From assembly GCA_903878275.1 (NCBI GenBank), contig CAIRHC010000002.1, positions 29,218-93,217 of the forward strand: a stretch of DNA of 64,000 nucleotides. Direction: 5' to 3'. The stretch is from Candidatus Vogelbacteria bacterium. Lineage in GTDB: Bacteria; Patescibacteriota; Minisyncoccia; Phycocordibacterales; XYD1-FULL-46-19. How positions within the stretch are numbered: the stretch's first letter is position 1; each line of letters opens with the position of its first letter. Under the pieces are notes generated by a model that was given only the letters and a program-made list of their open reading frames with translations, had not been told where the DNA came from and made no database searches. Shown here in pieces: positions 1 through 64,000 of the stretch. The translations under genes were made by a program, and so were the position numbers.

Positions 1-2275
1 AATCGTTGTAAGCCAACTCAATTCCCTGCTCCGACAATCTTTTCGACAACTTATCAAGCAACAGTTTAGAAATTTGAAGCAAGTCTGATGAAGTCAACGG
101 ATTGAAAACCACCACCGCATCAAAACGGTTTAGGAGTTCAGGTTTGTAAATACCCTGATTGACAATCGCATCGATTATTTTGGTCGCTTCAGGTTTCTGA
201 CCTTCACGAACAGCTTGCCAAAGCATATCGGCACCAGCATTTGAAGTGGCGATAAAAATTAGATTGCGAACATTAACTTTCTTGCCACTCATATCCGAGA
301 AAAAACCTTCATCAAAAACCTGCAAGAAAAGATTTAAAATATCTTTGTTGCTTTTTTCAAATTCATCAAGCAACAAAACGCCGTACGGATGTTCGCGCAT
401 TAAGTTTGACAAAACTCCGGCTTGACTCTCACCAAAAGAACCGATCAACTTCGCCAACGCATCAGCTCCCTGATATTCAGACATATCGAGACGAAGCAAA
501 TCTTTTTCATTACCAAAGAAAACTTCCGCCAAAGCTTTTGAGGTTTCGGTCTTACCGACACCAGTGGGTCCCAAAAACAGGAAGGAGCCGATCGGACGTT
601 TTGGATTTCTAATACCAGTCCGAGAACGACGAATCGCATTACTGATTGCCTTAAGAGCTTCTTCTTGACCGACAACTCGTTTGTGAAGATTTTCTTCCAG
701 ACCAATAAGTTTTTCTTTTTCCTCTGGACTTATCTCTCCTAGCGGGATACTCGTCTTACCTTCGACAAACTCTTCAACTTCTTTTTTGCCAATCAAATAA
801 ATACCACGCGTCGCTGTCCAAGGAACAATTTCGGACAATAAATCAACCGCTTTATCGCCAGTATTACTTTCTGAAAAATAATACTCGGCATCGTGAGCTA
901 TCGCTAAAATAGCTGGATAAGTAAAAAATACGCTATTTCTTTTTTCCGACAACAAAACCGCTTCTTCCAAACTTCGAACAATCGATTCTTCTGGCATCGG
1001 TCGAATAAAAATGCGATCAAAGCGAGTCATTAGACCAGCGTTTGGTTCGATTTTTCGATGAAAAGTATCGCTATCAGCCAGACCAACGATCAGCAAAAGA
1101 TTGGCTGTCAAATAATGATCGACGAGACTTAAAAAATTGGAACCAAGATTTTCCAAACCTGAAAGTAATAATGGAAAATTATCAATAACCAACAAAATAT
1201 TGCCAGCCTTAGCGGCTTCATTGAGCATTTTTAGTAATTCTTGCTCCATTGCCGTGCGCTCTTTAAATTGAGCCAAAAAATTTCCCGTATTTAAAAGCAT
1301 CGGTCGGCGAAAGGCGACCGCCGGTGGTGCTTCTTTTTCTCGAATATTTCTGACCAAATGCCAGATGACATCCATCGCCTCCTGATTAGATTCGGCGACG
1401 ACCAGTGCGTTGGCTTCGCGATCTTTTGATAAAATCTCTTCAATTTGTGACAACTCTTCTTTACGAGAAGAAAAATCGTGATCAGCTGAACTTATTTGCG
1501 AACCAAAAAGTAGATCCCAGCAATATTTATCAAGAGTAAAAGTATTACCAAAACCCCAATCTTTCGCCAAGCCCGGAACTCGTTTGAGATTTTCCTCCCA
1601 CCACCAGCGCTTGCGATATTCAGCCGATTCAATACCGCGCACCACCCAATTGATCGCTCCGACAAGTTCGTCTTTTTTAATACCAAACCCATACAAAAAA
1701 TCTTTAAAATCTTTTTGTTCTTCATAAAGAGAAACGACTAATTCACGCAGTTTAAGCACTGTTTCATTAGACAGTGGCAATTGGTAATTCTGATCATTTT
1801 TATGATTTGCCAAAAACGTACCGATATCTGATTCGGTCACCCCGCAACGAGCCATAATTTCTAAGCCGAGCGAGGATCGAAGAAAGCCCGGCAAAATCTC
1901 ATCACCCTCGATCGACAATAAAATTCGGCCGACGGTAAAAGTAAAAAGATCACCCGGTTTATATTTATTTTGAGCGACATTATCAAAATAATAAGAAGAA
2001 TTAAAATAAGCCTCGATCATCTTGGAAACCAAATAGAAAGCCAGACTGATAAATAAAATCCCCCAAACTCTCGGCGCCAACAGTGCGACAAGGTTTTTAT
2101 CAACACCCGGAATAATATTAAAAGCCGTCACAATAGCGGTCAAAAATATAAATAAGCCTAGTAGCAAACCGCTAAATTTTAAAATCGCTTGGCGTTTTGA
2201 AGAAGAAACCCAAGACTCCAAAATGAGCACTGGGTAAAGCGGGCTCTCGTATAAAATTGTTTTAATATTACTCAT
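1..2275 (-). CDS. Clp/Hsp100-family AAA+ ATPase, partial (C-terminus runs off the left edge of the window). The N-terminus has two predicted TM helices and a degenerate first AAA module; the second AAA module is canonical.
   Basis: Reverse translation from ATG (rc of 2273-2275) gives MSNIKTILYESPLYPVLILESW... (the listed 77-aa ORF 1492..1725 is an internal in-frame piece of it). The D2 module carries NLHKRVVGQEEALKAISNAIRRSRTGIRNPKRPIGSFLFLGPTGVGKTE and the sensor motifs. The D1 region lacks a GxxGxGKT Walker A (ANALVVAESNQEAM). Confidence 0.7.
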   Translation of the reverse strand, partial: MSNIKTILYESPLYPVLILESWVSSSKRQAILKFSGLLLGLFIFLTAIVTAFNIIPGVDKNLVALLAPRVWGILFISLAFYLVSKMIEAYFNSSYYFDNVAQNKYKPGDLFTFTVGRILLSIEGDEILPGFLRSSLGLEIMARCGVTESDIGTFLANHKNDQNYQLPLSNETVLKLRELVVSLYEEQKDFKDFLYGFGIKKDELVGAINWVVRGIESAEYRKRWWWEENLKRVPGLAKDWGFGNTFTLDKYCWDLLFGSQISSADHDFSSRKEELSQIEEILSKDREANALVVAESNQEAMDVIWHLVRNIREKEAPPAVAFRRPMLLNTGNFLAQFKERTAMEQELLKMLNEAAKAGNILLVIDNFPLLLSGLENLGSNFLSLVDHYLTANLLLIVGLADSDTFHRKIEPNAGLMTRFDRIFIRPMPEESIVRSLEEAVLLSEKRNSVFFTYPAILAIAHDAEYYFSESNTGDKAVDLLSEIVPWTATRGIYLIGKKEVEEFVEGKTSIPLGEISPEEKEKLIGLEENLHKRVVGQEEALKAISNAIRRSRTGIRNPKRPIGSFLFLGPTGVGKTETSKALAEVFFGNEKDLLRLDMSEYQGADALAKLIGSFGESQAGVLSNLMREHPYGVLLLDEFEKSNKDILNLFLQVFDEGFFSDMSGKKVNVRNLIFIATSNAGADMLWQAVREGQKPEATKIIDAIVNQGIYKPELLNRFDAVVVFNPLTSSDLLQISKLLLDKLSKRLSEQGIELAYND

Positions 2276-2283
2276 AGATTAAA

Positions 2284-2682
2284 TTAGTAACCAAATATTA
2301 AAAGGGCGACACCAGCAATTAGCAAAAAGATAATAATAAAGGGCAGGGCCAACCAAAGAATCAACAAGACTGGATATAAAATGATCATCGACAACCAAGA
2401 AAACGCTCCGACAATAATAAGAATTGCCCGCATCAACATACCAACCAGACGCATCAGGAAATTTATCACGATCACCGAAGCCATCTCTTCAATTTTTAAA
2501 ACATCTTTCGGATAATCCTCACCAAGACGGCGCCACGGCGCAAAAAAAGATTTCAAAAGAACCGGAATCGAGAAAAAATTATAAACAAAATTTATTAAGC
2601 CTTTATAAATGGCATCGAATTCAGATAACGCCCGACCATAGTGCCAGGTCAAATAATTAAAAAAGATAAAGGTAAACCTCAT
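2284..2682 (-). CDS. hypothetical polytopic membrane protein
   Basis: 132-aa ORF, strongly hydrophobic, in an operon-like array with its neighbours. Confidence 0.4.
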   Translation of the reverse strand: MRFTFIFFNYLTWHYGRALSEFDAIYKGLINFVYNFFSIPVLLKSFFAPWRRLGEDYPKDVLKIEEMASVIVINFLMRLVGMLMRAILIIVGAFSWLSMIILYPVLLILWLALPFIIIFLLIAGVALLIFGY

Positions 2683-2714
2683 AACAATATTATACTACAA
2701 AATAAAAATAAACA

Positions 2715-3578
2715 TCAGATAAACCTGTAGAAAACTTTCTGTCCAAAGCGTAGATCGAGATATTCTAATTTTTGCTCTTTATTTTTCAGTTCGGTCAAAA
2801 AAGTTTCATTTTTAAGAATCGAAGTTAGGTTGTTAATCAAATCTTCGGTCTGGCGATCGGCATTAAACAAGATTTTAAAAAGAACACTAGAACCGCTACT
2901 AAATCCAATTTCAACAGAAAAATCACCGTCAGGCAAAACTTTTGTTTGTAAAATCTTAAGAGCCGTTTCGTCTTTTTGAAAACTTGGTAAAATATTTGTC
3001 AAAAAAATCAAAAAATTAGAGATATTCTCTATCCGGTCTGAAGTCAAAGCTTTCTGACCAATCTTATCGCCCAAATGATAACCAGCTAATTCAAAAATAA
3101 TATTCTCGGAAAAACTTGGTGCTTCCGAATATGTCCGCCCCGATTCATCCAAATAAAAACATTTTTTATCAGAAGCCATTCCTTCGCACCAGATAAGTTT
3201 TGGTTTTTTATCACTGACCGTAATTTTTAAAGCATTAAGCTCTGGTGCCATAATTTCAATATCAGCCAGTCGCGGAAAACTTTTTTTCAAATAATTTAGC
3301 ACTGATTTTTCTTGATAAAAAAACACGCTGTTTTTCGGGACAATAAAATAATAGCTACCAGTCAGCGCTTCGCCCGCTTTTTGTTCAATCAAACTTTTAT
3401 TTTCAAAAGTTGTACCCATCACGACAAATTTAGTCACGCGCAAAAAACTACAATTAATCAAAAACCAAAAAGCTCCGACAATCAAAAAAGCAATGACCAC
3501 GCCCAAAATATGCCGAGCGGTATTGATCTTTTTTTCGCGCTGTTTCGATTTTTTAAGAATTTCCGTCTTAGATGCCAC
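2715..3578 (-). CDS. FtsQ/DivIB-like cell-division protein (N-terminal TM anchor plus periplasmic POTRA-like domain)
   Basis: 287 aa with a single N-terminal TM segment (ILGVVIAFLIVGAFWFL) and FtsQ-like domain order. Homology is recalled, not searched. Confidence 0.45.
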   Translation of the reverse strand: MASKTEILKKSKQREKKINTARHILGVVIAFLIVGAFWFLINCSFLRVTKFVVMGTTFENKSLIEQKAGEALTGSYYFIVPKNSVFFYQEKSVLNYLKKSFPRLADIEIMAPELNALKITVSDKKPKLIWCEGMASDKKCFYLDESGRTYSEAPSFSENIIFELAGYHLGDKIGQKALTSDRIENISNFLIFLTNILPSFQKDETALKILQTKVLPDGDFSVEIGFSSGSSVLFKILFNADRQTEDLINNLTSILKNETFLTELKNKEQKLEYLDLRFGQKVFYRFI

Positions 3579-3608
3579 GACGAATTCTCGCTCGAAAGCG
3601 ATTAAATT

Positions 3609-4868
3609 TTATTTGATAATATCTTTGCCCAAATAAGGTCGCAAAACTTCCGGCACCAAAATACTACCATCAGCTTGCTGATAATTTTCTACTAAAGATA
3701 CAATCAAGCGTGGCGTCGCGGCTAGCGTCCCATTTAAAGAATGGACGAAACGCGTTTTACCATCAGTATCTTTGTATTTGGTGTTTAAGCGACGGGTTTG
3801 AAAATCGTGGAAATATGAGATCGAATGTGTCTCACGATATTTTCCTTCGGATGGCACCCAAGCTTCGATGTCATATTTTTTGACCTGACCTTGACCAAGA
3901 TCACCAGTACAATTTACCACCACATGATATGGAATTTTTAAATCTTGCATCAACTTTTCGGCATTAGCCAAAAGCACCTCGTGCCATTTGACACTTTCCT
4001 CGTGACTGGCTTCACACAACACCACTTGCTCCACTTTGTAAAATTCATGCAAGCGAATTAACCCACGAGTATCTTTACCATGGCTACCCGCTTCACGCCG
4101 ATAACACGGCGAAAAAGAAACAAATTTTAACGGCAGATGTTCTTTGGGAATGACCTCATCCATATAAAAACCCATTGTCGGCACTTCGGCGGTGCCAGCC
4201 AAAAAATCTCCATCTTGAGTTTTATAAAGATCATCCTCGCCTTGCGGTAAATAACCAGTCCCCATAAAAGTTTCCGGATGATTAACAATCGGTACGAGCA
4301 TTGGAGTGAAGCCATCTTTGACCATCAAGCTCAAGGCGTGTTGCCAAATTGCAAAAGACAGTTGCACTGCTTCGTTCTTCAAAAAATAACCACGAAAACC
4401 AGCGACTTTCACCCCGCGCTCAAAATCAACCAATTTCAAATTAGTAAATAATTCTAATTGACTTTTTGGCGTAAAACTAAATTTCGGTTTATCGCCCCAG
4501 ACTTTTACTTCTTGATTTTCAGAATCATCTTTGCCTTCAGGTACCGACATATCCGGAATATTTGGCACTTGAAGCATTAGGAGTTGCCATTTTTTCATTA
4601 CTTCCTTTAATTCTTCTTCTTTTTTCTGAAGTTCGTCTTTGACGACTTTCATTTCTTCAATCAAGCTATCTCGCCCACTGGCATCGGCTTTCATAATCGC
4701 GTCACTCGCCACATTTTGTTTGGCGCGCAAAGAATCCGTTTCGCCGACCAATTTCAGACGCTCGTCATCCGCCGTAATTAATTCATCAATATTAAAAGCT
4801 GATAATTTTTTCCGCGCTGCCTCTTTAATAAGCTCCTTGTTTTCTTTTATAAATTTAATGTCTAACAT
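3609..4868 (-). CDS. serS: seryl-tRNA synthetase
   Basis: MLDIKFIKEN... with class II aaRS motifs (FRGYFLKNEAV, CYRREAGSHGKDTRGLIRLHEF, TLAATPRL). The start is moved to the internal ATG at 4866-4868 that gives the canonical SerS N-terminus. Confidence 0.9.
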   Translation of the reverse strand: MLDIKFIKENKELIKEAARKKLSAFNIDELITADDERLKLVGETDSLRAKQNVASDAIMKADASGRDSLIEEMKVVKDELQKKEEELKEVMKKWQLLMLQVPNIPDMSVPEGKDDSENQEVKVWGDKPKFSFTPKSQLELFTNLKLVDFERGVKVAGFRGYFLKNEAVQLSFAIWQHALSLMVKDGFTPMLVPIVNHPETFMGTGYLPQGEDDLYKTQDGDFLAGTAEVPTMGFYMDEVIPKEHLPLKFVSFSPCYRREAGSHGKDTRGLIRLHEFYKVEQVVLCEASHEESVKWHEVLLANAEKLMQDLKIPYHVVVNCTGDLGQGQVKKYDIEAWVPSEGKYRETHSISYFHDFQTRRLNTKYKDTDGKTRFVHSLNGTLAATPRLIVSLVENYQQADGSILVPEVLRPYLGKDIIK

Positions 4869-4959
4869 ATACCCAAATCTTAGCAAAAACCGCCCAAAAA
4901 AACAAAAGTTGGTTAGGCACAATTTAATCTCACCGATTTGTTTGATACAATAATATAGA

Positions 4960-5829
4960 ATGTATCAAATCGAAAAAATTACGCCGAAAAAATTCCCGCC
5001 GGCTTTGCTGGAAATCCCCCAGTCGCCGAAAGAACTTTTTGTTGCTGGCAAAATACCAGATCCGGAAAAATATATTTTTCTGACTATTGTTGGCTCACGG
5101 CATTATTCTGCTTACGGTCGTGAAGTTTGTGAAAAAATAGTTTCCGGTCTGGCTGGTCAGCCGATCATGATCGTTTCCGGTTTGGCTTTAGGTATTGATA
5201 CGATTGCTCACCAAAGTGCCCTCGAAGCTGGTCTAATCACTGTCGCTTTTCCCGGATCAGGACTTAACCAAAAAGTGCTTTATCCATCTGCCAATCGTCG
5301 CCTCGCCGAAAAAATTATTGAAAATGGGGGAGCTTTAGTTTCTGAATATCAGCCCGACCAAATTGCCACGCTTTATACTTTTCCGCAAAGAAATCGCTTG
5401 ATGGCGGGTTTGTCTCGCGCCACCTTAATAATCGAAGCTGGACAAAAATCTGGTACGCTCATCACCGCTCGCCTCGCCACCGAATACAATCGCGATGTCC
5501 TAGCTATCCCCGGCTCCGTTTTTTCGCCAAATTCTTACGGTCCAAATTGGCTGATCAAACAAGGCGCCACGCCAATCACCGAAGCCGAAGATATTTTAAA
5601 ACATTTTAGTTTAAAACAAGAAAGCTTTGATTTTGATTCCGCCGAAAAACTGGCGGACTTATCCCCGATTGAGAAAAAAATTGTTGAGCTCTTAAGGATC
5701 GAACCGCTCCCGCGAGACGAACTAGTTTTTAAAGCTAAAGTTTCCGCGAGCGAAGCCAACACCGTTTTATCAATAATGGAAATTAAAGGTTTAATTAAAG
5801 AATCTTTAGGTGAGTTTCATTTAAACTAA
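4960..5829 (+). CDS. dprA: DNA processing protein DprA/Smf
   Basis: GSRHYSAYGREV...IVSGLALGIDTIAHQSALEAG...AGQKSGTLITARLA...IPGSVFSPNS, the typical DprA Rossmann-like domain. Confidence 0.85.
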   Translation: MYQIEKITPKKFPPALLEIPQSPKELFVAGKIPDPEKYIFLTIVGSRHYSAYGREVCEKIVSGLAGQPIMIVSGLALGIDTIAHQSALEAGLITVAFPGSGLNQKVLYPSANRRLAEKIIENGGALVSEYQPDQIATLYTFPQRNRLMAGLSRATLIIEAGQKSGTLITARLATEYNRDVLAIPGSVFSPNSYGPNWLIKQGATPITEAEDILKHFSLKQESFDFDSAEKLADLSPIEKKIVELLRIEPLPRDELVFKAKVSASEANTVLSIMEIKGLIKESLGEFHLN

Positions 5830-5842
5830 TTTTTTATCCCCA

Positions 5843-5878
5843 TTTGACATAATTCTATATTTATAATATAATTTGCAC
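5843..5878 (+). promoter_or_regulatory. near-consensus sigma70-type promoter (TTGACA, 17-nt spacer, TATAAT) upstream of the gene at 5953
   Basis: ttgacataattctatatttataatataat read directly. It is followed by an 11-bp stem hairpin (atatttccttg...caaggaaatat, about 5889-5929) in the 5' UTR. Confidence 0.5.
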
Positions 5879-5952
5879 AGATTAGATATTTTCCTTGATT
5901 TGGGCGTTCCGAACAAGGAAATATTTTTGTTCTTAATGTACGGAGGGAAAAA

Positions 5953-6255
5953 ATGACACACAAGCGACACGCCTATGAAATGTTGGTTGAGGAAATCGAA
6001 GAGACTGTTGTGGCTCTAAATTTTCTCGACAAGGCTAATATCAGCCATTTCGACAGGACGAGGATGACCTGCGAGTTAACTATTATGTTAAAAGTTATTT
6101 CGCAGATTATCATTCCAAGAGAAAATATCGACGAGGTAATCTCTCGGTTGTCCGAAATCAAAGAAAAAACTGGTAATCCCAATACCAAAAATCTTTTTTC
6201 GGAGAAGCTTTACAAAGAAGTCAGCAAAATCAACCCCCCCCCCAGCCGGAAGTAG
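5953..6255 (+). CDS. hypothetical protein (100 aa)
   Basis: ORF with an RBS (ggaggg) and a strong upstream promoter, followed by a terminator. Confidence 0.4.
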   Translation: MTHKRHAYEMLVEEIEETVVALNFLDKANISHFDRTRMTCELTIMLKVISQIIIPRENIDEVISRLSEIKEKTGNPNTKNLFSEKLYKEVSKINPPPSRK

Positions 6256-6284
6256 GTAGCCGATTCGTCCAGCTCAATCCAAGA

Positions 6285-6312
6285 CCCCGCAGACACCAGC
6301 GGGGTTTTTCTT
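6285..6312 (+). terminator. rho-independent terminator
   Basis: ccccgc-agacacca-gcgggg followed by tttttctttt. Confidence 0.6.
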
Positions 6313-6453
6313 TTGTTTAAATTAATAATTTTCCAAACAAAAAAAATAATCCCCAGTTTGACAAACAGTTACAAAAAGAATAATACTTGCTAAACTGTTT
6401 GAGATGTTAAAAAATTAAAAAGGAAAATTATAAATTTTAAATTACCAATTAAA

Positions 6454-8631
6454 GTGAAGTTACTTATTGTCGAGTCACCAGCCAAAGCCAAGACCATCTC
6501 AAAATATTTAGATGGCGCCTACACTGTCAAAGCCAGTGTTGGGCATATTCGTGATTTACCAAAATCAAATAAAAATGCGATTGATATTGAAAATGATTTT
6601 TTGCCACGCTATGAAATTTCTCCCGGCAAAGAAAAAGTGGTCGCCGAATTAAAAATTTTAGCTAAAAAAGCGAGTGAGGTTTTACTCGCGACTGACCCCG
6701 ACCGCGAAGGCGAAGCGATTGCTTGGCACATAAAAGAAGCGCTTGGTTTAAAAAAACCAGAACGCATTGTTTTTCACGAGATCACTGAAGAAGCGGTCAA
6801 AGAAGCAATGAAGCATCCTCGGCAGATTGATAACAATTTGCGTTATGCTCAAGAAGCCCGTCGAGTTCTCGATCGCCTTTTTGGTTATGATTTATCTGGC
6901 TTGATCTGGCAAAAAGTCCGTTATGGTCTATCTGCTGGTCGGGTCCAATCCCCGGCTTTGCGAATCATCGTGGAAAAAGAAAAAGAAATTCGCGCTTTTA
7001 TTCCAGAAAATTATTGGACAATCTCGGCAATTTTTGAAGATCAAAAGAAAAATAAGATTCCTTTTACTTGTAGTATCGAACCGAAGACCGAAGACGAGGC
7101 AAATAAAATTGTCGCCGATAGTCAAAAAACTGACTGGCAAGTCGAAAAAGTAGAAGAAACCAAAGCGGCTCGCAAAGCCCGCGCGCCATTTACCACTTCG
7201 ACATTACAACAAACCGCTTCGTCACGTTTTGGTTATGCGCCAAGTATTACGATGCGTCTGGCTCAAAAACTTTACGAAGCCGGACACATCACTTATATGC
7301 GTACTGATAGTACAAATTTAAGCACGGTGGCAGTGGAAGAAATTTCTAAAGTTGTAGCCAAAAAATACGGCGATAATTATTTTGTCGCCCAACAATATAA
7401 AACTAAAAGTAAAAATGCTCAAGAAGCCCATGAAGCCATCCGCCCCAGCCACGCCAGTGTTTTTTCTGCCGGCACTTCACCTCAAGAAAGAAAACTTTAT
7501 GAATTGATTTGGCAACGCACAGTCGCCAGCCAGATGGCTGATGCCGAAGTCTTGCGCACAAAGATTACGGCTGTCGCCGACAAAAAAGATATTCCGGTTT
7601 TTGAAACCAGCGGTTCACGCGTTTTATTTGATGGCTGGCTCAAAGCTGATCCCGACGCTCGCGGCGAGGATGTTGATTTACCAAAATTAAGCGCTGGTGA
7701 TAAATTAAACTTGCTTGAAATTGAAAGCCTCGACAAACAAACCGAGCCACCTCATCGCTATACCGAGGCAGGCCTCGTTAAAGAATTAGAAAAACGAGGT
7801 ATCGGTCGCCCAAGTACTTACGCAGCGATTATTAAAACAATTCAAGACCGCGGTTATGTTGTGAAAGAAAATAAATCTCTCCAGCCCACCGACACCGGCG
7901 AAGTCGTCAGTGATTTTTTAAGCGAATATTTTGCTCATTATATTAGCGACACTTTCACCGCCGAAATGGAAGATGAGCTTGATGATATTGCCGACGGCAA
8001 ACGCGGTTATGCTAAAACTTTAAAAGATTTTTACGGACCATTCACCAAAGAAATAAAAAGTAAAAAGAAAATTGAAAAAATTACTAATCTTGGCGATGCT
8101 CCAAAAAATATTAAGTGTCCAGAATGTGGCGGTCCGATGATTATCAAACTTGCCAAAAATGGTAAGTTTTATAGTTGCGCCAAATTCCCCGACTGCACCG
8201 GCGCTCTCACGATGGATGGCGAAAAATTGGAAGGTCCAAAGCCGACCGGCGAAAGTTGCCCAGACTGTAACAGCCCGCTCGTCGAGCGTGACGGACGTTT
8301 TGGTCGTTTCGTCGCCTGTTCCAATTATCCAAAATGCAAATATATTAAAAAAGACGCGATCATCGAAGGTCAAGAAAAACGCGGTGATACTGGTGTCGAA
8401 TGTCCTCTCTGCAAAGCCGGCACAATGACCGAGAAAAAAGGACGCTTTGGTGTTTTTTATGGTTGTTCTAATTATCCGAAATGCAAAAATATCATAAAAT
8501 CAAAACCAACTGGCGCGCTTTGCCCAGACTGCGGGTCTTTAATGATGGAGGGAACGAAAACAATCCCAGAGAGATGTAGTAATAAACTGTGCGAGAATAA
8601 CAGACCAGATAAAAAAGGGAAAATAAAATAG
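6454..8631 (+). CDS. topA: DNA topoisomerase I with a C-terminal array of C4 zinc ribbons
   Basis: TOPRIM N-terminus (LLIVESPAKAKTISKYLG), the catalytic region, and repeated CxxC...CxxC zinc-ribbon modules. GTG start, TAG stop. Confidence 0.9.
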   Translation: MKLLIVESPAKAKTISKYLDGAYTVKASVGHIRDLPKSNKNAIDIENDFLPRYEISPGKEKVVAELKILAKKASEVLLATDPDREGEAIAWHIKEALGLKKPERIVFHEITEEAVKEAMKHPRQIDNNLRYAQEARRVLDRLFGYDLSGLIWQKVRYGLSAGRVQSPALRIIVEKEKEIRAFIPENYWTISAIFEDQKKNKIPFTCSIEPKTEDEANKIVADSQKTDWQVEKVEETKAARKARAPFTTSTLQQTASSRFGYAPSITMRLAQKLYEAGHITYMRTDSTNLSTVAVEEISKVVAKKYGDNYFVAQQYKTKSKNAQEAHEAIRPSHASVFSAGTSPQERKLYELIWQRTVASQMADAEVLRTKITAVADKKDIPVFETSGSRVLFDGWLKADPDARGEDVDLPKLSAGDKLNLLEIESLDKQTEPPHRYTEAGLVKELEKRGIGRPSTYAAIIKTIQDRGYVVKENKSLQPTDTGEVVSDFLSEYFAHYISDTFTAEMEDELDDIADGKRGYAKTLKDFYGPFTKEIKSKKKIEKITNLGDAPKNIKCPECGGPMIIKLAKNGKFYSCAKFPDCTGALTMDGEKLEGPKPTGESCPDCNSPLVERDGRFGRFVACSNYPKCKYIKKDAIIEGQEKRGDTGVECPLCKAGTMTEKKGRFGVFYGCSNYPKCKNIIKSKPTGALCPDCGSLMMEGTKTIPERCSNKLCENNRPDKKGKIK

Positions 8632-8642
8632 CACCATACTAT

Positions 8643-8672
8643 TGACTTTTCTGCAAATCCGCCTAGTATAAT
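8643..8672 (+). promoter_or_regulatory. candidate promoter (TTGACT ... TATAAT) for the small membrane-protein gene
   Basis: attgacttttctgcaaatccgcctagtataat, followed by a strong RBS aaaggagag 5 nt before the ATG at 8708. Confidence 0.45.
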
Positions 8673-8707
8673 AGCTAGAATTGTAACCAAACGGAAAGGA
8701 GAGTTTT

Positions 8708-8956
8708 ATGCCAAAAAATAAAGAACCTTGGTGGGTTCACGTGTTTTCGATACTAGCTTGTCTGGGCGTTATGGGTGGTTTTTGTCTCCTAGCTATGGCA
8801 CCAGGAATTATCTGGTTGATTAGTATGGTGATGATATACCACCTTACTGGTAGTGCCTCACTCACAGCAGTTTATGCCATATTCGCAGGCATACTAGTAA
8901 TTGTGGTCTTTACATTCCTGTCCCGGAAGTTTCAGGAATGGGGCATAGACCACTAA
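8708..8956 (+). CDS. small membrane protein (82 aa, 2-3 TM)
   Basis: ORF with a strong RBS; hydrophobic. Confidence 0.5.
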   Translation: MPKNKEPWWVHVFSILACLGVMGGFCLLAMAPGIIWLISMVMIYHLTGSASLTAVYAIFAGILVIVVFTFLSRKFQEWGIDH

Positions 8957-8964
8957 TTAGTTTT

Positions 8965-9005
8965 GACCCGTCGGACGCCTCGCGTCCGACGGGTCCTTTT
9001 GTTTT
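8965..9005 (+). terminator. rho-independent terminator
   Basis: Perfect 14-bp stem gacccgtcggacgc/gcgtccgacgggtc followed by a T-run. Confidence 0.7.
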
Positions 9006-9035
9006 AATCAAACTTTGTTAAGATTAGAGTTAATT

Positions 9036-10481
9036 ATGAATCCTCAAGAAATAGTCAGCTTAATAAAAAACCCAAGCGCCAAAGACCGGGCTTTAATCGA
9101 AAAAGCTTTTTACTTTGCCGAGAAAGCGCATTTGGGTCAAAAAAGATTTTCTGGCGAACCATACCTCATTCACCCATTCAATACGGCTCTCATTTTGGCA
9201 GAATTTAAAGCCGACACCGAAACAATTGTTGCTGGTTTGCTGCACGATACAATTGAAGATACACCGATAACCAGAGAAGATATTGTCCGTGAATTTGGTT
9301 CGACGGTCGCTTTTATGGTGGATGGTGTAACCAAACTCGGGCAATTAAAATATCAAGGCGCCAAAAGACATACCGAAAGTTTGCGAAAATTATTCGTGGC
9401 AATGGCAGAAGATATCCGCATTATTTTAATTCGTCTTGCCGACCGCTTACACAATGTCCGAACGCTACAATACGTCTCACCCGAAAAACAAAAACGGATC
9501 GCGGTAGAAACTTTGGAAATTTATGCTCCCCTTGCCAACCGTCTCGGTATTTGGCGCTTGAAGGGAATGCTGGAGGATGCCAGTTTTCCTTATGCTTATC
9601 CGACGCAATACAAAAAAGTTGTCGAGCTTCGAAAAACCAAAGGTAAAGAATCGGCTAAAAGTTTACAAAAAGTTTATCGAATTTTGCAAAAAGAAATTAC
9701 CAATCGTGGCTTAGATAATTTCGAAATCGATTACCGTATTAAATATTTGTATAGTCTTTACACGAAGCTTCTACGAAAGAAAATGAATATCGATGAGATT
9801 TATGATATCTCGGCGCTGCGGGTGATTGTTGAAAATATTGAAGAATGTTATCAAGTCCTCGGAATTATTCACAGCGTCTGGCGGCCAATTCCCGGTCGGC
9901 TGAAAGATTATATTGCCAACCCGAAACCAAACGGCTATCAAAGTATTCATACCGCTGTTTTCATCGGCGATGGCACTATTGTAGAAATTCAAATTCGCAC
10001 CAGACAAATGCAACACGAAGCTGAATATGGTATCGCTTCACACATTTATTATGACGAATCAGGCAAACCAAAAATCGGCGGAAAGCTAACCAAAAATATG
10101 TCTTGGATCAAAGAACTAATTGATTGGCAAAAACAAGTCAGTAGTGATGGTGTCGATTTTGTCGGGGAATTAAAAGATCGTTTTTTTCACGACCGGATTT
10201 TCGTTTTTACGCCAAAAGGTGAAGTTGTCGAATTACCAAAAGAAGCCACGCCGATCGATTTTGCTTACGCCATCCACTCCGACATCGGCAGTCACGCTTC
10301 TGGTGTGAAGGTCAACGGCAAAATGTCTACTCTTGATAAACTTTTAAAAAACGGTGATATGGTTGAAATCTTAGTCAGCAAAAATAGCGAGCCAAGAGCC
10401 AAATGGGCAGATACAGCCAAGACGACCGATGCTAAAAGGCATATCAAGAGTTTTCTGGCGACCAAGAAAAAGGCTGGGTAA
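9036..10481 (+). CDS. short RelA/SpoT-family (p)ppGpp synthetase/hydrolase (HD, synthetase and TGS domains; no ACT domain)
   Basis: The HD motif HLGQKR...HPFNTALIL...LLHDTIEDT, a RelA/SpoT synthetase-domain motif (ALRVIV...GRLKDYIANPKPNGYQSIHTAV) and a TGS domain (IFVFTPKGEVVELP). Confidence 0.85.
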   Translation: MNPQEIVSLIKNPSAKDRALIEKAFYFAEKAHLGQKRFSGEPYLIHPFNTALILAEFKADTETIVAGLLHDTIEDTPITREDIVREFGSTVAFMVDGVTKLGQLKYQGAKRHTESLRKLFVAMAEDIRIILIRLADRLHNVRTLQYVSPEKQKRIAVETLEIYAPLANRLGIWRLKGMLEDASFPYAYPTQYKKVVELRKTKGKESAKSLQKVYRILQKEITNRGLDNFEIDYRIKYLYSLYTKLLRKKMNIDEIYDISALRVIVENIEECYQVLGIIHSVWRPIPGRLKDYIANPKPNGYQSIHTAVFIGDGTIVEIQIRTRQMQHEAEYGIASHIYYDESGKPKIGGKLTKNMSWIKELIDWQKQVSSDGVDFVGELKDRFFHDRIFVFTPKGEVVELPKEATPIDFAYAIHSDIGSHASGVKVNGKMSTLDKLLKNGDMVEILVSKNSEPRAKWADTAKTTDAKRHIKSFLATKKKAG

Positions 10482-10483
10482 AA

Positions 10484-10520
10484 ATACCGCTCGAGGCTTG
10501 CCTCGAGCGGTATTTTATTT
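10484..10520. terminator. bidirectional rho-independent terminator between convergent genes
   Basis: ataccgctcgagg-cttg-cctcgagcggtat, flanked by an A-run and a T-run. Confidence 0.7.
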
Positions 10521-10522
10521 TT

Positions 10523-11506
10523 TTATAGTGAAAAATTTTTAATAAAATAAAGATTTTCGTCTTCGTCTACTTTTTCGGGCTGGTTAAAACCAAGTCGTTC
10601 CGCTTCGGCAAAACTTTCTGGCAAAGCCGGCCTGTCTTCTTCTGGCACCAAACCGGTAATTTCTAAAATCGAATTGGCTTCATTCTTATACATCATCTCC
10701 AAAATTTTTCGCAAATCTTCGATGGAAGCATAGTCGATCGAAATCCGTCCACCCTTGTCTCTTTTTTCCACCTTAACTCGGTTGCCATATTTTTCGGTCA
10801 GCTTTTCCTCCATTTCAATAATGTCTGGCTCCACCATTGATTCTTTTCGACGGACTTTGTCATAAGCAATTCGCCGAGCAATTGCTTCGACTTCGCGCAC
10901 GGTCAAACGCTTTAGTAAGGTTTCTTTAAAAATTGTCGATTGTTCTTCGGGCCGATCGCCAAGCATCAAAAGTGGTCGGGTGTGACCTTCACTAATTTGA
11001 CCGGTTGTCAAAGCGTCCAAAATTTCTTGCGGCAAATTCATAATGCGAATAGTATTGGAAACAAACTCGCGACTTCGCCCAATTCTTTTGGCAACATCAG
11101 AATGAGTCAAATCAAATTCTTTAACCAAGCGACAAAAAGCTTGAGCCCGATCGACAGGATTCAAATCTTCACGTTGAAGATTTTCGATAATCGCCAACTC
11201 GAGCTTCATCTTGTCGGTTTGTTCGCCACTACGAATTATCGCCGGCACCTGATACAGACCAGCCAGTTTAGACGCTCGCCAGCGTCGTTCGCCCGCGATA
11301 ATTTCGTATTCGCTAAAAAAACTGCCATCCTCGCGTTCAATTTCTTTGCGTGTCACCACGAGTGGTTGCAACACACCATATTGTTTAATCGAATCAGCCA
11401 GATCACGCAAACGATCCTCGTTAAATTCATTGCGAGGCTGAAAAGGATTGGGTTTGATTTTCTCAACCTCAATCAAAAATATTTTATCTTCAAATTCATT
11501 AGCCAT
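10523..11506 (-). CDS. parB: ParB/Spo0J-family partition protein
   Basis: ParB N-terminal box (KIKPNPFQPRNEFNEDRLRDLADSIKQYGVLQPLVV, IIAGERRWRASKLAG) followed by an HTH. Confidence 0.8.
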   Translation of the reverse strand: MANEFEDKIFLIEVEKIKPNPFQPRNEFNEDRLRDLADSIKQYGVLQPLVVTRKEIEREDGSFFSEYEIIAGERRWRASKLAGLYQVPAIIRSGEQTDKMKLELAIIENLQREDLNPVDRAQAFCRLVKEFDLTHSDVAKRIGRSREFVSNTIRIMNLPQEILDALTTGQISEGHTRPLLMLGDRPEEQSTIFKETLLKRLTVREVEAIARRIAYDKVRRKESMVEPDIIEMEEKLTEKYGNRVKVEKRDKGGRISIDYASIEDLRKILEMMYKNEANSILEITGLVPEEDRPALPESFAEAERLGFNQPEKVDEDENLYFIKNFSL

Positions 11507-11507
11507 A

Positions 11508-11592
11508 TGGTGCCGAAGGAGAGAATCGAACTCTCACATCTTGCGATACACGATTTTGAGTCGTGCGCGTCTACCAATTCCGCCACTTCGGC
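11508..11592 (-). tRNA. tRNA-Leu (anticodon CAA), long variable arm
   Basis: rc reads GCCGAAGTGGCGGAATTGGTAGACGCGCACGACTCAAAATCGTG...GTTCGATTCTCTCCTTCGGCACCA. The anticodon loop is CTCAAAA. Confidence 0.8.
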
Positions 11593-11827
11593 AAAAACAA
11601 AAGATAGGACTTTTGTCTTATCTTATATTCTACTAAAAATTAAAACAAAATCAAACCTGTTTTGCTAATGGTTTATCGTAAAAAACTTCTTACCAAACGA
11701 CACCTTAATATTACAACGACCACTTGACACTACTATTTAGATATGATAGTATTTTAACAGACGCAATACCTTTACCTAGGACATTGACTTAAAAACGCTA
11801 GCTATCTAGCACAGAAAAGAAGCAACT

Positions 11828-12223
11828 ATGAAATGGAGAGATTTGTACACTGGTCTGAAAATATGCGACCAAGAAGACCAGCCTAGTCACCAATACACCG
11901 ACCACCTCGGTCGTATGGCGGCAAAAAAAGATTTCGCCTTTGTGGCATTCCACTATGTCACAGAAAAGGACAATCTAAAAGCCTGCCTTCAACTAGACCA
12001 ACATATACTGATGCGAATCAATTCAATTAAAATTTCCAAGAGGAAAGTGAATAGTCTTGAGTTCGTCGTTAAGACTGTTGGTATTCTTCCCCCTGGCATC
12101 AAACACGGCGCATACAAACTCATATTTTATGAAGGTGCCATGACTGAAGGCAAATTACCAAAGGAGATGTTTGAGGAAGAAGAAGTGCCAGAGGACGAAC
12201 TTCTCCACTGGGTAGAGAAGTAG
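11828..12223 (+). CDS. hypothetical protein (131 aa)
   Basis: ORF followed by a terminator-like hairpin (about 12234..12290). Confidence 0.4.
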   Translation: MKWRDLYTGLKICDQEDQPSHQYTDHLGRMAAKKDFAFVAFHYVTEKDNLKACLQLDQHILMRINSIKISKRKVNSLEFVVKTVGILPPGIKHGAYKLIFYEGAMTEGKLPKEMFEEEEVPEDELLHWVEK

Positions 12224-12326
12224 GATTCAACAACGAGCCGGAGCGAAGTTGGTTTTTTCATGAAATCAACCTCGCTCCGGCTTTCATTTTAATAAAAACC
12301 CCCTATCATATTATAGGCAAGATAAA

Positions 12327-13184
12327 ATGAAGAAAAAAATAATTAAAACCTACGTCATTGTCGGGCCGACCGCTTCTGGCAAGACCGCCTATTCCATAAA
12401 ACTCGCCAAAAAACTAAATGGTGAGGTGATTTCAGCTGATTCCAGGCAGGTCTACCGAGGGATGAATATCGGCACCGGCAAGGTGACAAAAAAAGAAATG
12501 GCAGGTATTCCCCACCACTTACTTGATGTGGCTGATCCCAAAAAAGTTTTTACGGTCGCTGATTGGCAAAAATTAGCAAATCAAAAAATTGAAGAAATTA
12601 TCGCTCGAGGCAAAACACCAATCATTGTCGGTGGCACTGGTTTTTATATTCAAGCAATAGTCGATGGTTTAGTTTTACCAGAAGTTCCGCCAAATAAAAA
12701 ACTTCGCGCCGAACTAGCCAAAAAATCGGTAGCTGAACTTTTCGCTATCTTAAAAAAACTAGACTCGGCTTATGCTAAAAAAATTGATAGCCAAAATCCA
12801 GTGCGATTGATTCGCGCCATCGAAATTGCCACAGCTTTAGGAAAAATGCCGGAATTAAAAAAGATTAAAAATCCTAATTATGATTTTAAAATCATCGGTA
12901 TTAAAATTGATCAAGAAAAATTAAACAAAAAAATTTACCAGAGATTAATCGAGCGCTTAAAACACGGAATGATTACCGAGGTCAAAAAACTTCACGCCGA
13001 TGGTTTAAGCTGGAAAAGAATGGAAGAATTAGGTTTGGAATATCGCTATCTCGCCAGATTTTTACAAGGCAAAATCACCAAACCAGAAATGATCGAGCAA
13101 CTCTACAAAGAAATCGTCAAATATGCCAAACGCCAAATGACGTGGTTTAAAAAAGACAAAAGAATCAAGTGGATAAAAATATAG
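12327..13184 (+). CDS. miaA: tRNA dimethylallyltransferase
   Basis: P-loop VIVGPTASGKTAYSIKLA...ISADSRQVYRGMNIGTGK. Confidence 0.9.
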   Translation: MKKKIIKTYVIVGPTASGKTAYSIKLAKKLNGEVISADSRQVYRGMNIGTGKVTKKEMAGIPHHLLDVADPKKVFTVADWQKLANQKIEEIIARGKTPIIVGGTGFYIQAIVDGLVLPEVPPNKKLRAELAKKSVAELFAILKKLDSAYAKKIDSQNPVRLIRAIEIATALGKMPELKKIKNPNYDFKIIGIKIDQEKLNKKIYQRLIERLKHGMITEVKKLHADGLSWKRMEELGLEYRYLARFLQGKITKPEMIEQLYKEIVKYAKRQMTWFKKDKRIKWIKI

Positions 13185-13281
13185 GCGGGCTTTCTACTTG
13201 GATTTACGAACTATCAAGTTACTATGATGATATCAAGATCGGACTTGAAAAGCTAGAAAAGGCTGCTACCTCAGCTTTTAG

Positions 13282-13938
13282 TTAGTCTTCTTGAACAAAA
13301 TAATCAATCTTAGTCTTACTTCCATCTAAAACTGGATCATCGAAAGAGAATTTTTGAAGCGGAACTAGCCCACGACCAGAATATTCCAATGTTCGATACA
13401 GATAACCAAGAAAACAACCAGTATAGCGATAACGACGGATACAACCCTCGATATTAGCCTGAATCCGATCATCATAGCCTCGCCAGTGAGCAAAAGTTGA
13501 ATATCTATCGATCCACTCCTCAATAACGTAACTAAGCCAGTGGCAAAGCTCCTGCTGGGCCAAAAGATTGCCCTTTTGGGCAATTCGGACCAACGATATG
13601 ATAATTTGCTCCAGTCTTCGCTTATCAGCGTTGGTGATTGGCGCCATTAGCACATAAAGCTTTGGTCTGTGACGATTAATAACCAGATCGACCTCAACTT
13701 TATCTTCATACTTTTTAGCCACTTTGCCTTGATAGTAGACCCAGCGTTTCTGAAAAGGTCGATCAAGTCGGTAAGTAACTCGATCCCAATCAATCTGATT
13801 ATTTTCGGTCCTAAGATTCAACCTGACAAAACGATAGACTCGTGGAGCATTAGCTAAAACCCAAGTGCTACTAAATTTGTCTGGTTTCTTTGTTTTTAGT
13901 TGTTTATTAAGAATACTAACAGCTTGCTTGAGATCCAT
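13282..13938 (-). CDS. hypothetical protein, last gene of the RiPP-like operon
   Basis: 218-aa ORF placed 21 nt downstream of the C39 peptidase gene on the same strand. Confidence 0.4.
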   Translation of the reverse strand: MDLKQAVSILNKQLKTKKPDKFSSTWVLANAPRVYRFVRLNLRTENNQIDWDRVTYRLDRPFQKRWVYYQGKVAKKYEDKVEVDLVINRHRPKLYVLMAPITNADKRRLEQIIISLVRIAQKGNLLAQQELCHWLSYVIEEWIDRYSTFAHWRGYDDRIQANIEGCIRRYRYTGCFLGYLYRTLEYSGRGLVPLQKFSFDDPVLDGSKTKIDYFVQED

Positions 13939-13958
13939 CTTTCTTTCGTCGTCTAAAG

Positions 13959-14471
13959 CTAATTATTTTTGTAGATCGCAATAATCTGTCTAATAATTAA
14001 TTCGTCAGGTTTAATCGTCTCTCCAGTAAAATCAAACCAGACTTTTAGAAAATCCTTTCTTTTAATTTTTCTTTCGCCACCAATTTCAGGATCTTGTAGA
14101 TAGATATACTCATCATCGAGGCCACCTACAACTGAATAATGACCGTCGGCAACTTCTGAATCATCATAATCTTGTCGGCCACGGGTAAACCAGTCGACAA
14201 TAACCGGAACACCTTTCTCTAGCCATTTCTCAATATCTTCAAAACTGCTTTCGTTTTTTATTTCAGCTTTGAATCCTAACGATTCCGCTACTCTTACAAT
14301 ATCTTTATCGTTAATACCCAGCTCTGGATCTAAACCAGCCAGATCGGCCAGTTCTTTTTCTGTCTTCTCAACTCCGTAATAATCGAGAACAATTTTCAGT
14401 GAAGCTGGCCCGCACATTCCAGCGTGTAGGGTTTCTTGAAAATATTTTGTGTTTAATAATATTTTATTCAT
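13959..14471 (-). CDS. stand-alone C39-like (papain-fold) peptidase, a candidate leader peptidase
   Basis: The catalytic Cys sits in MCGPASLKIVLDYYG, the His in ADGHYSVVGG and the Asp in YLQDPE. Its start overlaps the stop of the upstream gene by 8 nt. Confidence 0.65.
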   Translation of the reverse strand: MNKILLNTKYFQETLHAGMCGPASLKIVLDYYGVEKTEKELADLAGLDPELGINDKDIVRVAESLGFKAEIKNESSFEDIEKWLEKGVPVIVDWFTRGRQDYDDSEVADGHYSVVGGLDDEYIYLQDPEIGGERKIKRKDFLKVWFDFTGETIKPDELIIRQIIAIYKNN

Positions 14472-15183
14472 AGAATTTTAAACTTTCTTTTATAAAGTTT
14501 TTTATATCACCATTGTTTTGGTCCCAAAGATTTTGGATTTTAACTAGTTTTTCTTTTAATCCAGGATAAAATAATTGCTCTGGTCTTCTTATTATCGCTT
14601 GAAGTTGTGGCAAGTTTAAAATAATAACATTAAAAATCTCGGATAATTCCCAAAGTGGACCATTGTTTTTACTTAAGTCTTTTGTCTCTTCAATAAACTG
14701 ACCACAATAATCAAAAAAGGCGAAGTGAAGAGATTCGTGAAAAGCTACCTCGGCCTTACCCAATAAGTCTTTTTTATAAAAAACCTGAAAGGTCTGGTCC
14801 TCAATATATCGTGGATTACAATTAAAAATTGAGAGGTAGCCAGTGTACTCTTTCCCCAAAAAATCTAAGCTGAAAATCTTTCTTAATTCGGCAAAAAATA
14901 ATTGTTGATTTTGATTAAGATAATCGTTTATTTCCTGAATATTTTTCTCTAACAAATCGTTATTCGTTAAGTAAAAATTATCAATATACTGTTGGTAATT
15001 ATTCCCGTCTATTTCCGGATGGTCCTTTTTTATCTTTTCGCTAAAATCAATACCGGCAACTTTAAAATCCTTAAAATCATTAAAGACTTCGTAGTCCAGT
15101 TCTTTATTTAATCTTATTGTAATCATTGTTAAATAATAGAACCCCCGAGCCATTAAGGCAAGGGGGTTCAAGGTCTTCAACAA
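14464..15183 (-). CDS. hypothetical protein (239 aa) between the rSAM gene and the C39 peptidase gene
   Basis: ORF that is translationally coupled to both neighbours. Confidence 0.4.
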   Translation of the reverse strand: MLKTLNPLALMARGFYYLTMITIRLNKELDYEVFNDFKDFKVAGIDFSEKIKKDHPEIDGNNYQQYIDNFYLTNNDLLEKNIQEINDYLNQNQQLFFAELRKIFSLDFLGKEYTGYLSIFNCNPRYIEDQTFQVFYKKDLLGKAEVAFHESLHFAFFDYCGQFIEETKDLSKNNGPLWELSEIFNVIILNLPQLQAIIRRPEQLFYPGLKEKLVKIQNLWDQNNGDIKNFIKESLKFYE

Positions 15184-15185
15184 GT

Positions 15186-16604
15186 CTAGAGTCTGTCAAA
15201 CAGGTCCCAGACCAGCCATTCGAGAGTCTTGAGAGAATGCACGCAGAAGCGGTCATCGATAGACCAGATACTTCCGTTTCTTAGCCAAGCTCCATAGGCG
15301 CATCCTCCGCCACAGATACCGATTGCTGGGCAGTCGAAGCACTGGGGCATGTTTAAGGGTGTTCGTTGTTTCCAGTCTTGAACCAGGGGCTCATCGTGAA
15401 AACGAAAATCCTTGGAGACTTGGCCAAAGAAGAAACACTTGGCCCCAATGCCTTCGTGACAGAGTCCAAGCCGACCATCTGGCGAACAAACGATTTGCGC
15501 GCCTGTTGCTTGACAATCGGCTACATGAATCGTTTTGCCGATGAAGGCTTTGACCTTACGCATGATTCGATCTTCGTAGATACCCGCCTCTCTCGCCAGA
15601 ATGAAATACTCGAGCATTCGACGAGACACCTTTGTCATGTACCGGTGGCTGATTCGTCTTTCGCTGGTGTCCAAAAGCGGATTGAGGTTTATTGCCGAGA
15701 CACCACAGTCTTGGCCGACAGCAATAAGTTCGGGCAGTCGATCGATGTTGTGTTGGTCAATAGTGCAAGAGAACGAAAGATCCTTGCGACCACTGATTTT
15801 ACTCAACAGTTCGAATCCTCTCTCGACTTGATCGAAAGACCCGTTGCCATCAACCGTAATTCTCATCTGGTCGTGAACCATTGCTGGCCCGTCAAGAGAG
15901 ATCCCGATGTTGATATCCTTATGCTCGCCAAAGAATTGCGCCATCTCCTCATTGATGACCGTCCCATTCGTCACAATCGAGAACCGAAATCCCGTGCCAA
16001 GTTCTTTAAGCTCCGCACGATATTTCTCTTTGGTATATTCGATGACTCGCTTAACGATCGGGAAATTCAACAATGGCTCGCCACCGTAGAATATAATCGT
16101 CTTAACGAAATCATCGAACTCTGGAGGATTTCTCGAGATGTTAGAGAAGAACATGTCGATCGCTTCTCTGGCTGTTTCCCAGCTCATGGAAGAGCAGGGG
16201 TAATCGCTTGGCATGTTGTTGTTGATGAAGCAGTAACGGCAACGCAAATTACAAATATCCGTTACTAACAAATACATTGTCTCAAGACCGACAGGAAGCA
16301 CATACTTCTCGCGTTTACGGTCCAGCAGGTCTTGATCGTTTTGCCTCGTCTCAACAACTATTCCGGTTTGGCACAGCTCGTCAATAACTGACAGAACTTC
16401 CTCAGCTGGCACACCAGCAAGACCGTGGGTGATTTTTTCCCTCGTCGCCCCAACTCGAAGCATCGCTACCAACTTCTTGAACTTGTTCTCAAGAAAGAGG
16501 GTCTCGATATTAAGAGAATGATAAACGGCGAAGAAATCGACACCTTTTTTCTTGATGATGTGTGCCCACCGAGACAACCTTAGGGCGTTTTCGCCGTGTT
16601 GCAT
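15186..16604 (-). CDS. radical SAM enzyme with a C-terminal SPASM/twitch domain and a roughly 110-aa N-terminal extension that could be an RRE; a candidate RiPP maturase
   Basis: The CxxxCxxC motif is in TDICNLRCRYCF. The C-terminus has a Cys cluster (CQATGAQIVCSPDG...CFDCPAIGICGGGCAYGAW). GC content is clearly higher than in neighbouring genes. Confidence 0.85.
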   Translation of the reverse strand: MQHGENALRLSRWAHIIKKKGVDFFAVYHSLNIETLFLENKFKKLVAMLRVGATREKITHGLAGVPAEEVLSVIDELCQTGIVVETRQNDQDLLDRKREKYVLPVGLETMYLLVTDICNLRCRYCFINNNMPSDYPCSSMSWETAREAIDMFFSNISRNPPEFDDFVKTIIFYGGEPLLNFPIVKRVIEYTKEKYRAELKELGTGFRFSIVTNGTVINEEMAQFFGEHKDINIGISLDGPAMVHDQMRITVDGNGSFDQVERGFELLSKISGRKDLSFSCTIDQHNIDRLPELIAVGQDCGVSAINLNPLLDTSERRISHRYMTKVSRRMLEYFILAREAGIYEDRIMRKVKAFIGKTIHVADCQATGAQIVCSPDGRLGLCHEGIGAKCFFFGQVSKDFRFHDEPLVQDWKQRTPLNMPQCFDCPAIGICGGGCAYGAWLRNGSIWSIDDRFCVHSLKTLEWLVWDLFDRL

Positions 16605-16671
16605 CTGATTTCTCCTTACCTTAGTTTTGTGGCGGGCCAGGACTAGCCCGACCCGCCACGACTCGCCCTTA

Positions 16672-16791
16672 CTTACTCCTTAATCTTGGGAGCATTGCAA
16701 GAACAACCGCAGGCGCAGACACTGACTGACGCCCTGGCCATGTCGATATTGCCGACAATGGCTTGAAGTTGCGACCGATTGGCCTTCTTCA
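16672..16791 (-). CDS. unannotated 39-aa Cys-rich precursor peptide (MKKANRSQLQAIVGNIDMARASVSVCACGCSCNAPKIKE)
   Basis: ATG at rc 16789-16791 with a consensus SD (AAAGGAGAAA) 6 nt upstream and a TAA stop. It lies 68 nt upstream of the rSAM gene on the same strand. It is absent from the ORF track because it is under 60 aa. Confidence 0.6.
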
Positions 16792-16896
16792 TAGCTTTCT
16801 CCTTTCTAGATCTCAATGATCGGATCCAAAATAACCATACCACGAATATCTAAAGTATTCAAGTGGTCAAAAGAACCAACTTTTATAGATATATTT

Positions 16897-17280
16897 TTAT
16901 CTCCGATCAAAATAATCTTGCACCTTAGCCGCTAGAGCCATCGGGGCTAACTCAGTTTTTCCCCAAAATTCAGTTGCTCCAAGAGCTAGAAACTTTCGCT
17001 TTACTTCTTTTTTATCAAGATTAGTGAAAACAATAACTGGTATATCTTTAGTGGTCGGATCAGCCTTTAATTGCTTTAAAACTTCTTCACCGTCAACACC
17101 CTCCATTACGATATCTAAAACGATAACTTTAGGATGCCAACTCTTGGCTTGCTCAACCCCAATCTTGCCACCATTAGCCATCACGCTAGGAATACCGGCG
17201 ACATCAAAAGCTACTTTGTAAAGATACATTTGATCAGAATCATCCTCAATCATTAAGACTTGTTTTATTTCTTCGGCCAT
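16897..17280 (-). CDS. single-domain response regulator (CheY-like receiver with no output domain)
   Basis: MIEDDSDQ...VLDIVMEGVDGEEVLKQLK...PVIVFTNLD, 127 aa. Confidence 0.8.
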   Translation of the reverse strand: MAEEIKQVLMIEDDSDQMYLYKVAFDVAGIPSVMANGGKIGVEQAKSWHPKVIVLDIVMEGVDGEEVLKQLKADPTTKDIPVIVFTNLDKKEVKRKFLALGATEFWGKTELAPMALAAKVQDYFDRR

Positions 17281-17285
17281 AATAT

Positions 17286-19454
17286 TTATTTTTTAGTTTT
17301 TGGAATAGTAACGATAAATTCAGTGCCTTTACCTTCCTCACTAATGAAAGTAATCGTGCCACCCGGATGAGCCTGAATAACTTCTCTTGTGATAAAAAGA
17401 CCTAAGCCAGAACCATCAGTGTACATATCTACCGCGTTAGTCGCTCGTTCAAACTTACCAAACATCCGCGCTTGATCGTCTTTTGGAATACCGACGCCAG
17501 TATCTTTAACCTTAATGATAATACTTTGAGGATTTTCGTCCAGTAGCATCTCAACCTTACCTTCCTTAGTATATTTAAGAGCATTATCAACCAAATTAAA
17601 GAGAGCTTGTTCAAGATAATCGGGATCAGACTTGATTTGAGGATTGGCTGGATTGGGAATAAAGACTAGTTGTAGCTTCTTTTCATTAGCAAAATTTTGA
17701 CTATCAGCAATCACATCAGCCAACACCTTGTTAAGGTCGACTAGCACGATTCTTTTCTCGACAAAACTAAATTTTTCGGTATCAAATTCAGAGGCTTGGA
17801 GAATATCTCTAATTATCTGGCTAATCTTTAATGATTTTTGATAGATATTATCAATCAAATGATTTTGAGTTTCCTGTGGGACATTCTTTAATGACCCTTC
17901 TCTAAACATTGAGATGGTACCAAAGATAACCGAGATTGGTGTTTTTAATTGATGTGAGGCAATATCTAAAAATTCTGATCTCATCGCCAATAATTTCTTT
18001 AAGTGTTCAGCTTGTTCTTCCAATACTTTCGTTTTATCTTGCAAAGTCATCGTTTGATCATTTACTTTTTGTTTGAGTGTTTTATTAAAATCTTTAACCT
18101 CTTTATACAATTCGGCATTATCAATCGCAATCGCGGCTTGATTTGAAAGCGTCATCAACAATTCTAAATCTTCGACCGTAAATGGGTCGCCAAAAAGTCT
18201 CGGCCCTAAAGCAATCGAACCAATTAATTTTTTGTTATTAACCAATGGTAAACAAACGGAAATATCCATTTTCTTCATTTGCTCAACAATCAGCAAAAGA
18301 TCCTCTGGCTTTTCTTTCAACCGTTCATCAGAAGAAAATAAAGACAGCTCTTCAAGCACAACGGGTCGCTGAGTTTTTTCTAAATATTTAATTAAAGAAT
18401 CTTTTGTTCTGGCTCTCGGATTAAGCATTGTCACTTCAACTTTTTTAATCCCCATAATGTCTTGAATCGTTTTAGTGATCAGGTCAGTAATTTCAACCAA
18501 GTCAGTATGATAAGTTAATTGACCAGCGAGACGACTAATGGTTTCTTGAAAATTGTAGAGGCCGGAAAAGAGGTATTTATTAGCAAAAATTTTCATACCC
18601 TTGTCGACACGATAAAAACCAAAAGCAAAGAGTGGAGCAATTGCTAGACCGATAATCAAGGCTCCGTTGGCAAAAACACCACCAAAAAATTCGTTATAAA
18701 ACCAAGTAAGGAGATAAAAAATCGCATAAGCAAAAAAGGCTACACCGAAATAAACAAAAATTCGGCGGACAACAATTCTAACATCCAAGAGTCGGTAACG
18801 GATAATGGCGTAAACAGTGAATAAAACGTAGGTCGAAGCAAATAAATTACCATAAGGTTTAATTGGGATGTTATACCAAAGAAAGTAATTAGTTGAACCG
18901 CCGACAAGACTAATCGCGATACCTAAAAGAAGATATTTAATCTGGGCTCTTTTAATCGCCGAGGTTTCAGTTTTTAAAGCACGAAATGACAAATAGGCCG
19001 AGTAGGCAGACACTCCAACGAACATCATCAAAAATGGGGCATATGCTATGCCCGGTTTAGGCCAAAAAATAAAACCGGCCAATGGCTCAACGTGATCCAC
19101 CATTAACGGAGTTAATAGTAGCAGGGAAAAAACGACAGACAGAAGATAATTAAGATTTAAAAACTTCTTATATCTCTCTTCAATATTCAAAAAGACCAAA
19201 ACCACTTTTAGATAGGCAACCGGAATCCAAACGGCCCCAAGCATCAATACTCTAGTCCAAAATAAAGCTAAGTCGCTATTACTTTGTTCTGTTTGCCAAA
19301 GAAAATAAAAGAAGCTCCAAAAAGCGACAGAGGCACACCAAAAAGCTAATGATTTATTTAAACGAGCTTTGGGATTTTTGTATAAAACAAAAAAGCCCAG
19401 TAGTAATCCGATCGAAAAATTAATAAGAGCAGTAATTGAGTAATAACTCCACAT
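17286..19454 (-). CDS. sensor histidine kinase (about 8 N-terminal TM helices, then GAF, HisKA and HATPase_c)
   Basis: Hydrophobic N-terminal 290 aa; the H-box is ASHQLKTPISVI; the C-terminal part carries the HATPase_c G-boxes (DTGVGIP...GSGLGL). Confidence 0.8.
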   Translation of the reverse strand: MWSYYSITALINFSIGLLLGFFVLYKNPKARLNKSLAFWCASVAFWSFFYFLWQTEQSNSDLALFWTRVLMLGAVWIPVAYLKVVLVFLNIEERYKKFLNLNYLLSVVFSLLLLTPLMVDHVEPLAGFIFWPKPGIAYAPFLMMFVGVSAYSAYLSFRALKTETSAIKRAQIKYLLLGIAISLVGGSTNYFLWYNIPIKPYGNLFASTYVLFTVYAIIRYRLLDVRIVVRRIFVYFGVAFFAYAIFYLLTWFYNEFFGGVFANGALIIGLAIAPLFAFGFYRVDKGMKIFANKYLFSGLYNFQETISRLAGQLTYHTDLVEITDLITKTIQDIMGIKKVEVTMLNPRARTKDSLIKYLEKTQRPVVLEELSLFSSDERLKEKPEDLLLIVEQMKKMDISVCLPLVNNKKLIGSIALGPRLFGDPFTVEDLELLMTLSNQAAIAIDNAELYKEVKDFNKTLKQKVNDQTMTLQDKTKVLEEQAEHLKKLLAMRSEFLDIASHQLKTPISVIFGTISMFREGSLKNVPQETQNHLIDNIYQKSLKISQIIRDILQASEFDTEKFSFVEKRIVLVDLNKVLADVIADSQNFANEKKLQLVFIPNPANPQIKSDPDYLEQALFNLVDNALKYTKEGKVEMLLDENPQSIIIKVKDTGVGIPKDDQARMFGKFERATNAVDMYTDGSGLGLFITREVIQAHPGGTITFISEEGKGTEFIVTIPKTKK

Positions 19455-19570
19455 AAAAAATATGTTTGATTATTAAAATTATAGCATAATCGTTTATTAA
19501 ACGAAAAATAGCAGTTGCTCGAATGGTTTAGATTCAAGCAACTGCTATTATGTTACGCTTTCTCGTCGGC

Positions 19571-20674
19571 TCAGCGTGTTGCCGTCGCCACAGGGTGAAC
19601 ACCCCACGGCTCAACATAAACCTTGATGTTCTTGCCACCAGCCTTTTCGATGAGTTGACCAAACTCTTCGGGAGTCCGATAGATGATCGGCCAATTGTAC
19701 ATCTTCAAAAGCAGGTTTGCCGCTCTGGTCCGACTCATGTTCGAGATGATGATCTGTCCACCCTCTCTCAAAGAGCCGAGGGCAAACCGAATCAAAGCAA
19801 TCGCGCGGTCGTCTGGCAGATAATCAAGAATGCCACAGGCCTCGACGATGTCGAAACTCTGTTCGGCAAAATGATCCGCCAATTTCAGAAACGAGATCCG
19901 CTCGCAACTGACTTGATCGGCGACTCCCGCTTGTTCCGCTCTCTTAGCGGCTAAAGCCAGAGATTCTTTCCGCACGTCCGTGAGGATCAACTCGACTTTT
20001 TGTCCACGCCCTTTTGCTTTCAGATTGCGCAAGGCGTGAACGATTGGCTGAGCTGACCCACAAGCGATTGACATTGTTCGACCGCCACCAGTTTGTTCAT
20101 AAAGCTTAACAACCTGGCGATAGCGGTTTCTAACTGACTGCGCGTTCGGGCAATCAAGATAGAGATTCGACCACATATCGGGTGGGGCACTGAGCGGATA
20201 AATGGCTTGACTGTCCCACTCGAACGAGCCGATGGCGTTGTAAACATCGTCCAAAGCTTCCGCTTCGGCCGCGTGTTCACAAAAGTCTTGGAGTAGTGGC
20301 GAAGACGCGTTGAAACCGAGAGTTCTCAGTTCAAAGAGCGCCTTCAACCGTTTTGGTCCAAAACTCTGTCTGGCTTGATCGAGGATGCCGTCCTTACCAT
20401 TACCGTTTCCGTTCTCCTCGACGAACGACTCGGGTTGACTGGAAAAGTTCAGAGCGACCCTCAGGGATTTAATCCTGATATATTCGGCCAGTAACCAGCC
20501 GATTGTCCACTCAAAAACAAACCAGAACCACGAACCTTTCTTCTCAAATCCAGCGTGACTAAGCTTGATGATCTCAAAACTTGACCCAACCGAATCTTTT
20601 TCCGCGACCCCCTTATCAATAAGGGAGGCCGTCAGCACCTCAGCGTTGTTGTCCATGACGAAACCTCCTTTCAA
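19571..20674 (-). CDS. class I SAM-dependent methyltransferase with an about 170-aa N-terminal domain of unknown function
   Basis: Motif I-like IACGSAQP and ...LTDVRKESL...DIVEACGILDYL. GC-rich. It is the first gene of the minus-strand array. Confidence 0.55.
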   Translation of the reverse strand: MKGGFVMDNNAEVLTASLIDKGVAEKDSVGSSFEIIKLSHAGFEKKGSWFWFVFEWTIGWLLAEYIRIKSLRVALNFSSQPESFVEENGNGNGKDGILDQARQSFGPKRLKALFELRTLGFNASSPLLQDFCEHAAEAEALDDVYNAIGSFEWDSQAIYPLSAPPDMWSNLYLDCPNAQSVRNRYRQVVKLYEQTGGGRTMSIACGSAQPIVHALRNLKAKGRGQKVELILTDVRKESLALAAKRAEQAGVADQVSCERISFLKLADHFAEQSFDIVEACGILDYLPDDRAIALIRFALGSLREGGQIIISNMSRTRAANLLLKMYNWPIIYRTPEEFGQLIEKAGGKNIKVYVEPWGVHPVATATR

Positions 20675-21109
20675 GGTTTACTTAACAAAGTTCCTAGTTA
20701 AAATCATTCCACTGGTTACAATACCACAAAATTGTAGAGTAGTCCAGTTTTTATTAAAGAAGAATTCCTGATCGATAAAAGCCTTAACTCTCCCGAAATA
20801 TCGTCTCCATCGTCGGTATCGTCGCACGAAGACGATAGGACGGTAGAGACGGTTAGGCGGACAACTTCTTAGATTTCAAATTTTCCCACCAGGGCGGGCG
20901 TAACTTCCCATCTAAAAGCGTAAAGTAACGCAAAAGAAAACTCTGGGTTCCTATTAGAAAATGGGAAACCCCGTAAAAACTACGAGTTCTCATCTAAAAG
21001 CGGATTTATCCGTAAAAATAACCTCTAGCTTCCCAATTCAAATCGATGGTGATCGAAACCACAACTTCCCTGCTATCAAAATACTGTGCTTTCATCGAAA
21101 AACTCTGGA

Positions 21110-21691
21110 CTAACGAGCAATAGCTTGAACATCTTGCCATATCTTCATTACATCTCTGACATAATCAGTCATACCAGCACGAGCGGCCATGTTAAGAAGA
21201 GAACAATATCGTCGGGTATAGCTACCACAGTACCAAATCCGACTGATAGCTTCTCGTTTATCCATTACTTTAGCTTTACGGCTTAATTGATATAGATATT
21301 GGCCGTTGGTAGACTGTCGATTAATTGTGGTCAAAGCATAGATAAAATGTTGCTGGCATTTAAACTCTCTTTCTGTTGGTGACAAATAGAGCTTGTCGCA
21401 TCGACGCAAGCACTCAGGGCATTCAAAATAGTACCTCGTTCCTCCAAAAGGAGTGCTTAGTGTCAGTAAAGTTATTTTTTGTGAGTCACGATTAGGTGCA
21501 CCAAGTGTCACCACTGGTTCACCGCCTTCCATTTCTAGCCAATAATTAACAATTAGCTCGTTTTTACCGTTTAAAAGAGTGGCTTGGTCGGTAATAACGA
21601 CCCCACTAGCGTTCCTACAGCGAGATATTGAGCGTTTTAAAGCAGAAGTTGATAGTTGATAACACTCTTCAATTAAAGATGATCTAGTCAC
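21110..21691 (-). CDS. hypothetical protein with a Zn-ribbon-like CPEC...C motif
   Basis: 193-aa ORF, the last gene of the minus-strand island. Confidence 0.35.
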   Translation of the reverse strand: MTRSSLIEECYQLSTSALKRSISRCRNASGVVITDQATLLNGKNELIVNYWLEMEGGEPVVTLGAPNRDSQKITLLTLSTPFGGTRYYFECPECLRRCDKLYLSPTEREFKCQQHFIYALTTINRQSTNGQYLYQLSRKAKVMDKREAISRIWYCGSYTRRYCSLLNMAARAGMTDYVRDVMKIWQDVQAIAR

Positions 21692-21727
21692 CTTTAAATT
21701 TTAGCATAAGTCCTTGGAAAAATTCCC

Positions 21728-21886
21728 TTATATCTCCTCGGCAACCTCTAAAGCATCATCTTCGTCCAAACCTTCATCGATAAGCTCCTGTACCTTCTCG
21801 GCTTGGTCCTCATCAAGATCGTGAGCCAGCATTAGCTCGGCAATCTCTTCTTCTGGTCCTTCGTCTTTGTTTATTTCGTCATTCAT
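21728..21886 (-). CDS. small, highly acidic protein (52 aa; MNDEINKDEGPEEEIAELMLAHDLDEDQAEKVQELIDEGLDEDDALEVAEEI)
   Basis: ORF under 60 aa, missing from the track. Its ATG is 5 nt downstream of the thermonuclease stop. Confidence 0.3.
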   Translation of the reverse strand: MNDEINKDEGPEEEIAELMLAHDLDEDQAEKVQELIDEGLDEDDALEVAEEI

Positions 21887-21890
21887 AACT

Positions 21891-22691
21891 TTATTTACAC
21901 TCCTTATGCAATGTCTTATCCGGATAAGCCTTTAGCAACTCCGCCTCAGAGCTAAAGGTCTTAAGATATTTTGGCGACAAGCCTTTCCACACGGAATCAG
22001 TATCGCAATAATAATATCTCGCTGTTGGGTGAGCGCTAACATAAAAGGTGTGGCCGGTGGTCCCGATTACTGCAGGGCTAGAGGAAGAGACTTTTTGACT
22101 CGCATTTGTTACTTGTTGGCAAGCATTATCAGCCCACAAGCCTACCTTACTCGCCTCAGCTACTTTCTGGGCATTTTTATATTCCGCTTGATACTTGTAA
22201 GGGAGGTCATAGGTATATTCGTGAGCATAGCCTTCTTCAATCATCAACTTATTAAAACTTCGCCCATCAGCCAAATAAACATATCTTAATGTCCGGCCGT
22301 ACTTATCAAGCTCGCCTTGTGATTGATCGCTTTCTAAGCCGACTGATTGGCCTGACAAGAGCTCCTTCGCTTTCGCTGACGCTTCTCGGCCAAAACATTG
22401 AACTGGTTTTCGAGGATCAACCACTTCGGGCGTGTCCATACCAATCAGACGAAGTCTTGTTACTTTGCCGTTAATATCCACATCAATCGTGTCGCCATCA
22501 ACGACTTTGGTTACTCTAAATAACGAGCTTGAAGCGAAATTGCCACTAAGTTGGACATTTGCCACTAATTTTTGACCAAAGTCGCTAGATTGAGGAGATG
22601 GTGATAATTTAGAACTACTTACCGCTAAAACAACAGCGGCAAAAATAAAGATTAAGACTGTGAACCATTTTAAATACTGTTTTTTAAGCAT
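21891..22691 (-). CDS. secreted thermonuclease (staphylococcal-nuclease-like) with a C-terminal extension
   Basis: An N-terminal TM/signal segment, then VVDGDTIDVDINGKVTRLRLIGMDTPE...GRTLRYVYL...EGYAHEY. Confidence 0.75.
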   Translation of the reverse strand: MLKKQYLKWFTVLIFIFAAVVLAVSSSKLSPSPQSSDFGQKLVANVQLSGNFASSSLFRVTKVVDGDTIDVDINGKVTRLRLIGMDTPEVVDPRKPVQCFGREASAKAKELLSGQSVGLESDQSQGELDKYGRTLRYVYLADGRSFNKLMIEEGYAHEYTYDLPYKYQAEYKNAQKVAEASKVGLWADNACQQVTNASQKVSSSSPAVIGTTGHTFYVSAHPTARYYYCDTDSVWKGLSPKYLKTFSSEAELLKAYPDKTLHKECK

Positions 22692-23307
22692 GTTGATTTT
22701 TGTCGTAATAATACTTATTTATACCATGAGCAATCTCTAAAACCTCATTGGCTAAGGCTCTTAAGTTATCTATTTCTTTAGAAAAATCAGACGGACTATA
22801 CCTTTCATCCTTAGTAGATTTCGATCTTAATTTCTTTAAATCTTCTATTACCTTTGAACCATCGCTATCTAAACCCCCCTGAAATTCTAAAAGCTTTTTA
22901 TAACTTTCGATTTTTGTATCAATTTCAATCTCAGAGAACCCCATGTTAAAATAGGAACCCTTGTCACTAATATCCACATGGGCAATTATTTTATTTCTAT
23001 TGATTGTAATTTTATCAATAATGTTTTTATATTTCTTCTCAAAATTACTAATTCTGTCCTTAAAAATTTGAGGTGAGTCTTTTTTTAATTGTTTCAATCC
23101 TGATTTATCGCTCTTTGTCACTGAAATCAACTTTGCCATATCCAAAATAATGGAGTGGATATAGACAAAATCAATATTGTAAAAATCTTTCTTAATATCA
23201 CTTCCTTCTATCTTATTTTGGTAATCATCTAACTTTTTTAAACTGGTGCGACACAAATCATCAATAACCAGCAACAGGTTATAAAAATTTTTGGGGTGTT
23301 TCGTCAT
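22684..23307 (-). CDS. hypothetical protein with an Rx5H motif, possibly a HEPN/Abi-like RNase domain
   Basis: 207 aa, very AT-rich; RNKIIAH matches the HEPN R-x4-6-H pattern. Confidence 0.3.
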   Translation of the reverse strand: MTKHPKNFYNLLLVIDDLCRTSLKKLDDYQNKIEGSDIKKDFYNIDFVYIHSIILDMAKLISVTKSDKSGLKQLKKDSPQIFKDRISNFEKKYKNIIDKITINRNKIIAHVDISDKGSYFNMGFSEIEIDTKIESYKKLLEFQGGLDSDGSKVIEDLKKLRSKSTKDERYSPSDFSKEIDNLRALANEVLEIAHGINKYYYDKNQHA

Positions 23308-23338
23308 CTTTTGTTTATTTCATCGTCCATAGATTTAT

Positions 23339-23533
23339 CTAAATTCTGTTATTCCATCCTTGCCAGATTAAAACGATAGTGAGAATCACTAAAATTACAT
23401 TAAGGACGATAACTACTCGACTTGAAAAGTCGGTTGAATTCTTGAGCCGTCGCATCATTTCGACAGAGGCTCTGCTCGAAGTATTAAGGGTTTGATCGAC
23501 CAACTCATTATCTGTCTTGTTTTTATATTCCAT
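23339..23533 (-). CDS. small protein with a C-terminal TM helix (64 aa)
   Basis: ORF between the Cas4-like gene and the HEPN-like gene. Confidence 0.3.
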   Translation of the reverse strand: MEYKNKTDNELVDQTLNTSSRASVEMMRRLKNSTDFSSRVVIVLNVILVILTIVLIWQGWNNRI

Positions 23534-23541
23534 GGGTATTT

Positions 23542-24291
23542 TTATTTAATTAACTTCGCCCTTTCCTTAGCATAACCACAAAACTCACAATCGATGGTCT
23601 CCTTGGGCATCTTGGCGCGATTAAGGCACTTCTTAATCTTAACCAACTCCGCTTCAATCCAGTCGTCCTTGCCGGTATACGGAAGGACTACGATATCAAA
23701 CTCTACCTTGCCATCAAACGCTTTTCTATCCGTTCGACCATTACAATAGACGAAGTAGCCAATATCGGACACCTTAAAACCATTCTGACGCAGTAGCCAT
23801 TGGTAAATCTCCATTTGGCGCTTATAGCCGTCTTGCCACTCGGCATCAAGATTAACTTCGCTTTCCTTAGCCGTCGCCTTATAATCCACCACGATTAACT
23901 CTTTCTTTTTATTTATCCAGATATCGTCAACCGCCCCAGTGATCAACAGATTGGTCGGTTCATGTAGATAGCGAACACCTTTGAAGTTCTCTCTCCACTC
24001 GTCCATCATTTCATGCTGAAAAGGCACCGCATCAATGCCGTACTGCTTCATTAGCGGATGAGTCGTTTTGTCGGCGCGATGAATATCAAATTCTTTCTTT
24101 AAGAGTGTATCCACTGCCTTGTTAATATTAAAAGGTGGACAGTTTGGTTGTTTAATCCCAAGACGGTTATTTAAGTAGAAACAACAAGGGCAATTAACAA
24201 ACGACTCAATACCACTGCGGCTAATCTTAAATGGCTTGTCGTCTTTGGCTTTAAATAACCCCCGAGATTTTATTTTAAATTCTTTTTTCAT
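23542..24291 (-). CDS. Cas4/RecB-like PD-(D/E)xK nuclease with a four-Cys candidate Fe-S ligand set
   Basis: D...VVDYK core motif; cysteines in CPCC (N-terminal) and CEFC (C-terminal), as in Cas4/AddB nuclease domains. Confidence 0.55.
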   Translation of the reverse strand: MKKEFKIKSRGLFKAKDDKPFKISRSGIESFVNCPCCFYLNNRLGIKQPNCPPFNINKAVDTLLKKEFDIHRADKTTHPLMKQYGIDAVPFQHEMMDEWRENFKGVRYLHEPTNLLITGAVDDIWINKKKELIVVDYKATAKESEVNLDAEWQDGYKRQMEIYQWLLRQNGFKVSDIGYFVYCNGRTDRKAFDGKVEFDIVVLPYTGKDDWIEAELVKIKKCLNRAKMPKETIDCEFCGYAKERAKLIK

Positions 24292-24307
24292 ATTTATTCC
24301 TAGTTCT

Positions 24308-25978
24308 TCAACGTACTTCGACCCTGTCTTTATTAATCCACTTTAAAAATGTTGGTTTTTTATTTTTATTAGATGAGATGAGAAATATTTTCTTCCTAGC
24401 TCTAGTCAAAGCAACAATAAAATTACAGATATCTTGGTCGGAAATATTTTTCTTATCTTTGCCTTTGATAAAATACTGATCATCAAAGTGAGTAATAAAG
24501 ACAATATCAGCGGCCAGACCCTTGGAACTTTGGATAGTAGTGGCTTTTATTGGGATTTTCCTAATTCCCGGATTTCCTCCTTTTAAGGGATTAGACTCGA
24601 TCTCATTTTTTAGGAAGTTTTTTATAATTTCTTTATTTTCAAACCCCATTTTATTTAACAATTGTTCGAGTTCAACGGTATCGACAATTTTATCATTTTT
24701 AATACTACGACAGATCTTTAAGTCTCCATTGATTTCTTTTTTGATATCCTTAGAGACAATTTCGCTAATTGGTTTCGCGTTATCTTTAGCCGTCTCTTTA
24801 ATTAGCCTCTCAAAATCTTCCTTGCTTAAATAATGCTTTACAACAATACGCCAACCAAGATTGCTGCCAATGTGATCCAGAAGGAGTTTAAATCCATCAA
24901 TAATTGTTGGGTCTTCACCACTTTCTTTTTCTGGGTGCTCAATATTACTAAAACCTTTTTTGCGTAAGGCTTCGACGACAGTTTTTGACTGTTTTTTTGT
25001 TGGAGATATTATTAAGACCGAAAATAAACCCTTAACTTCTTCAGCTATCTCACCAATTTTTGTTTGGATATACCATGGGATTTGGCCAGCATACGATTGG
25101 TTATAAATAATGTTAGGGTTTAGTTCGCTCTCCTTGTCTTTCTTCTCATCCGGAAAATATTGATATGGTTTATCAATCCGATTTTTTAATAACCCGTTAT
25201 TCTTGGCGGACAATATCAAATCATTCGTAGCATCGACAATAACCTCGGTACACCGAGAACAATAGGGAAGGCTAAATGGTGCATATTCCGGGCACAAATC
25301 ACCATGCTTGAGTCGTATATAATCAGCGCTGGCACTCTTAAAACCATATAGAGCTTGGTCATCGTCCCCAGCTAACAAGACGGGACTTTTTTCTGAAAGT
25401 AGCTCGATGAGAGAAACTTCTAGTCTATTAAAATCCTGAAATTCATCGACGACAATTTGTTCCCACTTTGGTATTTTTTCTTTTTTAGATTCAAAATATT
25501 TAACCACGGCAAAGATAACATCTGGATACCCATAGTATTTGCCATAAAAGTTCTTTCGCTTCTTGTAAAATTCTAAATCCGTGTTATCGTCGTCACGGTT
25601 ATGAAAAATTTGGTCAAAATCAATGTCTTTTTCTAAAACAATCTTGGCATCTTCTTTTATTACCCGTGGCAGTTTAGGAAAAAGTTTTATCTCATTTTTT
25701 ACCACCTTACTTAACTCACTTCTGGCAAAACTATGGAGAGTTCTAACTTCTGATACACCACAAAGCTCTAGAGATAGTTCCTCTACCAGAGCATTCACAA
25801 AGGTAAGGGTTAGTGTGTCTTTTTTCCCTTTAAGTATCTCTTTAAAAAGATGGGTCTTCCCTGTCCCCGGCCCAGCAACGACAATTTTATGTCTTGAGAT
25901 AGAATTTAAAATTGCGTCAGTATGTTTCTTCCGTTCGGCTTTTGACTTAACATATTTTTCAACATTGTCAGGAATAAT
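24308..25978 (-). CDS. UvrD/Rep-family SF1 helicase with all motifs. There is no ATG/GTG/TTG before its Walker A, and it lies in frame with the upstream ORF across a single TAG.
   Basis: Motif I (IVVAGPGTGKT, about 25853-25885), motif II (IVVDEFQD), motif III (LLAGDDDQALYGF) and motifs V/VI (TIQSSKGLAADIVFI, VALTRARKKIFL). The first codons after the TAG are ATT ATT CCT GAC... Confidence 0.65.
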   Translation of the reverse strand: MIPDNVEKYVKSKAERKKHTDAILNSISRHKIVVAGPGTGKTHLFKEILKGKKDTLTLTFVNALVEELSLELCGVSEVRTLHSFARSELSKVVKNEIKLFPKLPRVIKEDAKIVLEKDIDFDQIFHNRDDDNTDLEFYKKRKNFYGKYYGYPDVIFAVVKYFESKKEKIPKWEQIVVDEFQDFNRLEVSLIELLSEKSPVLLAGDDDQALYGFKSASADYIRLKHGDLCPEYAPFSLPYCSRCTEVIVDATNDLILSAKNNGLLKNRIDKPYQYFPDEKKDKESELNPNIIYNQSYAGQIPWYIQTKIGEIAEEVKGLFSVLIISPTKKQSKTVVEALRKKGFSNIEHPEKESGEDPTIIDGFKLLLDHIGSNLGWRIVVKHYLSKEDFERLIKETAKDNAKPISEIVSKDIKKEINGDLKICRSIKNDKIVDTVELEQLLNKMGFENKEIIKNFLKNEIESNPLKGGNPGIRKIPIKATTIQSSKGLAADIVFITHFDDQYFIKGKDKKNISDQDICNFIVALTRARKKIFLISSNKNKKPTFLKWINKDRVEVR

Positions 25979-27214
25979 CTATAACTTTGATCTAAGATTT
26001 TTAAGATTAGCCAATAATTCGTCATAGAGAATAAAATTAATATTTTTTAGCGACGATCCCAATTTTCTAAAATCTGCCGATTCCTTTTTGTTTGCAAATT
26101 GAGCACTTGTTCCCGCGATGATATAACCGCGAGGACGAACAACACGGATATCTAGAGTCTTTTTTCTTTTTACTGCACGAATATAATCATCAGAATTACG
26201 AACAATTTCATCGTTATAATTCTCAATTTGAGCAATGGCTTTTGAAATATCAGCTTTCCAATAATAATTATCGTGGTCCTCGTCGAGACTAAGTAAGGGG
26301 GTGTCATGCTTTTTTATTTCAAAAACATCCACGAAACCGTACACATCAACCAAGACAAAATCTGGGTAACTTACACTGACACTAACATTTTGTTTTTCTA
26401 TTGAAGTGATATAGTTTGCCATAAAACGAAAAACTTTTTCGCTTAAGAATTTTTGCCAATCATTTTCAGAGAGGGTCTTTTTCGCCAAATTAAGATCAAA
26501 TTCTTTTATAACTTCGTCAAGAAAAATTTTATCAGTGACAGTCTTGGTCTTTTTTATAAGCGTGGCACGTCCAATTTTAACTCCTCGTTTCTTGCCCTTG
26601 GTCGAACCCTCAAATATTTTAGGGAAGAAATCGCTAAGAGATTCGAGGTCTTCTTCATTCAGCTTTTGGGATACCTTTTTGCGCCGCAGAAGCGCCGCCA
26701 TTTCACCTCCTTTATATTCGTCAAAATCATCGGCAGAAATTCTAATTTCCTTTGGAAATTTTGTACTCAAAAAGGAAGCAACGGAACCACGCAATTCATT
26801 ATTGTTATCTTCGTTTATTCTCCCAAGTCTTATAAGGAGATTCTTAATGTCAATAAAAGGAAGGGTAACTGATATTTTATGGATACCGTTCTTCACTTTT
26901 TTTCTTTGTTTGTCTGATATTATAAACTCAAGAATCCTCCCGTTTGCCAAGTGATTTTTAAGTCCAAGGAGAAGAAAAACGCCTTTCTTGCTACCACTAA
27001 ATCCATAACCGTTCTTGTTAAGGTAAAGTCCTGATGGAACACCCTGAAAACCATCGAGCGTAATACTAGAAACCTCTTTTGCTTTTGTCGGCCGGAAGTT
27101 ATAAATCGTTTTATTTGTCTTGCGATATATCTCGCAGACACAAAAATCAGGGTCGTCTGTCGCAAAGCGTCGTTCAGGAATTTCTTGTTTTTTTATCTTT
27201 TTCATTTTTCCCAA
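25979..27214 (-). CDS. PD-(D/E)xK nuclease-domain protein, Shedu/DUF4263-like, with an N-terminal domain of unknown function
   Basis: C-terminal motifs VLVDVYGFVDVFEIKK and ...AIAQIENY (D...ExK...QxxxY). 411 aa, ending at a TAG in frame with the helicase. Confidence 0.45.
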   Translation of the reverse strand: MGKMKKIKKQEIPERRFATDDPDFCVCEIYRKTNKTIYNFRPTKAKEVSSITLDGFQGVPSGLYLNKNGYGFSGSKKGVFLLLGLKNHLANGRILEFIISDKQRKKVKNGIHKISVTLPFIDIKNLLIRLGRINEDNNNELRGSVASFLSTKFPKEIRISADDFDEYKGGEMAALLRRKKVSQKLNEEDLESLSDFFPKIFEGSTKGKKRGVKIGRATLIKKTKTVTDKIFLDEVIKEFDLNLAKKTLSENDWQKFLSEKVFRFMANYITSIEKQNVSVSVSYPDFVLVDVYGFVDVFEIKKHDTPLLSLDEDHDNYYWKADISKAIAQIENYNDEIVRNSDDYIRAVKRKKTLDIRVVRPRGYIIAGTSAQFANKKESADFRKLGSSLKNINFILYDELLANLKNLRSKL

Positions 27215-29637
27215 AGTTTAGCTAATACTTCTTTAGCCTTTTGCTCATAAATCTCAATAAGTTTTTTAGCAGAATTGACTAAGCCGAGCTCAGCTTCGAT
27301 TTTTTCCACAATTTGTTTTTGAATTTCGAGAGGAGGTGCAAATATTTCAGTTTCTTCAATTAATTTATTATATAGCCGTTCGATGGTCCCACCTTTAGTA
27401 GTAACCCAATTAATATCTTGAAAAACTAAATAAAGATATTTATTGTCTACTATTTTTCCATCGTTTTCTATCCAAACTATATTTGAATCTTGAAAATAGG
27501 CTGGCTCACCATCAAAAATAACAGTTCTGCCAATAGTCCCAGAAGTTGAAATTAAGACATCGCCTTTTTTGGGGTAAGAAAATTTAGCCTGATAATCATC
27601 AAACAATTCTTGACTAATAAATGCATCTGGATTTTTCCCAAATGTACCAATTTTATAAAAAGGGACTTTACCATCGGCACTAGTTTGGTCCTTAAAAACT
27701 CTTTTACACATGCTAACTTTCCCAACCTCTCCCAACTTCACCTTCTCCCACTCAGGATCAATCTCGATTTTCGTTTTCCAGTTTTGGGTAATTTGTTTAG
27801 CGCCGGAAATAATACCCGTATATCCTTCCAGCTCTACTACAATCTGCTTTTGGATTTCGAGAGGTGGGAGAGGGATTTTAATTGTTTTTAGATCCTTTGG
27901 ATAAACATGTGGTTGCCCACCTCCTTGCTGAAATTTATAGATGTCTTCCTGTTTTGTTTTAAGAATATAAAATAGATATTTAGTGCTAACTACATTTTTA
28001 TCGATTGATTGGATTGTCGAACAATCGGAGGCAAAAATTGGGGTATTAAAATAATTTACAAATCCAGAATAAGCACCAGAAGCGCTAACCGTGATGACTT
28101 CACCATTCCGATTTGATTCGTCGTGATAATAGGCTGGCTCTTGACCTCCCGCTATCACTGGAATATTCCCATCTTTAGTGTCTTTTTTTGTTATGGCGGA
28201 ACCTTTTATAATTTCAGCAATCTCGCCCAACTCAACCATTGGCCACTTGGCGTTAGAATAATCGGTGACAACTTGATAACGATCACCGGAAAGATTATAG
28301 TCACCGCTCTCGGCAATTTTGGATTTTTCAACCCACAAACCAAGATCCCATTCTTTTTCTCCTTTTAAATTAACTTTTTTATCCCCGGCCATTAAAGTGT
28401 CCTGCCAAATTCGAAGATAATGTAAAGCTAAAGGCAAATCACCCTGATGACCAAGAGATCTCCTCTGTGCGCCCAAATCAAAGCCGTCATCCTTTATTTT
28501 TATAAACAAAATATCCTGAGCTCTCTTTGCTAGCTCATTATCAAAAAACAAGATACTTGTTTTTACCCCAGCATAAGGATTAAACACGCCTGAGGGTAAA
28601 GACACGACAGCAAACAAGCCATCTTCAACGAGACTTTTTCGCAGTTGCTTATAGGCAGTCCCTGATTGAAAGATGATACCCTCAGGCACAATAATACCGG
28701 CTCGGCCCTTTGGTTGGAGGTGGTTCATTATGTAATCGACAAACAAAACCTCACTTCGGCTCGATTGAATACTAAACTTACTGTGCGGTTTAATGCCTCC
28801 CTTCGGTGACATAAAAGGTGGATTGGCCAGAATTACACTAAATTTGTCGTTCCAACGCTCATCGCTTGAAAGAGAATCATACTGAAAGATTTTTGGATTC
28901 TTAAATTGGTGAAGATACATATTAACTTGAGCAATACGCACCATGCCGGGATCGATGTCGTAGCCTTCAAAGTTATTCGCTAAAGCGCGCCTTTGATCCG
29001 GAGTCAGAGATTTCTCTTTTTTGTCTGGGTCGTCTTTGCCATCATGTTGCTCAAGAATATGTTTGTAAGAACTAACCAAGAAGCCACCCGTGCCACAAGC
29101 GGGATCAAGAACTTTATCATCTTTTGTTGGATTAACGACATCAACTATAAAATCAATGATGTGGCGAGGAGTACGGAATTGACCAGCGTCGCCTTGAGAG
29201 GACATTATTGATAGTAAATATTCGTAAGCGTTACCAAGCTCTTCGGGGTGAGAGTAATCAAAATAATCAATCTCTTTAAGGAATAGCCCCAAAGTTTCAG
29301 GTGAACGATACGGCAAGAAGGCAGACTTAAAGATCCCTCTAAAAAGTTCCGGCAGTTGTTTGGCTTCTGAGAATTTAAGTAGGGCCTCTGAGTAAAGATT
29401 CATGCGCTCTTGATTTCCCATGCGAGAATCCATTAAGCGAGTCCAAGCGTAACGCTCGAGACTACCGACAAAAAAGGAAGGTTCGCCACCCGCTTTAATC
29501 GCCGCCTGATCCATGTCATCCATAAACTTATAGACCAAAGCATTGGTGATTTGATCAATCTGCGAAGTCGGATTTGGTACCACTCCAACAAGCACTTGAC
29601 GAGCCGAATCAATATGTCGTTTTGTGTCAGCGTTCAT
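27202..29637 (-). CDS. type I R-M methyltransferase fused to a specificity subunit (HsdM-HsdS fusion, two TRDs)
   Basis: The N-terminal half has N6-adenine MTase motifs (DPACGTGGFLV, LANPPF). The C-terminal half has two TRD-like halves, each followed by the repeat PLPPLEIQKQIV / APPLEIQKQIV. Confidence 0.8.
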   Translation of the reverse strand: MNADTKRHIDSARQVLVGVVPNPTSQIDQITNALVYKFMDDMDQAAIKAGGEPSFFVGSLERYAWTRLMDSRMGNQERMNLYSEALLKFSEAKQLPELFRGIFKSAFLPYRSPETLGLFLKEIDYFDYSHPEELGNAYEYLLSIMSSQGDAGQFRTPRHIIDFIVDVVNPTKDDKVLDPACGTGGFLVSSYKHILEQHDGKDDPDKKEKSLTPDQRRALANNFEGYDIDPGMVRIAQVNMYLHQFKNPKIFQYDSLSSDERWNDKFSVILANPPFMSPKGGIKPHSKFSIQSSRSEVLFVDYIMNHLQPKGRAGIIVPEGIIFQSGTAYKQLRKSLVEDGLFAVVSLPSGVFNPYAGVKTSILFFDNELAKRAQDILFIKIKDDGFDLGAQRRSLGHQGDLPLALHYLRIWQDTLMAGDKKVNLKGEKEWDLGLWVEKSKIAESGDYNLSGDRYQVVTDYSNAKWPMVELGEIAEIIKGSAITKKDTKDGNIPVIAGGQEPAYYHDESNRNGEVITVSASGAYSGFVNYFNTPIFASDCSTIQSIDKNVVSTKYLFYILKTKQEDIYKFQQGGGQPHVYPKDLKTIKIPLPPLEIQKQIVVELEGYTGIISGAKQITQNWKTKIEIDPEWEKVKLGEVGKVSMCKRVFKDQTSADGKVPFYKIGTFGKNPDAFISQELFDDYQAKFSYPKKGDVLISTSGTIGRTVIFDGEPAYFQDSNIVWIENDGKIVDNKYLYLVFQDINWVTTKGGTIERLYNKLIEETEIFAPPLEIQKQIVEKIEAELGLVNSAKKLIEIYEQKAKEVLAKLWEK

Positions 29638-29641
29638 TTAT

Positions 29642-32179
29642 TTATAAGTTTGTTAATTGGTAGGCATAATCACGGACATATTGAGGGACGATCACTCGGT
29701 AGCCATTTAATTTCTGATAATCTTCAAAGTCGAAAGAGGGACAGTGATAAAAATCAGCTGGTTGATTGCGCTTCACAATGTCACGAACTTCTTCGTCAGA
29801 GATGTAAGCCTTAAAGAAGTTTTTAGCTGGTCGGTAATGGTCTTGATCAACATTATAAATATCGACAAATTTCTGCCATTCGGATTCCAAGAGGTCATCT
29901 TTCATCTCAAAGGTTTCTTTATCACCAAAAGCTACCTGCAAGAATTCTTTAACAGTCACTCGGCGGTCAACGCCAAAAATCTTACGGATCTTATCAAGAT
30001 TCAAGAAATATTTCGGCTTATCAAAAATCTGCTTTTTAGCAAAGTCTTCCGCCGCTTCCGTGTCGCCGTTCTCCCACATATTCTTTAGAGTTTCATTGCC
30101 AAGGACATCTTCTTCGACAGCTCGCTTAAAACCTTCGCGATCAATTCGCATAATCACACCCTCGGGAGTCTCAGAAATTGTGGCTAATTCATCTGAAGTC
30201 GCAAGATCGATCGGCCCCTTAAGTGGTTCCGGAGTTGGACCACCGACAGGACCATTTCCTCCCGGACCAGTTAATGGCGGGATATGGACGATGGGAAGTT
30301 TAATTTTTTCATCATACTCAAATTCATTTTCAAAATATTCACAGGTGGCGAAGAAATCGAAAAACTTAAATTTTTCTTTCGGTAGGGTAACTTTATCATT
30401 TTGATAATCGTTATATTCAAACAGCCATTTTCTCGTGCCTCGTCCTTTAATCTGAACAAAATCGGTGGGAGAAAAAACCGGACGCATTAAGGCGATGTTG
30501 AGTAGGTCTTGGCAATCATAACCAGTGGTCATCATGCCGACAGTGACAGCAATCCGCGCTTTGCTTGTGTCATAGCCTTCTGGGTGTTTTGTTTGTCCGC
30601 CAAGGCGATTGTTGGCAAAATTAATGGTCATTTGTTGAGCACTGTCTACTTGTGAAGAAACTTGCATCGCAAAATTTGATTCACTATATTGCTCTGGCCA
30701 TTTTTCAAAAGCAATTTTGTTTAATATGTTGGTCAGTCGAGCAGCGTGTTTTTGAGAGACAGCAAAGACAATTGATTTACCAAAAAGATCTACTCCTAAT
30801 TTTTTAGCCACTGGGTCATATAGCCCGTTATCAATAAAGGCTTTGCACATGGCGATATTGGTCTCATCATTAAAAATTTTCCGCTCATAGTGGCGTTCAT
30901 TAAATACCTCGTCGATGGTCTCGCCGCTTTCCGTTAGGGTATGAACGGCATAACCTTTCTCTGATAAAAGTTCAGTGGTAATTTCGGTCCGAGCATCGAC
31001 AAGTGTCGGCTTAATCAAGTAGCCTTCTTTTGCTCCAGTGTCTAAGTCATAAGAAAAAGTAGGATTACCGGATTCGCAACCAAATGTTTTATAGGTATCA
31101 ATCAAGAGTCGTCGCTCGTACTCTCTTTGACTATCAGCACCTTCAGTATCAAAGCCTCTCAAATAATTTTTAGGTGTAGCCGTTAAACCTAATTTATAGC
31201 CAACAAAGTATTCAAAAACCGCTCGACTATTACCACCGATTGAACGATGTGCTTCATCTGAAATAACTAATTCAAAATCGGTTGGTGAAAATTCTTTTTT
31301 ATAACGATCGCCAGCGAGAAAGGTTTGGATAGTAGAAACCACCACGCTAGCGTTTTGCCAAGAATCCCGGCTGTCTTTATAAATAACCGTGGCAAAATCG
31401 TGACCAAGATAAGCGGTAAACGCTTTGTAGGCTTGATCTTCCAGCTCTAAACGGTCTACCAAGAAAAGAACACGGCGAGCATTACCGGATTTTAAGAATA
31501 ATTTAATTATCGCTGCGGAAATGAGAGTCTTACCAGTGCCAGTGGCCATCTCAAAAAGAAATCGTTGCTTACCACTTTTCGCTGATTCTTGAAGAGCTTT
31601 GATCGATTGAAGTTGATAAGGACGAAGTTGCTTAATACGATTATTTTTTAAGAAGTCAGATCTCGTGGCTTCATTCTGAAAAGAAGGATCATTTATTAAT
31701 CCTGGCATTTGCGTGACGGCAACATAATTCTCATCAACTGGAGTGTTAGCTAATTCCTCAGGATTTGGAGTGTACTTTTCATATTGAGTAATTGAGTCTT
31801 GGGTTGGGAAACGAGAAATGGTGTCAGGATTACCATGCTTAGTGTCCCAGAGATAATGAATATTGCCATTTGAGAGAATGATAAAACGAGCGCCAGAGTT
31901 ACGAGCATAATTTCTCGCTTGTTCTTTGGCAGAAAGTGGATCAACTGCTTCGCGTTTCGCTTCTACCACCACCAAGGCTCGGCCATCTTTATCAAGTAAA
32001 AGAAAATCTATGAAGCCATGAGTTTCATTTTCAAAGTCATCTCCAAGGTCAGAATATTTAACACCTGGCTCAAGGCGGATATTAGCTTTGCCGTTTTTGT
32101 CATCCTCAAAACGCCAGCCAGAAGCTTCGAGAAGTTTATTGATCTTAATTCGAGCAGATGCTTCTTTAGAATTTGCCAT
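29642..32179 (-). CDS. hsdR: type I restriction enzyme R subunit (HsdR-like, 845 aa)
   Basis: N-terminal Mrr/HSDR_N-like nuclease (FIDFLLLDKDGRALVVVEAKRE), then an SF2 helicase (FLFEMATGTGKT, VISDEAHRS). Confidence 0.8.
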   Translation of the reverse strand: MANSKEASARIKINKLLEASGWRFEDDKNGKANIRLEPGVKYSDLGDDFENETHGFIDFLLLDKDGRALVVVEAKREAVDPLSAKEQARNYARNSGARFIILSNGNIHYLWDTKHGNPDTISRFPTQDSITQYEKYTPNPEELANTPVDENYVAVTQMPGLINDPSFQNEATRSDFLKNNRIKQLRPYQLQSIKALQESAKSGKQRFLFEMATGTGKTLISAAIIKLFLKSGNARRVLFLVDRLELEDQAYKAFTAYLGHDFATVIYKDSRDSWQNASVVVSTIQTFLAGDRYKKEFSPTDFELVISDEAHRSIGGNSRAVFEYFVGYKLGLTATPKNYLRGFDTEGADSQREYERRLLIDTYKTFGCESGNPTFSYDLDTGAKEGYLIKPTLVDARTEITTELLSEKGYAVHTLTESGETIDEVFNERHYERKIFNDETNIAMCKAFIDNGLYDPVAKKLGVDLFGKSIVFAVSQKHAARLTNILNKIAFEKWPEQYSESNFAMQVSSQVDSAQQMTINFANNRLGGQTKHPEGYDTSKARIAVTVGMMTTGYDCQDLLNIALMRPVFSPTDFVQIKGRGTRKWLFEYNDYQNDKVTLPKEKFKFFDFFATCEYFENEFEYDEKIKLPIVHIPPLTGPGGNGPVGGPTPEPLKGPIDLATSDELATISETPEGVIMRIDREGFKRAVEEDVLGNETLKNMWENGDTEAAEDFAKKQIFDKPKYFLNLDKIRKIFGVDRRVTVKEFLQVAFGDKETFEMKDDLLESEWQKFVDIYNVDQDHYRPAKNFFKAYISDEEVRDIVKRNQPADFYHCPSFDFEDYQKLNGYRVIVPQYVRDYAYQLTNL

Positions 32180-32184
32180 AATCT

Positions 32185-33381
32185 TTATTTTTTAAATTCT
32201 TGAAGCTTAAAATCAATTTTATATAAATAAACCTCCGTGTCTTTTATTTTTTTCAAGGCGTAATACAGTCTTTCGTCATACTGCGAGGCGATAATGATTC
32301 CTTTTACCGTTTTGCCATTAGTTTTATTTTCTTCAATCCAACCCATATACCGAGCAAGTTGCCCAACAGTATCATCGCTCGTCTTTCCCTTTTTCAATTC
32401 GATAACAACATAATTTTTGGTCTCTTTTTCTTGCGCCAAGATGTCAATTCGTCCGATACCGGTCTGATACTGCTGGCTTTTTAATTCACCCTCCTCTTCG
32501 ATAAGGTCATATCTTTGGCCCAACTCAGTTCTATCCCAGTTTTCTATTAAAAAATCTTCAAGTTGACTCTCCATATAAAAAACAGACGGATCAACCAAAA
32601 CTTCAGAGGTTGTGTCCTCTTTATTTACGGAGACTTCTTTAAAACCACCCCATGGGGCATAGTCATCTTCATGCTCAATCTTCCAAAGAGGCTTAGCTTC
32701 CGAAGAATACAGAAAATCGGAAATAGTTCGAGCTGAGTAATTAAGGCCAAAGCTATTAAAGCCTCTCATTATTTCGATATTAGAAAAAATTATTTTCTTT
32801 CCAATAGAATCTTTATCGAAATCTGGAGCCCCCTCAAATCCAAAATACTCAAAAACTTTTCTTCGATCCTTAAGTGAGATAACACTTAAGTTGCTGACGG
32901 GGTTAAAAGCGGCCAGCATCGCGTTTATGGCATTACCACTTGGACCAGTAAGATTATTACGATGCCCCTCGTTAAGTTTATATACCTCATTTATAAGTTC
33001 CGCCCTCTTATCAACATCTTTTTCTGTAAAAATACTGTTCAGCAGGTTGGATAAATTCTTATTTATTTTTATCTCATTAAACATTCTGCGCCACGCCCCC
33101 TGTGGAATCATCGCTTTGGCGACAGCTTCACTTTCTTTGGTATTGCCCTTACCGTTTCGATCCAAAATTTTAATAATTTGATCCGTCTCCGTATCGTTTA
33201 GTTCTTCTCTGTCACCACTCATTATTTTAGTCACCCAAAAATCATGAAATTGTTTACTTTGTTTTTCCCAAACAGCATTCTTGGCCTCAGTGTCATAATT
33301 GGCAAGAAAGCTATTAAATAATTGATTAAGTTGTTGTTTTTCCATTGGATTACCTATTATTAGAGCCTTATTTATCAACAC
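32185..33381 (-). CDS. protein with a C-terminal PD-(D/E)xK (NucS/RecB-like) nuclease-fold domain; first gene of the island
   Basis: ...GRIDILAQEKETKNYVVIELKKGKTSDDTVGQLARYMGWI. Confidence 0.45.
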   Translation of the reverse strand: MLINKALIIGNPMEKQQLNQLFNSFLANYDTEAKNAVWEKQSKQFHDFWVTKIMSGDREELNDTETDQIIKILDRNGKGNTKESEAVAKAMIPQGAWRRMFNEIKINKNLSNLLNSIFTEKDVDKRAELINEVYKLNEGHRNNLTGPSGNAINAMLAAFNPVSNLSVISLKDRRKVFEYFGFEGAPDFDKDSIGKKIIFSNIEIMRGFNSFGLNYSARTISDFLYSSEAKPLWKIEHEDDYAPWGGFKEVSVNKEDTTSEVLVDPSVFYMESQLEDFLIENWDRTELGQRYDLIEEEGELKSQQYQTGIGRIDILAQEKETKNYVVIELKKGKTSDDTVGQLARYMGWIEENKTNGKTVKGIIIASQYDERLYYALKKIKDTEVYLYKIDFKLQEFKK

Positions 33382-33725
33382 AAAAGATACTTGATACTTG
33401 ACAAGAGTTTAGCACTTTTAGCAAATTTTTACAAAAAATATTTTTAGGCTGGAGGGTTACTGATCCCTGCCGGTTTTAGAGCGATTTCTAATAGTAGCCA
33501 CGGGAGCGGATAAGTCCTTTACGTATGGTACCGTTGAATCTTCAGAGTCCCGAATCGAACAACTCCCCCTACCCCTCCTCACTGAGTAGCCATAAATCAA
33601 TAAAAACTTTTCTTTGTAGATAATAAAATAAATTAACTTTTATTTGGTCGAAAATTATCTCACCCTCTGGCGTTGCTTCTAGTCCAAGTAACGCCTTTTA
33701 TTATTTAGTTATTAACCAATAAAAT

Positions 33726-34034
33726 ATGAGTGATACTCTAACAATCAAAACAAATTACTCTGGCTCAGAACATACTCGAGATGATGTTAAGCAACAAATC
33801 TTGGAGCGTTTTGGACCAGAACTCGCCAAAGAATACGATCCGTACACCAACTGTATGACTTTGGCACAATGGGCTTCAAGAGGCTACCGTGTTAAACCTG
33901 GCGAGAAATCTTTGAAATCCAAGGTTATCGTGGAGAAAAAAGATGAGAATGAAAAAACTGTAGCGTCCTTCTTTCGTATTTGCCATCTTTTTTATTACCC
34001 ACAAGTAAAACGCCTACCGAATTATGGAAACTAA
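33726..34034 (+). CDS. hypothetical protein (102 aa)
   Basis: ORF that overlaps the next gene by 11 nt. Confidence 0.35.
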   Translation: MSDTLTIKTNYSGSEHTRDDVKQQILERFGPELAKEYDPYTNCMTLAQWASRGYRVKPGEKSLKSKVIVEKKDENEKTVASFFRICHLFYYPQVKRLPNYGN

Positions 34035-34707
34035 CACCGTCAGTCGTGGAGCAGTTAGTATCGGCGAAGCGTTACAGTCGCTTGATGTCTTCAAAGTATC
34101 GATCAACCAGTTACTCCTTCAGCGTCGATTTTTTGTTGATAAAATCAAACCAATGCTCAAGCAAGATCAGGACTACTATATTATCAATGGTAAAAAATCA
34201 TTGAGTAAGGGTGGCGCAGAAAAACTCTGTCAGATTTATGGCCTAACCGCTTCGTTTGAGCGTGATTATGACAGCCTTCAATCATTCCCTGAAACAAAAG
34301 GAGTCGTGATCTTCAAATGTACGCTAAGAAGAGCAGACGGTTCTGTGGTCGGTGAAGGACGTGGGGCGTCAACGCTTGAGAAAAATAACGGCGATATTAA
34401 TAAATGTTTAAAGCTCGCTGAGAAAAGTTCCATGATTTGCGCGACGTTGAGATCCACTTTTTTGTCGTCAGATTTTACTCAAGATTTAGAAGATATGCCT
34501 AGCTTGGGCGGTCCTGTTCAAATCGAAGAAGTAGCCAGAGCTAATGAGGCCCTAATGATTAGTGACCGTCAGAAGTCTTATTTGACCCAGCTCCTATATG
34601 ACAACATTAATGACGAGAATGAGCGAGAAGAATCGTTAAACTCTTTAACCACCCTAACCAGGCACGAAGCTAGCGAAATGATAGCTAGTTTTGTAGGAGT
34701 TAAATAG
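34024..34707 (+). CDS. hypothetical protein (227 aa)
   Basis: ORF; no family recognised. Confidence 0.4.
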   Translation: METNTVSRGAVSIGEALQSLDVFKVSINQLLLQRRFFVDKIKPMLKQDQDYYIINGKKSLSKGGAEKLCQIYGLTASFERDYDSLQSFPETKGVVIFKCTLRRADGSVVGEGRGASTLEKNNGDINKCLKLAEKSSMICATLRSTFLSSDFTQDLEDMPSLGGPVQIEEVARANEALMISDRQKSYLTQLLYDNINDENEREESLNSLTTLTRHEASEMIASFVGVK

Positions 34708-34728
34708 CTAAAGAATTAAGTTTTGTCG

Positions 34729-34912
34729 CTATCGAGTGCGTGGGTGTAGAGATGCGAATCTATCGCTGGGACAAACTCTAAGGAACCAAGGGTGGCAACA
34801 CCTGAAGAGTTTGCGAGAGTTGCCAATGCCAAATCTGGCCCTATGCCTGCGCACCTGATAGCGACAAAACAACTTAAAAAGACACACCTTAACTGGTGTG
34901 TCTTTTTTTTGC
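34729..34912 (+). ncRNA. candidate structured small RNA (about 150 nt) ending in a strong intrinsic terminator
   Basis: A 14-bp long-range stem (gttttgtcgctatc / gatagcgacaaaac) encloses internal hairpins. The terminator is agacacacc-ttaa-ctggtgtgtct followed by T8. The 62-aa minus-strand ORF here is implausible. Confidence 0.3.
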
Positions 34913-34925
34913 TTCAACCAAGCTA

Positions 34926-35357
34926 CTAACCAAAATCAGCTCTCATCAATCCTTCCTTTTTCTGTTGATAATCAGTGTCGCTAGAGAGAGATTCAGTTGA
35001 GATAAGTAACTGGTTTGAGTAAATATCAGTCACTGAATCAAAATCTATATCATGGGCGGGTAGATACTCGCTACCATTAAAATTATAATGAGTTGAATCT
35101 TGGTAATTGATTGAGATAAGACAGGTGTTTAATTGGCGATTAAAATGATAGGTTGGTTCACCAAGAATTCGTCCGGCAATAGCTTCTTTTGATTTGTATT
35201 GATCAAAAAATTTCTGTCCATCAATGTTACATTTTCTAATTAGCCCTAAAGATTGTTGGCCAGTAAAATAATAGGCCATAAAAATTAGCCCTGCCACCAA
35301 AAGGATAGCCACGGCGACTTTAACCCAGTTTTTTAATAAAAGATTCTTTAATATCAT
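34926..35357 (-). CDS. membrane-anchored hypothetical protein (143 aa)
   Basis: N-terminal TM helix (VAVAILLVAGLIFMAYYF). Confidence 0.4.
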   Translation of the reverse strand: MILKNLLLKNWVKVAVAILLVAGLIFMAYYFTGQQSLGLIRKCNIDGQKFFDQYKSKEAIAGRILGEPTYHFNRQLNTCLISINYQDSTHYNFNGSEYLPAHDIDFDSVTDIYSNQLLISTESLSSDTDYQQKKEGLMRADFG

Positions 35358-35408
35358 TACTAAAGTATCAATGATACTAGCTAAAAAGTAAAATTGGTAA
35401 ACAACTGA

Positions 35409-36839
35409 CTATAACCCAAAAAATGATCTAAACCTCGACCAGAAACTAGTCTTCTTGTCACCAGACGCAAATGTAGTACTGCTATTTTTTACCTCAGGCT
35501 GAATTAATGCTTGTTGTTTGGAATTACTAATGGCTTTAAGTTGATCTCTAAAATCACCAGCAAAAAGACTTCTGCTCATCCAGCCTGTTATTATCTCTTT
35601 ATTATCATTTCTTGCTTTAACTTGATACCAATCTCCGCTACCATCAATACTAATAATGGAAACTTCAGCTGTTTCGGCATAGTACCTAATCACCTCACAA
35701 GACATCCCCGGACATTCCCTAAAAGCTCCTGGGATTTTTAAAATCGCTACGATTCCATCAATACCCGTTGCCGTGGAAGAAGCACCACTTTCAGATTTAT
35801 TATTAATATCAGGAGCCTTAATCTTTTTCTCTAACTTAGGAACCACTGGTGTTATTTTAGGTGTTAGGACACAAACGGTGCTATTAGAATTAAATTGATA
35901 ACCAACTTTACAGTCGCAAATTAACCCCCCTTCATTATTTTTGTCTCCACCCCATATACTATTTTTACCATATTCATCCTGACAAATCTGGTCATTCGTT
36001 TTTGTCGGAGCAACTGCTTCAGCCTTTTGTCTGGCCAAGAGTAGGGCTTTTTGATAAGCGATTTCTGCTTCGATATTACTTGCCCTTATTTGTCCCCGCA
36101 AAGCCTCTGACCCAGAGCTGATATTTTGGGGAACAACTGGCGGAACAATACAGCCAGATCCAGAGTCTCTAACATAACCATCTTTGCACCCACAAGTTGT
36201 ACCACCCACCCATTTAAAGTTTTGCCCAAATTTTTCACTGCAAATCTGATCCTGTGACTTTGAGGGAGTTATTGCCGGAGGTGGAGTTTCCCTCATAATT
36301 GAGCATTGTAAAAGAGCCGTAACACACCTTTCTTTACTTCCTAAAAGGCTCACAAAAACATCAAAGTCCAGAGAAGTTGGGTCAGACGGAATCCTCGCAC
36401 CCTGAAGACAATCAGAATTACTTAACCGACATTGAGTATAACTAGAATTTGAACTACCCGCAGCGTCATATTGTTTTTCAATACCGTCTAATTTATAGAA
36501 ATAATCTAATTTAATTTTAAAAATCTCTTGAGCATGAGTAGCATCAGCGGCTAGTTGATCTCTTGCTCGTTGATCCTGAATTCTTTGATCCCTTGTACAA
36601 TTATAGATTGCTTCATTTTCAAGGCCAGAACCAGAAAGCCCCCGGGCTTCGTATTCCGCCCTTATCGATGACAAGCAATCACTGGCGCGAATTTTATCTG
36701 GCGAAATAAATAAGCAAAAGAAAAAAATAAAGAGACTCAAATAAATTCTTTTCTTCATAATGTTGTTTATTAACTGATAATTTTTAATATTAGAACGCAA
36801 AAAGCTCTTAGCCAGATTGATGGTTTTGAAGCCATCCAT
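35409..36839 (-). CDS. secreted Cys-rich repeat protein with a C-terminal SH3b-like domain
   Basis: Signal peptide; two internal repeats (QICSEKFGQNFKWVGGTTCGCKDGYV / QICQDEYGKNSIWGG...LICDCKVGYQF); C-terminal GSGDWYQVKAR...ITGWMSRSL. Confidence 0.5.
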   Translation of the reverse strand: MDGFKTINLAKSFLRSNIKNYQLINNIMKKRIYLSLFIFFFCLFISPDKIRASDCLSSIRAEYEARGLSGSGLENEAIYNCTRDQRIQDQRARDQLAADATHAQEIFKIKLDYFYKLDGIEKQYDAAGSSNSSYTQCRLSNSDCLQGARIPSDPTSLDFDVFVSLLGSKERCVTALLQCSIMRETPPPAITPSKSQDQICSEKFGQNFKWVGGTTCGCKDGYVRDSGSGCIVPPVVPQNISSGSEALRGQIRASNIEAEIAYQKALLLARQKAEAVAPTKTNDQICQDEYGKNSIWGGDKNNEGGLICDCKVGYQFNSNSTVCVLTPKITPVVPKLEKKIKAPDINNKSESGASSTATGIDGIVAILKIPGAFRECPGMSCEVIRYYAETAEVSIISIDGSGDWYQVKARNDNKEIITGWMSRSLFAGDFRDQLKAISNSKQQALIQPEVKNSSTTFASGDKKTSFWSRFRSFFGL

Positions 36840-36999
36840 ATCCCTTTCGAGATACGACCCGTGAAGGCAAAACTCTGACTAAGAGTTCTTTATGCTTCAC
36901 GGGATTTTCACCATGCCCAGCACCGCTGGGTTTAGGTTACTTTTAACTATTTAATTGTCCTTTTATGGTACCATGCCAAATTGAAATCGTCCAACAAAA

Positions 37000-37788
37000 A
37001 TGTTAGTCTGGGGTATGAATATGGAGGAACTAGACTTTTTTACTACTGACAAAACCCGATTCGACTATTTCACTAAAAAAAAGTTGACCGAGGAAACGGT
37101 AGCTTGGATGGTGAACCAGTTATTTCAAGGGTCCTACGAAGAATCATTTTTTGAATTTATCAATGAATATAGAGAGTATGTGGAACTTCCCAAAGCTAAC
37201 TTCAAAGATAAATCAATCGCTCTTAGCTGGAATAAATTAAATGAAGCCCTCTTTAGCTTGGCTGATTTTTTAACTAAAGAGAAAGCTGAGTTCATTTTAG
37301 ATCCGAGGGAGACCAAATCCGAACAGGAATCTTACTATATCCTTAACCCATCAAAGAAAAATCTGACGAAGAATCGAGAAAAACTACAAAAGATCGGTGA
37401 GGCGATTAAAACCAATTACCACAGCTTTTTAAGTAACGCCGGGAAAAAGTGGGTACCTCAACCGAAGATTGATATTAATATTGACGAAAGAACCGGAGTT
37501 TACCGAATAGATACTGACGGTAAAAAATTAACATATCGCTGTTTAAGTCCCCAAAGCGAAATTTTTAAAACAGTCTTATATCTAGCGAGAAGTAGTACTC
37601 CGATCAAAACGAGAGAGTTGGCCGAGAGATCAAGGCAGTACACCAGAACAGTTAGAGATGCAATAAAAAGGTTCAATAATAATTTTAGAAAGTATCTAAA
37701 GGTTAATCATGACCTTGTCAGGACGATAAAAGACGACTCCGTGAGCTATCAGTATTTTATTGAAAGAGACAAATATAACATAATCTAA
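37000..37788 (+). CDS. hypothetical protein (262 aa)
   Basis: ORF; a terminator-like hairpin (aggcac-gaggat-gtgcct, T-run) follows at about 37808-37836. Confidence 0.4.
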   Translation: MLVWGMNMEELDFFTTDKTRFDYFTKKKLTEETVAWMVNQLFQGSYEESFFEFINEYREYVELPKANFKDKSIALSWNKLNEALFSLADFLTKEKAEFILDPRETKSEQESYYILNPSKKNLTKNREKLQKIGEAIKTNYHSFLSNAGKKWVPQPKIDINIDERTGVYRIDTDGKKLTYRCLSPQSEIFKTVLYLARSSTPIKTRELAERSRQYTRTVRDAIKRFNNNFRKYLKVNHDLVRTIKDDSVSYQYFIERDKYNII

Positions 37789-38100
37789 CAACTTCTATTT
37801 TGGGCATGAGGTAGGCACGAGGATGTGCCTTTTTTGATGTCTTAAAATGGCTTAAATAAACGGATTTTTAATGATTAGAAAAAAGATCGTGCCTGCGTAA
37901 CACTCTTTTTTTTAAGCTTCTTTTGAACCAGACTTAGGTCATAACATTGTCATTAATTTAAGTTCGCCATGGAGGCCATCGAAGTCCCTTATCGGGTCGA
38001 TGAGTTCTACCTCCATGGAACTCATCGTGCCGATAGCGGATTTTTATTTTGGCCAAGGTCGAAGAAATTATTAAAAGAATTAATCAATAAAATATAAATT

Positions 38101-38400
38101 ATGAAAACAAAAAAGAAGGGTACAAAACTGATGGCTAAAAAAGAAATCACGAAAGAAAACTTGGGTTTAGGTCGTTTCAGGGGCGTAACCCTATGTCTGG
38201 GAAAGATTCAAGACGGCCTCCATTTTCATTTACTTATCGACAAGACGGGTGAGAAGCATGAAAGTTTAGTCGTAATAACTCTAAACGATCAACCAATTGC
38301 TATTTATGACTTAGAGTGTGCCGAGAAGAATTTCTGGCCAATCATAAAAAAGATGACCCTCAGCAAAGATAAATTAGTAGCCACGAAGCAAATAAACTAA
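38101..38400 (+). CDS. hypothetical protein (99 aa)
   Basis: ORF. Confidence 0.35.
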   Translation: MKTKKKGTKLMAKKEITKENLGLGRFRGVTLCLGKIQDGLHFHLLIDKTGEKHESLVVITLNDQPIAIYDLECAEKNFWPIIKKMTLSKDKLVATKQIN

Positions 38401-38538
38401 TCGTATGGGAAATAATAATTACATAATATCGTTAGCTAATGAAGAGCTCCTTGATGCTCAGCGCTCTTTTGACGAAGGCAATGGTGAAGAAACTCCTGAG
38501 GAAGTATCACCAAACCAAGGTAAATTATTCGAGTAAAG

Positions 38539-38960
38539 ATGTTTGACAATGTTGGGAAAACCCTGATTTCGGGACCACCAGGTAAAACGGTTCCGACAAC
38601 CCCCACTTTGGCGTTGAGAGCGCGGAGTAGGTAAACGAAACATTATCATAAGGATGATGAAGGGAGTTTCAGGAGTCGATATCGACAGCTGGGAAAATGC
38701 CATCCGACCTGCACCCAGCCGTTTAATCGGTTCCGGAGCCTCCTAAGGTTGCGGTTGAGGCTATGTCGAGAAGTTATGAAACTCAATGGATGAAACTTCT
38801 CTAAAGGGGCCTGCAACACGCAACCACTCCCAACTATATAGTTATTATCAGTCCTTTTAATCATCTAGGGATGTTATCACGGCCATCTGGCGTTGTTACA
38901 CTTAAGAAGCTAAGCAGTAGCCCTAAGAATGTAACTTGTAATCTTTAGCCACATAGCCCC
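38539..38960 (+). pseudogene. decayed remnants of a RarA/MgsA-like AAA+ ATPase gene (frameshifts and internal deletions)
   Basis: Frame a reads MFDNVGKTLISGPPGKTVPTTPTLALRA (FDxVVGQ...GPPGTGKTT..A collapsed). Frame b reads HATTPNYIVIISPFNHLGMLSRPSGVVTLKKLSS, compared from memory with the RarA sensor region [28 protein letters not shown]. The minus-strand ORFs here have junk composition. Confidence 0.4.
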
Positions 38961-39024
38961 AGAATGCTCCCCCCTCCCAGGGATTAAAAGGTTAGGTCGG
39001 GCAAATTAATTAAAATTGTAACTT

Positions 39025-39258
39025 ATGTCACAAGACAACAAAGTAGAAGTAAAAATCAAAAAAGCGTTGAGGATTACCAAACCAGTGAGAATAAACAGGG
39101 AACTTCACAAATTACTAAAGGAAAAAGCCGCCAAGGTTGAGGTAACAATGTCTTTTCTATTAGATGAGATAATTCAAGAGTACTACCAAATCGGCTATCG
39201 ACTTGAAGATTATCAAGATAACCAAATTAATCATGAAGAGCTTAGAACGACGATTTAA
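39025..39258 (+). CDS. small ribbon-helix-helix-like protein, a candidate antitoxin or regulator
   Basis: VRINRELHKLLKEKAAKVEVTMSFLLDEII resembles the RHH beta-strand plus helix pattern. Confidence 0.35.
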   Translation: MSQDNKVEVKIKKALRITKPVRINRELHKLLKEKAAKVEVTMSFLLDEIIQEYYQIGYRLEDYQDNQINHEELRTTI

Positions 39259-39529
39259 AATTAGAGCCGAAAACGATCCACACCATTACAGCATTGTCCA
39301 TTTCAATGGAGCGGTTCTTGGTCAGAACTTTTCTCGTAAAATTATCCTTTACTGGTTCAACAAATTAGTTGATCCCGATGATTACGACAAAAAAGATAAG
39401 AAAGCCTTGATTGAAGATCTCTTGGTCAAGACAAAACCGGTTGAGGCGGGTATAAAATCGGGGGTAACTCACGCGTGGAGGGCCTTTATTATCAAAAGTA
39501 ATACTAATCACCATGCCAGAACTATTTAA
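39233..39529 (+). CDS. hypothetical protein overlapping the RHH gene, a candidate toxin partner
   Basis: ATG at 39233 (MKSLERRFKIRAEND...), overlapping the upstream gene by 26 nt in another frame. Confidence 0.3.
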   Translation: MKSLERRFKIRAENDPHHYSIVHFNGAVLGQNFSRKIILYWFNKLVDPDDYDKKDKKALIEDLLVKTKPVEAGIKSGVTHAWRAFIIKSNTNHHARTI

Positions 39530-39690
39530 CAAAATTAAAGGGGATAAGATTACCCAAAACCTGAAGATATCTCGCCAACTAAATAATGAATCATTAGAAG
39601 CAATGACCAAGCTGGGAGAGGTCCTAAAAAGGATTCATGGACGACTCATAGCAAATGGTTATATAATGAGCGATAATTAACTAGATAAAA

Positions 39691-41430
39691 ATGGCAACTC
39701 TAAATACAAAAGATCAAGAAATATTAAAAGATATCACCGCTGGTAAATACCGCGATTATTATTTTGTGTACGACCGTCGATCAACGGACGAGCCTGATAA
39801 CCAGAAAAATTCTCTTAGTTATCAAAAAATTGAGAATTTAAAGTTTGCTCATGACAAAAAACTACTAATTGCACCTATCACTATCGTTGGCTTCTGCACA
39901 GACGGAATAATTTCGGAGAAACACTCAGGTTTTAAAGAAGATGGGAATTTTACTATTACTCCTGACGGCAAAGTTCAATACAGTATTTCTCGCATCAAAT
40001 TCCATCGAATGGTTTACTTCCTAAACAAAAAACTGCTTAAGGGAGTTATCTTTCTCTGCTACGATCGAGCCAGTCGTAACAGTGGCGACGACGCCATTAT
40101 TAATAAGTTAATCGCCAATGGTGTAGATTTACGCTTTGCTCAAACAAATTACGAAAAGAATAGCTCAGGTTTTCTTCATCGTTCGGTTGATAGCATGTTT
40201 TCTGGCCATTATTCACGAGTTGTTGGTGAAAAAGTTAAACTAGCTCAAGAAAAATTAAGAAACGAAGGCGTTTGTGTCTATAAAGCGCCAGTCGGCTACT
40301 TAAACACTGGAAAAGCTGAATATAAACCGATTGATTCTGTCCGTGGTCCAATTATTACAGAACTTTTCGAGCTATATTCCACTGGCGAGTGGAGCCTTGC
40401 CGACTTAGCTCGTTGGGCTAATAAAGCAGGATTAACAACATCACCAAGTCGCCATCGCCGGACACCAGAAGAAATGGCCGAGGACGATGACGAAGAAACT
40501 GGTGATAAAAGGGATAGCGAGATACCCGTCTCGCGTCCGATTATTCCTCAAAGTATTCACGGGATACTATCAAATCGTTTTTATCTTGGCTTAATACGAG
40601 GTAGAGATGGACAATACCTAAAAAGCACTAGCCACAAGGCACTAGTTACCGAAGAATTGTTTAATAAAGTTCAAATGGTCTTGAGAGGCAAAAATATCAG
40701 CGCTCATTATCTTAATAAATTACCACTGGCAAATCGTGGCTTTGTTCGTTGTGGCGGTTGTCGTCGAGTTTATACTCCTTACGAACAAAAAGGGATAACT
40801 TTCTTTCGATCTAACTGCCAGCGAGGTTGTGAGAATAAAAAGAAAAACTTTAACCTATCCTTTCTCGAAGAAAAAGTTAGTGGATTAATGGCGAAGTTGT
40901 CTTTTACTGATGATGAATTGTCTGAAATCGATGCCGAATTTAATGACAAGATCATCAGCGCTGACGAGAAAAAGAAAGAAAAGTTAAGACAGAATGACAG
41001 GATTAAAAGAAAACTCCAAGAAGATCTTGAGTATATCCGCTCAAACAAAATTTCTTTATTAAGATCAAAAGTTTTCTCTCCAGAATCTTTGGCCACCGAA
41101 GAAGGCCGTCTTCATACTGAATTTTTGTCCTGTTTGGTTATCGAGAAGTATGCCGAGCTCTCCATGCATAAAATGTTCCAAGATGCCTTGAAACTTTCCG
41201 AACTGCTAAAAAACGGCTCAAAGTATTACGATTTAGCTCTTTCTAACGAAAAAGAAGAAATTGCCAAAATAATCTTTTACGAACTGAATATCACCGATAA
41301 TACGTTGGATTATAAGTGTCGAGAAGGTTTTAAATTTCTCGAAGACAGATTCCGAAATGTTGGCGGGCCCACGGGGATTCGAACCTCGGTTATCCGTTTT
41401 GGAGACGGACGTTCTACCACTGAACTATAG
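39691..41430 (+). CDS. large serine recombinase (resolvase, recombinase and zinc-ribbon domains); its 3' end is encoded antisense to tRNA-Trp
   Basis: YFVYDRRSTDEPDNQ (catalytic Ser), a recombinase domain, and CGGCRRVYTPYEQKG...CQRGC. The last 23 codons overlap the tRNA. Confidence 0.8.
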   Translation: MATLNTKDQEILKDITAGKYRDYYFVYDRRSTDEPDNQKNSLSYQKIENLKFAHDKKLLIAPITIVGFCTDGIISEKHSGFKEDGNFTITPDGKVQYSISRIKFHRMVYFLNKKLLKGVIFLCYDRASRNSGDDAIINKLIANGVDLRFAQTNYEKNSSGFLHRSVDSMFSGHYSRVVGEKVKLAQEKLRNEGVCVYKAPVGYLNTGKAEYKPIDSVRGPIITELFELYSTGEWSLADLARWANKAGLTTSPSRHRRTPEEMAEDDDEETGDKRDSEIPVSRPIIPQSIHGILSNRFYLGLIRGRDGQYLKSTSHKALVTEELFNKVQMVLRGKNISAHYLNKLPLANRGFVRCGGCRRVYTPYEQKGITFFRSNCQRGCENKKKNFNLSFLEEKVSGLMAKLSFTDDELSEIDAEFNDKIISADEKKKEKLRQNDRIKRKLQEDLEYIRSNKISLLRSKVFSPESLATEEGRLHTEFLSCLVIEKYAELSMHKMFQDALKLSELLKNGSKYYDLALSNEKEEIAKIIFYELNITDNTLDYKCREGFKFLEDRFRNVGGPTGIRTSVIRFGDGRSTTEL

Positions 41431-41434
41431 GCCC
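41361..41434 (-). tRNA. tRNA-Trp (anticodon CCA)
   Basis: rc reads GGGCCTATAGTTCAGTGGTAGAACGTCCGTCTCCAAAACGGATAACCGAGGTTCGAATCCCCGTGGGCCCGCCA. The anticodon loop is CTCCAAA and CCA is encoded. Confidence 0.75.
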
Positions 41435-41436
41435 AA

Positions 41437-41475
41437 GTGCTTGAGGCTTCCCAAGCACTTTTATCTTAGCACAAA
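41437..41475 (+). terminator. terminator-like hairpin just past the recombinase/tRNA junction
   Basis: aagtgcttg-aggcttccc-caagcactt followed by ttttatctt. Confidence 0.35.
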
Positions 41476-41508
41476 AAACTACTGTTTTTCAATTTTTACG
41501 ACCGTCGG

Positions 41509-43488
41509 CTATTTATTTGAAGTAAAATCGTATTTCAAGGCGTTTACCCTCTCCCATGTTTTTTCGTCAAAAACCACGACGCCATTGTCGCTAACGACAT
41601 ACAAATAATTATTGACATAAACCGCTCTCTTTACGGCATAGCTATCTTCCACGGTCTGTACCAATTTTAATTGGTTATTATCGTAAGAGAAAACATAACC
41701 ACCTTTTGAACCCGGCAAGAAAAATACTTTCATCAAAGCATCTTGCGTAAAAGCTTTGTGATTGTTCAACGCTTCTGACCAGTATTCATCGAGAGTGTAT
41801 TTATCAATTTCTTTCGGATTATTTTTACTGGAAACATCAAACAAAGATAATTTGACGTTGCTTCCCTCTTTGCCAATACCTAAAATAATATTTGCCGAAA
41901 GCGGATGCAAGTAGCCAGAATAGCCGGGAATTTTCAACTCGCCACGCACAACCGGCTTAGTCGGAACAGACAAGTCGAGAACATAAAATGGATCCGTCTG
42001 ACGGAAAGTGACCAGATAGCCAGCATCGCCAATAAATCGGACAGAATAAATTCTTTCGGTTTTACCTAAATCAATAATTGAACCCACGCGTTCAAGGTTG
42101 CTATTTAAGATATACACATCGCTGACACTTTCGCCATTGGCGTTAAAACCAAATAGCCATTGTCGCGGGTCAACGGTCGTCGCGACGCGCAGATTACCTT
42201 TATATTCATCGAGAGCAAATTGATTAAGTAAGGTGCCGGGAACCTTGCTCGTCGCCACCACCTGAAGCGAACCTAAACTAATTTTTACGATACTAGTGGA
42301 AGTAAGCAATCTTTTATTTTTTTCATTATATTTGTTTAAACGATTGGTCATTTCGTTATCGAATTTCAAACGAGCATCACCGGTCAAACCAAAGCGTACC
42401 TCATCAAGAATAAAACCGAGTTCGGTATTTTTGGCCGCCAAACTTAAATCATAATTCATTAATTTTTGCACTCGCGTCAAAACTGTTTGCCCGACTAAAT
42501 CAGAAGCCGAACTTTTCAAGAAGCCGTACATATAGCTAACAGTTTCCGGCTGATTGACATAAGTAAGATAGAGATTATCTTTTGACATATAAATAGCGGT
42601 CGTCTCTGGCGAACCAAGCAACGAAACTTTTCTCTCCACTTGACCGGTCGCCGGATTAAGCACCGCCACCGTATAGACCGTCTTGGTGTTGGCGATCTCA
42701 ACCGGACGATAGATATCGGTACATTTTATTGTAGCCACATTTTCCGCGTTCTTCATAAAAAGCGGAATTGGACAAGGAGAATCCTGACCAATGTAATTTC
42801 GACTAACTAAATACAATTTCCCATTTAGAAGTCGCGATGTTTCAATCTGACTATTTTCCGGTAAATCATAATACCACTTTGAAGTTGGATTTTTGGTGTC
42901 AGTCACATCATAACCGCTGACCCGAGTCGAAGAAATGATGGCTAAATTTTTTTCATAAAGCAGTAAATCGCCGGCATCATTTATCCGAGATTCCACGCCC
43001 ATATTTTCCGGTGGAAAAATTTTCACAACCGTAGTTTTGTTTTGTTCATTACCTTGCCAGAAAGACGAGACTTTGCTAGCAGCACCAGTCATTGGTGTTG
43101 CCAAATAGCGATAACTTGGGTTTGGTGCAAAATAAATATTTTTACCATCAACTTTTAAAACATCGGCTTCGTCCACTCCCGCCACCTGAACATTGGTTTC
43201 GGATACACGATCAACAGGTGCACTTTCAGACGCCCCTTTGGCGGTCGCCATCATCGGCACCGCGACCATATCTGTCACCATTCCGCCACCACCATAACCA
43301 GACAGCTGGTCAACTTTTTTTAAGTAAGAATAAAACTCTTTATCGGTTTTAAATTTTTGAATCGCACAAGTGCTGTTTGTTGATAAACCAGAACGACAAT
43401 CTTTGGCAAAAACAACCGAGGCCGATAAGAAAACGACAAGACACGAAACCAAAATAATTACATATTTTTTCATATTGCTTGCCCGCAT
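41509..43488 (-). CDS. secreted beta-propeller domain protein
   Basis: Signal peptide, then a long repeat-rich domain typical of the beta-propeller secreted proteins common in CPR and archaea (recalled similarity). Confidence 0.5.
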   Translation of the reverse strand: MRASNMKKYVIILVSCLVVFLSASVVFAKDCRSGLSTNSTCAIQKFKTDKEFYSYLKKVDQLSGYGGGGMVTDMVAVPMMATAKGASESAPVDRVSETNVQVAGVDEADVLKVDGKNIYFAPNPSYRYLATPMTGAASKVSSFWQGNEQNKTTVVKIFPPENMGVESRINDAGDLLLYEKNLAIISSTRVSGYDVTDTKNPTSKWYYDLPENSQIETSRLLNGKLYLVSRNYIGQDSPCPIPLFMKNAENVATIKCTDIYRPVEIANTKTVYTVAVLNPATGQVERKVSLLGSPETTAIYMSKDNLYLTYVNQPETVSYMYGFLKSSASDLVGQTVLTRVQKLMNYDLSLAAKNTELGFILDEVRFGLTGDARLKFDNEMTNRLNKYNEKNKRLLTSTSIVKISLGSLQVVATSKVPGTLLNQFALDEYKGNLRVATTVDPRQWLFGFNANGESVSDVYILNSNLERVGSIIDLGKTERIYSVRFIGDAGYLVTFRQTDPFYVLDLSVPTKPVVRGELKIPGYSGYLHPLSANIILGIGKEGSNVKLSLFDVSSKNNPKEIDKYTLDEYWSEALNNHKAFTQDALMKVFFLPGSKGGYVFSYDNNQLKLVQTVEDSYAVKRAVYVNNYLYVVSDNGVVVFDEKTWERVNALKYDFTSNK

Positions 43489-43540
43489 AAATTTTTGTAT
43501 TACAAAAATTTTGGCGGGTTAAAATTAAAAACTAATAATA

Positions 43541-43576
43541 ACTAAAAATGAGCCCTAATTGATTGGGCTCATTTTA
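43541..43576 (-). terminator. rho-independent terminator downstream of rpmG
   Basis: aatgagccc-taattgatt-gggctcatt with flanking A and T runs. Confidence 0.6.
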
Positions 43577-43604
43577 ACACGAATTTGCGAATTACAATAG
43601 TGGC

Positions 43605-43763
43605 TTATTTCTTGATTTCTACGTGCTGGGTGTGCTTTTTGCACCATTTGCAGTATTTTTTCACGTCAATTTTCCGCTCCACTTTTTTCTTGTTTTTGCG
43701 GGACCAGTAGTTGATTCTTTTACAGCTTTTACAAGCCAATTTTATGAGGAAATCTTGGGACAT
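43605..43763 (-). CDS. rpmG: 50S ribosomal protein L33
   Basis: MSQDFLIKLACKSCKRINYWSRKNKKKVERKIDVKKYCKWCKKHTQHVEIKK, a 52-aa L33-like Cys/Lys-rich sequence. Missing from the ORF track because it is under 60 aa. Confidence 0.8.
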   Translation of the reverse strand: MSQDFLIKLACKSCKRINYWSRKNKKKVERKIDVKKYCKWCKKHTQHVEIKK

Positions 43764-43835
43764 AATGTTTATTTTTGACCGTTTAAATATAACTTACTTT
43801 TTCGAAAAAAGCAAATCTAAAGAATCAGCCACGCG

Positions 43836-44043
43836 AGGATTGTTCCATTTTAAAACCCCCGCCCAAATTTTGCACAGCAAAAATTGGGTCGGGTAAACTT
43901 GCGGAATTGTCGCCAGCATGGTTTTTGCTTTCGGAGCTGAAAGCTCGTTCCGCACGAAGTAGTGGAACAAAAGCAAAATGGCGACTTGAAGCAGAGGAAA
44001 AAGCCCCGCTGGGGCTTTTTCTGTGGTTTTAAAATGGAACAAT
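43836..44043. repeat. 208-bp element bounded by perfect 19-bp terminal inverted repeats (gattgttccattttaaaac ... gttttaaaatggaacaatc), with internal nested hairpins and a bidirectional terminator
   Basis: Read directly. Internal stems are ttttgcttttg/caaaagcaaaa, gttcc-gcacgaagtagt-ggaac, and aaaagcccc-gctg-gggcttttt. Confidence 0.45.
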
Positions 44044-46328
44044 CAGAGCAATTTTTTGGCTTTTAATCGCAAGGAATTCCCCACCACCGATACGCTCGAA
44101 CCCGCCATTGCCATACCAGCAAAAACCGGATTTAGAATAATTCCCAGAACCGGATACAAGAGACCGGCGGCAACCGGAATACCGATGACATTGTAAATAA
44201 ACGCCCAGAAAAGATTTTGTTTGATAGTACGCATCGTCGCTCGAGAAAGATCAAATGCCTGCGACAATTTATTCATATCGCCCTTCAACAGAGTAATACC
44301 TGCCGACTCAATCGCCACGTCCGTACCAGTCGCCATAGCGATGCCGACATCCGCTTGAGCCAGCGCTGGAGCATCGTTGATACCATCGCCAACCATCGCC
44401 ACTTTCCGCCCCTGTTTTTGCAATTCTTTTATTTTGTTCGCTTTGTCTTGTGGCAAGACTTCGGCAATCACCTCATCAATGCCCGCAAGACCGGCAATGT
44501 AATGAGCCACCGCTTCGTTGTCACCGGTGAGCATAATCGTCTTAATTTTTTTCTGATGTAATTTCGCAATCGCCACTTTGACTTCGGATTTTATCGTATC
44601 GCTAATGGCAATATAACCAATCGCCTTTTCGCTTTTTTCTAAAATCACCACGGTTTTCCCCTCGCTTTGCAAAGTGCGAATTTTTTCATCTTTCTCGCCA
44701 CTTGGTTTTTTGACCATCACCGACATTCCATCAATTTCCGCTTTGACACCCACTCCTTCCAAATTTAAAAAACTTTCAACTTCAAAAAAATCTAAACCGG
44801 CTTTTTGGGCTCGCTCAACAATCGCCAGAGCTAAAGGATGATCCGAATTTTTTTCCACACTACCCGCCAATTTCAAAATATCTTTTTCGGTCAAATTATT
44901 ATCCAAAATCACGATATCAGTAACTTCTGGAGTGCCTTTGGTAATTGTGCCGGTTTTATCAAACACCACCGTATCGACGGCGCTCAATTTTTCTAAACTC
45001 TCGGCATTTTTAATTAAGATGCCATATTCCGCACCCTTACCTACACCAACAATAATCGCCGTCGGTGTTGCCAAACCCAAAGCACACGGACAGGCAATCA
45101 CTAAAATTCCCACAAATGATAAGATGCCAAAAGATAAAGCCGAAGAGAAGCCGAGGAAGCTCGCACCAATCGTCAGCCAAGCAAGCAAAGAAACAATTGA
45201 AATACCTAAAACAATCGGCACAAAAATCGAAGAAATTTTATCGGCAAGATCTTGAATCGGCGCTTTAGAACCTTGGGCTTCTTCCACCATTTTTACAATT
45301 TGTGCCAGCATCGTATCCGAACCAATTTTTGTCGCTTCAAATTTAAAAGCGCCCTGTTTATTGATCGTCGCCCCCACCACCCAATCCCCAACTTTTTTAT
45401 CAACCGGTAATGATTCACCGGTAATCATTGATTCATCGATCGAAGAACTGCCAGAAATAATTTTGCCATCGACAGGAACCTTGGCTCCCGGCTTGACGAT
45501 AATCATGTCGCCAATTTTCACTTCACCAATTGGAATTTCGATTTCTTTGTCATCTCGCAAAACCAAAGCGGTCTTGGCTTGCAAACCAAGTAATTTTTCA
45601 ATCGCTTCACCGGTTTTTAGTTTCGAGCGAGCTTCGAGATATTTACCCAAAGTCACAAAACCAATCACGACAATTGTCACATCAAAATAAGTGGCATCGG
45701 GAGCGTGAAGCAAAGCTTTGACCGCCGGAAAAAGTGTCATGACCACACTATAAATATAAGCAACGAGCGTCCCAATACCAATCAGTGTATCCATATTTGC
45801 CACGCGAAATTTTACAAACCGCCACACTCCAAGCAAAAACGGCTGACCGATCCAGAAAATCACGAAGGTTGCCAAAATTAAAAAGATGGGATTTAAAGCG
45901 TCCATTGAAATCGGAAATTCTGGCACTGAAAGAAATTCCACCAAAATCTGCCACATCATCAAAACAAAAATAATCAACGAGACAGGCAAAACAAATTGCA
46001 CTTTCATTTTTTGCGAGGCAAGCTCTTTCAGTTTTGTTTCTTTTGATTGACCGATACCGGCATGTGCCGAATGATCCATTCCACCACCCATATTGTGACC
46101 TTCGTGACCAGTATGTTCCATAGAATCAATCAAGCTATAACCCAAAGGACCAATAACTTTATTGAACTCGGCGATTGAAGATTGTTGCATATCGTAATCA
46201 ATCTTCGCCTTTTCGGTCGCAAAATTAACATCAACATTATCCACCCCGGGTAATTTTGATAATTTATCGGTGATAATACCAGCACAACTAGCACAATGCA
46301 TTCCTTTTATTTCATATACGTGTTTCAT
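44043..46328 (-). CDS. copA: copper-translocating P1B-type ATPase
   Basis: N-terminal HMA (GMHCASCAG), CPC motif ([10 protein letters not shown]), [17 protein letters not shown]. Confidence 0.9.
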
Positions 46329-46342
46329 ATTTTAATTTTTAT

Positions 46343-46534
46343 CTAGCCGTTAAATTCTTCTGGATTAGCATCAAACTGCTCTTTGCAATGTTCGGAACAA
46401 AAATAATAATCTTTACCTTGATACTTAGACTCCGGAATTTCGCTCGACGCAACCATACCACAGACCGGATCCAAATGTTCGTTTTCTTTTTTGTTTGACA
46501 AAGTATTCATTAATTTTTTAGTTAAGTTAATCAA
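46343..46534 (-). CDS. YHS/TRASH-domain metal-binding protein (63 aa)
   Basis: DPVCGM...YYFCSEHCKEQF. Confidence 0.55.
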   Translation of the reverse strand: MINLTKKLMNTLSNKKENEHLDPVCGMVASSEIPESKYQGKDYYFCSEHCKEQFDANPEEFNG

Positions 46535-47954
46535 TTACTTTTAATTTCCCACGCGGTACGCCCATCGCACAGGTGATAAGATAATCTCCCGCTTCGGTCG
46601 GCGTAAAATCCATTTTGATAATAGTCCCAGCTTGTAAATATGTTGATTTGGGATAAAGATGTTGAATCATAATCGTACTCATACAACCTTGACCATTTTC
46701 TTTGACATCAACTCGGAAACTGACCGGCTGACCTTTTTTAACGGTGAAAGTATTTGGTTGGATATCATCATTTAAAGTATAGGTGGTTTTAATCACTTGC
46801 ACGTCATTACTATTATTGGTCACCGGCTCACTAGAAGTCGAAGTGTTATTAGAAGTATCTGACACCACGATTGGTTGCCCCACATTTTCTTCGACGGTCG
46901 TACCGGTAAAAGCAAAATTTGTCCACTTATTTAAATCGACAAAATTAAATTGCACATTCAAATTATAGAACACAAAAAACAAAACGAGAATACCAGCAAT
47001 GCGCATAAAACGATTTGCCAGATTTTCATTTTTTAATAATTTGGCACTGGAGACGCCAATCGCCATAAGTGGTATCGCCGTACCCAAAGCAAAAGAGCCT
47101 AGCATTATCGCTCCGCGAAAAGGATTGCCAGACAACACCGCAAAACCTTCGACCATTAAAGTAAAACCGCACGGTAAAATAAAAGTCAGAAAACCAAAAG
47201 TGAAGGGCATTAACCGGTTTTTTCCACTTGGACCGCCCGCCACTTTTCGGGTCAAACTTTTTGGCAAAGCAATTTTAAATCGTTGAAAAGATTTTACGCC
47301 GAGCATTTGCAAGGCCAGAGCCGTCATCAAACCAGAGATAATAATAACTAGAGCCGAATTAACGGTTAGCGAAAACTGAAATTTTTCACCAACAAAACCC
47401 AAAAACAAACCGAGTATTCCATAGGAAATAATTCTCCCGATATTAAACATCAAGCTTGGCTCCCAACTAGCTTTTTTGTTTGCTTCTTTGCCATATTGTT
47501 CTTGCCACTGTTTTGACAAAGATAAAAGCAAACCACCGACTAAGGCGGCGCAGCTAGACAAACCAGCAATAATGCCAAAGATAAAAAACACCGGCCAAGA
47601 AGCTGAAGCGGTCACGTTGACCAAACCAGACAAACCAAGTTTTTCTAATAGCAAAAAGATGATAATAATAGTAACCGCTGGCAATAAAGCAGACGAATTT
47701 AACTCATTTTCTATTTTAGCCAAATTTTTATTCTCAACACCCACTTTTTCTGAAAAATTATAATTCCGGTCGGCAAAAAATTTATTTAACTCATTTACAC
47801 TAGGTTTCTGACCTTGATAATCAAAAACGACTTCCCCTTTAGCTAGAGAAGCGTCAGCAAAAGAAACACCAGGAAATTCTAGCATCTTTTTTTCAATTGA
47901 GAGCTCACAAGATGCACAATGCATCCCTTTAATATAATAAATTGAACGTGCCAT
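46527..47954 (-). CDS. three-module copper-handling membrane protein: N-terminal HMA, a CcdA/DsbD-like polytopic membrane domain, and a C-terminal cupredoxin-like domain
   Basis: GMHCASCELSIEKK (HMA); a hydrophobic core with paired Cys (SSCAALVGG..., ILPCGFT); C-terminal ...GQGCMSTIMIQHL...YLITCAMG. Confidence 0.5.
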   Translation of the reverse strand: MARSIYYIKGMHCASCELSIEKKMLEFPGVSFADASLAKGEVVFDYQGQKPSVNELNKFFADRNYNFSEKVGVENKNLAKIENELNSSALLPAVTIIIIFLLLEKLGLSGLVNVTASASWPVFFIFGIIAGLSSCAALVGGLLLSLSKQWQEQYGKEANKKASWEPSLMFNIGRIISYGILGLFLGFVGEKFQFSLTVNSALVIIISGLMTALALQMLGVKSFQRFKIALPKSLTRKVAGGPSGKNRLMPFTFGFLTFILPCGFTLMVEGFAVLSGNPFRGAIMLGSFALGTAIPLMAIGVSSAKLLKNENLANRFMRIAGILVLFFVFYNLNVQFNFVDLNKWTNFAFTGTTVEENVGQPIVVSDTSNNTSTSSEPVTNNSNDVQVIKTTYTLNDDIQPNTFTVKKGQPVSFRVDVKENGQGCMSTIMIQHLYPKSTYLQAGTIIKMDFTPTEAGDYLITCAMGVPRGKLKVID

Positions 47955-47955
47955 A

Positions 47956-48252
47956 TTATTTATTTGATAATTTGGAAACTTTAATAATTTCTTCGACCAT
48001 CTCTTCTTGTTTTTTCTTATTATTAGATTCTACCGCACTAGCAAAACAGCCGTGCAAATGATTTTCCATTAAAGTCTGATGGGCTGATTTTAAAAGACCA
48101 ATCACCGCCAAGTTTTGTTGCATTACGCTAATACAATAATGACCGTCTTCGACCATTTTTATAATATTACTCAAATGAGTATGGGCCTTGCGAAAGCTAA
48201 TTAACGCCTTTGTCCGCTTCTCTTTATCTTTTTCTTTAATATCTTTTGTCAT
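47956..48252 (-). CDS. csoR: CsoR/RcnR-family copper-sensing repressor
   Basis: HYCISVMQQ...AHQTLMENHLHGC carries the conserved C-H-C ligand pattern of CsoR. Confidence 0.7.
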   Translation of the reverse strand: MTKDIKEKDKEKRTKALISFRKAHTHLSNIIKMVEDGHYCISVMQQNLAVIGLLKSAHQTLMENHLHGCFASAVESNNKKKQEEMVEEIIKVSKLSNK

Positions 48253-48287
48253 AAATTATTAGTTAGAATTTTGTTATTAATATTTAT

Positions 48288-48313
48288 ACCTACACCTAGG
48301 GTACAGGTGTAAC
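48288..48313. promoter_or_regulatory. candidate CsoR operator: 7-7-7 palindrome TACACCT-AGGGTAC-AGGTGTA about 40 bp upstream of csoR
   Basis: Read directly; GC-rich pseudo-palindromes of this kind are typical CsoR sites. Confidence 0.4.
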
Positions 48314-48544
48314 ACAACACTGTCAACCAAAAACAGTGGATAAATAAAAAGCCCGCTCGACCAAAAATTGGTCGAGCGGTTAAAAATCAGTACGCCGAAC
48401 ATCCACGTAACAAAAAATAAAACACCGTAAAAACTAGTACGCCAAGTTTCATTTTTATCGCTCCTCAAAGTTACTTGATTTCAGGTTAACTTGTATCTAC
48501 CCCAAATCTAAACCTATTTCTTCCAAAGTCAATATATCTTTTAC

Positions 48545-48631
48545 TGGTGCGTAGGGCAGGATTTGAACCTGCGTAGCCCATTGGGCGACAGATTTACAGT
48601 CTGTTGCGATTGACCACTCCGCCACCTACGC
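48545..48631 (-). tRNA. tRNA-Tyr (anticodon GTA), long variable arm
   Basis: rc reads GCGTAGGTGGCGGAGTGGTCAATCGCAACAGACTGTAAATCTGTCGCCCAATGGGCTACGCAGGTTCAAATCCTGCCCTACGCACCA. Confidence 0.8.
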
Positions 48632-48679
48632 ATAATTACTCAACTGGCATTTTAACTTAAAAACCCCAGTTGTGCAATT

Positions 48680-51370
48680 TTATTTTTTACTCGAAGCTTG
48701 CTGACGAGAACCGCTCAAGCTGATTCGACTCTTGATTCTTTTTTCAAGATTAACGACCGGTTTACCATCTTTTATATCCACAATGACCGTTCCCCCGCCA
48801 AGAACCTGACGAGAGATAATAAACTGCGCCACCGGATTAAGAATCTTACTTTGAATCAAACGCTTCATCGGACGAGCACCGAATTCTGGGCTGTAACCTT
48901 CTTTTGATAAATAGGTTAAAACTTCCGGCTTTACTTCTAAAATCAAATCTTTCAACTTCAACCTTTTGCGAACAATTTCTAATTGCAAATCAACAATCTG
49001 CGCCAACACTTCCGGCAAAAGCGGACTGAAAACCACAATTTCGTCAAGACGATTAATAAATTCTGGTCGGAAATGATCTTTCAAACTATCAACAATCTTT
49101 CCCTTAACCGCTTCGAAGTCTTCTTTTTCGGTAGAGACATTAGAAAAACCGATCCGTTGAAAATTCTTGATAAACTGGCTACCAATATTTGACGTCAGAA
49201 TAATAATCGTGTTTTTGAAATTAACTACGCGCCCTTTGGAATCAGTCAAACGACCATTATCCAAAACTTGAAGCAACACATTGAAAACTTCCGGATGCGC
49301 TTTTTCAATTTCATCAAACAACAAAACAGAATATGGTCGATGACGAACAAGCTCGGTCAAATTACCACCTTCTTCGTGGCCGACATAACCAGGTGGCGAA
49401 CCGATGAGTTTCGACACTGAATACTTTTCCATATATTCGGACATATCCACTCGAATCAAAGATTTTTCATCATTAAACAAAAACTCGGCGAGAGCTTTGG
49501 CGAGCTCGGTTTTACCGACACCAGATGGACCAAGAAACATAAACGAGCCAATTGGTCGATCAGGATCCGAAATACCCGCTCTCGATCGCTGAACGGCTTC
49601 AGCCACCTTTTGCACCGCCTCATCTTGACCACGAACCCGCTTTTTCAAATCGTCTTCCATCCTCACGAGTTTGTCACTTTCCTCTTCCAACATTTTCATT
49701 ACCGGAATACCGGTCCAGCGAGAAACTACACGCGCAATATCTTCTTCGGTCACTTCTTCTTTTAAAATTTTCCGCGCACTTTGCAATTTTTTTAATTTCA
49801 ATTCTTTCACCTTGAGCAATTTTTGCAATTCCGGAATTTTACCATAAAGAATTTCAGCGGCTTTCGCCAGGTCGGCTCGCATTTCGGCTTGACCAGCTTC
49901 AAAACGCATTTTTTCCAATTCGCCTTTGACCGCCCGCATTTCACCGATCAATTGCTTTTCATTTTTCCATTTCAATTCAAGCTCGCTAATTTTTTCTTTC
50001 AATTCGCCAATTTCTTTCTCAATTTCTTTCACCCGATTTTTCGCACTTTTGTTGTCGTTGATTTCGGATTCTTTTTTTAGCGCTTCTTTTTCAACTTCCA
50101 AACGCATTATTTTTCGTTCACCATCTTCGAGTGCCACCGGTTTATTTTCCAATTGCAGACGCAACGCTGATGCCGATTCATCAATCAAATCAATCGCCTT
50201 ATCTGGCAAAAAACGATCAGTAATATAACGGCTGGACAAATTCACCGCCGACACAATCGCGTCGTCCGTAATGTGCACGCCATGATGAAGTTCATATTTG
50301 TCTTTCAGCCCTCGCAAAATCGTCACCGCATCTTCCACACTTGGCTCCTCAACAGTCACCGGCTGAAAACGACGAGTGAGCGCCTGATCTTTCTCGATAT
50401 ATTTTTGATATTCTTTTATGGTCGTAGCACCAATGGTTCGCAATTCGCCTCGTGCCAAAGCTGGCTTGAGCATATTCGAAGCATCAATCGCCCCCTCCGC
50501 CGCACCCGCACCAACGATCGTATGAATTTCGTCAATAAACAAAATTATCTTGCCTTCAGATTTTTCTATTTCTTTAATTAAATTTTTTAAGCGCTCTTCA
50601 AATTCACCTCGATATTTTGTGCCCGCCAAAAGTAAGCCGAGATCAAGCGACACAATTTCTTTGTCGCGCAAAGATTCCGGCGCGTCACCTTTGGCGATGC
50701 GAATCGCTAAACCTTCGGCAATTGCCGTTTTCCCTGTCCCCGCCTCGCCGACCAACACCGGATTATTTTTAGTCCGACGCGACAAAATTTCCATAATGCG
50801 TCGAATTTCCGCATCGCGACCAATCACCGGATCAAGCTTATCAGCTCGCGCCATATCAGTCAGGTTTTTAGTAAATTTTTCAATCGCCTTTAATTTTTTT
50901 GGTGGATTCAAATTTGGCATTTTGCCCGATTTTAATTCTTCCAAAATTTTCAGCACCCCTTCTTTGTTTATGCGAAAACGAGACAAGGCTTCTTTGGCTG
51001 GACTTGGCACATCAAGAAGCGCGAGCAAAACATGCTCGGTCGAAACAAAGTCTTCACCCAGATTTCCCGCCACTTTCGCTGAAGTATCAAGCACTTTCAC
51101 CAATTCCGGCGTTAGGTAAATCTGATAAGACGGGCTCATTGTATTGGAAACTCCCGAACCATCAATACTATCTAAAACATAATCAGTCAACATTATTGTG
51201 TCGGCTTCGAGTTTATCAACAATCGAGACAGTCAGGCTTTCGTCTTGCAATAAAAGTGACGCCAAAAGATGCATTGGACTAACCTGATTTTGTCCACGCT
51301 CAATCGCCAGCTCGTGAGCGCGCCGGATAACTTCTCTCGCTTTGGATGTAAAATTTTGAAATGGAGGCAT
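48680..51370 (-). CDS. clpB: chaperone ClpB (two AAA+ modules plus a middle coiled-coil)
   Basis: N-domain, D1 ([13 protein letters not shown]), a long coiled-coil M-domain, and D2 ([15 protein letters not shown]). Confidence 0.9.
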
Positions 51371-51429
51371 AAAATATAAATTTAACCACTAAATTAAAAG
51401 CGGTAGCTAGTTTAAAAATTCTACAATAA

Positions 51430-52233
51430 CTACTTTAATTTGTCAATTAAAGCCTTTAGAGATTTTATAGACAATGCATAACCGCGAGAAATACCAATGC
51501 CGATCAGATTGCCTTGAACATTAAGCACTGGTCCGCCAACATTTCTTTCTATAACCGAGCTGGTTCGCAAGACTTCTTGGGTCGTGCTGGCAGTAGTTGT
51601 GCTATTTGAAATTAATTCTGAAGTACCAAGAATCAAACCGGTGACAATGTCTGGTGTATTATTTTCAGCCAAAACCAAACTAATACTGGTCTGACCAATA
51701 CCACTAGTCGAGGAAGCGTCGATCATAAATGGCACAAGGTTGGTCGTGGTCGCCGACATTCGCAAAAAAGCGACACCACTTTCGTCCCGATAAATAACAT
51801 TCGCTTGTGAAGTTACTTTAGGAAAAACAACTGTCACTTCTTGAGTATTTGCCGGAAGAAGACGACTCGCTGTCGCGATGAGTTGCTCACCCACCACGAC
51901 CCCAGTACCAATTTTTTCAAAACCTTTGTCAGTTTTATTTTGTAATTGAACTAAACTCGGCAAAGAGCTATCTACTGCTTTAGCAATTATTTCACCTTCA
52001 TTAACAACTGGTGCTGGAATTTCTTTAACAATTCGTACGATCGTGGTCGTCGCCCCAGGCACAATTTTTTCGATAGTTCTCTCTACCACCCGATCAATCT
52101 TTCCACCAAAACTACTTTTGGTTGTCTGGTCAAAGAGGGCGATAGTAATAATCGCGGTCACGGCAGATGTTACGAGCATCACCAGAAAAACAACGAGTAA
52201 AAATTGTGTTTTATTTAAATCTTTTATATCCAT
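51430..52233 (-). CDS. membrane-anchored trypsin-like (HtrA-fold) domain protein, probably catalytically inactive
   Basis: The GNSGGP box reads NVGGPVLNVQGNLIGIGIS (Ser replaced by Val). No His appears in the GTGVVVGEQLIATASRLL region. Confidence 0.45.
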   Translation of the reverse strand: MDIKDLNKTQFLLVVFLVMLVTSAVTAIITIALFDQTTKSSFGGKIDRVVERTIEKIVPGATTTIVRIVKEIPAPVVNEGEIIAKAVDSSLPSLVQLQNKTDKGFEKIGTGVVVGEQLIATASRLLPANTQEVTVVFPKVTSQANVIYRDESGVAFLRMSATTTNLVPFMIDASSTSGIGQTSISLVLAENNTPDIVTGLILGTSELISNSTTTASTTQEVLRTSSVIERNVGGPVLNVQGNLIGIGISRGYALSIKSLKALIDKLK

Positions 52234-52295
52234 ATATTTGTGTTTTATTATACCATAATCAGCTAATTTCTTCCAACGCTTATTACAAATGGATA

Positions 52296-53510
52296 CTACC
52301 CGGTTCGCGCTATTCCATATTTAGCTAAAATCGCTTGTAAAGTTTTGACAAAAAGACCGATTTCGGACTTTTGCACTTCGCGACCGAAAGATAATCGAAC
52401 CGAACCAAGGGCTCGCTCTTTGTTACCGCTTATCACTTGCACCACATACGAACCATTTTCATCAGCAAAAGAACAAGCACTACCAGAAGACACCGCAAAA
52501 CCTTTGGCGTCTAACTCCAAAACCAATTGTTCACCTTCGAGACCTTTGACCGAAAAATTTAAAACATTCGGTAAATAATTTTCAGCATCGCCATTAATTA
52601 TTAGTTCGGGAATTTTCGTAATTAAAATATTTGATAATTCTTCACGAAACGCAGACAATTTTTTTGATTCTTTGTCTCGTTCTTTCGCACAGATAGTTAG
52701 CGCTTCCGCCAAACCGACCGCTCCAGCGACATTCACCGTGCCTGCCCGTAAACCTTTTTCTTGACCACCACCCATAATTATCGGTGAAATTTTTACACCC
52801 CGCCGAATATACAAACAGCCGATACCTTTCGGACCATAAACTTTTGAACCATTCAAAGATAGTAAATCCACACCAAGTTTTTCAACATTCAAATCAAAAA
52901 ATCTGGGAGCTTGGCACGCATCAACATGAAAGTAGGGGTAGGGATAATTTTTTTGTTTATCGGGTGGCAAGCTTGCTTTGCTATCCCGACGCCAAGCCCG
53001 AATAATCTTCGCAATTTCTTTGATTGGTTCCACTGTCCCGATTTCATTATTCGCAAACATCACCGACACTAAAAAAGTTTCTGGTGTCAAAGAATCTTTA
53101 ACAGATTTCAAATCAACTGCACCATCTTTATCTACCGGCAGATAGGTTACTTTAAATCCCCTCTTACTTAAATAGTGGCACGGCGCTAAAACTGCTTTGT
53201 GTTCGATCGGTGTAGTAATGATGTGATTTTTAAGACCTTGTTGTGGCAATGCGGTACCGAGAATAGCGAGATTGTCACTTTCGGTACCAGAACCGGTAAA
53301 AATTATTTCGTCAGGATGAGTCGCCAAAAAATCCGCGATTTTTTGGCGGCTCATCGTTAACGCTTTTTCCGCTGTCACCCCTTCAAAATGAATGCTCCCC
53401 GAATTGCCGGACAAACTCGCTTGCGATAAATAAGGCGCCATCGCCTTAAAAACCCTTTTATCCAAAGGTGTCGTAGCAGCGGTATCCCAATAAATTCGCT
53501 TGTTTTTCAC
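52296..53510 (-). CDS. cysteine desulfurase (class V aminotransferase, IscS/NifS-like)
   Basis: IYWDTAATTPLD, FHVDACQA, SLNGSKVYGPKGIGCLY (PLP Lys and active Cys). Confidence 0.85.
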   Translation of the reverse strand: MKNKRIYWDTAATTPLDKRVFKAMAPYLSQASLSGNSGSIHFEGVTAEKALTMSRQKIADFLATHPDEIIFTGSGTESDNLAILGTALPQQGLKNHIITTPIEHKAVLAPCHYLSKRGFKVTYLPVDKDGAVDLKSVKDSLTPETFLVSVMFANNEIGTVEPIKEIAKIIRAWRRDSKASLPPDKQKNYPYPYFHVDACQAPRFFDLNVEKLGVDLLSLNGSKVYGPKGIGCLYIRRGVKISPIIMGGGQEKGLRAGTVNVAGAVGLAEALTICAKERDKESKKLSAFREELSNILITKIPELIINGDAENYLPNVLNFSVKGLEGEQLVLELDAKGFAVSSGSACSFADENGSYVVQVISGNKERALGSVRLSFGREVQKSEIGLFVKTLQAILAKYGIARTG

Positions 53511-53583
53511 CCAAAAATCATACCATCTTTTCGAAATAGCTCCAATTGTTGCCTACTCTGCCGTTCTGCGTTAAAATGACTTA

Positions 53584-54042
53584 ATGAATATCGGAACACT
53601 ACTAATTATCACTGTCGGACTAGGCGCTCTGGTCTTTTTTTGCTTGATTCGCTTGTTTATTTTAGAAAAAAGACTTAGCAATATTTTAGCCGGGAAAAAT
53701 GCTCGCGACCTCGAAGACACGATCAGCGATTCTGTATCAAATATAAAAAAAATGGATTCTCGAATTTTGCTTATCGCTCAAGAAATAGACAATATCAACA
53801 AAAGACTTGCCAAAGCCATCCAAAAAGTTCAAACGGTTCGGTTTAATCCATTCAAAGACCAAGGTGGCAACCAAAGTTTCGCAACCTGTTTTATGGATGA
53901 AAACGGCGACGGCGTCATAATTTCTAGCTTATATTCGCGAGACAAAGTTGGAATCTACGCCAAAGCCCTATCCGCTGGAAAATCCGAACACGAACTTTCT
54001 GAAGAAGAAAAAGAGTCAATCGAAAAAGCCGGGTCGTTTTAG
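53584..54042 (+). CDS. hypothetical membrane-anchored protein (152 aa)
   Basis: N-terminal TM segment; the perfect hairpin terminator ccagcgctgatttt-tctaataa-aatcagcgctgg lies at 54047-54081. Confidence 0.4.
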   Translation: MNIGTLLIITVGLGALVFFCLIRLFILEKRLSNILAGKNARDLEDTISDSVSNIKKMDSRILLIAQEIDNINKRLAKAIQKVQTVRFNPFKDQGGNQSFATCFMDENGDGVIISSLYSRDKVGIYAKALSAGKSEHELSEEEKESIEKAGSF

Positions 54043-54148
54043 CCAGCGCTGATTTTTCTAATAAAATCAGCGCTGGTTGCCTTTGTTTTTAACCCGCCCA
54101 AGGCGGGTAAACCTTGTAAAAGCCCGTTTTTACTGGTTTAATATAATT

Positions 54149-55639
54149 ATGGTCAATACTAAAGAACAAAATTTAATTGAACGACCACCCGTCATCGCCG
54201 TGATGGGGCATATTGATCACGGAAAATCAAAGCTCCTTGACTACATCAGAAAAACAAATATCGTTGACCGCGAAGCTGGCGGTATTACCCAACACACCAG
54301 CGCCTATGAAGTAGTCCACAATAATAAAAAAATTACCTTCATTGACACACCCGGTCACGCCGCTTTTGAAACAATGCGTCAACGCGGAGCAATGATTGCC
54401 GATATTGCCATTTTGATTGTCTCGGCAGAAGAAGGGGTCAAAGCTCAAACAATCGAGGCTTTAAACTCAATCAAGGAACACGACACACCGTTTGTTGTCG
54501 CCATCAATAAAATTGATAAACCTCAAGCCGACCCAGACAAAACCAAACAGAGCCTAGCCGAAAATGGCGTCTTTGTTGAAGGTTATGGTGGCAGCGTCCC
54601 TTGTGCCCTCATTTCCGCCGTCGAAGGAACCGGCGTAAACGAACTACTCGACCTTTTACTTCTGGTATCTGAAATGGAAGAATTGCGAGGTAGCCCCCAA
54701 AAAGGCGCAGAAGGTTTTGTTTTAGAATCTCATCTTGATCCCAAAAGTGGCACGACCGCCACGGTCATTATTAAAGATGGCACACTCAAAGTCACCGATT
54801 TTATCGTCGTCGGACGAGAAGCTTCTAAAATCAAAAGGCTTGCCAATTTCCTCGACCACCCCGTCAAAGAATTAACCTTTTCCGCCCCAGCTAAAATTTT
54901 TGGCTTTACAACCTTACCTGCAGTCGGCTCATCTTTTCATAGTTTCGTCGACAAAAAAGAAGCCGAGCAATTTGCTTCAGAATGTGAAAAAGAAAATTGT
55001 CGCAAAGTTGTTTTCAGTTTAAAACAAACAGACGAAGTTGGTTTGCCAGTTATAATAAAAGCTGATGTCGCCGGCACATTAGAAGCGCTGGAAAAAGAAT
55101 TAGCTAAAATAAAAGTTGATAAGGTAGTCTTGGATATTTACGAACAAGGTGTCGGTACAATTACCGAAAACGACATAAAATTAATTTCAGCTTTTCCGCA
55201 CGCTAAAATTATCGGTTTCAAAACAAAAATTGATAACAACGCCCAATCTCTCGCCGAAAAAACCGGTGTCGCGATAAAAACTTCAGACATTATTTATAAA
55301 TTATCTGAATGGCTAGAAGAAGAAATGAAAGCCATTGCTCCAAAAGTAACAATTGAACAAACTGTCGGTAAAGCAAAAATTCTAAAAACTTTTAGTCGCA
55401 CCAAAGACAAACAAGTAGTCGGCGGTCAAGCCAGCGAAGGAGTGATTGCCAGAGGCAGAAAAGTAAGAATTCTCCGCCGAGATGTTGAGGTTGGTCACGG
55501 CGAAATTGCTGATTTGCAAATGCAAAAGATAAAAACTAGCGAAGTGCCAGCCGGCAATCAATTCGGTGCTGAAATTTCTTCAAAAATTGAAATCGCTCCG
55601 GGTGACGTCATCGAGGTTTTTGATTTGGTTACCAAATAA
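54149..55639 (+). CDS. infB: translation initiation factor IF-2 (short form: G domain and C-terminal domains)
   Basis: The start is moved to the ATG at 54149 (MVNTKEQNLIERPPVIAVMGHIDHGKSKLLDYIR); G motifs DTPGHAAF, NKID. Confidence 0.9.
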   Translation: MVNTKEQNLIERPPVIAVMGHIDHGKSKLLDYIRKTNIVDREAGGITQHTSAYEVVHNNKKITFIDTPGHAAFETMRQRGAMIADIAILIVSAEEGVKAQTIEALNSIKEHDTPFVVAINKIDKPQADPDKTKQSLAENGVFVEGYGGSVPCALISAVEGTGVNELLDLLLLVSEMEELRGSPQKGAEGFVLESHLDPKSGTTATVIIKDGTLKVTDFIVVGREASKIKRLANFLDHPVKELTFSAPAKIFGFTTLPAVGSSFHSFVDKKEAEQFASECEKENCRKVVFSLKQTDEVGLPVIIKADVAGTLEALEKELAKIKVDKVVLDIYEQGVGTITENDIKLISAFPHAKIIGFKTKIDNNAQSLAEKTGVAIKTSDIIYKLSEWLEEEMKAIAPKVTIEQTVGKAKILKTFSRTKDKQVVGGQASEGVIARGRKVRILRRDVEVGHGEIADLQMQKIKTSEVPAGNQFGAEISSKIEIAPGDVIEVFDLVTK

Positions 55640-55641
55640 TT

Positions 55642-55983
55642 ATGGCTCACCACCAAGAAAAAGAAGAGGTTTTATTAAAAGAGCTAATCGCTCAATTTTT
55701 AAATTTGGAAGCCAGCACCAAATCGGTTATTACCGTCACTGATTGTTCGATGTCTAGCGATTCGAAAAAAGCCACCATTTATATTACCGTCCTACCAGAA
55801 AATATGGAAAAAGAAGCGTTAAATTTTGCCAAAAGACAACGCCCGGCGATGCGTGATTTCTTAAAACAAAGAGCTCGTTTAAAAACCTTGCCATTTATCG
55901 AAGTCGAAATTGACCAAGGTGAAAAAAACCGTCAGAGAATTGAGGGATTATTGAAAACAATCGAAGAACCATATCTTGGCTAA
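55642..55983 (+). CDS. rbfA: ribosome-binding factor A
   Basis: 113-aa KH-like RbfA (LKELIAQFLNLEAS...ITVTDCSMSSDSKKATIYITV), immediately after infB. Confidence 0.8.
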   Translation: MAHHQEKEEVLLKELIAQFLNLEASTKSVITVTDCSMSSDSKKATIYITVLPENMEKEALNFAKRQRPAMRDFLKQRARLKTLPFIEVEIDQGEKNRQRIEGLLKTIEEPYLG

Positions 55984-56026
55984 AATCGAGTAATTTGTTA
56001 AACTATTTTTGTCAGTTAAAAAATAT

Positions 56027-56100
56027 CCGCTCATAGCTCAGCTGGTAGAGCAGCTCCCTCTTAAGGAGACGGTCGGGGGTTCGATCCCCTCTGAGCGGAC
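56027..56100 (+). tRNA. tRNA-Lys (anticodon CTT); CCA not encoded
   Basis: CCGCTCATAGCTCAGCTGGTAGAGCAGCTCCCTCTTAAGGAGACGGTCGGGGGTTCGATCCCCTCTGAGCGGA, followed by the terminator aaaaccac-aaac-gtggtttttt (56107-56130). Confidence 0.7.
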
Positions 56101-56189
56101 AAAATAAAAAACCACAAACGTGGTTTTTTATTTTGTCCGCTCAAATTTAAATCTAAAAAGTACCTACCACTATTAGCTTACTTACCAGC

Positions 56190-57398
56190 TTAAGTCATAG
56201 GAGGTAAAATGCTATCCGAAGAATCAGTCCCCTTAAGTCCTGTTGTTTTTGCCATTAAGACCAACAATATAACCAAGACTAGCCCAGCAAAACCAATCCC
56301 AATCCAAGGCAACCAAGCATATTTTTCAGTAATCCTACTTTCCTCTTTATCACACACATCGCCAATACCATCACCATCGGTATCTTTTTGGTCAAAATTT
56401 GGATTATCTGGACAATTATCTTTTGAGTTGATTATCCCATCTTGGTCAAAGTCATCGCAAACATCACCTCGACCATTACCATTTACGTCGAGCAGGTCAG
56501 GATTCGCGACATCGACACAATTATCTTTCACATCAGGAATTCCATCTTTATCGACATCGGCAATAATATATTCAGGATTACTTTTTGTCGGACTTTCCGA
56601 CGCCGAAAGCTCAAAGACTTCTTTGGTCGAAGACAAATCACCGAGCTCTCCCACTGGAATTCGAACATAACGATCAGGATCAAAATAAACAGAATAAGAA
56701 TGACCTGGTTGCGATAGAAAACGAACCGCTCTAAAACTTGATTGTGCTGTTTCGTCTTGAATCAATCGTAATTCACTAATACGAAGAGGCTGATTAAAAG
56801 TAAAAGTAACTACCCAGTTATCAGACGTCGTTTTGGGAAAACGAATAGTTTGACCATCCATTTTTTTATTAGCCACCACTATTTGGCTCTGGCCATTCAC
56901 GGAAGCTCGCACCTCCACAAAACTGGGTAAAGCCACATTATTTTCAAGTAAGACCGTCAAAGCCGAAGAAGTCACCGGTTTCAAGCTAGAAAGGGTGATC
57001 TGAACATTCCCTTGAGCATTTTCTGGTAGCGGAAATTCTGAATAAGTCTGAAGGTTATCATCTACCATTTGCCCAGCACCACCAGTTTCTGGATTACTTA
57101 CAGCTGAAATATTATTTTCAACGGTTTTGTTCTTAAAAAAATACGGCTCAAAAGCTCCCGTCGCGGTATCAAAAACCGCGAAATCTAAACGCTCAATAAA
57201 TTCACCAGAAAAAGGAACATCGACAACGGTCGGTACCTTAAAAGAAAGATTGCTTATTTCTTTGTAAGAACGGAAAGCGCTCGGGATTGGATTTTTTAGT
57301 AATGGTGGTAGTTCAGCGTTTACGCCAGAAGCTAATAAGACACCGAGCAAAAAAAGAGATAAAGTTAAAAATTTTAATTTCATAATTTTATTGACCAT
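56190..57398 (-). CDS. cell-surface protein with thrombospondin-type-3-like Ca-binding repeats and a C-terminal TM anchor
   Basis: Signal peptide; repeats [68 protein letters not shown]; C-terminal hydrophobic anchor. Confidence 0.5.
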
Positions 57399-59142
57399 TA
57401 TTTGTTAAACTTGAAACTGATTTTTTCTTGCCCAAAAATGCAGTACTCATTAATAATGCTCCGATTAAGAAAAACGTGATAATGCGTCCAGCCAATTCCA
57501 TCTCCCAGACATCAACCAAAAATAATCGCCCAGTAACAAATCCGATGAGCAAACTACCGTACAAACGAAGACTTTTTTTCTCATTGGTAAGACCATAAAA
57601 ATAAGTGATCAGACCAATTACCGTATAAATCACAAGAGAAATCATTACGGCTTGGTTATCATTTTGTAAGCCCGCATGAAGCGAAAGCCACAAAAGTATG
57701 TAGGCGTAAATTGAACCAGCGGTCAGTAATATTGTATTAAGCTGTCTAGGCTCTGGATCTTCAACCTCTTTAACATTTTCTTTGTACATCAAGCCGAGCC
57801 CAAGAAGGGTAAAGCTTAAAATCAAAAGCATAAAGAAATCTCGGTGAAAAACTCCGGTACTCCAAGCACTAGAAGCAATACTGGCGAAAGACAAAACAAC
57901 TGGACAAATCAAAAGTAAATTCATTCGTTCGGCAATTTTTATATCTTTTAAAACTAAAAAGGTGACAAGTGATATCACCGCAGATTCAATAATAAAAGCA
58001 ATCGCCAACGAGGCTCCAGACAATTCCACCGATGTCGCTGCCGCAATCATAGCAATGCCTACCCCAGCATAAGCATAAAATGGTTCTTTTCTTCGTGTTG
58101 CTTTAAATATCAAAAACGCTCCGACAATAAAGACAATCGCCCAAGCCGAGATTATTAAACTCTTCCACTCTTCTGTCGCAGCCACCAAAATCCAAGAAAG
58201 CAAAAATATTCCGTTCCCCGCAGCAGTAAGAAGGTCTGGAGAAATATTTTTATCTTTCAACTTTAAAATCCCCATCGTATTCGTAAAGAAAAACACCACG
58301 GCAAACGCGTAAGCAAAAAGAAGTAACGCTCCCTTATCAACAGCCGAACTAAAAAACAGAAGATGTGGTAGGCTATAAAATGTAACAAGGATAAGAGCAG
58401 CCGTCGTAAGCTCTCGCCGACCAGTCAAAACCACAATCCAAATCGCCCCGAGGACAACCACAAATAGGTAAAAGAACAGCCCAACGAAGTCTGGATTTGG
58501 TGAATTCGTAAGTAGTGGTGCTACGCCAGCCAGAATTAAACTGGACAAAGCCAAAGCTCGATTATTATATTTCACACTGGCCAGAGCAACAAAAGCCGTA
58601 CTCAAAAACATCACCACGAGAGCAAATAATGGATTAAAGAAACCGTAGATTTCTCGAGCCGCAAAAATAGTCAACAAAATAGTCGAGGAACCCAGCACAA
58701 GAAATACCCCGCCCTGATTGATATAATTTTTAATCCGCCACCAACCCAAAATAATAAATAGCGCACCCGCAATTAATCCAAGATTAATTCGCCCCATCGG
58801 TCCAATCCAATTATTAAGAAAAGCGTATGATGTGAGCCAGCCAAAACCAATCAGTAAAAGCAGGGCACCGAGCTTGAGAAGCCACTCGTCTTTCGCCCAC
58901 TCGACAAACCGATCGACGGCATTTGGTCCTGTTTGATCATGTCCTATTTCTGGCTGACTAGGTGACGCCGACACTGACGTCGCCAAACCTTCGGCTATCT
59001 TTGTTTGAGATAAATAATCTACTTGGGTAGACTGTTGGGCAATCTCCCCTTTTACAATTTGCTCTAGATGATGAACGCGACGAGATAAACTAATAATATA
59101 AAATAACAACGCCAATCCTCCAATTAAAATATAAAATTCCAT
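57388..59142 (-). CDS. polytopic integral membrane protein (584 aa, more than 12 TM)
   Basis: Hydrophobicity pattern; overlaps the upstream gene by 11 nt. Confidence 0.45.
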
Positions 59143-59233
59143 ATACTTTAAATTATACCAAATATTTGTTTAATAAGTCTAAAAAAGAAGTGGACAAAAT
59201 AAAAATCTCACAGTCGTGAGATTTTTATTTTTG

Positions 59234-59315
59234 TGCCCAGGGCGGGAGTCGAACCCGCACAGATTTCTCCACACGATTTTAAGTCGTGCGTGTATACCAA
59301 TTCCACCACCCGGGC
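59234..59315 (-). tRNA. tRNA-Leu (anticodon TAA), long variable arm
   Basis: rc reads GCCCGGGTGGTGGAATTGGTATACACGCACGACTTAAAATCGTGTGGAGAAATCTGTGCGGGTTCGACTCCCGCCCTGGGCA. Confidence 0.75.
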
Positions 59316-59352
59316 ATTTTTAGTTTTTACACTTAAATTTTCAAACAACAAT

Positions 59353-59424
59353 GAGGCCTGGGGCGGAATCGGACCGCCGTATAAGAGTTTTGCAGACTCT
59401 TGCCTTACCACTTGGCGACCAGGC
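59353..59424 (-). tRNA. tRNA-Cys (anticodon GCA)
   Basis: rc reads GGCCTGGTCGCCAAGTGGTAAGGCAAGAGTCTGCAAAACTCTTATACGGCGGTCCGATTCCGCCCCAGGCCT. Confidence 0.75.
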
Positions 59425-59485
59425 CACCCTTCTCCTAGCACAGATAACTACCAGATTTTATTACAAATAAGACCAAAAATCAAAC

Positions 59486-60679
59486 TTACCTACCGACTAG
59501 TTTTTTCAAATCACCGAACATTTTAACAAAAGTCTTTTTATAAAAATCTAAAAGCTTTTTGAGATCTTCTTGCAAAAGCGTTACAAAATAGTAAAGCCAT
59601 TCGGTATCGATATTTAATCTTTTTTCTCGTCGCATAAACCATTCGACGGTCACGAGAGTGACCAACGCCAGCAAAAAACCGAAAATTATATCGATGCCAT
59701 AATGTTCAAAAGTGTACACTGCACCAAGTCCATTCAAAATTCCCAACGGAATAAGTAAAAATATCAGCGGTCGCCAAAACATCGAAAAATAATAAACCGC
59801 AATCACGCCCCAAGCCATATGCATACTCGGATTGTTGGTCACCGCAAATTTATCTTTCTTTTCGCCCAACCAAAATTTTTCCCAAAAATCTATTTTGCCT
59901 TTTAAATATGAACTGATTTTATATTCTGGAATTTTTTGAGTTAGTTGCAATTTTTCCGCACTTAAATTGTAGGAATTTCGCTCGTAAATCCAACCGGGCG
60001 ACACCGCCGGAAATAAATACCAAAAAGGTTGGCTGATTATCGCCACAAATAAAATGCTAATCAAAAATCGCCGGAAAATTTCCTTGTTGTTCAATAAGAA
60101 AAAGACAAAAAGAAATAAGAGGAAAATTATCAGCTCGCCATAAACCGTCACAGTTATTTTTTCAAATAATGAACCAGACCACAAATTATTCAGCCAAAAC
60201 CCAGGATAAACCGAAAACACCGCCAAATCCCAAGTCATAAATTGTCGGCTGTATTTTATGATCGAGTCAATTGGACTATTGCTGGAAAAATAAGAAAGCA
60301 TTAAAACAAACGGAGTAATTACCGACCAGACCAGTGCCAAAAAAAAGAACGAGCTTTTAATTAATTTGATTATTTTTGCCTGCTCGACCAAGCTACGACT
60401 TCGATCTAAAATACTTTTTGTTACAAACAAAACAATTTTAAAAAAAATGTACCATAAAATAACCAAGATAATCGGAAACAAAAAAATCATCCCGACCGCT
60501 AAATTTTTTAGTAAATAATCACTAAGGTTTGGGATATTTTTCAGAAAAAATTCCCAGCCGATAAACAACGAGATGATTAACCCAAAAATCGACGGTAAAA
60601 TTAACAAAAAAAACTCGGCTGGTAATTTTTTCCAGAGCAACATTAAACTTATTATATTTTGTTTGAAGCTTTTTTTCAA
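59486..60679 (-). CDS. polytopic integral membrane protein (397 aa)
   Basis: Hydrophobicity; no family recognised. Confidence 0.45.
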   Translation of the reverse strand: MKKSFKQNIISLMLLWKKLPAEFFLLILPSIFGLIISLFIGWEFFLKNIPNLSDYLLKNLAVGMIFLFPIILVILWYIFFKIVLFVTKSILDRSRSLVEQAKIIKLIKSSFFFLALVWSVITPFVLMLSYFSSNSPIDSIIKYSRQFMTWDLAVFSVYPGFWLNNLWSGSLFEKITVTVYGELIIFLLFLFVFFLLNNKEIFRRFLISILFVAIISQPFWYLFPAVSPGWIYERNSYNLSAEKLQLTQKIPEYKISSYLKGKIDFWEKFWLGEKKDKFAVTNNPSMHMAWGVIAVYYFSMFWRPLIFLLIPLGILNGLGAVYTFEHYGIDIIFGFLLALVTLVTVEWFMRREKRLNIDTEWLYYFVTLLQEDLKKLLDFYKKTFVKMFGDLKKLVGR

Positions 60680-60725
60680 TTGAAATAAAAGGTGAAAAAT
60701 GTTTTAATTAGCAGGTTGTGCAAAT

Positions 60726-60807
60726 GCCGAGGTGGCGTAATTGGTAGCCGCGCTAGTCTTAGGAACTAGTGGAGTAATCCATGGAGGTTCAAGTCCTCTC
60801 CTCGGCA
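60726..60807 (+). tRNA. tRNA-Leu (anticodon TAG), long variable arm
   Basis: GCCGAGGTGGCGTAATTGGTAGCCGCGCTAGTCTTAGGAACTAGTGGAGTAATCCATGGAGGTTCAAGTCCTCTCCTCGGCA. Confidence 0.75.
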
Positions 60808-60970
60808 CAAGAAAATAATCAGCAATTGCTGGTTATTTTTCATAATTTCAGCACCTTGACTTTATGCACAAAGTAGTGTATAATTACTAACAGATCAATG
60901 AGTTCAGCTTTTGGGGTCTGTTCCCTAATAGCTTTTGTCAAAAGAACAACACAAAGAAAGGGTTAGAAAA

Positions 60971-62032
60971 ATGAGTATTATTTGGATAGCGGTGGGAGCA
61001 TTGAGTTTTTTGCTACCAGCATTACTGGTTTGGCCATACTTTTTAGCCAACCTAGATCTCTTCTTCACTCTTGTCAAAGAGGGCGAAGCAAAAATCATAA
61101 TAGCTGGACAATCCTATGTCAGGACAATTGTCAGCCTGGCTGGACACGAAGTAAATCAGAGCGGAGATATTGTCCCTTCTACCACAGTAAGACAAAAAAG
61201 TCTTTTTGAAAGGTGGTATGGAGCTTTCTGGATTGGCCTTCCACCAGCTCGGAAAATCTTCCAGTACAACTTACGCTGGATGTCTTATCAACCGAAAGCA
61301 ACTGGAGACGGTGAAAAAGAACCAGTTGTAAAAACCGGTATACTAAAGAGTACTTTCGTCAAAGACAAAGTCTATTATGGAGTGGCTAAGGGAGTCGAAA
61401 CAAACGAGGGTTTGCCTTTAACGGTAGAATTTTTGATTACTTTGAGAGTAGTCAACCCCTATAAGGCAATATTCTTAATTAGTAATTGGGTAGAAGCGAT
61501 CATTGATCGAGCGACCCAACAGGTCAGAGTATATGTAGGCACAAAAACCTACAAAGAACTCCTTACGTTGGAAACATCTACCCCAACCCAGGGCTTCTCT
61601 GGTTACCTCGAAGTAGCACTGGCCAGAACAATTCTCGACGCCTACGGTGTAAAATTTGTATCATGTGACATCCTGTCTGTTGACCCACCGCCAGAGTACC
61701 GCCAAGTTACAACAAGGGCGTACACGGCAACGCAAAACGCCACAACCATCACGACAGAGGCTACAGCCAAAGCAACGGCGATTAGTTCAATCGGAAATGC
61801 TGAAGCTGGGATAATAACAGCAAAAGGACAGGCTGAAGCCAACTCACTTAAGAGTCGGATAGAGCAGTTCAAAGAAAACCCAGAGGCAGCAAAAGCCTTG
61901 CTCAACGCAGATGTTGGCCGAGCTCTAAGTATTAAAACAATCGCCGAAGCGATTGGTACTGGTCTTGGTTGGAACATAACACCGCCAGATCCGCCAACTC
62001 CACCGAATCCACCGGCACCACCTAACCCCTAA
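60971..62032 (+). CDS. SPFH/band-7 (stomatin/prohibitin-like) domain protein with a Pro/Thr-rich C-terminal tail
   Basis: N-terminal TM segment, an SPFH-like core (VRVYVGTKTYKELLT...ILDAYGVKFVSCDILSVDPPPEYRQ), and a C-terminal TPPDPPTPPNPPAPPNP tail. The start could be 60935 or 60971. Confidence 0.6.
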   Translation: MSIIWIAVGALSFLLPALLVWPYFLANLDLFFTLVKEGEAKIIIAGQSYVRTIVSLAGHEVNQSGDIVPSTTVRQKSLFERWYGAFWIGLPPARKIFQYNLRWMSYQPKATGDGEKEPVVKTGILKSTFVKDKVYYGVAKGVETNEGLPLTVEFLITLRVVNPYKAIFLISNWVEAIIDRATQQVRVYVGTKTYKELLTLETSTPTQGFSGYLEVALARTILDAYGVKFVSCDILSVDPPPEYRQVTTRAYTATQNATTITTEATAKATAISSIGNAEAGIITAKGQAEANSLKSRIEQFKENPEAAKALLNADVGRALSIKTIAEAIGTGLGWNITPPDPPTPPNPPAPPNP

Positions 62033-62047
62033 CCAAGGAGAAAAAAG

Positions 62048-62626
62048 ATGGGAGTGATAATTTTAATTTTGTATGGTGTTTTCGGAGCTGCAATTTCTGT
62101 ATTTCTGATCCATTTATTGTTTATATGGAAAAGTCCAGCTCCGGCACCTGCACCGACACCAAATCCGGCACCTACGCCTACGCCGGATCCGGCTCCAAAC
62201 CCTACGCCGAACCCAGCACCAACACCAACACCGGCACCAGTACCGGCGAAGGCGAGTATCACTGACTCACTTATCGTACTAGTCGTCATTCTGGCGATCA
62301 TTGTTGGGGTTGTCTACGGTGTTCAAACACCCGTAGTCAAAAAGTTTTTTGAGGCTCGGGAGACAGTAACGATTAGGGATAAAATGAAAAACGTGAAGTT
62401 TCTCACCGCTCCGGTTGGAGCTTGGTCAGAAACGTTCGTGATGCCCGGTGGCACACGATTCAGCGTTGGCTGTGAGCCGGGTCAAAGCTTCCAATTTAAG
62501 AATGGAGGCAAATTCTTCACCGTCGTCGGCGGGAAGAATTCTGACCACGGCAATATGTCCACCAGTGAATTCCAGTTTAAGGCAGTCGGTGACAAGGATG
62601 TCAAAATTGTTTTCACCTGGAATTAG
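62048..62626 (+). CDS. membrane protein with a long (AP/TP)n proline-rich linker
   Basis: TM helix, then APAPAPTPNPAPTPTPDPAPNPTPNPAPTPTPAPVPA, a second TM helix and a globular C-terminus. The terminator accgcccacgag-acttcg-tctcgtgggcggt is at 62647-62686. Confidence 0.45.
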   Translation: MGVIILILYGVFGAAISVFLIHLLFIWKSPAPAPAPTPNPAPTPTPDPAPNPTPNPAPTPTPAPVPAKASITDSLIVLVVILAIIVGVVYGVQTPVVKKFFEARETVTIRDKMKNVKFLTAPVGAWSETFVMPGGTRFSVGCEPGQSFQFKNGGKFFTVVGGKNSDHGNMSTSEFQFKAVGDKDVKIVFTWN

Positions 62627-62746
62627 TTGTTCTTTTTAGAAAACCAAACCGCCCACGAGACTTCGTCTCGTGGGCGGTATTTATTTTCTTATTTTCTTGA
62701 CGCAAAAACTTTTAATGTTTTTACCTTTTACCGTAGTATTTTTACT

Positions 62747-62998
62747 CTATTTCCCGATCAGCTGATTTATAGTATTGACGATCAAATCCTCGATACCATA
62801 GACCGCCACCATTATCGCCATACCGATCAAACCCCAAATCATCACGTCTTTCCCCTCTTTGTTGCCCGAAGACACGTCGCCACTCATTAGAAACTGGACC
62901 AGACCATAAAGAAACAAGATGAGCGCGGCGCCAAAGAGCAAAATCACAAATGGACCTAAAATATGGGCTTTGATTTCTTCGAGTAAAGTGATGGTCAT
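62747..62998 (-). CDS. small membrane protein (83 aa, 2 TM)
   Basis: ORF; hydrophobic. Confidence 0.4.
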   Translation of the reverse strand: MTITLLEEIKAHILGPFVILLFGAALILFLYGLVQFLMSGDVSSGNKEGKDVMIWGLIGMAIMVAVYGIEDLIVNTINQLIGK

Positions 62999-63007
62999 AA
63001 CGATATT

Positions 63008-63445
63008 TTACATACCCGGCAAAGCATTTATTTGTTCTTGAACTTCAGGAGAAACGCCACCAGAAGCTCCCGAGCCACTAGCACCAGGGATATTCGGAAA
63101 TTTGATTGTGTAATCTGTCGCCCCAAAAATACTTTGCAAAAGATTGACTATGCCCCAAATAGAGACAACGAGGACAATAGCGATGACACTCCAAATCAAA
63201 GATGATTTGTATTTTTCTTTATCACTACTCTCGGACCGGATGTACTGGATCATATTCCAGGCAAAAAAGATGAAAGTCAGACCGATCATTACTGGAATCA
63301 GACCAGCGACAACCGTCTTTGCCGTGGTGACCATATCCGTAAAGTAAGTGCCAGAAAAAGCACCAAAAGCCAGACCGGGCACCAACGCCAGTGCAACAAC
63401 TAGCCAATTCTTTCTTGTATGTATCTTTTTAAGGAACGTGATCAT
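63008..63445 (-). CDS. small two-TM membrane protein, paralogue of the adjacent gene, possibly a VirB2/TrbC-like pilin
   Basis: KSSLIWSVIAIVLVVSIWGIVNLLQSIFGATD is shared nearly verbatim with the neighbour. Confidence 0.45.
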   Translation of the reverse strand: MITFLKKIHTRKNWLVVALALVPGLAFGAFSGTYFTDMVTTAKTVVAGLIPVMIGLTFIFFAWNMIQYIRSESSDKEKYKSSLIWSVIAIVLVVSIWGIVNLLQSIFGATDYTIKFPNIPGASGSGASGGVSPEVQEQINALPGM

Positions 63446-63462
63446 GAATTACGAATAAAAAA

Positions 63463-63873
63463 CTAGATGATAGGCACGGTGATAGGGTTGATGGTTGGAT
63501 CCGTAGCTCCAAAAATACTCTGCAATAGGTTCGCAAGACCCCAAATAGAAACAACGAGAACAATCGCAATAACACTCCAGATCAAAGATGATTTGTTCTT
63601 TTCTTTGTCAGCACCTTCAGATCGGATATAAGCAATCATACACCAGGCAAAATAAATAAAGGTTAACCCGATCATAATTGGGATCAAGGCATTAACCGTA
63701 TTCTTTACGACATCAACAACAGCATTTACATAGGTAGTCCCAGCACCAAAAGAAGCCACCGTTCCAGCTCCCAAAGCCAACATCGGAGCCAAAGCAAAAG
63801 CTCCCGTCGTCACAAAACTCAAAATTTTTCTCGATGAATTTGACATAATATTATTTAGACCAACATTTCTCAT
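63463..63873 (-). CDS. small two-TM membrane protein, tandem paralogue of 63008..63445
   Basis: NKSSLIWSVIAIVLVVSIWGLANLLQSIFGATD with the same architecture. Confidence 0.45.
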   Translation of the reverse strand: MRNVGLNNIMSNSSRKILSFVTTGAFALAPMLALGAGTVASFGAGTTYVNAVVDVVKNTVNALIPIMIGLTFIYFAWCMIAYIRSEGADKEKNKSSLIWSVIAIVLVVSIWGLANLLQSIFGATDPTINPITVPII

Positions 63874-64000
63874 TTAAACGCTCGGCGTTTGGAAAAATGT
63901 TTTAGTCTGTTTATTTATAATTAATAATTAATAATAGACCTATTTTTTATAATACTCACATTATAAACAATCCAAAAAACTTTATCAAAAGACTTATCAA

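Follow-up and report, generated by a model that had tools for sequence, protein, structure and literature searches.

A candidate three-gene radical SAM peptide cassette within an eight-gene run of Candidatus Vogelbacteria

Introduction

CPR bacteria (Patescibacteria) combine very small genomes with what is believed to be a life on other cells. In a 64,000-nucleotide stretch of a Candidatus Vogelbacteria genome (hereafter the window), a first-pass annotation described eight closely packed minus-strand ORFs and proposed that together they form one RiPP biosynthetic unit. Each of the eight ORFs is there, and the domain assignments stand. The question is how much of this run is a conserved biosynthetic unit. 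The features, in the direction of transcription, are:

19571..20674, minus strand: class I SAM methyltransferase, 367 aa, with an uncharacterised N-terminal ~180 aa; neighbour
19507..19549, minus strand: terminator-like hairpin between the methyltransferase and kinase genes, 18-bp stem and T-rich tail
17286..19454, minus strand: sensor histidine kinase with 7TM, GAF, HisKA and HATPase domains; facultative neighbour
16897..17280, minus strand: receiver-only response regulator, 5 nt 3' of the kinase gene; facultative neighbour
16673..16792, minus strand: precursor peptide gene, 39 aa, MKKANRSQLQAIVGNIDMARASVSVCACGCSCNAPKIKE, stop codon included in the coordinates; conserved core
16629..16659, minus strand: 13-bp GC-rich hairpin in the gap between the precursor gene and the maturase gene; conserved core
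15186..16604, minus strand: radical SAM/SPASM peptide maturase, 472 aa, with a predicted N-terminal RRE at about residues 1-104; conserved core
14464..15123, minus strand: zincin-like HExxH protein, 219 aa, in an ORF that reaches a TTG at 15183; conserved core
13959..14471, minus strand: stand-alone cytoplasmic C39-type cysteine peptidase, overlapping the HExxH gene by 8 nt; neighbour
13282..13938, minus strand: 218-aa protein, no Pfam entry, with a fold like that of sigma-70 region 2; neighbour

We surveyed the cassette in 60 genome loci and in the contigs that carry close homologues, using tblastn together with ORF scans. Our reading, to which we give a probability of about 0.6, is that the conserved unit comprises three genes and a hairpin: the precursor, the RRE-rSAM-SPASM maturase and the zincin-like HExxH protein. 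The loci that carry it are labelled mostly as Patescibacteria, and it is a real RiPP system, smaller than first claimed. Because it is kept in many lineages of tiny-genome bacteria and has an invariant seven-residue core, the cassette likely matters for CPR biology, in competition, host interaction or signalling. Its small size (a precursor of 32-40 aa and two enzymes) makes it directly testable by heterologous expression.

Literature searches on CPR or Parcubacteria with radical SAM and RiPP returned just a graspetide survey and an unrelated paper. Those on Patescibacteria with ranthipeptide returned BGC surveys only, one of which listed none for the Patescibacteria MAGs it covered.

Results and Discussion

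The precursor peptide is conserved beside the maturase

The small ORF directly 5' of the maturase gene is preceded by a GGAG ribosome-binding site at a distance of 7 nt. It had been placed at 16791..16672, which is out of frame; a shift of one base gives the correct coordinates, 16792..16673. Its proposed role as precursor is supported by its retention beside homologous rSAM genes. Within the clade of at least 45% rSAM identity, 16 of the 19 loci with upstream sequence encode a homologous peptide on the 5' side of the maturase gene, and across cassette loci the precursors range from 32 to 40 aa. The relatives compared share the consensus MKKxxxxQLxxVAG[NK]I-x10-CACGCSC. When precursors were aligned across loci, CACGCSC was invariant while third codon positions differed synonymously; as judged from these alignments, the precursor is shown to be under purifying selection at the protein level. 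A search of the window for the DNA pattern of the Cys core gave a single match, against zero in 100 shuffled versions.

The leader had been likened to the double-glycine type, defined by L(-12)...E(-8)L(-7)xxI(-4)xG(-2)[G/A/S](-1). This holds in part: Gly at -2 is invariant, with L or R at -7 and V, I or L at -4. Position -1, however, is N, K or Q in 16 of 16 peptides and never G, A or S, so that these leaders fall outside the definition.

The maturase is an RRE-containing radical SAM/SPASM enzyme

The predicted radical SAM and SPASM domains were both confirmed. The maturase scored 69 bits against PF04055 (cutoff 29.5), and its CxxxCxxC motif (C118/C122/C125) is invariant in 31 sequences. A SPASM assignment was taken to need a C-terminal seven-Cys motif including CX2CX5CX3C together with a match to TIGR04085. 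The window enzyme has both: TIGR04085 scored 47.3 bits (cutoff 27) across the whole model (1-93 of 93), and seven cysteines (C364, C382, C422-x2-C425-x5-C431-x3-C435 and C454) are invariant in the same number of sequences (31). PF13186, which we take to be the Pfam SPASM model, was absent among the Pfam families reported for the maturase at E <= 0.1, and PF05402, presumably the PqqD model, was absent among those reported. The suggestion that the N-terminal extension is an RRE gained support from a profile of residues 1-104, which matched residues 5-100 of TigE in the PDB (E 7.8e-7). In TigE this region is a crystallographic RRE (PMC10878394).

As anticipated for a peptide-modifying enzyme, the best NCBIfam scores were to peptide maturases, in the order FibroRumin (TIGR04136, 272.4 bits), PapB (169), SCIFF (148) and QhpD (148). 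Each of these fell below its curated cutoff (PapB NF047865, 340; SCIFF TIGR03974, 425; QhpD TIGR03906, 453), as did the anSME model TIGR03942 (98 bits, cutoff 349). The peptide reading of the first-pass annotation has thereby withstood the two outcomes named as fatal to it: an rSAM protein of the anSME or another non-peptide-modifying type with no RRE, and a small ORF not conserved next to homologous rSAM genes. The FibroRumin match runs end to end, pairing residues 11-469 with model positions 2-454 of 458; identity is ~34%. Since 272 bits lies below the cutoff of 400, the maturase is not a FibroRumin member; on these scores it is a sister of that family. A true member at locus L024, used as a control, scored 405.9 bits and has the precursor CPCNCTSCNSCRCDC.

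FibroRumin (TIGR04136 with the precursor model TIGR04135) was defined in silico; a literature search on the name found no papers, and the family is itself uncharacterised. Both families have the RRE, rSAM and SPASM architecture, and FibroRumin precursors are also CxC-rich. The window-type precursor, in contrast, is much shorter (32-40 aa) and carries a single invariant CACGCSC, and TIGR04135 matched neither the window peptide nor that of L013. The FibroRumin loci L022 and L024 also have no HExxH partner, unlike the window cassette.

More than 100 homologues of the maturase were found at 45-77% identity, and the few with an organism name are Patescibacteria. In a scan of IMG/VR the best matches reached 29-36% identity, which gives no sign of a phage-borne cassette. 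A defence-system reading was set aside, as PADLOC gave generic domain matches alone, for example of the rSAM core to pVip.

Proposed chemistry

We propose that the RRE recognises the precursor through its conserved leader (…QLxxVAG[NK]I…) and that 5'-deoxyadenosyl radical chemistry would then cross-link the four cysteines of CACGCSC. By analogy with the closest characterised relatives (CteB/SCIFF, PapB and QhpD), the cross-links would most probably be Cys-S-to-carbon thioethers, and a three-Cys Aux I site could stay open for the substrate thiolate. SCIFF/CteB, PapB (freyrasin) and QhpD share with the window system an RRE, a radical SAM domain, a seven-Cys SPASM domain and Cys-rich substrates. 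They differ in using Asp, Glu or Thr acceptors, which the window core does not have, and the window cassette adds an HExxH partner. SCIFF is a minimal precursor-plus-maturase pair with no known dedicated exporter, and the cassette likewise has no exporter gene.

One possibility is that the maturase catalyses something other than thioether formation, for instance making C-C cross-links, cyclopropanating Val/Ile, oxidising Cys or building a metal-binding motif. The closest solved structure is TigE/TvgB (PDB 8VPO), matched along its whole length, RRE included (155 bits, against 149 for CteB), and TigE is a methyl-cyclopropylglycine synthase (PMC10878394). Because the best PDB match has this activity, the clade is chemically diverse. 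In addition to lacking the Asp, Glu and Thr used as acceptors by PapB, QhpD and CteB, the core is often preceded by Val or Ile in the peptide alignment, and CxCxCxC resembles a metal-binding motif. On the other hand, the GYW motif, which is strictly conserved in the TvgB/TigE cyclopropyl synthases and gives a Tyr ligand to Aux I (PMC10878394), is absent from the window enzyme and from all 38 clade members, and window-type precursors are not Val/Ile repeat peptides. The four cysteines are the sole invariant feature of the core in the peptide alignment, the seven-Cys SPASM domain with its three-Cys Aux I matches the thioether synthase CteB, and the top NCBIfam relatives of known chemistry are thioether formers. 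We therefore regard a non-thioether chemistry as possible though rather doubtful, and keep thioether cross-linking as the preferred reading.

The HExxH protein is the third member of the cassette

The ORF at 15183..14464 had been recorded as an unknown protein. The ORF is present; its start is likely elsewhere. Because homologues begin at the internal Met at 15123, this is most likely the true start of the 239-aa ORF, giving a 219-aa protein that opens with MITIRLNK. A public copy, 100% identical, is annotated at 229 aa and shares its contig with the window's rSAM and C39 proteins. The protein is zincin-like and is a real third member of the cassette: its gene lies downstream of the maturase gene in 17 of the 20 loci with downstream sequence (clade of at least 45% rSAM identity). 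At L014 and L016, both close loci, the surrounding 7-10 kb contain no HExxH gene.

Invariant residues comprise H139, E140 and H143 (HESLH) and E172 (WELSE), a Glu 29 residues downstream. The predicted model (pLDDT 94.7) has a zincin fold, and an HExxH on the active-site helix, a downstream Glu ligand and this fold are what a gluzincin-type metallopeptidase would be expected to show; the assignment is tentative. We propose that the protein is the leader peptidase of the cassette; this cytoplasmic protein would act as a Zn peptidase and trim the leader after cross-linking.

The family is large (~780 clusters at 50% identity), and about half of the homologues sampled from the HExxH side have no adjacent rSAM gene. 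At L230 a homologue 47% identical stands beside an MvdD-type ATP-grasp enzyme and a graspetide-like precursor, a context from which we take the HExxH protein to serve a second RiPP class; other close homologues adjoin an ABC exporter. This agrees with the description of CPR graspetide loci that have metallopeptidases and non-canonical leader cleavage sites (Makarova et al. 2022, PMC8939145). They resemble the window locus in being CPR RiPP loci with metallopeptidases, a likeness that stops short of established identity of family, and differ from it in that the macrocyclising enzyme is an ATP-grasp ligase instead of an rSAM enzyme. Being tied to two RiPP classes gives this unannotated zincin-like family a first functional handle. 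A PDB sequence-profile search with the HExxH alignment found nothing significant, and Pfam searches with ten distant family members gave just sub-threshold hints to SprT-like and DUF5700.

Another possibility is that the HExxH protein is an Fe(II)/α-ketoglutarate-dependent oxygenase, like ChlH, BpmH and PflC, that hydroxylates or oxidatively cleaves the cross-linked peptide. Such domains partner or fuse with rSAM/SPASM RiPP enzymes (PMC12636437). The partner rSAMs of the αKG-HExxH enzymes (ChlB, BpmH, PflC; IPR026337) are FxsB-type cyclophane formers, a type against which the window enzyme scores only 77 bits. The NCBIfam library presumably includes an HExxH-domain model, TIGR04267, which we take to correspond to IPR026337, the family named in PMC12636437; no NCBIfam model matched the window protein at E <= 0.1. 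The invariant downstream Glu suits the third metal ligand of a gluzincin, and close homologues are also encoded next to an ATP-grasp ligase and next to an ABC exporter. Chemistry that depends on O2 and αKG is less likely, too, given that CPR bacteria are mostly fermentative anaerobes lacking a TCA cycle. An oxygenase is thus unlikely, and we retain the leader peptidase as the proposed role.

A hairpin separates the precursor and maturase genes

The GC-rich hairpin behind the precursor gene folds with an MFE of -27.5 kcal/mol (z -2.9). A GC-rich hairpin of 10-13 bp occupies the same site in all 15 other loci tested (16 including the window), with sequences that vary among those 15 and z values of -2.1 to -6.7. 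It is probably an attenuator or an mRNA-stabilising element that sets the precursor:enzyme ratio, and would keep precursor mRNA in excess over enzyme mRNA.

The kinase is a facultative but recurrent neighbour

Upstream of the precursor, the multi-TM GAF kinase and the receiver-only regulator were called correctly at first pass. The kinase carries HisKA_7TM (54.8 bits), GAF (34.1), HisKA (45.4) and HATPase_c (94.2) domains, and the regulator a receiver domain alone (56.3 bits) with no output domain. In L228 a similar kinase, with a multi-TM N-terminus, immediately precedes the cassette; in L017 one with the full 7TM-GAF architecture is one gene away. In L004, L011 and L013 a kinase lies within 10 kb; most loci have none. 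By a rough hand tally, the cassette loci, the C39 loci and the window all have ~1 such kinase per 60-120 kb; given this common background, only immediate adjacency is informative. Adjacency was seen in only 3 of ~35 cassette loci, and no receiver-only regulator stands beside the cassette in the other loci scanned. The link of the kinase to the cassette is facultative but recurrent, and the upstream 7TM-GAF kinase and receiver pair may control or sense the cassette.

The arrangement is reminiscent of agr BDCA and com CDE, in which a multi-TM kinase, a regulator, a small Cys peptide and processing enzymes are likewise adjacent, a likeness at the level of gene content; the window regulator differs in having no output domain. 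It could be speculated that the CACGCSC peptide is a signalling molecule that episymbiotic CPR bacteria make with a minimal cassette and that the recurrent upstream 7TM-GAF kinase senses or controls, an agr/com-like circuit in bacteria of ultra-small size, with a new leader metallopeptidase family shared by rSAM and ATP-grasp pathways. Taken as a whole this is improbable. If true, cross-links among four alternating Cys in a stretch of seven residues would form a topology without described precedent.

The remaining genes do not travel with the cassette

The first-pass annotation assigned all eight genes to one operon, with the C39 protein as leader peptidase, the methyltransferase in tailoring and the 218-aa protein as a further biosynthetic component. 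Spacing is indeed tight over most of the run: 116 nt from methyltransferase to kinase, 5 to the regulator, 104 to the peptide, 68 to the maturase and 62 to the HExxH gene, then the 8-nt overlap with the C39 gene and 20 nt to the 218-aa gene. The HExxH/C39 overlap suggests real co-expression in the window genome. Co-directionality is weak evidence, because the minus strand carries all sizeable ORFs between 13282 and 33381 and GC skew is uniformly negative.

The comparative data argue against the larger unit. The C39, 218-aa and methyltransferase genes are absent from the 30-odd other cassette loci with Cys-rich precursors, including that of a relative 77% identical. Conversely, C39 relatives occupy 76 loci of varied context (43-88% identity, all but one at least 57%), and none of the 75 others has the cassette beside it. 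The 218-aa family, whose named members are Patescibacteria, is widespread in unrelated contexts and has a sigma-region-2-like fold. The methyltransferase lies behind the terminator-like hairpin and is probably a separate transcription unit. Although L(-7), V/I(-4) and G(-2) of the leader are as in double-glycine leaders, the N/K/Q at -1 is not. The region upstream of the peptide-rSAM pair in L017 also encodes methyltransferases, together with a kinase and a Cys…His protein; these methyltransferases, however, are not homologous to that of the window (E 0.27). An eight-gene operon is therefore quite unlikely, and the preferred unit remains the three genes with their hairpin. In CPR genomes, operon-like packing can make a biosynthetic cluster look larger than it is.

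Shared base composition might also seem to unite the genes, as GC3 of the methyltransferase (0.56), peptide and rSAM genes is 0.56-0.63 against 0.37±0.06 for the window. The rSAM gene, however, exceeds the HExxH gene in GC3 in nearly all loci, so its high value is not window-specific. For the same reason we did not rely on the high GC3 of these three genes as a sign of horizontal transfer.

Both enzyme calls themselves stand. The class I SAM methyltransferase matched PF13847 (32.5 bits) and PF13649 (30.9 bits), and an exact look-up of its 367-aa sequence found none on record. The stand-alone C39-like protease matched PF13529 (54.3 bits, cutoff 24) and PF03412 (52.1, cutoff 22), with the catalytic residues Cys20 (CGPASL), His111 (GHYSVV) and Asp127 (LQDP) read from the sequence; PHROGs gave weak endolysin-domain matches for this protein and nothing for the unknowns. 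Gene co-occurrence does not support its role as dedicated leader peptidase, although it could act in trans. The C39 and sigma-like proteins are co-transcription candidates here, drawn from independent, widely distributed families. The C39 gene directly follows a kinase gene in L137 and L108, and in L137 a methyltransferase homologue (25% identity) lies upstream of the kinase-C39 pair. The C39 gene also recurs in a cluster whose ORFs, as judged by eye from their sequences, are lysine-aminomutase-like, ATP-grasp-like and aminotransferase-like.

Gene layout and the extent of the operon

The first-pass annotation had read 13282-20674 as a single RiPP-like operon of eight minus-strand genes. All eight ORFs are present, and profile scans confirmed the domain assignment of each; the coordinates proposed for the peptide gene were out of frame, and the correct ones are 16792..16673.

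Genes of the run, with the basis of each entry in brackets
19571-20674, minus: class I SAM methyltransferase (profile scan)
17286-19454, minus: HisKA_7TM-GAF-HisKA-HATPase kinase (profile scan)
16897-17280, minus: receiver-only regulator (profile scan)
16673-16792, minus: 39-aa peptide (ORF, corrected coordinates)
15186-16604, minus: radical SAM (rSAM) protein (profile scan)
239-aa ORF, minus: probable start Met 15123, 219 aa (homologue starts)
13959-14471, minus: C39-type peptidase (profile scan)
13282-13938, minus: 218-aa ORF

The product of the 239-aa ORF probably begins at Met 15123 and has 219 aa, since its homologues begin at an equivalent MI(K/T)I…LNK. Shared orientation, which had been offered as an argument for an operon, carries little weight because the minus strand holds all sizeable ORFs from 13282 to 33381 and GC skew is negative throughout. 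The methyltransferase and kinase genes are separated by a hairpin of 18 bp that ends in a T-rich tail. A second, terminator-like hairpin (13258-13279) separates the convergent miaA (plus strand, ends 13184) and 218-aa (minus strand, ends 13282) genes and is the 3' boundary of the minus-strand gene run.

GC3 is 0.56-0.63 in the rSAM, precursor and methyltransferase genes, as compared to a mean of 0.373±0.061 over the 39 window ORFs; 15186-16792 and 19571-20674 stand out most from this mean. For the kinase, regulator, HExxH, C39 and sigma-like genes the values are 0.29-0.35. In nearly all related loci as well, GC3 of the rSAM gene exceeds that of the HExxH gene by about 0.1-0.25.

A short precursor gene and its hairpin

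For comparison we queried 60 genome loci encoding rSAM relatives, together with the contigs of the closest homologue, with all window proteins. The result is a genuine RiPP cassette that is smaller than the proposed eight-gene operon: a precursor gene, a hairpin, and the genes for the maturase and for a protein with an HExxH motif (the 239-aa ORF). The clade with rSAM identity of 45% or more includes 19 loci with upstream sequence, and in 16 of them a small ORF lies directly 5' of the rSAM gene. The encoded peptides have 32-40 aa and the pattern MKK(V/A)(S/T)xxQLxxVAG(N/K)I-x10-CACGCSC followed by 0-8 residues. In a codon alignment, the synonymous codons for the core Ala, Gly, Ser and Cys differ between loci while the amino acids are constant; this pattern marks the small ORF as protein-coding and subject to strong purifying selection.

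Behind the precursor gene is a GC-rich hairpin (16629-16659, −27.5 kcal/mol, z −2.9). Hairpins of 10-13 bp, also GC-rich and unrelated in sequence, follow the precursor gene in 15/15 other loci examined. In lantibiotic and other RiPP operons, a structure behind the structural gene increases the ratio of precursor to enzyme transcript, and by analogy we infer that the hairpin here would do the same.

Distant rSAM relatives (30-38% identity) adjoin other CxC-rich peptides (for instance KCGTCACKCACRYN, GGCGCTSCECR and CDCTACGSCRCTPCK), often with more distant HExxH homologues alongside.

The maturase

The rSAM protein combines the CxxxCxxC motif with seven invariant C-terminal cysteines in the canonical SPASM arrangement, and it passes the SPASM model TIGR04085 (47.3 bits, cutoff 27). 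Its top family is the FibroRumin maturase TIGR04136, with which it aligns end to end (272 bits, cutoff 400). PapB, SCIFF and QhpD rank next, all far under their own cutoffs, and the window maturase meets the membership threshold of none of the curated families tested. In L024, whose enzyme is a true TIGR04136 member (406 bits), the precursor is of the TIGR04135 type and an HExxH partner is lacking. The window system is a sister of FibroRumin, which is itself defined in silico.

The earlier assignment as a peptide maturase and not an anSME holds, as the anSME model gives only 98 bits against a cutoff of 349. The suggested N-terminal RRE is also borne out: residues 1-104 alone match the RRE of TigE (E 7.8e-7), whose N-terminal region is a crystallographic RRE (PMC10878394). 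When the PDB was searched with the rSAM family profile, TigE (8VPO) scored 155 bits and CteB (5WGG) 149 bits. None of the 38 clade members contains GYW, the defining motif of cyclopropyl synthases.

By analogy with its relatives, thioether formation is the favoured activity, because Aux I is left with three Cys, as in CteB, and nothing in the core is invariant except the four Cys. Thioether-forming relatives use Asp, Glu and Thr acceptors, whereas the CACGCSC core contains none. The system would work like a minimal cassette of the sacti-/ranthipeptide or SCIFF type.

The HExxH partner

Within the clade of 45% or more rSAM identity, 17 of the 20 loci whose downstream sequence is available encode a homologue of the 239-aa ORF. 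There are 285 close homologues, and in a library of 1.84 billion proteins the family is represented by 777 clusters; its members measure about 220-260 aa and have no sequence match in Pfam, NCBIfam or the PDB. H139, E140, H143 and E172 are invariant in the family alignment. In the confident AF2 model (pLDDT 94.7), β-strands precede long helices that bear both motifs.

Loci with HExxH proteins
L228: 7TM kinase, CQCGCSC peptide, rSAM, HExxH
L229: HExxH, 63-aa peptide, rSAM
L230, 3079-5666: 60-aa graspetide-like precursor, DUF6624, MvdD-like ATP-grasp, HExxH 47% identical to that of the window
L233: ABC exporter and two HExxH proteins

Two further loci (L231 and L232) show neither context. Since two RiPP classes are served, a class-independent job such as leader removal fits the HExxH protein better than that of an rSAM-specific co-catalyst. 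We regard it as a putative leader peptidase, with a probability of about 0.5; that it is an oxygenase seems unlikely. Metallopeptidases have been reported in CPR graspetide loci (PMC8939145), in agreement with a peptidase role.

The L230 precursor, on a metagenome contig, has the leader motif PLMFLF and an acidic C-terminal region with Ser/Thr. Tandem pairs of unlike HExxH proteins occur in L229 (4569-5672; a 141-aa HEMIH protein, then a 223-aa family member) and in L233 (3345-4666; a 212-aa HEIVH protein, then a 221-aa member, with the ABC exporter upstream).

Genes not conserved with the cassette

The eight genes do not form one conserved unit: no other cassette locus encodes C39, the 218-aa protein, the methyltransferase or the receiver. 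They are missing even beside the closest relative (77% identical rSAM), where a TrmB-type regulator and a transposase are found instead. In the closest relatives, an rve-family transposase gene lies immediately 3' of the cassette (L062, 3142-4080; L063, 3320-4258), which hints that the cassette is mobile.

The C39 protein belongs to a highly conserved stand-alone family found in 76 metagenome loci (57-88% identity in all but one); their contexts vary, and apart from the window's own locus none contains the cassette. In one of them (L137), a methyltransferase homologue (25% identity), a 7TM kinase and the C39 gene sit side by side and no cassette intervenes; in another (L108) a kinase gene directly precedes C39. 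The window may therefore hold a cassette sitting within an older methyltransferase/kinase/C39 neighbourhood.

In the commonest C39 neighbourhood (L080, L084, L102 and L103; match ~5.1-7.5 kb), C39 stands at the end of a recurring gene set, named by eye from ORF sequences: a KamA-like (lysine-2,3-aminomutase-type) rSAM, an ornithine-cyclodeaminase-like protein, two ATP-grasp ligases, C39 itself and a class III aminotransferase. The set may encode an independent pathway of CPR bacteria for a small peptide or amino acids.

The 218-aa protein (13282-13938) belongs to a family of >250 proteins with a sigma-70 region-2-like fold and no Pfam entry, whose named members are mostly Patescibacteria. Some members adjoin terminase, serine recombinase, N4/N6 methylase and LexA-like genes (L067-L071). 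The protein could be a sigma factor, either divergent or from a mobile element.

The kinase

The supposed attachment of the kinase to the cassette proved real but optional. In L228 a multi-TM kinase of this type is encoded immediately upstream of the cassette; in L017 (the one locus outside the window in which the full 7TM-GAF architecture was checked) a single gene intervenes. The kinase may regulate production or act as a sensor of the product. Such adjacency recurs in phylogenetically spread loci, yet these are 3 of about 35 cassette loci, window included, and a kinase within 10 kb of the cassette is no commoner than elsewhere.

L017 carries two rSAM/HExxH modules in one genome. The first (1791-4083, minus strand) encodes a distant SPASM rSAM (best NCBIfam match GeoRSP, 119 bits) and a 232-aa HESMH protein; the second (5104-11347) comprises two methyltransferases, the 7TM-GAF kinase, a 189-aa Cys…His protein, a GGCGCTSCECR peptide and an rSAM gene.

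Distribution and genomic setting

We found no description of the cassette in the searchable literature. What is new is an ultra-short precursor family with an invariant CACGCSC, a zincin-like partner that lacks annotation, and the wide distribution of the cassette in Patescibacteria. The few named sources of the rSAM, HExxH and 218-aa homologues and the titles of the genome loci are mostly from this phylum (including Paceibacterota, Taylor-, Moranii-, Staskawicz-, Giovannoni-, Adler- and Azambacteria), which supports the CPR-like host proposed earlier. A few MAGs carry labels such as Hyphomicrobium, Bdellovibrionales and Coxiellaceae, which probably reflect misbinning.

The methyltransferase gene is directly preceded by a defence-island-like run (21891-33381, minus strand), which places the cassette in a variable region. 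It contains an SNase nuclease, an AbiU2/HEPN-like protein (22 bits, short of Pfam's 26.8 cutoff), a PD-(D/E)XK nuclease with a UvrD-like helicase, Shedu SduA, type I restriction-modification genes (R, and M fused to S) and a NucS/PDDEXK-like nuclease. Farther along, at 36819-36938 on the minus strand, is a match to LOOT RNA (Rfam RF03000; 77 bits, gathering score 46.4).

Follow-up and report, generated by a model that had tools for sequence, protein, structure and literature searches.

A short cysteine-rich ORF overlooked by annotation is the probable precursor gene of a compact RiPP cassette in Patescibacteria

The window, by which we mean the whole 64,000-nt stretch of DNA analysed here, carries on its minus strand a short open reading frame (ORF) that translates as MKKANRSQLQAIVGNIDMARASVSVCACGCSCNAPKIKE and lies 68 nt from the ATG (16604) of a gene for a radical SAM (rSAM) peptide maturase (Table 1). 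The initial annotation had placed this ORF at 16672-16791, one nucleotide too low. The ORF itself is real, the peptide translation given there is identical to ours, and the Shine-Dalgarno sequence was correctly recognised, with GGAG 6 nt before the ATG. Of the two intergenic distances it gave, the 68 nt to the rSAM gene were found again, but the stop of the response-regulator gene (16897) is separated from the precursor ATG by 104 nt rather than 106. It also described the ORF as missed by the ORF track, which holds for the protein collection considered below but not for the mechanical ORF list, where the 39-aa frame is present in extended form as a 56-aa ORF initiated at GTG (16673-16843). We take about the first 15 residues, MKKANRSQLQAIVGN, as the leader and IDMARASVSV-CACGCSC as the core, followed by a clade-specific tail, NAPKIKE; an example of a predicted core is IDMARASVSVCACGCSCNAPKIKE. 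A search for further precursor copies across the window found none, so that this is the single such ORF, and comparison of the peptide with Pfam and NCBIfam returned no family even at E <= 10, TIGR04135 (45-bit cutoff) likewise going undetected at that threshold. No convincing promoter was seen in a sigma-70/terminator scan of the 104-nt gap, and a known regulatory RNA was rejected because the region 16400-17100, compared with Rfam at E <= 1, gave no match.

Table 1. Features of the locus, in window coordinates
Feature	Position	Strand	Remarks
p218, 218 aa	13282-13938	minus	end of apparent operon
Stand-alone C39-family cysteine peptidase, 170 aa	13959-14471	minus	Peptidase_C39 / C39_2
p239, HExxH zincin-fold protein, unclassified	14464-15153	minus	annotated 229 aa
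rSAM/SPASM peptide maturase, 472 aa	15186-16604	minus	RRE-like wHTH, CX3CX2C, 7-Cys SPASM
GC-rich stem-loop, 13 bp	16629-16659	minus	arms GUGGCGGGUCGGG / CCUGGCCCGCCAC, 5-nt loop
Precursor peptide gene	16673-16792	minus	39 codons + TAA; ATG 16792-16790, TAA 16675-16673
Shine-Dalgarno AAAGGAG	16799-16805	minus	GGAG at 16802-16799
Receiver-only response regulator	16897-17280	minus	directly upstream of precursor
7TM-GAF histidine kinase	17286-19454	minus	upstream of response regulator
Class-I SAM methyltransferase, 367 aa	19571-20674	minus	upstream of kinase

Among 15 billion predicted proteins in one collection are the products of the rSAM gene, the 229-aa HExxH protein gene and the C39, p218, response-regulator and histidine kinase genes, each from this 101,830-bp NCBI/ENA contig, but the precursor product is missing in both its 39-aa and its 56-aa form; the precursor gene was therefore truly overlooked by annotation. 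Such omission is the rule for the family as a whole. A profile of the peptide family, with a 40-aa member as its first sequence, found only 6 annotated relatives among 5.8 billion proteins, and gene callers thus almost always miss these peptides across the tiny-genome Patescibacteria (CPR). One annotated member (P0249), MKKPTTKQLKSMLRKIDLVKVSASVCSCGCSCSRKQLVDKKEQKV, has a 13-residue basic tail and an Arg at the otherwise invariant Gly14, so that this glycine is not an absolute requirement. A literature search (FibroRumin, ranthipeptide + Patescibacteria, CPR + SPASM + precursor) turned up no account of the peptide family.

Loci were fetched from genome and metagenome collections and regarded as orthologous at 45-77% enzyme identity. 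Wherever the sequence of an orthologous locus extends upstream of the enzyme gene, as it does in about 20 cases (L001-L006, L008, L010-L016, L052, L061-L069), a homologous small ORF is located on the same strand 46-120 nt 5' of the rSAM gene, and an SD-like core precedes the start by 4-10 nt in 12 of 19 family members. The family consensus is MKK.T..QL.AVAGKI......AS.CACGCSC; M1, G14, I16 and C26-x-C28-G29-C30-S31-C32 are invariant and K2 nearly so in a 16-sequence alignment, and the 9 residues from I16 to the first Cys are variable across the family. In most members the last Cys is also the final residue of the peptide or the one before it, and short tails are found in the clade of the window, those of the closest relatives being NAPKVAME and HVPKVAMR. 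At the nucleotide level the non-majority fraction at codon positions 1, 2 and 3 is 0.24, 0.24 and 0.47, third positions having twice the variation of first and second positions, and the mean pairwise pS is 0.76 against a pN of 0.35. The invariant residues are themselves written in different codons, with GGC, GGT, GGG and GGA at Gly29, TCG, TCC, TCT and TCA at Ser31, and both TGC and TGT at each invariant Cys; Ala27 uses all four GCN codons. Because of this synonymous variation at invariant residues and the excess of pS over pN, the codon pattern fits a translated peptide under purifying selection and not a conserved RNA. The initial annotation had proposed weighing conservation of the ORF against that of the intergenic sequence, and it is indeed the ORF that is conserved; the intergenic nucleotides are not, and only a hairpin structure is retained among them.

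The protein encoded by the rSAM gene downstream has all the domains expected of a SPASM maturase that depends on a leader. Its invariant cysteines are C118, C122 and C125 (the CX3CX2C motif) together with C364, C382, C422, C425, C431, C435 and C454. Among NCBIfam models it scores highest with TIGR04136 (FibroRumin, 272.4 bits), followed by PapB (169), SCIFF (148) and then QhpD, and it is below the curated cutoff in every named family. The closest solved structures by sequence are CteB (5WGG, E 1.6e-34) and then TigE (8VPO). An AlphaFold (AF2) model of the maturase has a pLDDT of 92.3, and its top Foldseek match, over the full length, is again CteB, with TM scores of 0.75/0.80. The N-terminus of the model forms beta-strands at residues 8-39 and helices at residues 40-79, a winged helix-turn-helix (wHTH) that is predicted to be a RiPP recognition element (RRE), which CteB also carries (PMC10878394). 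In the model, the enzyme has the architecture of this thioether synthase, in which an RRE and an rSAM domain are joined to a SPASM domain with 7 Cys. The maturase has more than 2,400 relatives, with over 100 clusters at 40% identity or above, and of the closest ~120 (39-77% identity) the overwhelming majority belong to metagenome bins of Patescibacteria/CPR (Paceibacterota, Taylor-, Morani-, Staskawicz- and Giovannonibacteria). For the partner proteins, comparison with PHROGs and PADLOC was uninformative, the matches to viperin reflecting the generic rSAM core.

In most orthologous loci the rSAM gene is followed directly by the gene for p239, which also adjoins many of the distant enzyme relatives in Patescibacteria; its start, to judge from the homologues, may be the ATG at 15126 rather than the annotated one. 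All 285 homologues of p239 are labelled hypothetical; the protein has no Pfam or NCBIfam match, its profile gave no meaningful match against PDB sequences, and by sequence it is not a member of the alpha-KG HExxH hydroxylases (ChlH, BpmH, PflC; IPR026337). H139-E140-x-x-H143 and S171-E172 are invariant. A gluzincin metallopeptidase would combine such an HExxH motif with a Glu ligand further downstream on a zincin fold. Since an HExxH protein of a RiPP cluster may hydroxylate its substrate or cleave it oxidatively instead of hydrolysing it (PMC12636437), we hold the reading of p239 as a leader peptidase to be unproven; as a candidate for that role it has roughly even odds, and we consider this likelier than an HExxH tailoring enzyme. 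Of the homologues whose surroundings were inspected, the two closest (74% and 66% identity) stand alone, neither an rSAM gene nor a Cys-rich ORF occurring within 4.7-7 kb of them, and the family and role of p239 are therefore not exclusive to the cassette. About 2 kb from one stand-alone homologue, 66% identical to the protein in the window, there is a 97-aa fragment (L147, 7366-7659) matching the ATP-grasp MvdD family of RiPP ligases, of the graspetide/microviridin type.

The base composition of the cassette is uneven. In the window, GC content is 52% for the peptide gene, 48% for the rSAM gene (GC3 0.56) and 30% for the HExxH gene (GC3 0.30), and in 9 of 9 other loci checked (L001, L002, L004, L008, L011, L013, L015, L062, L064) the HExxH gene lies 7-16 GC points under the adjacent rSAM gene. 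This drop may reflect modular acquisition of peptide and rSAM genes beside a resident gene, or tuning of expression. In the closest relatives of the cassette, the rSAM of which is 77% identical, an integrase/transposase of the rve family is situated on the opposite strand directly 3' of the HExxH gene (L062, 3142-4080; L063, 3320-4258), which hints that the cassette is mobile.

As tblastn of the C39 peptidase, p218, the response regulator, the histidine kinase and the methyltransferase against the other orthologous loci found no homologue, all five were rejected as conserved cluster members and are not features of the family. The start of the C39 gene overlaps the stop of p239 by 8 nt; its best NCBIfam matches are bacteriocin-ABC peptidase domains, the catalytic Cys and His motifs are readable in the sequence, and the protein is a genome-specific accessory that may serve as a second leader peptidase. 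No Pfam, NCBIfam, PHROGs or PADLOC match was obtained for p218. The methyltransferase gene constitutes a second high-GC island (~51%, against 36% in the kinase), and its start codon is probably different from that of the ORF given here, since the exact product of this ORF is absent from the protein collection. One full-length homologue of the kinase (25% identity) was found, in the distant locus L017, where the rSAM is 38% identical. Positions 2001-7347 of that locus hold a class-I methyltransferase, a 7TM-GAF kinase, a 189-aa protein, the peptide MKIIIPTKADLEKVGGKVALTQNSVGGCGCTSCECR and the rSAM, with no HExxH gene, and it is the only locus to repeat the kinase context of the window; its 189-aa protein has a G-T-C-W motif and no Pfam match and is possibly a papain/transglutaminase-like protease. 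We consider these five genes to be local additions, which hint at a regulated or signalling use in this genome without establishing it; the kinase and regulator genes beside the precursor may form a local regulatory link. Seven tRNA genes occur in the window, and that for tRNA-Leu(CAA), on the minus strand at 11508-11592, accounts for the spurious overlapping ORFs around 11450-11640.

We regard it as very probable that the ORF is translated and that its peptide is modified by the maturase next to it, and as highly likely that the ORF represents the precursor (A) gene in a compact RiPP cassette, conserved in Patescibacteria, of precursor, RRE-rSAM-SPASM maturase and HExxH protein. The initial annotation had already named the ORF a precursor, an identification now strongly supported by co-occurrence with the enzyme in all orthologous loci, by purifying selection, by homology of its leader to those of the FibroRumin type and by the likeness of the maturase to CteB. 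In the pathway that we propose, the leader, about residues 1-15 with the G14-x-I16 motif, would dock on the RRE of the maturase, and the rSAM domain would abstract hydrogen atoms and join the four thiols of CxCGCSC to peptide carbons in thioethers of the sactionine/ranthionine type. The leader would then be removed near G-[N/K/Q]-I by the HExxH protein, with the extra C39 peptidase contributing in this genome, and the hairpin behind the stop codon would let precursor mRNA exceed enzyme mRNA.

Homology to CteB, PapB and FibroRumin suggests that the four Cys become cross-linked through thioethers, and we put the chances for and against this modification as level. As the stretch from I16 to C26 is variable and offers no conserved acceptor side chain, the sequences favour acceptors at backbone C-alpha positions, or within the cluster, over a specific side chain; and as the peptide ends at the last Cys in most homologues, the acceptor should be N-terminal to the Cys or between them. 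Well-studied sactipeptides and ranthipeptides have an acceptor layout that is the reverse of this one. Cleavage would probably take place at the invariant G14-x-I16. The initial annotation had pointed to two sites, of which the IVG-N-I region is conserved, with G14 and I16 invariant, and 'ARA' is not. At the junction V-G-N-I the residue after the invariant G is N, K or Q, and a C39 gene is found in the window and in no other locus; C39 double-glycine sites have GG, GA or GS at -2/-1, against which the G-N junction of the window is non-canonical.

No exporter or immunity gene was found in the conserved cassette, which leaves room for an intracellular role in cofactor formation or metal binding; the product may equally be a signal, an antimicrobial or an agent of metal/thiol chemistry. 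On one broader reading, the product is a Patescibacteria-wide RiPP but not a classical secreted bacteriocin: it would be either (a) an intracellular cofactor or metal-binder, rich in thiols or thioethers and made by the minimal three-gene cassette, or (b) a signal sensed by the adjacent 7TM-GAF kinase, with the HExxH partner carrying out new, possibly non-hydrolytic chemistry on CxCGCSC. We think this rather unlikely. A rival proposal, in which the peptide gives rise to a thiol-rich cofactor or metal-binding molecule that stays inside the cell and whose CxCxCxC is the metal- or redox-active part, is improbable in our view. Its attraction lies in analogues such as PQQ and mycofactocin, which combine an rSAM-SPASM enzyme with a peptidase and have no exporter, and the copper-chelating bufferins; in the C-x-C repeat, which resembles metallothionein-type motifs; and in the cassette proteins, in which no obvious membrane segments can be read from the sequences. 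Cys-containing RiPPs that chelate metals are also known (PMC12452194). Nevertheless, the nearest characterised relatives of the enzyme form thioether cross-links, which consume thiols, no gene for metal homeostasis or a redox enzyme is linked to the cassette, and the want of a transporter gene in it carries less weight given that exporter genes are often located elsewhere.

The hairpin between the precursor and rSAM genes bears on a further proposal. In the window it begins 13 nt past the precursor stop, has a perfect stem with a folding energy of -27.6 kcal/mol (z -2.35) and is followed by ACAAAAC, and each of the 18 loci examined has a strong hairpin in this position, the z values ranging from -2.0 to -6.7 and the sequences being unrelated. 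Four Cys codons in seven, followed by a strong hairpin before an Fe-S enzyme gene, superficially recall the trp and his leaders, and a Cys-rich leader peptide could be imagined as an attenuator that senses the charging of Cys-tRNA and controls the rSAM gene. This attenuator model was rejected, and we consider it highly improbable. The window hairpin lacks a U-tract behind it, as do those of many other loci, though T-runs follow some; the terminator scan did not class the window hairpin as a canonical terminator; and when the Cys-codon region was folded together with the hairpin in 8 loci, no recurrent alternative or antiterminator pairing appeared, the hairpin being independent of the Cys codons. 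In addition, the N-terminal half of the peptide is conserved at the protein level and homologous to the leaders of a curated RiPP family, and the precursors of genuine FibroRumin relatives, which are two in tandem or 107 aa long, are incompatible with such a mechanism. In many RiPP operons, including those of lantibiotics and sactipeptides, an intercistronic stabiliser or partial terminator raises precursor mRNA over enzyme mRNA, and by analogy the hairpin probably sets the ratio of precursor to enzyme transcript, either by stabilising the mRNA or by terminating part of the transcription. It is scarcely credible that the true product is the 56-aa ORF, the longer frame of which is open but whose 17-residue extension is not conserved while the family begins with M-K-K/T at an ATG that the Shine-Dalgarno sequence precedes, or that the frame is open by chance, which the codon substitution pattern excludes.

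Returning to the reading of the ORF as the precursor gene of a three-gene RiPP cassette, the type of system is one already known, with a precursor, an RRE-rSAM-SPASM maturase and a protease-like partner. New here is a CPR-specific branch that lies below the thresholds of all curated families and whose precursor is essentially never annotated. Surveys have reported few or no biosynthetic gene clusters in CPR/Patescibacteria (e.g. PMC11613949, PMC12153355), and this cassette is nonetheless kept in many lineages with small genomes. Including the M-K-K...G-[NK]-I...C-x-C-G-C-S-C family in models for annotation and RiPP mining would make a hidden natural-product family recoverable. The specialist in RiPPs will find the system unsurprising; for CPR genome annotation it is a useful correction, and it offers a clean, experimentally tractable minimal system, with a core of 18-24 residues as substrate, both for SPASM maturases of an uncharacterised branch and for HExxH enzymes of an unclassified family.

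Among known systems, FibroRumin (TIGR04135 + TIGR04136) is the best-scoring curated family for the enzyme of the window. The two have in common a precursor directly 5' of an RRE-rSAM-SPASM enzyme and a short leader with a hydrophobic-G-[N/K]-I motif ~10 residues before a Cys-rich core. The window enzyme, at 272.4 bits, is nevertheless below the TIGR04136 cutoff of 400 bits, genuine members scoring 403-799; its substrate has the minimal core CxCGCSC where that of FibroRumin has 7-8 Cys and an acidic D-W-E tail; and FibroRumin loci of gut and rumen are without the HExxH partner that the Patescibacteria branches have. Cys-rich ORFs are likewise found upstream of the more distant enzyme relatives (30-40% identity), and common to all of these peptides is a motif, hydrophobic-G-[N/K]-[I/V/L/T], that precedes the first Cys by ~10 residues. 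The distant relatives include a human-gut locus (L083, 32% identity) that is genuine FibroRumin, its enzyme scoring 799 bits and each of its two tandem peptides reaching 64 bits on TIGR04135, and a Paceibacterota locus (L020) just at the TIGR04136 threshold (403 bits). The precursors of gut and rumen FibroRumin loci (L083, 685-1009; L082, L102; L022/L024) are either two different tandem peptides or a single one of 107 aa with two Cys-rich modules, and many end in an acidic tail of the D-W-E type. In an hhalign comparison the leader of the window family aligns with FibroRumin-type leaders with a probability of 89% and an E of 2e-6, G-[KN]-I being in register. On this alignment the leaders are homologous at the superfamily level, and the window system is therefore a divergent CPR-specific sister branch of the FibroRumin family. 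The library of literature searched contains no paper on FibroRumin; the family is defined only bioinformatically.

The other relatives are further removed. In SCIFF/thermocellin (CteA-CteB), a ranthipeptide system, CteB is the closest solved structure by both sequence and fold, and the precursor, like that of the window, is small and Cys-rich and has a Gly motif at the end of its short leader. The window enzyme, however, reaches 148 bits against a TIGR03974 cutoff of 425, the SCIFF precursor (TIGR03973) has six Cys in ~45 aa where the window peptide has four in 39 aa, no conserved acceptor of the Thr/Asp type follows the window Cys, and the phylum differs. Freyrasin (PapA/PapB) and the classical sactipeptides subtilosin (AlbA) and thurincin H likewise depend on rSAM/SPASM enzymes that form Cys-to-carbon thioethers on a leader-bearing precursor, and PapB is the second NCBIfam match of the window enzyme (169 bits, below the cutoff of 340), but CX3D repeats are absent from the window peptide. 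The donor Cys of sactipeptides are N-terminal with i+3 spacing, whereas the Cys cluster of the window is C-terminal with i+2 spacing. The cyclopropylglycine synthases TigE/TvgB (8VPO), the second-closest solved structure, have the same RRE-rSAM-SPASM layout and are defined by a strictly conserved GYW motif that is a ligand of Aux I (PMC10878394); this motif is nowhere in the 472 aa of the window enzyme, and the repeated Val/Ile motifs of their substrates are absent from the window peptide. What the window shares with the sactipeptide/ranthipeptide class at large is a co-conserved, co-oriented and adjacent precursor gene and an enzyme that unites CX3CX2C with a 7-Cys SPASM domain.

Follow-up and report, generated by a model that had tools for sequence, protein, structure and literature searches.

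The 12-kb region described here is a genuine defence island made of separate known parts. It is likely to be a mosaic, in which independent modules share one strand rather than forming one multi-gene system, and in which a UvrD-like helicase and a Cas4-like nuclease are accessories of a restriction-modification (R-M) system. The modules are a PDC-S02-like gene, a type I R-M system, a stand-alone SduA, a UvrD/PcrA-like helicase and a Cas4/AddB-like nuclease. The new three-gene system that a preliminary description had proposed for this DNA is not present in the window, by which we mean the whole 64-kb stretch that was analysed.

Results

Organization of the island

The preliminary description listed eleven minus-strand ORFs, all of which were recovered where it had placed them (Table 1). 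Nearly all of its domain calls hold in profile scans (Pfam, PADLOC, NCBIfam) and in comparison with the PDB, and the defence-island character that it gave the region was upheld. The span, which had been put at about 11.7 kb, is 12,272 bp (21110-33381), and its right half, which had been called very AT-rich, has a GC content of 39.3% (27215-33381), compared with 37.3% for 21110-27214 and 40.2% outside the span. The lowest GC values among the island genes are those of the 207-aa gene (29.3%), the helicase (35.2%) and SduA (35.8%).

Table 1 Features of the defence island, in order of transcription
Feature	Position	Strand	Basis
398-aa protein, C-terminal PD-(D/E)xK domain	32185..33381	-	PADLOC PDC-S02; NucS_C/YhcG_C-like
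HsdR, type I restriction subunit, EcoAI-like	29642..32179	-	HSDR_N_2 nuclease and ResIII motor
HsdM-HsdS fusion, 811 aa	27202..29637	-	N6_Mtase, then two target-recognition domains
SduA, Shedu nuclease, 408 aa	25979..27205	-	Pfam SduA_C, PADLOC SduA, PDB 8PS4
UvrD/PcrA/Rep-like SF1 helicase, 556 codons	24308..25978	-	UvrD-type Pfam domains; fold
Cas4/AddB/EXO5-like PD-(D/E)xK nuclease, 249 aa	23542..24291	-	Pfam PDDEXK_1 6e-12
64-aa protein	23339..23533	-	One C-terminal hydrophobic helix
207-aa protein, possibly HEPN (AbiU2-like)	22684..23307	-	RNKIIAH motif
Staphylococcal-nuclease-type thermonuclease	21891..22691	-	Pfam SNase, N-terminal hydrophobic anchor
52-aa acidic protein	21728..21886	-	Translation; no family match
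193-aa protein	21110..21691	-	CxxC pattern in translation

In transcription order, the genes are separated by 5, 4, -4 or -13, 0, 16, 8, 31, -8, 4 and 36 nt. The short overlaps claimed previously are present, but the range of 4-31 nt given for the gaps is too narrow, the measured spacing including 0 and 36 nt. Judged by this spacing, a single transcript for the island is plausible, as had been suggested, but promoter and terminator scans performed no better on the island than on shuffled sequence. Co-directional genes run on past the eleven, to about 13.3 kb, so the 3' limit of the eleven-gene array is arbitrary. A search for att-like direct repeats flanking the island returned nothing convincing. 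No CRISPR repeat array was found within the 64-kb window and no Cas1 or Cas2 family match among the 38 window ORFs scanned; the matches to Cas profiles are weak nuclease- or helicase-domain ones only (Cas4, Cas4b, Cas1g, Cas3b, DinG), in three island proteins.

The type I R-M genes and the PDC-S02-like gene

The R-M genes encode an HsdR with N-terminal nuclease and SF2 motor, an HsdM, and an HsdS with two target-recognition domains, the components of a type I system, in a variant in which HsdM and HsdS are one polypeptide. The one locus with a matching layout is L013, a Patescibacteria locus, whose HsdR is 52.5% identical to that of the window over its full length and whose HsdM-HsdS is also fused (825 aa, 47.8% identity). 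A 43-nt repeat inside the hsdMS gene corresponds to the motif PPLEIQKQIV, present twice in the protein.

The 398-aa gene ends 5 nt before hsdR begins. Its PDC-S02 match (E 2.9e-49) covers residues 255-394, aligned to positions 166-306 of the 308 in the profile, and no family was matched by the N-terminal 250 aa. In E. coli B, the one PDC-S02 representative assayed (n=1) was outside the four candidates reported to protect against T4, T5 or T7 (PMC12881386). The window resembles other type I loci with accessory genes in having a PDC-S02-like gene before hsdR and SduA, helicase and Cas4-like genes after hsdMS; in one such locus, L081, Abi_alpha and a helicase lie between hsdM/S and hsdR. It differs from them in the fused HsdM-HsdS, as does L013, and in a PDC-S02 match restricted to the nuclease domain.

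SduA is a stand-alone Shedu

The 411-aa protein previously described as a Shedu/DUF4263-like nuclease is indeed SduA: it matches SduA_C (PF14082) at 1.5e-25 and 90.6 bits (cut-off 27), the PADLOC SduA profile at 6e-24 and the Shedu structure 8PS4 at E 2e-7. The 411-aa version starts at a TTG (27214), whereas the public call (P0241) is 408 aa, its ATG at 27205 overlapping the hsdMS stop as ATGA. The catalytic PD-(D/E)xK stretch (D...D..ExK), DFVLVDVYGFVDVFEIKK, aligns to DIALVDANGNLDIIEVKK of 8PS4. In its alignment to the solved structures 8PS4 and 8TI8 and in its behaviour as a mobile single gene, the window SduA resembles known Shedu proteins; its N-terminal 240 aa, on the other hand, match no named domain.

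SduA has 218 homologues at E <= 1e-5; among the 120 listed, most have the full length of about 408 aa, identities are 50-83% and several phyla are represented. Relatives that are 73-82% identical occur in four unrelated gene contexts, and no helicase or Cas4-like gene was found beside them. Conversely, no SduA homologue (BLASTP E <= 1e-5) is present in the 87 loci examined, 85 of which carry the helicase. This comparison of contexts agrees with a Shedu that works as a single gene, with no conserved partner. As far as its sequence and contexts tell, the window SduA is a mobile stand-alone Shedu, unconnected to the adjoining helicase.

A probable non-canonical start codon for the helicase gene

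The helicase ORF opens with ATT ATT directly after the SduA TAG stop and in the same frame, the first ATT being at 25978. No ATG, GTG or TTG occurs between this TAG and GTG 25798, the first canonical start, which lies downstream of the Walker A motif GPGTGKT. Starting at the ATT leaves a gap of 0 nt after SduA; starting at the GTG leaves 180 nt and cuts off Walker A, and the public call (496 aa, GTG start) lacks the motif. The 60 codons before the GTG are intact and visibly homologue-like, keeping all seven Walker A residues, and the Met of the homologues aligns with the window ATT. AUU is known to act as a start codon in bacteria, though a weak one, and no Shine-Dalgarno-like sequence was found ahead of the ATT. 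Production of the helicase in the window would depend on initiation at this codon and, since no ATG, GTG or TTG precedes Walker A, the protein may be poorly expressed or dead.

Two other explanations of the SduA-TAG-helicase junction were ruled out. TAG is not reassigned, since all three stops are used, TAG at the end of 17 of the 46 ORFs; nor are the two proteins a native fusion, the helicase homologues being stand-alone (most of about 555 aa) and lacking an SduA domain.

The AF2 model of the helicase (pLDDT 84.6) gave Foldseek TMq values of about 0.70 with UvrD, about 0.5 with AddA, AdnB and RecB, and 0.32-0.34 with GajB. It is in fold closer to UvrD than to GajB, its PADLOC GajB matches are weak and partial (best E 1e-17), and no GajA (ATPase-TOPRIM, OLD family), the other component of Gabija, was found among the ten island proteins scanned, the 52-aa ORF being outside the PADLOC scan. 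Catalytic motifs are intact in SduA, the helicase and the Cas4-like nuclease alike.

The helicase family is frequently linked to R-M genes

The helicase belongs to an unnamed UvrD/PcrA-like family with at least 1310 matches in many phyla; relatives of both the helicase and SduA come from phyla other than Patescibacteria as well. Apart from the window's own truncated 496-aa call, the best 120 matches are 539-622 aa long and carry UvrD-type Pfam domains only, with PF12705 in none. Searches of plasmid and phage collections gave no match to the helicase. Its 433 genome loci are spread across many phyla and have variable neighbours, among which R-M families are the commonest in the census. By counts that rest on the best 80 loci of each scan and on crude gene calls, 20 of 79 loci have an R-M-like gene within three genes of the helicase, nearly always in the same orientation, and L072, L077 and L081 have the helicase itself between hsdM/S and hsdR.

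Near relatives of the Cas4-like nuclease end type III R-M operons

Invariant residues of the Cas4-like nuclease are D122 and D123, D136-Y-K138, Q159...Y163, and C34, C37, C235 and C238. The four cysteines are spaced CxxC ... CxxC and form a predicted staple; the usual spacing in Cas4/AddB-type iron-sulfur nucleases is C...CxxCx5C. With its AF2 model (pLDDT 87), Foldseek matched the AdnA nuclease domain, Cas4 SSO0001, EXO5, RecE and AddB. Identity as a CRISPR-associated Cas4 was rejected on the scores for PF01930 (21.4 bits, cut-off 22.7) and TIGR00372 (25.1, cut-off 65).

The family is very large, with at least 8000 matches at 65-83% identity, and its named members are all Patescibacteria. In four of the five nearest relatives examined, the nuclease gene ends a type III R-M operon of the order Mod-Res-(0-1 gene)-Cas4-like with no helicase, with 4-nt overlaps in L169, L170 and L171, and these loci also hold integrase, resolvase, primase or toxin-antitoxin genes. 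Most metagenome homologues sit among housekeeping genes. A helicase was found in none of the 80 metagenome loci of the nuclease (41 of them with 2.5 kb or more of upstream sequence), and the helicase-nuclease pair in none of the five nearest relatives. In a rough, star-like neighbour-joining tree, fit for qualitative use, helicase-linked copies are scattered among solo copies.

Helicase-nuclease pairs recur beside different R-M units

Of about 79 helicase loci, only five or six have a Cas4-like gene after the helicase. In L008, L002, L013, L080 and L087, whose helicases are 32-68% identical to that of the window, 3-5 nt separate the helicase stop from the nuclease start; in L081 the two genes lie within a type I locus. 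Each pair is downstream of, or within, a different R-M or defence unit, and the units near related helicase or Cas4-like loci include type I, IIG and III R-M and other defence genes. L013 has the order HsdR, HsdMS, slot, helicase, Cas4-like, 48-58% identical to the corresponding frame of the window, with a 322-aa gene unrelated to SduA in the slot. In L087, a distant relative, the pair follows an AAA_21 and RloB pair. Where it follows R-M genes, the Cas4-like gene is always last, and between them lie SduA, a GmrSD/HEC-05 gene, a methyltransferase, unknowns or the helicase. Between loci, no homology was found among the slot genes or among the genes downstream of the nuclease. Since only a minority of loci in either family hold the pair, its adjacency could reflect no more than an independent preference of each gene for the 3' end of R-M operons.

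The five downstream genes

The genes after the Cas4-like nuclease mostly match their earlier descriptions and have no conserved link to the PDC-S02-like, R-M, SduA, helicase or Cas4-like modules. The 64-aa protein, described as a TM protein, has one hydrophobic helix in its translation; its SLATT-like matches are all sub-threshold, and no homologue was found in related loci. The 207-aa protein contains the reported Rx5H motif, as RNKIIAH, and scores E 1.2e-4 and 22.1 bits against Pfam HEPN_AbiU2, below the 26.8 cut-off; its position next to the Cas4-like gene is not conserved in related loci. The thermonuclease, described as secreted, has an SNase domain and an N-terminal hydrophobic anchor and is probably extracellular; it matches Pfam SNase (2.4e-24), PADLOC C3a212 (4.5e-51) and an NCBIfam NucI-like model. 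Nothing in the island or in related loci supports its membership of a defence system. L139 and L013 also have SNase homologues, near Cas4-like or R-M genes. Translation confirmed the 52-aa acidic protein. In the 193-aa protein, the CxxC pattern behind its description as a Zn-ribbon protein is present, but no Pfam, PADLOC or NCBIfam match places it in a Zn-ribbon family.

Comparison with known helicase-nuclease systems

UvrD-Cas4-like fusions (pfam12705 branch) adjoin type III R-M genes (Mod/Res) or Dcm-Vsr, and form a large group for which the authors inferred an ancillary defence role; in the same study, solo-Cas4 was over-represented in CPR, mostly vertically inherited and without an arms-race signature (Hudaiberdiev et al. 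2017, PMC5704561). The fusions and the window have in common an SF1 UvrD-like helicase and a Cas4-like RecB-family nuclease at the edge of an R-M operon. In the window, however, these are separate ORFs with a stop and 16 nt between them, the R-M system is type I with a Shedu gene between, and the two gene families far more often occur without each other. At the level of gene order and protein family, the pair in the window is a split variant of the R-M-linked association of 2017, inside a mosaic island. Full-text literature searches found no named defence system with the helicase-nuclease pair.

An AddAB/AdnAB-like end-processing module captured beside an R-M system, the other reading in the preliminary description, comes closer to the evidence than the three-gene system, but neither protein is AddA, AddB, AdnA or AdnB. 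The window shares with AddAB, AdnAB and RecBCD a UvrD-like motor and a RecB-type nuclease with a predicted cysteine staple, and the best structural matches of the nuclease model include the AdnA and AddB nuclease domains. In contrast to those complexes, the helicase lacks a nuclease domain and the nuclease a helicase-like one, the NCBIfam addA and recB scores are 27-30 bits against a cut-off of about 700, and the pair is patchy and R-M-linked rather than core. Membership of AddAB/AdnAB was rejected on domain content, the 556-aa protein having UvrD-type domains only and the 249-aa protein PDDEXK_1 only. Nor was the neighbourhood a one-off capture next to an R-M system, the R-M link recurring across loci.

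Discussion

We infer that the helicase and the Cas4-like nuclease degrade DNA after restriction. In the proposed pathway, the R-M enzyme would cut unmethylated incoming DNA, as is established for its family; the helicase would load on the cut ends and unwind 3'->5', as its UvrD-like fold and intact motifs suggest; and the nuclease, with its RecB-family catalytic residues and four-Cys staple, would degrade the displaced strand. Acting together, they may serve on restricted DNA as the counterpart of the RecBCD or AddAB of other bacteria. The helicase family is often embedded in or appended to R-M operons, and SduA, in a position held by unrelated genes in related loci, would act separately from the pair.

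It is extremely improbable that SduA, the helicase and the nuclease are one new three-gene defence system. The genes are contiguous, with gaps of 0 and 16 nt and the SduA stop in the helicase frame, and all three products have intact catalytic motifs, but the trio fails the test of co-conservation from every side, as no helicase locus examined has an SduA homologue and none of the 80 Cas4-like loci has the helicase. Close SduA relatives (73-82% identical) have neither gene beside them, L013 holds its unrelated 322-aa gene in the place of SduA, and Shedu is known as a single-gene system. We also regard it as unlikely that the pair, or the nuclease alone, is a housekeeping stand-in for AddAB in repair or end resection, with its R-M adjacency incidental. 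The nuclease family does have features of such a gene, being very large, highly conserved, Patescibacteria in its named members, located among housekeeping genes in most of its metagenome copies and similar in fold to the AdnA and AddB nuclease domains, and solo-Cas4 in CPR is mostly vertical without an arms-race signature (PMC5704561). The helicase, however, is patchy over many phyla with variable neighbours, which is not the pattern of a core gene, its commonest neighbours are R-M genes, and four of the five nearest relatives of the nuclease end type III R-M operons accompanied by integrase, resolvase, primase or toxin-antitoxin genes.

That the helicase and the nuclease are separate add-ons, the nuclease working directly with the Res or HsdR motor, is somewhat unlikely. 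Mod-Res-Cas4-like operons with 4-nt overlaps and no helicase, about 73 of 79 helicase loci without the nuclease gene, and variable genes between the R-M genes and an always terminal nuclease would all suit such an arrangement. Against it stand five independent loci that keep the 3-5 nt spacing despite helicases only 32-68% identical to that of the window, and the fusion of UvrD and Cas4-like domains in a large related group (PMC5704561), which argues for functional coupling. A helicase inactive in the window, having lost its start codon or being expressed only as a rare SduA-helicase read-through product across the in-frame TAG, is distinctly unlikely. This reading draws on the shared frame, the lack of a canonical start until a GTG beyond Walker A and the lack of a Shine-Dalgarno-like sequence before the ATT. 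Yet the 60 codons before the GTG are intact and homologue-like with all seven Walker A residues, so any inactivation would have to have happened very recently; the homologues exist as separate proteins, mostly of about 555 aa, whose Met aligns with the ATT; TAG is an ordinary stop that ends 17 of 46 genes; and AUU is known as a weak bacterial start.

For the window alone, a mosaic island with an R-M-linked helicase-nuclease pair contributes a split-gene case to an association known since 2017 (PMC5704561). More tentatively, and with the balance of probability against it, the R-M operons of Patescibacteria and other uncultured lineages may follow a recurrent layout of R-M genes, a variable slot and a terminal Cas4-like nuclease, in which the helicase is a frequent slot occupant and, with the nuclease, a post-restriction degradation accessory. 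If so, the slot genes that lack annotation would become candidates for new defence functions, among them those of 322 aa (L013), 184 aa (L002) and 101 aa (L168) and two of 91 aa (L169), and the slot between R-M genes and nuclease could guide the search for others. If the pair finishes off DNA cut by R-M enzymes, these small-genome, mostly CRISPR-free bacteria would couple restriction to DNA destruction through a compact, portable two-gene module, and two large unannotated families, with at least 1310 helicase and at least 8000 nuclease matches, would gain a role and a name.

Gene content of the island

The eleven minus-strand ORFs of the preliminary description were recovered at exactly the coordinates it had claimed (21110-33381), and profile searches (Pfam, PADLOC, NCBIfam) upheld nearly all of its domain calls. 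The span measures 12,272 bp rather than ~11.7 kb, and the right half, described as very AT-rich, has a GC content of 39.3% (27215-33381), compared with 37.3% for 21110-27214 and 40.2% outside the span; GC is clearly low only in the 207-aa gene (29.3%), the helicase (35.2%) and SduA (35.8%). Further same-strand genes follow below 21 kb, which makes the 3' boundary of the array arbitrary. Each of the three stop codons is used, and no repeat array was found within the 64-kb window. For a type I system, a fused HsdM-HsdS beside a separate HsdR is an unusual subunit layout; a second Patescibacteria genome (locus L013) has this fusion too.

Island genes (g01-g11, in transcription order) and other features of the window and of related loci (L numbers)
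Feature	Position (strand)	Length	Assignment
g01		398 aa	C-terminal PD-(D/E)xK domain (NucS_C/YhcG_C); PADLOC candidate PDC-S02, E 2.9e-49, residues 255-394 only
g02		845 aa	HsdR, EcoAI-like; HSDR_N_2 + ResIII
g03	27202-29637 (-)	811 aa	HsdM-HsdS fusion; N6_Mtase + two TRDs
g04	25979-27205 (-)	408 or 411 aa	SduA; SduA_C, 1.5e-25
g05	24308-25978 (-)	556 codons	UvrD-type helicase
g06	23542-24291 (-)	249 aa	Cas4-like nuclease; PDDEXK_1, 6e-12; Cas_Cas4 slightly under threshold
g07		64 aa	Single hydrophobic helix
g08		207 aa	HEPN_AbiU2 match below threshold; RNKIIAH motif
g09	21891-22691 (-)	266 aa	SNase, N-terminal anchor
g10		52 aa	Acidic; no family match
g11		193 aa	No family match
Peptidase/kinase genes	13959-19454 (-)		C39-type peptidase, 239-aa unknown, radical-SAM protein, then response regulator, 7TM-GAF histidine kinase
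Small ORF	33726-34034 (+)	102 aa	Very weak ArdC N-terminal-domain match (E 0.0036, below threshold)
LOOT RNA	36819-36938 (-)		Rfam, full length, 77 bits (gathering score 46.4)
Recombinase	39691-41430 (+)	579 aa	Serine-recombinase 'Recombinase' domain
tRNA-Trp	41361-41434 (-)
L013 fusion	6525-9002		HsdM-HsdS
L013 slot	9015-9983	322 aa	Unannotated
L002 slot	7442-7996	184 aa	Unannotated
L168 slot	9482-9787	101 aa	Unannotated
L169 slot	6758-7312	91+91 aa	Unannotated
L139 SNase	6199-6984		SNase-type
L013 SNase	3236-3931		SNase-type
L087 unit	8155-12319		AAA_21 ATPase, RloB-like protein, distant helicase-family member, Cas4-like, in order
L004-L007, L012	144-9671		Peptidase_S8, 1444-aa DEAD/YjiV_N/Helicase_C protein, MZB (DUF1998) protein, then helicase
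L173 pair	8001-9457	249 and 236 aa	PDDEXK_1 genes, tail to tail

Gene starts and structural models

The most likely start of SduA is ATG 27205, which overlaps the hsdMS stop as ATGA, and the public call (408 aa) is consistent with this start. For the helicase, the earliest ATG/GTG/TTG in frame is GTG 25798, where the public 496-aa call (P0001) begins; the Walker A motif (IVVAGPGTGKTHLF) lies upstream in the same frame and is absent from that annotation. The frame is open back to the SduA stop (...TTA TAG ATT ATT CCT...; junction region 25798-25981 (-)), and the conserved N-terminus begins ATT ATT, immediately past the in-frame TAG. Since the homologues are stand-alone proteins, most of ~555 aa, with their Met aligned to this ATT, and the family alignment shows every helicase motif to be invariant, the real gene is 24308-25978 and does not form a fusion with SduA. 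As read from the sequence, the helicase would either initiate at ATT or have lost its start codon very recently; an unlikely rival reading is that it is inactive in this genome.

The helicase model (pLDDT 84.6) matched UvrD, PcrA and Rep with TMq of ~0.70 and AddA, AdnB and RecB with ~0.5, but Gabija GajB with only 0.32-0.34. The Cas4-like nuclease model (pLDDT 87) matched the AdnA nuclease domain, Cas4 SSO0001, human EXO5, RecE, type I-C Cas4, ACE1 and AddB; its invariant residues are D122/D123, D136-Y-K138, Q159...Y163 and four Cys as CxxC ... CxxC. SduA was aligned to the solved Shedu structures 8PS4 and 8TI8 over the catalytic stretch.

Conservation of the SduA, helicase and Cas4-like genes

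These three genes had been proposed as an undescribed defence system, and their neighbourhoods were checked from all three sides. The helicase family has at least 1310 database matches, with 433 confirmed loci in one-genome-per-species contigs from many bacterial phyla and a few archaea. Among 87 related loci (best 80 of each scan; genes from our own crude ORF picks), 85 of them helicase-bearing, none held an SduA homologue (BLASTP E ≤ 1e-5). Eight held a Cas4-like gene, representing six distinct places because L001/L008 are one place and L002/L003 another.

The Cas4-like family has at least 8000 matches; among those listed, identity is 65-83%, length is ~248 aa and every named member belongs to Patescibacteria or to unclassified bacteria. 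The window-type helicase occurred in 0/80 Cas4-like metagenome loci, where neighbours were mostly housekeeping genes and an R-M-like gene lay upstream in 7 of the 41 loci with sufficient upstream sequence. SduA gave 218 matches at E ≤ 1e-5; the best 120 come from several phyla at 50-83% identity, most of them full-length (~408 aa), and some are named Shedu by NCBI. No helicase or Cas4-like genes lay beside SduA relatives of 73-82% identity, found in four unrelated contexts. From all three sides, therefore, the trio is not co-conserved, and it is not a system.

A variable slot between R-M and Cas4-like genes

Neighbours of the helicase vary strongly between loci, and their commonest domains are R-M families (Eco57I, N6_Mtase, ResIII, HSDR_N, MmeI, GmrSD; Pfam and PADLOC censuses, as raw counts). 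An R-M-like gene lies at most three genes away in 20/79 loci, nearly always on the same strand, and in L072, L077 and L081 the helicase is sandwiched between hsdM/S and hsdR. The helicase followed by the Cas4-like gene, 3-5 nt apart, recurs downstream of several different units: type III R-M (L001/L008), a type IIG enzyme and methyltransferase (L002/L003), an SNF2-PLD protein and MmeI-like methyltransferase (L080), an AAA_21 and RloB pair (L087), and type I R-M in L013, where HsdR (52.5% identity), fused HsdMS (47.8%), helicase (58%) and Cas4-like nuclease (56%) are arranged as in the window and an unrelated 322-aa gene takes the position of SduA. One type I locus, L081, reads GmrSD, Cas4-like, HsdM, Abi_alpha, HsdS, helicase, HsdR.

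The Cas4-like gene closes a type III operon in four of its five nearest relatives with long contigs, as Mod-Res-Cas4-like with 4-nt overlaps (L169, L170, L171), Mod-Res-101 aa-Cas4-like (L168) or Mod-Res-GmrSD/HEC-05-Cas4-like (L172); these loci additionally hold integrase, resolvase, primase or toxin-antitoxin genes. L173, the fifth relative, has a housekeeping context. No homology between loci was found for the slot genes or for those downstream of the Cas4-like gene. The stable frame is R-M, then variable genes, often the window-type helicase, then Cas4-like. Elsewhere the slot holds SduA, a GmrSD/HEC-05 gene or a methyltransferase, and its unannotated occupants (L013, L002, L168, L169) are candidate new defence genes.

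Several further arrangements were observed. The L087 genes resemble a Gabija- or AbiL-like unit in split form plus an added nuclease, and the L173 pair suggests paralogous Cas4-like nucleases in some relatives' genomes. The Verrucomicrobiota loci L004-L007 and L012 have a YprA-like helicase context, a kind also tied to Cas4-like genes in PMC5704561. SNase-type genes lie a few kb from Cas4-like/R-M genes in three loci (the window, L139, L013), which may be chance.

Surroundings of the island

The 5' end of the island lies ~6 kb from the 579-aa recombinase gene, which abuts tRNA-Trp; serine recombinases also flank L002, L169, L174 and L177. An integrated element may carry the island as cargo; a search for att repeats gave none. 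Just outside the island is the ORF with the match to ArdC, an anti-restriction factor. The LOOT RNA match lies directly upstream of a 476-aa SH3-like gene, and the genes at 13959-19454 resemble a cluster for peptide maturation (RiPP or bacteriocin-type) that includes a two-component system of its own.

Relation to known systems and proposed role

PADLOC (2023) and NCBIfam hold no named family for the helicase or the Cas4-like nuclease, and a literature search found no named system. Their association is already described: UvrD-Cas4-like fusions form the largest branch of pfam12705 and mostly adjoin type III Mod/Res genes, the authors inferred an ancillary defence role for them, Clostridiales have an unfused UvrD and Cas4-like operon in a non-defence context, and CPR bacteria are enriched in solo-Cas4 (Hudaiberdiev et al. 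2017, PMC5704561). The window is therefore a variant of it, with split genes linked to type I R-M; its island also holds a PDC-S02-like gene and Shedu. In E. coli B, four candidates were reported as protective, and the one PDC-S02 representative tested was not one of them (PMC12881386).

A housekeeping repair function for the helicase and nuclease is unlikely in our estimate. Slightly more probable, though still doubtful, is that each of the two is an R-M add-on in its own right, with no cooperation between them. We favour cooperation: the helicase would be a 3'->5' SF1A motor supplying the RecB-type (Cas4-like) nuclease in end-processing of restricted DNA, with the R-M and Shedu parts expected to follow the established behaviour of their families. 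The region is a genuine defence island, though a mosaic one, in which the helicase and Cas4-like nuclease would provide a clean-up step of the RecBCD/AddAB kind, attached to R-M.

What the first reader, a model, noticed from the sequence alone, without database searches (positions are those of the whole stretch)
24308..27214. Single in-frame TAG separates the Shedu-like nuclease ORF from a UvrD-like helicase that has no start codon before its Walker A
The 411-aa ORF ends with the TAG at rc 25979-25981. The next codons in the same frame (ATT ATT CCT GAC AAT GTT GAA ...) run without interruption into IVVAGPGTGKT and the rest of a complete SF1 helicase, which has motifs I-VI and ends at 24308. 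There is no ATG, GTG or TTG between the TAG and the Walker A. The ORF track's GTG-initiated 496-aa version starts after motif I and would be ATPase-dead.
Four explanations are possible:
- a recent nonsense mutation that splits an about 977-aa nuclease-helicase fusion, Nhi-like in architecture, into a truncated pseudogene;
- programmed or leaky TAG read-through producing both the nuclease and a nuclease-helicase fusion;
- non-canonical initiation at ATT;
- a sequencing or assembly error.
TAG is a genuine stop elsewhere in this window (topA ends ...GKIK-TAG), so global TAG reassignment is unlikely.
Basis: seen in the sequence. Interest (0 to 1): 0.75.

Follow-up and report, generated by a model that had tools for sequence, protein, structure and literature searches.

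The report
Helicase gene with ATT instead of ATG
The TAG is the normal stop codon of a complete Shedu nuclease gene, and the helicase behind it is a separate, intact gene whose start-codon position reads ATT instead of ATG, so this is a one-base start-codon anomaly (or a sequencing error) and not a split or read-through fusion protein.

Summary
The sduA ORF ends at TAG 25981-25979. The same frame then runs ATT ATT CCT GAC... into GPGTGKT and a full SF1 helicase ending at 24308. There is no in-frame ATG, GTG or TTG before the Walker A motif.

The fusion and read-through readings fail:
- All 30 aligned SduA orthologues, and 50 of 51 orthologous loci, end at exactly this residue (...NLRSKL). TAG is their commonest stop codon (23 of 51).
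- Solved Shedu structures end at the same point.
- The 119 best helicase homologues other than the window's own 496-aa entry are stand-alone proteins of 539-622 aa covering 96-100% of the post-TAG reading.
- Among 73 genomic orthologues, 70 have a canonical start 29-49 codons before the Walker A.
- No locus among about 170 examined pairs SduA with this helicase, and none is fused.

In orthologous loci the helicase is usually the last gene of a restriction-modification cassette. In the closest ones the layout is stop-NNN-ATG in the same frame (TGA TTT ATG). The window has TAG ATT ATT, so the second ATT (25975-25973) sits where ATG belongs.

The helicase is otherwise intact. It is most likely expressed weakly from AUU, coupled to sduA termination, or it has recently been silenced. 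An assembly error cannot be excluded. This is an ordinary finding of low interest.

The parts
25979..27205 (-). sduA: a complete stand-alone type I Shedu nuclease gene (408 aa plus TAG stop). Its ATG at 27205 overlaps the hsdMS stop as ATGA.
   Evidence: Pfam SduA_C covers residues 246-398 of 408, E 1.6e-25. PADLOC SduA, E 6e-24. The best 120 homologues are at most 454 aa. All 30 aligned orthologues end at ...NLRSKL or a close variant, at this same position. The protein aligns with the solved EcSduA structure 8ps4 up to residue 405 of 411.
25979..25981 (-). TAG: the native stop codon of sduA, not a nonsense mutation.
   Evidence: 50 of 51 orthologous loci stop with 0 extra codons after ...K[LI]. 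Their stop codons are TAG 23, TAA 18 and TGA 10. The nearest orthologue (83% identity) also reads TTA TAG AT.
25976..25978 (-). First ATT. Most likely a one-codon spacer between the upstream stop and the helicase start position. It is an alternative AUU start.
   Evidence: The closest helicase loci have TGA TTT ATG (L001, L171) or TAA T ATT ATG (L172).
25973..25975 (-). Second ATT: the position where the helicase family has its ATG start codon. The inferred difference is a third-position G to T on the coding strand, at window base 25973.
   Evidence: In the N-terminal alignment, the M of P0002, P0004, P0008, P0011, P0015 and P0023 (MxDxxDKY) falls on this codon, where the window reads I-P-D-N-V-E-K-Y. 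It lies 34 codons before the Walker A. The family median is 36, range 29-49.
24308..25975 (-). UvrD-like SF1 helicase gene: 555 codons counted from the second ATT, plus a TGA stop. It is intact and is a member of a stand-alone family of about 555 aa.
   Evidence: Pfam UvrD-helicase, AAA_19 and UvrD_C. The 119 best homologues other than the window's own entry are 539-622 aa and cover 96-100% of the query. The window differs at only 4 of 143 family-invariant columns, and all four changes are conservative.
25853..25873 (-). Walker A motif GPGTGKT of the helicase.
   Evidence: G36, G38, T39, G40, K41 and T42 are invariant in the alignment.
25796..25798 (-). GTG used by ORF callers for the 496-aa version. 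It is an internal, conserved Val61 codon and not a real start.
   Evidence: P0001; V61 nearly invariant within FVNALVE.
23542..24291 (-). Cas4-like PD-(D/E)XK nuclease gene (249 aa), 16 nt downstream of the helicase. It is an occasional partner of this helicase family.
   Evidence: Pfam PDDEXK_1, E 6.3e-12. PADLOC Cas4. A homologue directly follows the helicase in L004/L008, L013, L080 and L087.
27202..32179 (-). Type I restriction-modification genes directly upstream in the same orientation: hsdR (29642-32179) and a fused hsdM-hsdS gene (27202-29637).
   Evidence: Pfam ResIII and HSDR_N for hsdR. Pfam N6_Mtase plus two Methylase_S stretches for the fused gene. Gene spacings of 4 nt and -4 nt.

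Best explanation
These are two separate, complete genes that lie next to each other in a defence island of a Patescibacteria genome related to Candidatus Vogelbacteria/Paceibacterota.

sduA (27205-25979) is an ordinary single-gene type I Shedu nuclease, and the TAG is its own stop codon. The following ORF is an ordinary member of a widespread family of stand-alone UvrD-like SF1 helicases of about 555 aa. This family usually sits as the last gene of restriction-modification or other defence cassettes, tightly abutted to the gene in front of it.

The layout here is the family's usual one: upstream stop, one spacer codon, then the start, all in the same frame. The start position (25975-25973) reads ATT instead of ATG, which is a single-base difference.

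Inferred consequence: the helicase is made only at a low level. Translation would start at AUU by near-cognate initiation, probably by ribosomes that have just terminated on the sduA UAG 3 nt upstream (termination-reinitiation). If that is too inefficient, the gene has recently been silenced. The 496-aa GTG product is an annotation artefact.

Shown: the gene boundaries, the native stop codon, the stand-alone architecture of both families, the position of the missing ATG, and the intactness of the ORF.
Inferred: that the base is real, and how much protein is made.
For: sduA and its stop codon:
- The SduA family ends exactly at this stop in 30 of 30 aligned orthologues and in 50 of 51 orthologous loci at DNA level. 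TAG is the commonest stop (23 of 51) and is present in the nearest orthologue.
- Solved Shedu proteins end at the same point.
- Type I Shedu is described as a single-gene system with a C-terminal DUF4263 domain (bioRxiv 10.1101/2023.08.10.552762).

The helicase as a separate gene:
- The 119 best homologues other than the window's own 496-aa entry are 539-622 aa and cover 96-100% of the 556-aa post-TAG reading. Their N-termini (MTDSSDKY, MSDSGDKY and similar) place M on the second ATT.
- 70 of 73 genomic orthologues have ATG, GTG or TTG 29-49 codons before the Walker A.
- L001 and L171 show the same in-frame layout, TGA TTT ATG.

No link between the two genes elsewhere:
- None of 87 earlier loci, including all 84 helicase loci, pairs the helicase with SduA. 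None of 83 SduA loci has the helicase downstream.
- The immediate neighbours of the helicase are varied and often restriction-modification genes.

State of the helicase and the junction:
- The helicase is undegraded. It departs from the family at 4 of 143 invariant columns, all conservatively, within the family's own range of 0-13.
- The stop-to-start distance of 0-3 nt is inside the -8 to +10 nt range predictive of termination-reinitiation (PMC10666635).
- AUU initiates at about 0.02-3% of AUG in E. coli, and infC and pcnB use it naturally (bioRxiv 10.1101/063800).
- Most genes in the window lack Shine-Dalgarno motifs (my reading of the upstream sequences listed), so the absence of one here is uninformative.
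Against: - No orthologue uses ATT, so an AUU start is not a conserved trait of this family.
- At 0.02-3% of AUG, expression may be negligible in practice.
- I could not inspect reads, so a consensus error (true base G) remains possible.
- No close relative of this genome exists in the databases. The nearest SduA is 83% identical and the nearest helicase 72%. The age of the change, and selection since it occurred, therefore cannot be measured.
- Other one-step routes to the same state cannot be excluded. Examples are a 3-nt loss of ATG after ATTATT, as in L088 (ATT ATT ATG ACT GAT), or use of the first ATT.
Confidence: 0.7

Rival explanations
1. Sequencing, assembly or consensus error. The real genome has ATG at 25975-25973, or another canonical start at the junction, and the helicase is a normally initiated gene.
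For: One base restores the family-typical stop-NNN-ATG layout. The ORF is otherwise perfectly intact. The sequence appears to come from a single metagenome-assembled contig of 101,830 bp with no second copy in the databases.
Against: Nothing in the window points to a poor assembly. The ORFs are long, and conserved genes such as ClpB are full length. Substitution errors are rare in polished assemblies (my own knowledge). I could not retrieve the source contig or its reads.
Confidence: 0.15
2. The helicase is an incipient pseudogene. Start-codon loss has effectively silenced it, and the island now works without it. This is the same lesion as in the best explanation, but with no functional expression.
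For: AUU is 30 to 5000 times weaker than AUG in E. coli. Decay does occur in this family: L028 has Walker A GTGET, L042 and L085 lack the 5' part, and L024 has lost its own start. sduA and the restriction-modification genes do not need the helicase in other genomes.
Against: There are no secondary lesions in 555 codons, and all changes at invariant positions are conservative. The downstream Cas4-like gene is also intact. The 0-3 nt spacing favours coupled reinitiation.
Confidence: 0.25
3. Programmed or leaky UAG read-through makes a Shedu-helicase fusion of about 965 aa alongside free SduA.
For: The two ORFs are in the same frame with only the TAG between them. Basal near-cognate read-through of UAG exists in bacteria (my own knowledge).
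Against: No fused homologue appears among the 120 best hits of either family. The adjacency is found in none of about 170 loci. Same-frame abutment also occurs with unrelated upstream genes in L001 and L171 and has a 1 in 3 chance anyway. The junction RNA is unstructured, with z = +0.63. TAG ends 17 of 45 ORFs in the window, and no tRNA with a CUA anticodon is present among the 7 tRNAs found. In the EcSduA tetramer the C-terminal DUF4263 domains form the central body, so a 556-aa C-terminal extension would be unprecedented.
Confidence: 0.03
4. A recent nonsense mutation split an ancestral Nhi-like nuclease-helicase fusion of about 970 aa.
For: Only the in-frame arrangement.
Against: The stop codon is at the conserved native C-terminus of SduA in every orthologue examined. 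The helicase N-terminus coincides with the native N-terminus of its family. No fusion exists in either family's best hits.
Confidence: 0.01
5. A one-base insertion converted an ATGA stop/start overlap (TTATGA) into TTATAGA. That single change would turn TGA into TAG, destroy the ATG and bring the two ORFs into one frame.
For: Some SduA orthologues end TTA TGA with the next gene's ATG overlapping (L005, L006). Removing the A at 25980 yields ATG ATT ATT CCT GAC = MIIPDNVEKY, a plausible N-terminus (compare METKELEEKY in P0010).
Against: TAG is the commonest stop in the family, and the nearest orthologue already reads TTA TAG AT, so there is no need to derive TAG from TGA. The closest helicase loci use stop-NNN-ATG, not ATGA.
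Confidence: 0.05

Closest known systems
Shedu (SduA), type I single-gene anti-phage nuclease (e.g. E. coli EcSduA, PDB 8ps4)
   Same: A 408-aa protein with a variable N-terminal region and a C-terminal DUF4263/SduA_C PD-(D/E)xK domain. It has the same overall length and the same C-terminal end as the solved protein. The D...E-x-K residues are invariant in the orthologue alignment.
   Different: The N-terminal domain has no detectable similarity to that of EcSduA; only residues 232-404 align. Here sduA is embedded between a type I restriction-modification system and a helicase, but that neighbourhood is not conserved.
UvrD/PcrA/Rep-type SF1A helicases, and GajB of Gabija
   Same: Walker A (GPGTGKT), DEFQD, GDDDQALY and the C-terminal motifs are all present. 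Pfam UvrD-helicase, AAA_19 and UvrD_C match, and PADLOC GajB models match at E 6e-23.
   Different: The protein is only about 555 aa. Its scores are far below the equivalog cut-offs for UvrD, PcrA and Rep. GajB matches are mostly partial. No GajA (OLD/TOPRIM) partner is present. The family instead trails varied restriction-modification cassettes.
Nhi (nuclease-helicase immunity) and other single-chain nuclease-helicase defence proteins
   Same: A nuclease domain followed by an SF1 helicase on the same strand and in the same frame.
   Different: Here there are two genes separated by the nuclease's native stop codon. No fused homologues exist.
Natural AUU-initiated genes (infC, pcnB in E. coli)
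   Same: AUU occupies the position of the initiation codon of an otherwise normal gene.
   Different: In infC the AUU is conserved and serves autoregulation (my own knowledge). Here ATT is unique to this genome, and orthologues use ATG, GTG or TTG.
Translationally coupled gene pairs (termination-reinitiation)
   Same: The upstream stop and the downstream start are 0-3 nt apart in a tightly packed same-strand gene row. This is within the range where coupling works.
   Different: Described cases reinitiate at canonical start codons. Efficiency at AUU is unknown.

Membership tests
Shedu (SduA) | DUF4263/SduA_C nuclease domain with PD-(D/E)xK catalytic residues | tested here: met
   Pfam PF14082, E 1.6e-25, residues 246-398. 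15 PADLOC SduA models match. D287, D293, E296 and K298 are invariant in 30 orthologues.
Shedu (SduA) | Type I architecture: long N-terminal region, nuclease domain at the C-terminal end, protein ends shortly after the domain | tested here: met
   The domain ends 10 residues before the stop. The C-terminus is identical in position in all orthologues and in the solved structures. Definition taken.
Shedu (SduA) | Anti-phage activity | not testable with these tools
   Requires an experiment.
UvrD-like SF1A helicase | Motifs I (Walker A), II (DExx), III and V/VI present and in order | tested here: met
   GPGTGKT, VVDEFQD, GDDDQALY, SSKGL and ALTRAR are all conserved in the 20-sequence alignment. 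Pfam UvrD-helicase, AAA_19 and UvrD_C match.
Gabija (GajA + GajB) | GajB helicase encoded next to a GajA OLD-family ATPase/TOPRIM nuclease | tested here: not met
   No such gene lies between 21.9 and 33.4 kb. The neighbours are SduA, type I restriction-modification genes, a Cas4-like nuclease, a sub-threshold HEPN_AbiU2 match, a thermonuclease-like protein and a NucS_C-domain protein.
Nhi-like nuclease-helicase fusion | Nuclease and SF1 helicase in one polypeptide | tested here: not met
   A native stop codon lies between them. There are 0 fusions among the 120 best hits of each family and about 170 loci.
Programmed stop-codon read-through | In-frame continuation conserved in orthologues | tested here: not met
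   The adjacency is absent from all 83 SduA loci and all 84 helicase loci.
Programmed stop-codon read-through | Stimulatory RNA structure or reassigned/suppressed stop codon | tested here: not met
   The junction fold has z = +0.63. TAG ends 17 of 45 ORFs. There is no tRNA(CUA) in the window. The whole genome was not available.
Genes with a conserved non-AUG (AUU) start | AUU at the start position conserved among orthologues | tested here: not met
   70 of 73 orthologues have ATG, GTG or TTG, and none has ATT.
Genes with a conserved non-AUG (AUU) start | Demonstrated initiation at the AUU | not testable with these tools
   Needs ribosome profiling, N-terminal proteomics or reporter assays.

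The most novel reading that the evidence does not exclude
The ATT is real and selected. It would throttle a potentially toxic helicase to a trace level and make its synthesis strictly dependent on ribosomes terminating on the Shedu gene. Helicase dosage would then be slaved to SduA translation. Alternatively, a small fraction of UAG read-through would yield a Shedu-helicase chimera with a new activity.
Probability: 0.08. Interest if true: 0.45.

Novelty: new member of a known kind. Interest (0 to 1): 0.18.

Why it matters
The main value is for annotation. The deposited 496-aa helicase call is wrong because it lacks the Walker A. The correct model is a 555/556-aa gene with a non-canonical or damaged start. 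The apparent nuclease-helicase fusion should not be propagated as a new defence architecture.

If the ATT is real and used, it would be one more natural AUU start in bacteria, in a Patescibacteria genome that mostly lacks Shine-Dalgarno motifs. That would be a modest addition.

A side result may be more useful. This helicase family of about 555 aa recurs across many phyla as the last gene of unrelated restriction-modification cassettes, and sometimes carries a Cas4-like nuclease. That suggests an uncharacterised accessory module worth a dedicated survey.

Tried and rejected
- Frameshift rescue. The out-of-frame ATGs at 25965 and 25953 open a +1 frame that stops after 19 codons. The in-frame residues EKYVKSKAERKKHTDAIL match the family, so the frame is correct and no indel is needed downstream of the junction.
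- One-base insertion (TGA to TAGA). This looked attractive, but lost its special support once 51 orthologous stop codons showed TAG to be the commonest, and present in the nearest relative.
- Closer relatives, strain variants or the source contig. Exact look-ups of the window's own proteins found nothing on record. The cluster look-up gave no names or accessions. The viral-contig scan with SduA found no relative. The nearest relatives are only 83% (SduA) and 72% (helicase) identical, so no population-level test was possible.
- Promoter and terminator scan of 21.5-34 kb. Counts were at shuffle background (39 against 32 +/- 5.6 promoter-like sites; 10 against 9.9 terminator-like sites), so this says nothing about operon structure.
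- RNA structure at the junction. None above background.
- Gabija. Considered because of the PADLOC GajB hits, and rejected because there is no GajA.
Full report
**1. The observation**

On the minus strand, an ORF with a Shedu nuclease domain ends at TAG 25981-25979. The same frame continues ATT ATT CCT GAC AAT GTT GAA AAA TAT ... into IVVAGPGTGKT and stays open to the TGA at 24310-24308. None of the 35 codons between the TAG and the Walker A is ATG, GTG or TTG.

The first canonical start codon in frame is GTG 25798. This gives the 496-aa ORF, and that ORF is what public databases hold for this contig (P0001). It lacks the Walker A. The GTG is simply the nearly invariant Val61 codon of the family motif FVNALVE.

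TAG is a working stop codon here. It ends 17 of 45 long ORFs in the window, against TAA 23 and TGA 5. These include the topA-like ORF that ends ...GKIK-TAG. None of the 7 tRNAs in the window has a CUA anticodon.

Two small corrections apply. sduA starts at the ATG at 27205 (408 aa), overlapping the hsdMS stop as ATGA. A read-through product would be about 965 aa, not 977.

**2. What the two ORFs are**

The upstream protein carries Pfam SduA_C (DUF4263) at residues 246-398 of 408 (E 1.6e-25) and matches 15 PADLOC SduA models.

The downstream reading (556 aa after the TAG) carries UvrD-helicase, AAA_19 and UvrD_C, with all SF1 motifs present. It is only distantly related to UvrD, PcrA and Rep.

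The surroundings form a defence island on the same strand:
- a NucS_C/YhcG-like nuclease (32185-33381)
- hsdR (29642-32179)
- a fused hsdM-hsdS gene (27202-29637)
- sduA
- the helicase
- a Cas4-like PD-(D/E)XK nuclease (23542-24291)
- a 64-aa ORF
- a weak HEPN/AbiU2-like protein (below the Pfam cut-off)
- a thermonuclease-like protein

The host is a Patescibacteria genome. Its ClpB is 92% identical to a protein from a Candidatus Vogelbacteria MAG, and other top hits are named Paceibacterota.

**3. Is the TAG a nonsense mutation in a fusion? No.**

The 120 best SduA homologues are at most 454 aa long, mostly 405-412 aa. Most cover 95-100% of the query, and a few shorter entries of 269-366 aa cover 65-81% or lack part of the protein. 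None is long enough to be a fusion.

In an alignment of 30 orthologues (51-83% identity), every sequence ends at the same column as the window, with ...NLRSKL or a close variant. At DNA level, 50 of 51 orthologous loci at 50% identity or above have their stop codon immediately after that last residue. The stops are TAG 23, TAA 18 and TGA 10. The nearest orthologue (83%) reads TTA TAG AT, like the window.

The solved E. coli SduA structure (8ps4) aligns up to residue 405 of its 411 residues, against residue 404 of the window's 408. Type I Shedu is described as a single-gene system of about 386 aa on average, with the nuclease domain at the C-terminus (bioRxiv 10.1101/2023.08.10.552762).

The TAG is therefore the native stop codon of sduA.

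**4. Is the helicase a separate gene? Yes.**

Of 1310 helicase homologues, the best 120 comprise the window's own 496-aa entry plus 119 others. Those 119 are stand-alone proteins of 539-622 aa, mostly 552-560 aa, covering 96-100% of the post-TAG reading at up to 72% identity.

Their N-termini include MTDSSDKY, MSDSGDKY, MNLNEKY and METKELEEKY. These align with the window's IIPDNVEKY, so their Met falls on or within three codons of the two ATT codons. The most common position is the second ATT.

In 73 evaluable genomic orthologues, 70 have ATG, GTG or TTG 29-49 codons (median 36) before the Walker A. In-frame stop codons a few codons further upstream rule out longer N-termini. The window's ATT codons lie 35 and 34 codons before the Walker A.

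The three exceptions are two distant relatives with shorter N-termini and L024. In L024 a DUF3795 ORF runs in frame into the helicase.

**5. Is the SduA-helicase adjacency conserved? No.**

tblastn over 87 loci found no locus that holds both genes, and 84 of those loci carry the helicase. None of 83 SduA loci has the helicase or the Cas4-like gene nearby.

Close SduA orthologues are followed by unrelated small genes and often lie next to a large serine recombinase.

The helicase is instead found behind many different genes, often restriction-modification enzymes:
- MvaI/BcnI type II (L001-L003)
- type III Mod-Res (L004)
- an HTH, EcoRI-like methylase and GmrSD/HNH cassette (L172-L177)
- a divergent C5 methylase (L088)

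Among 76 immediate upstream neighbours, the most frequent Pfam families are Eco57I, N6_Mtase, MmeI_Mtase, ResIII, TaqI_C, MvaI_BcnI and type I R-subunit domains. A Cas4-like PDDEXK_1 gene follows the helicase in only 4 of 75 loci.

The juxtaposition in this window is a product of defence-island shuffling, not a conserved two-domain unit.

**6. What is at the start position**

The closest helicase loci with an upstream same-strand gene show the upstream stop, a 3-4 nt spacer, and then ATG:
- TGA TTT ATG in L001 and L171. This is in frame, exactly the window's geometry.
- TAA T ATT ATG in L172.
- L088, which has its own intergenic region, reads ATT ATT ATG ACT GAT.

The window reads TAG ATT ATT CCT GAC. 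The simplest reading is stop, spacer codon ATT, then a start position that holds ATT instead of ATG. That is a G to T difference at base 25973 on the coding strand. It predicts M/I-P-D-N-V-E-K-Y and a 555-aa protein, the same length as the second-best homologue, P0002.

I cannot exclude the first ATT as the site, nor a 3-nt loss of ATG after ATTATT.

A one-base insertion turning an ATGA overlap into ATAGA was considered. It would explain everything in a single event, but it is not needed because TAG is already the commonest stop codon of the family.

**7. Functional state**

The helicase ORF shows no decay. At 143 columns that are invariant in 19 homologues, it differs at four (E/D, L/I, F/Y, R/K). 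This is within the leave-one-out range of the homologues themselves, 0-13. The downstream Cas4-like gene is also intact.

The junction RNA is unstructured, with z = +0.63. From the upstream sequences listed, most genes in the window appear to lack Shine-Dalgarno motifs, so the lack of one here means little. Promoter and terminator scans were at background.

The stop-to-start distance of 0-3 nt lies inside the -8 to +10 nt range in which termination-reinitiation coupling works, whereas about 20 nt or more abolishes it (PMC10666635).

AUU supports initiation at about 0.02-3% of AUG in E. coli, and it is the natural start of infC and pcnB (bioRxiv 10.1101/063800). About 0.3% is the figure quoted.

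I therefore infer weak AUU initiation coupled to sduA termination, shading into effective silencing. Which of the two holds cannot be decided computationally. A consensus error (true ATG) also remains possible, because neither the reads nor the source contig could be retrieved.

**8. Comparison with known systems**

sduA passes the tests for a type I Shedu nuclease. The helicase is a UvrD-like SF1A helicase. It is not Gabija GajB, because there is no GajA. It is not an Nhi-type fusion, because a native stop codon separates the genes and no fused homologues exist.

The locus fails both testable criteria for programmed read-through: conservation of the continuation, and a stimulatory context or suppressor. 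It also fails the criterion of a conserved AUU start.

**9. Verdict**

This is an accurate observation with an ordinary explanation. Two independent genes lie head to tail, the stop codon is native, and the start-codon position of the second gene differs from ATG by one base. The change is either real, giving low or no expression, or an assembly error.

Novelty is that of a new member of known kinds, and interest is low (0.18). The most novel reading not excluded is a deliberately throttled, Shedu-coupled AUU start, or a functional read-through chimera. I give it about 8%.

Noticed in passing
L001-L004, L088, L172-L177 and the 76 upstream neighbours in L008-L087; window 24308-25978: This stand-alone UvrD-like helicase family of about 555 aa is spread across many phyla, including Patescibacteria, Verrucomicrobiota, Ignavibacteria, Acidobacteriota, Planctomycetota and archaea. 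It is repeatedly the last, tightly abutted gene of unrelated restriction-modification cassettes: MvaI/BcnI, EcoRI-like methylase with GmrSD/HNH, type III, type I and type IIG/Eco57I-like. It has no fixed partner, which suggests an uncharacterised accessory module of restriction-modification systems.
   Followed up: partly
window 23542-24291; L004/L008, L013, L080, L087: A Cas4-like PD-(D/E)XK nuclease of about 250 aa has an N-terminal Cys cluster (CPCC) and a C-terminal C-x13-C-x2-C. It directly follows the helicase in a minority of loci, at very different helicase divergence (32-68% identity). This hints at a recurrent split helicase-nuclease pair.
   Followed up: partly
L024:4431-6659 (Sedimentisphaerales MAG): A helicase orthologue has no start codon of its own. 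It is read in frame, without a stop, from an upstream Cys-rich DUF3795 ORF (...KTGFFYQ-EDKYETAK...). This is either a true N-terminal fusion or a second start-less case.
   Followed up: partly
L028, L042, L085: Some orthologues look damaged. L028 has Walker A GTGET (Lys to Glu). L042 and L085 lack the 5' part, including the Walker A.
   Followed up: no
L005, L006/L007, L089/L090: Close SduA orthologues (79-83% identity) sit within 2-3 kb of a large serine recombinase (Resolvase, Recombinase and Zn_ribbon_recom domains). This suggests the Shedu lineage travels on integrative elements.
   Followed up: no
window 37000-41434: A 579-aa protein with a Recombinase domain (39691-41430, + strand) ends inside or next to tRNA-Trp (41361-41434, - strand). 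It is preceded by about 2.7 kb of small ORFs with no family match. This is possibly the integration module of a mobile element near the defence island.
   Followed up: partly
window 36819-36938 (-): A full-length match to the Rfam LOOT RNA family (RF03000): 77 bits against a gathering score of 46.4.
   Followed up: no
window 27202-29637 (-): The type I methyltransferase and specificity subunits are fused in one 811-aa protein (N6_Mtase plus two Methylase_S stretches). Its stop codon overlaps the sduA ATG as ATGA.
   Followed up: no
window 21891-23533 and 32185-33381 (-): Further nuclease-type genes flank the island. They are a 398-aa NucS_C/YhcG-like PD-(D/E)XK protein, a 207-aa protein with a sub-threshold HEPN_AbiU2 match, a 64-aa ORF, and a 266-aa thermonuclease (NucI-like) with an N-terminal hydrophobic segment.
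   Followed up: no
window, whole: Stop-codon usage among 45 long ORFs is TAA 23, TAG 17 and TGA 5. From the upstream sequences listed, most genes appear to lack a Shine-Dalgarno motif, with only a few showing AAGGAG.
   Followed up: no
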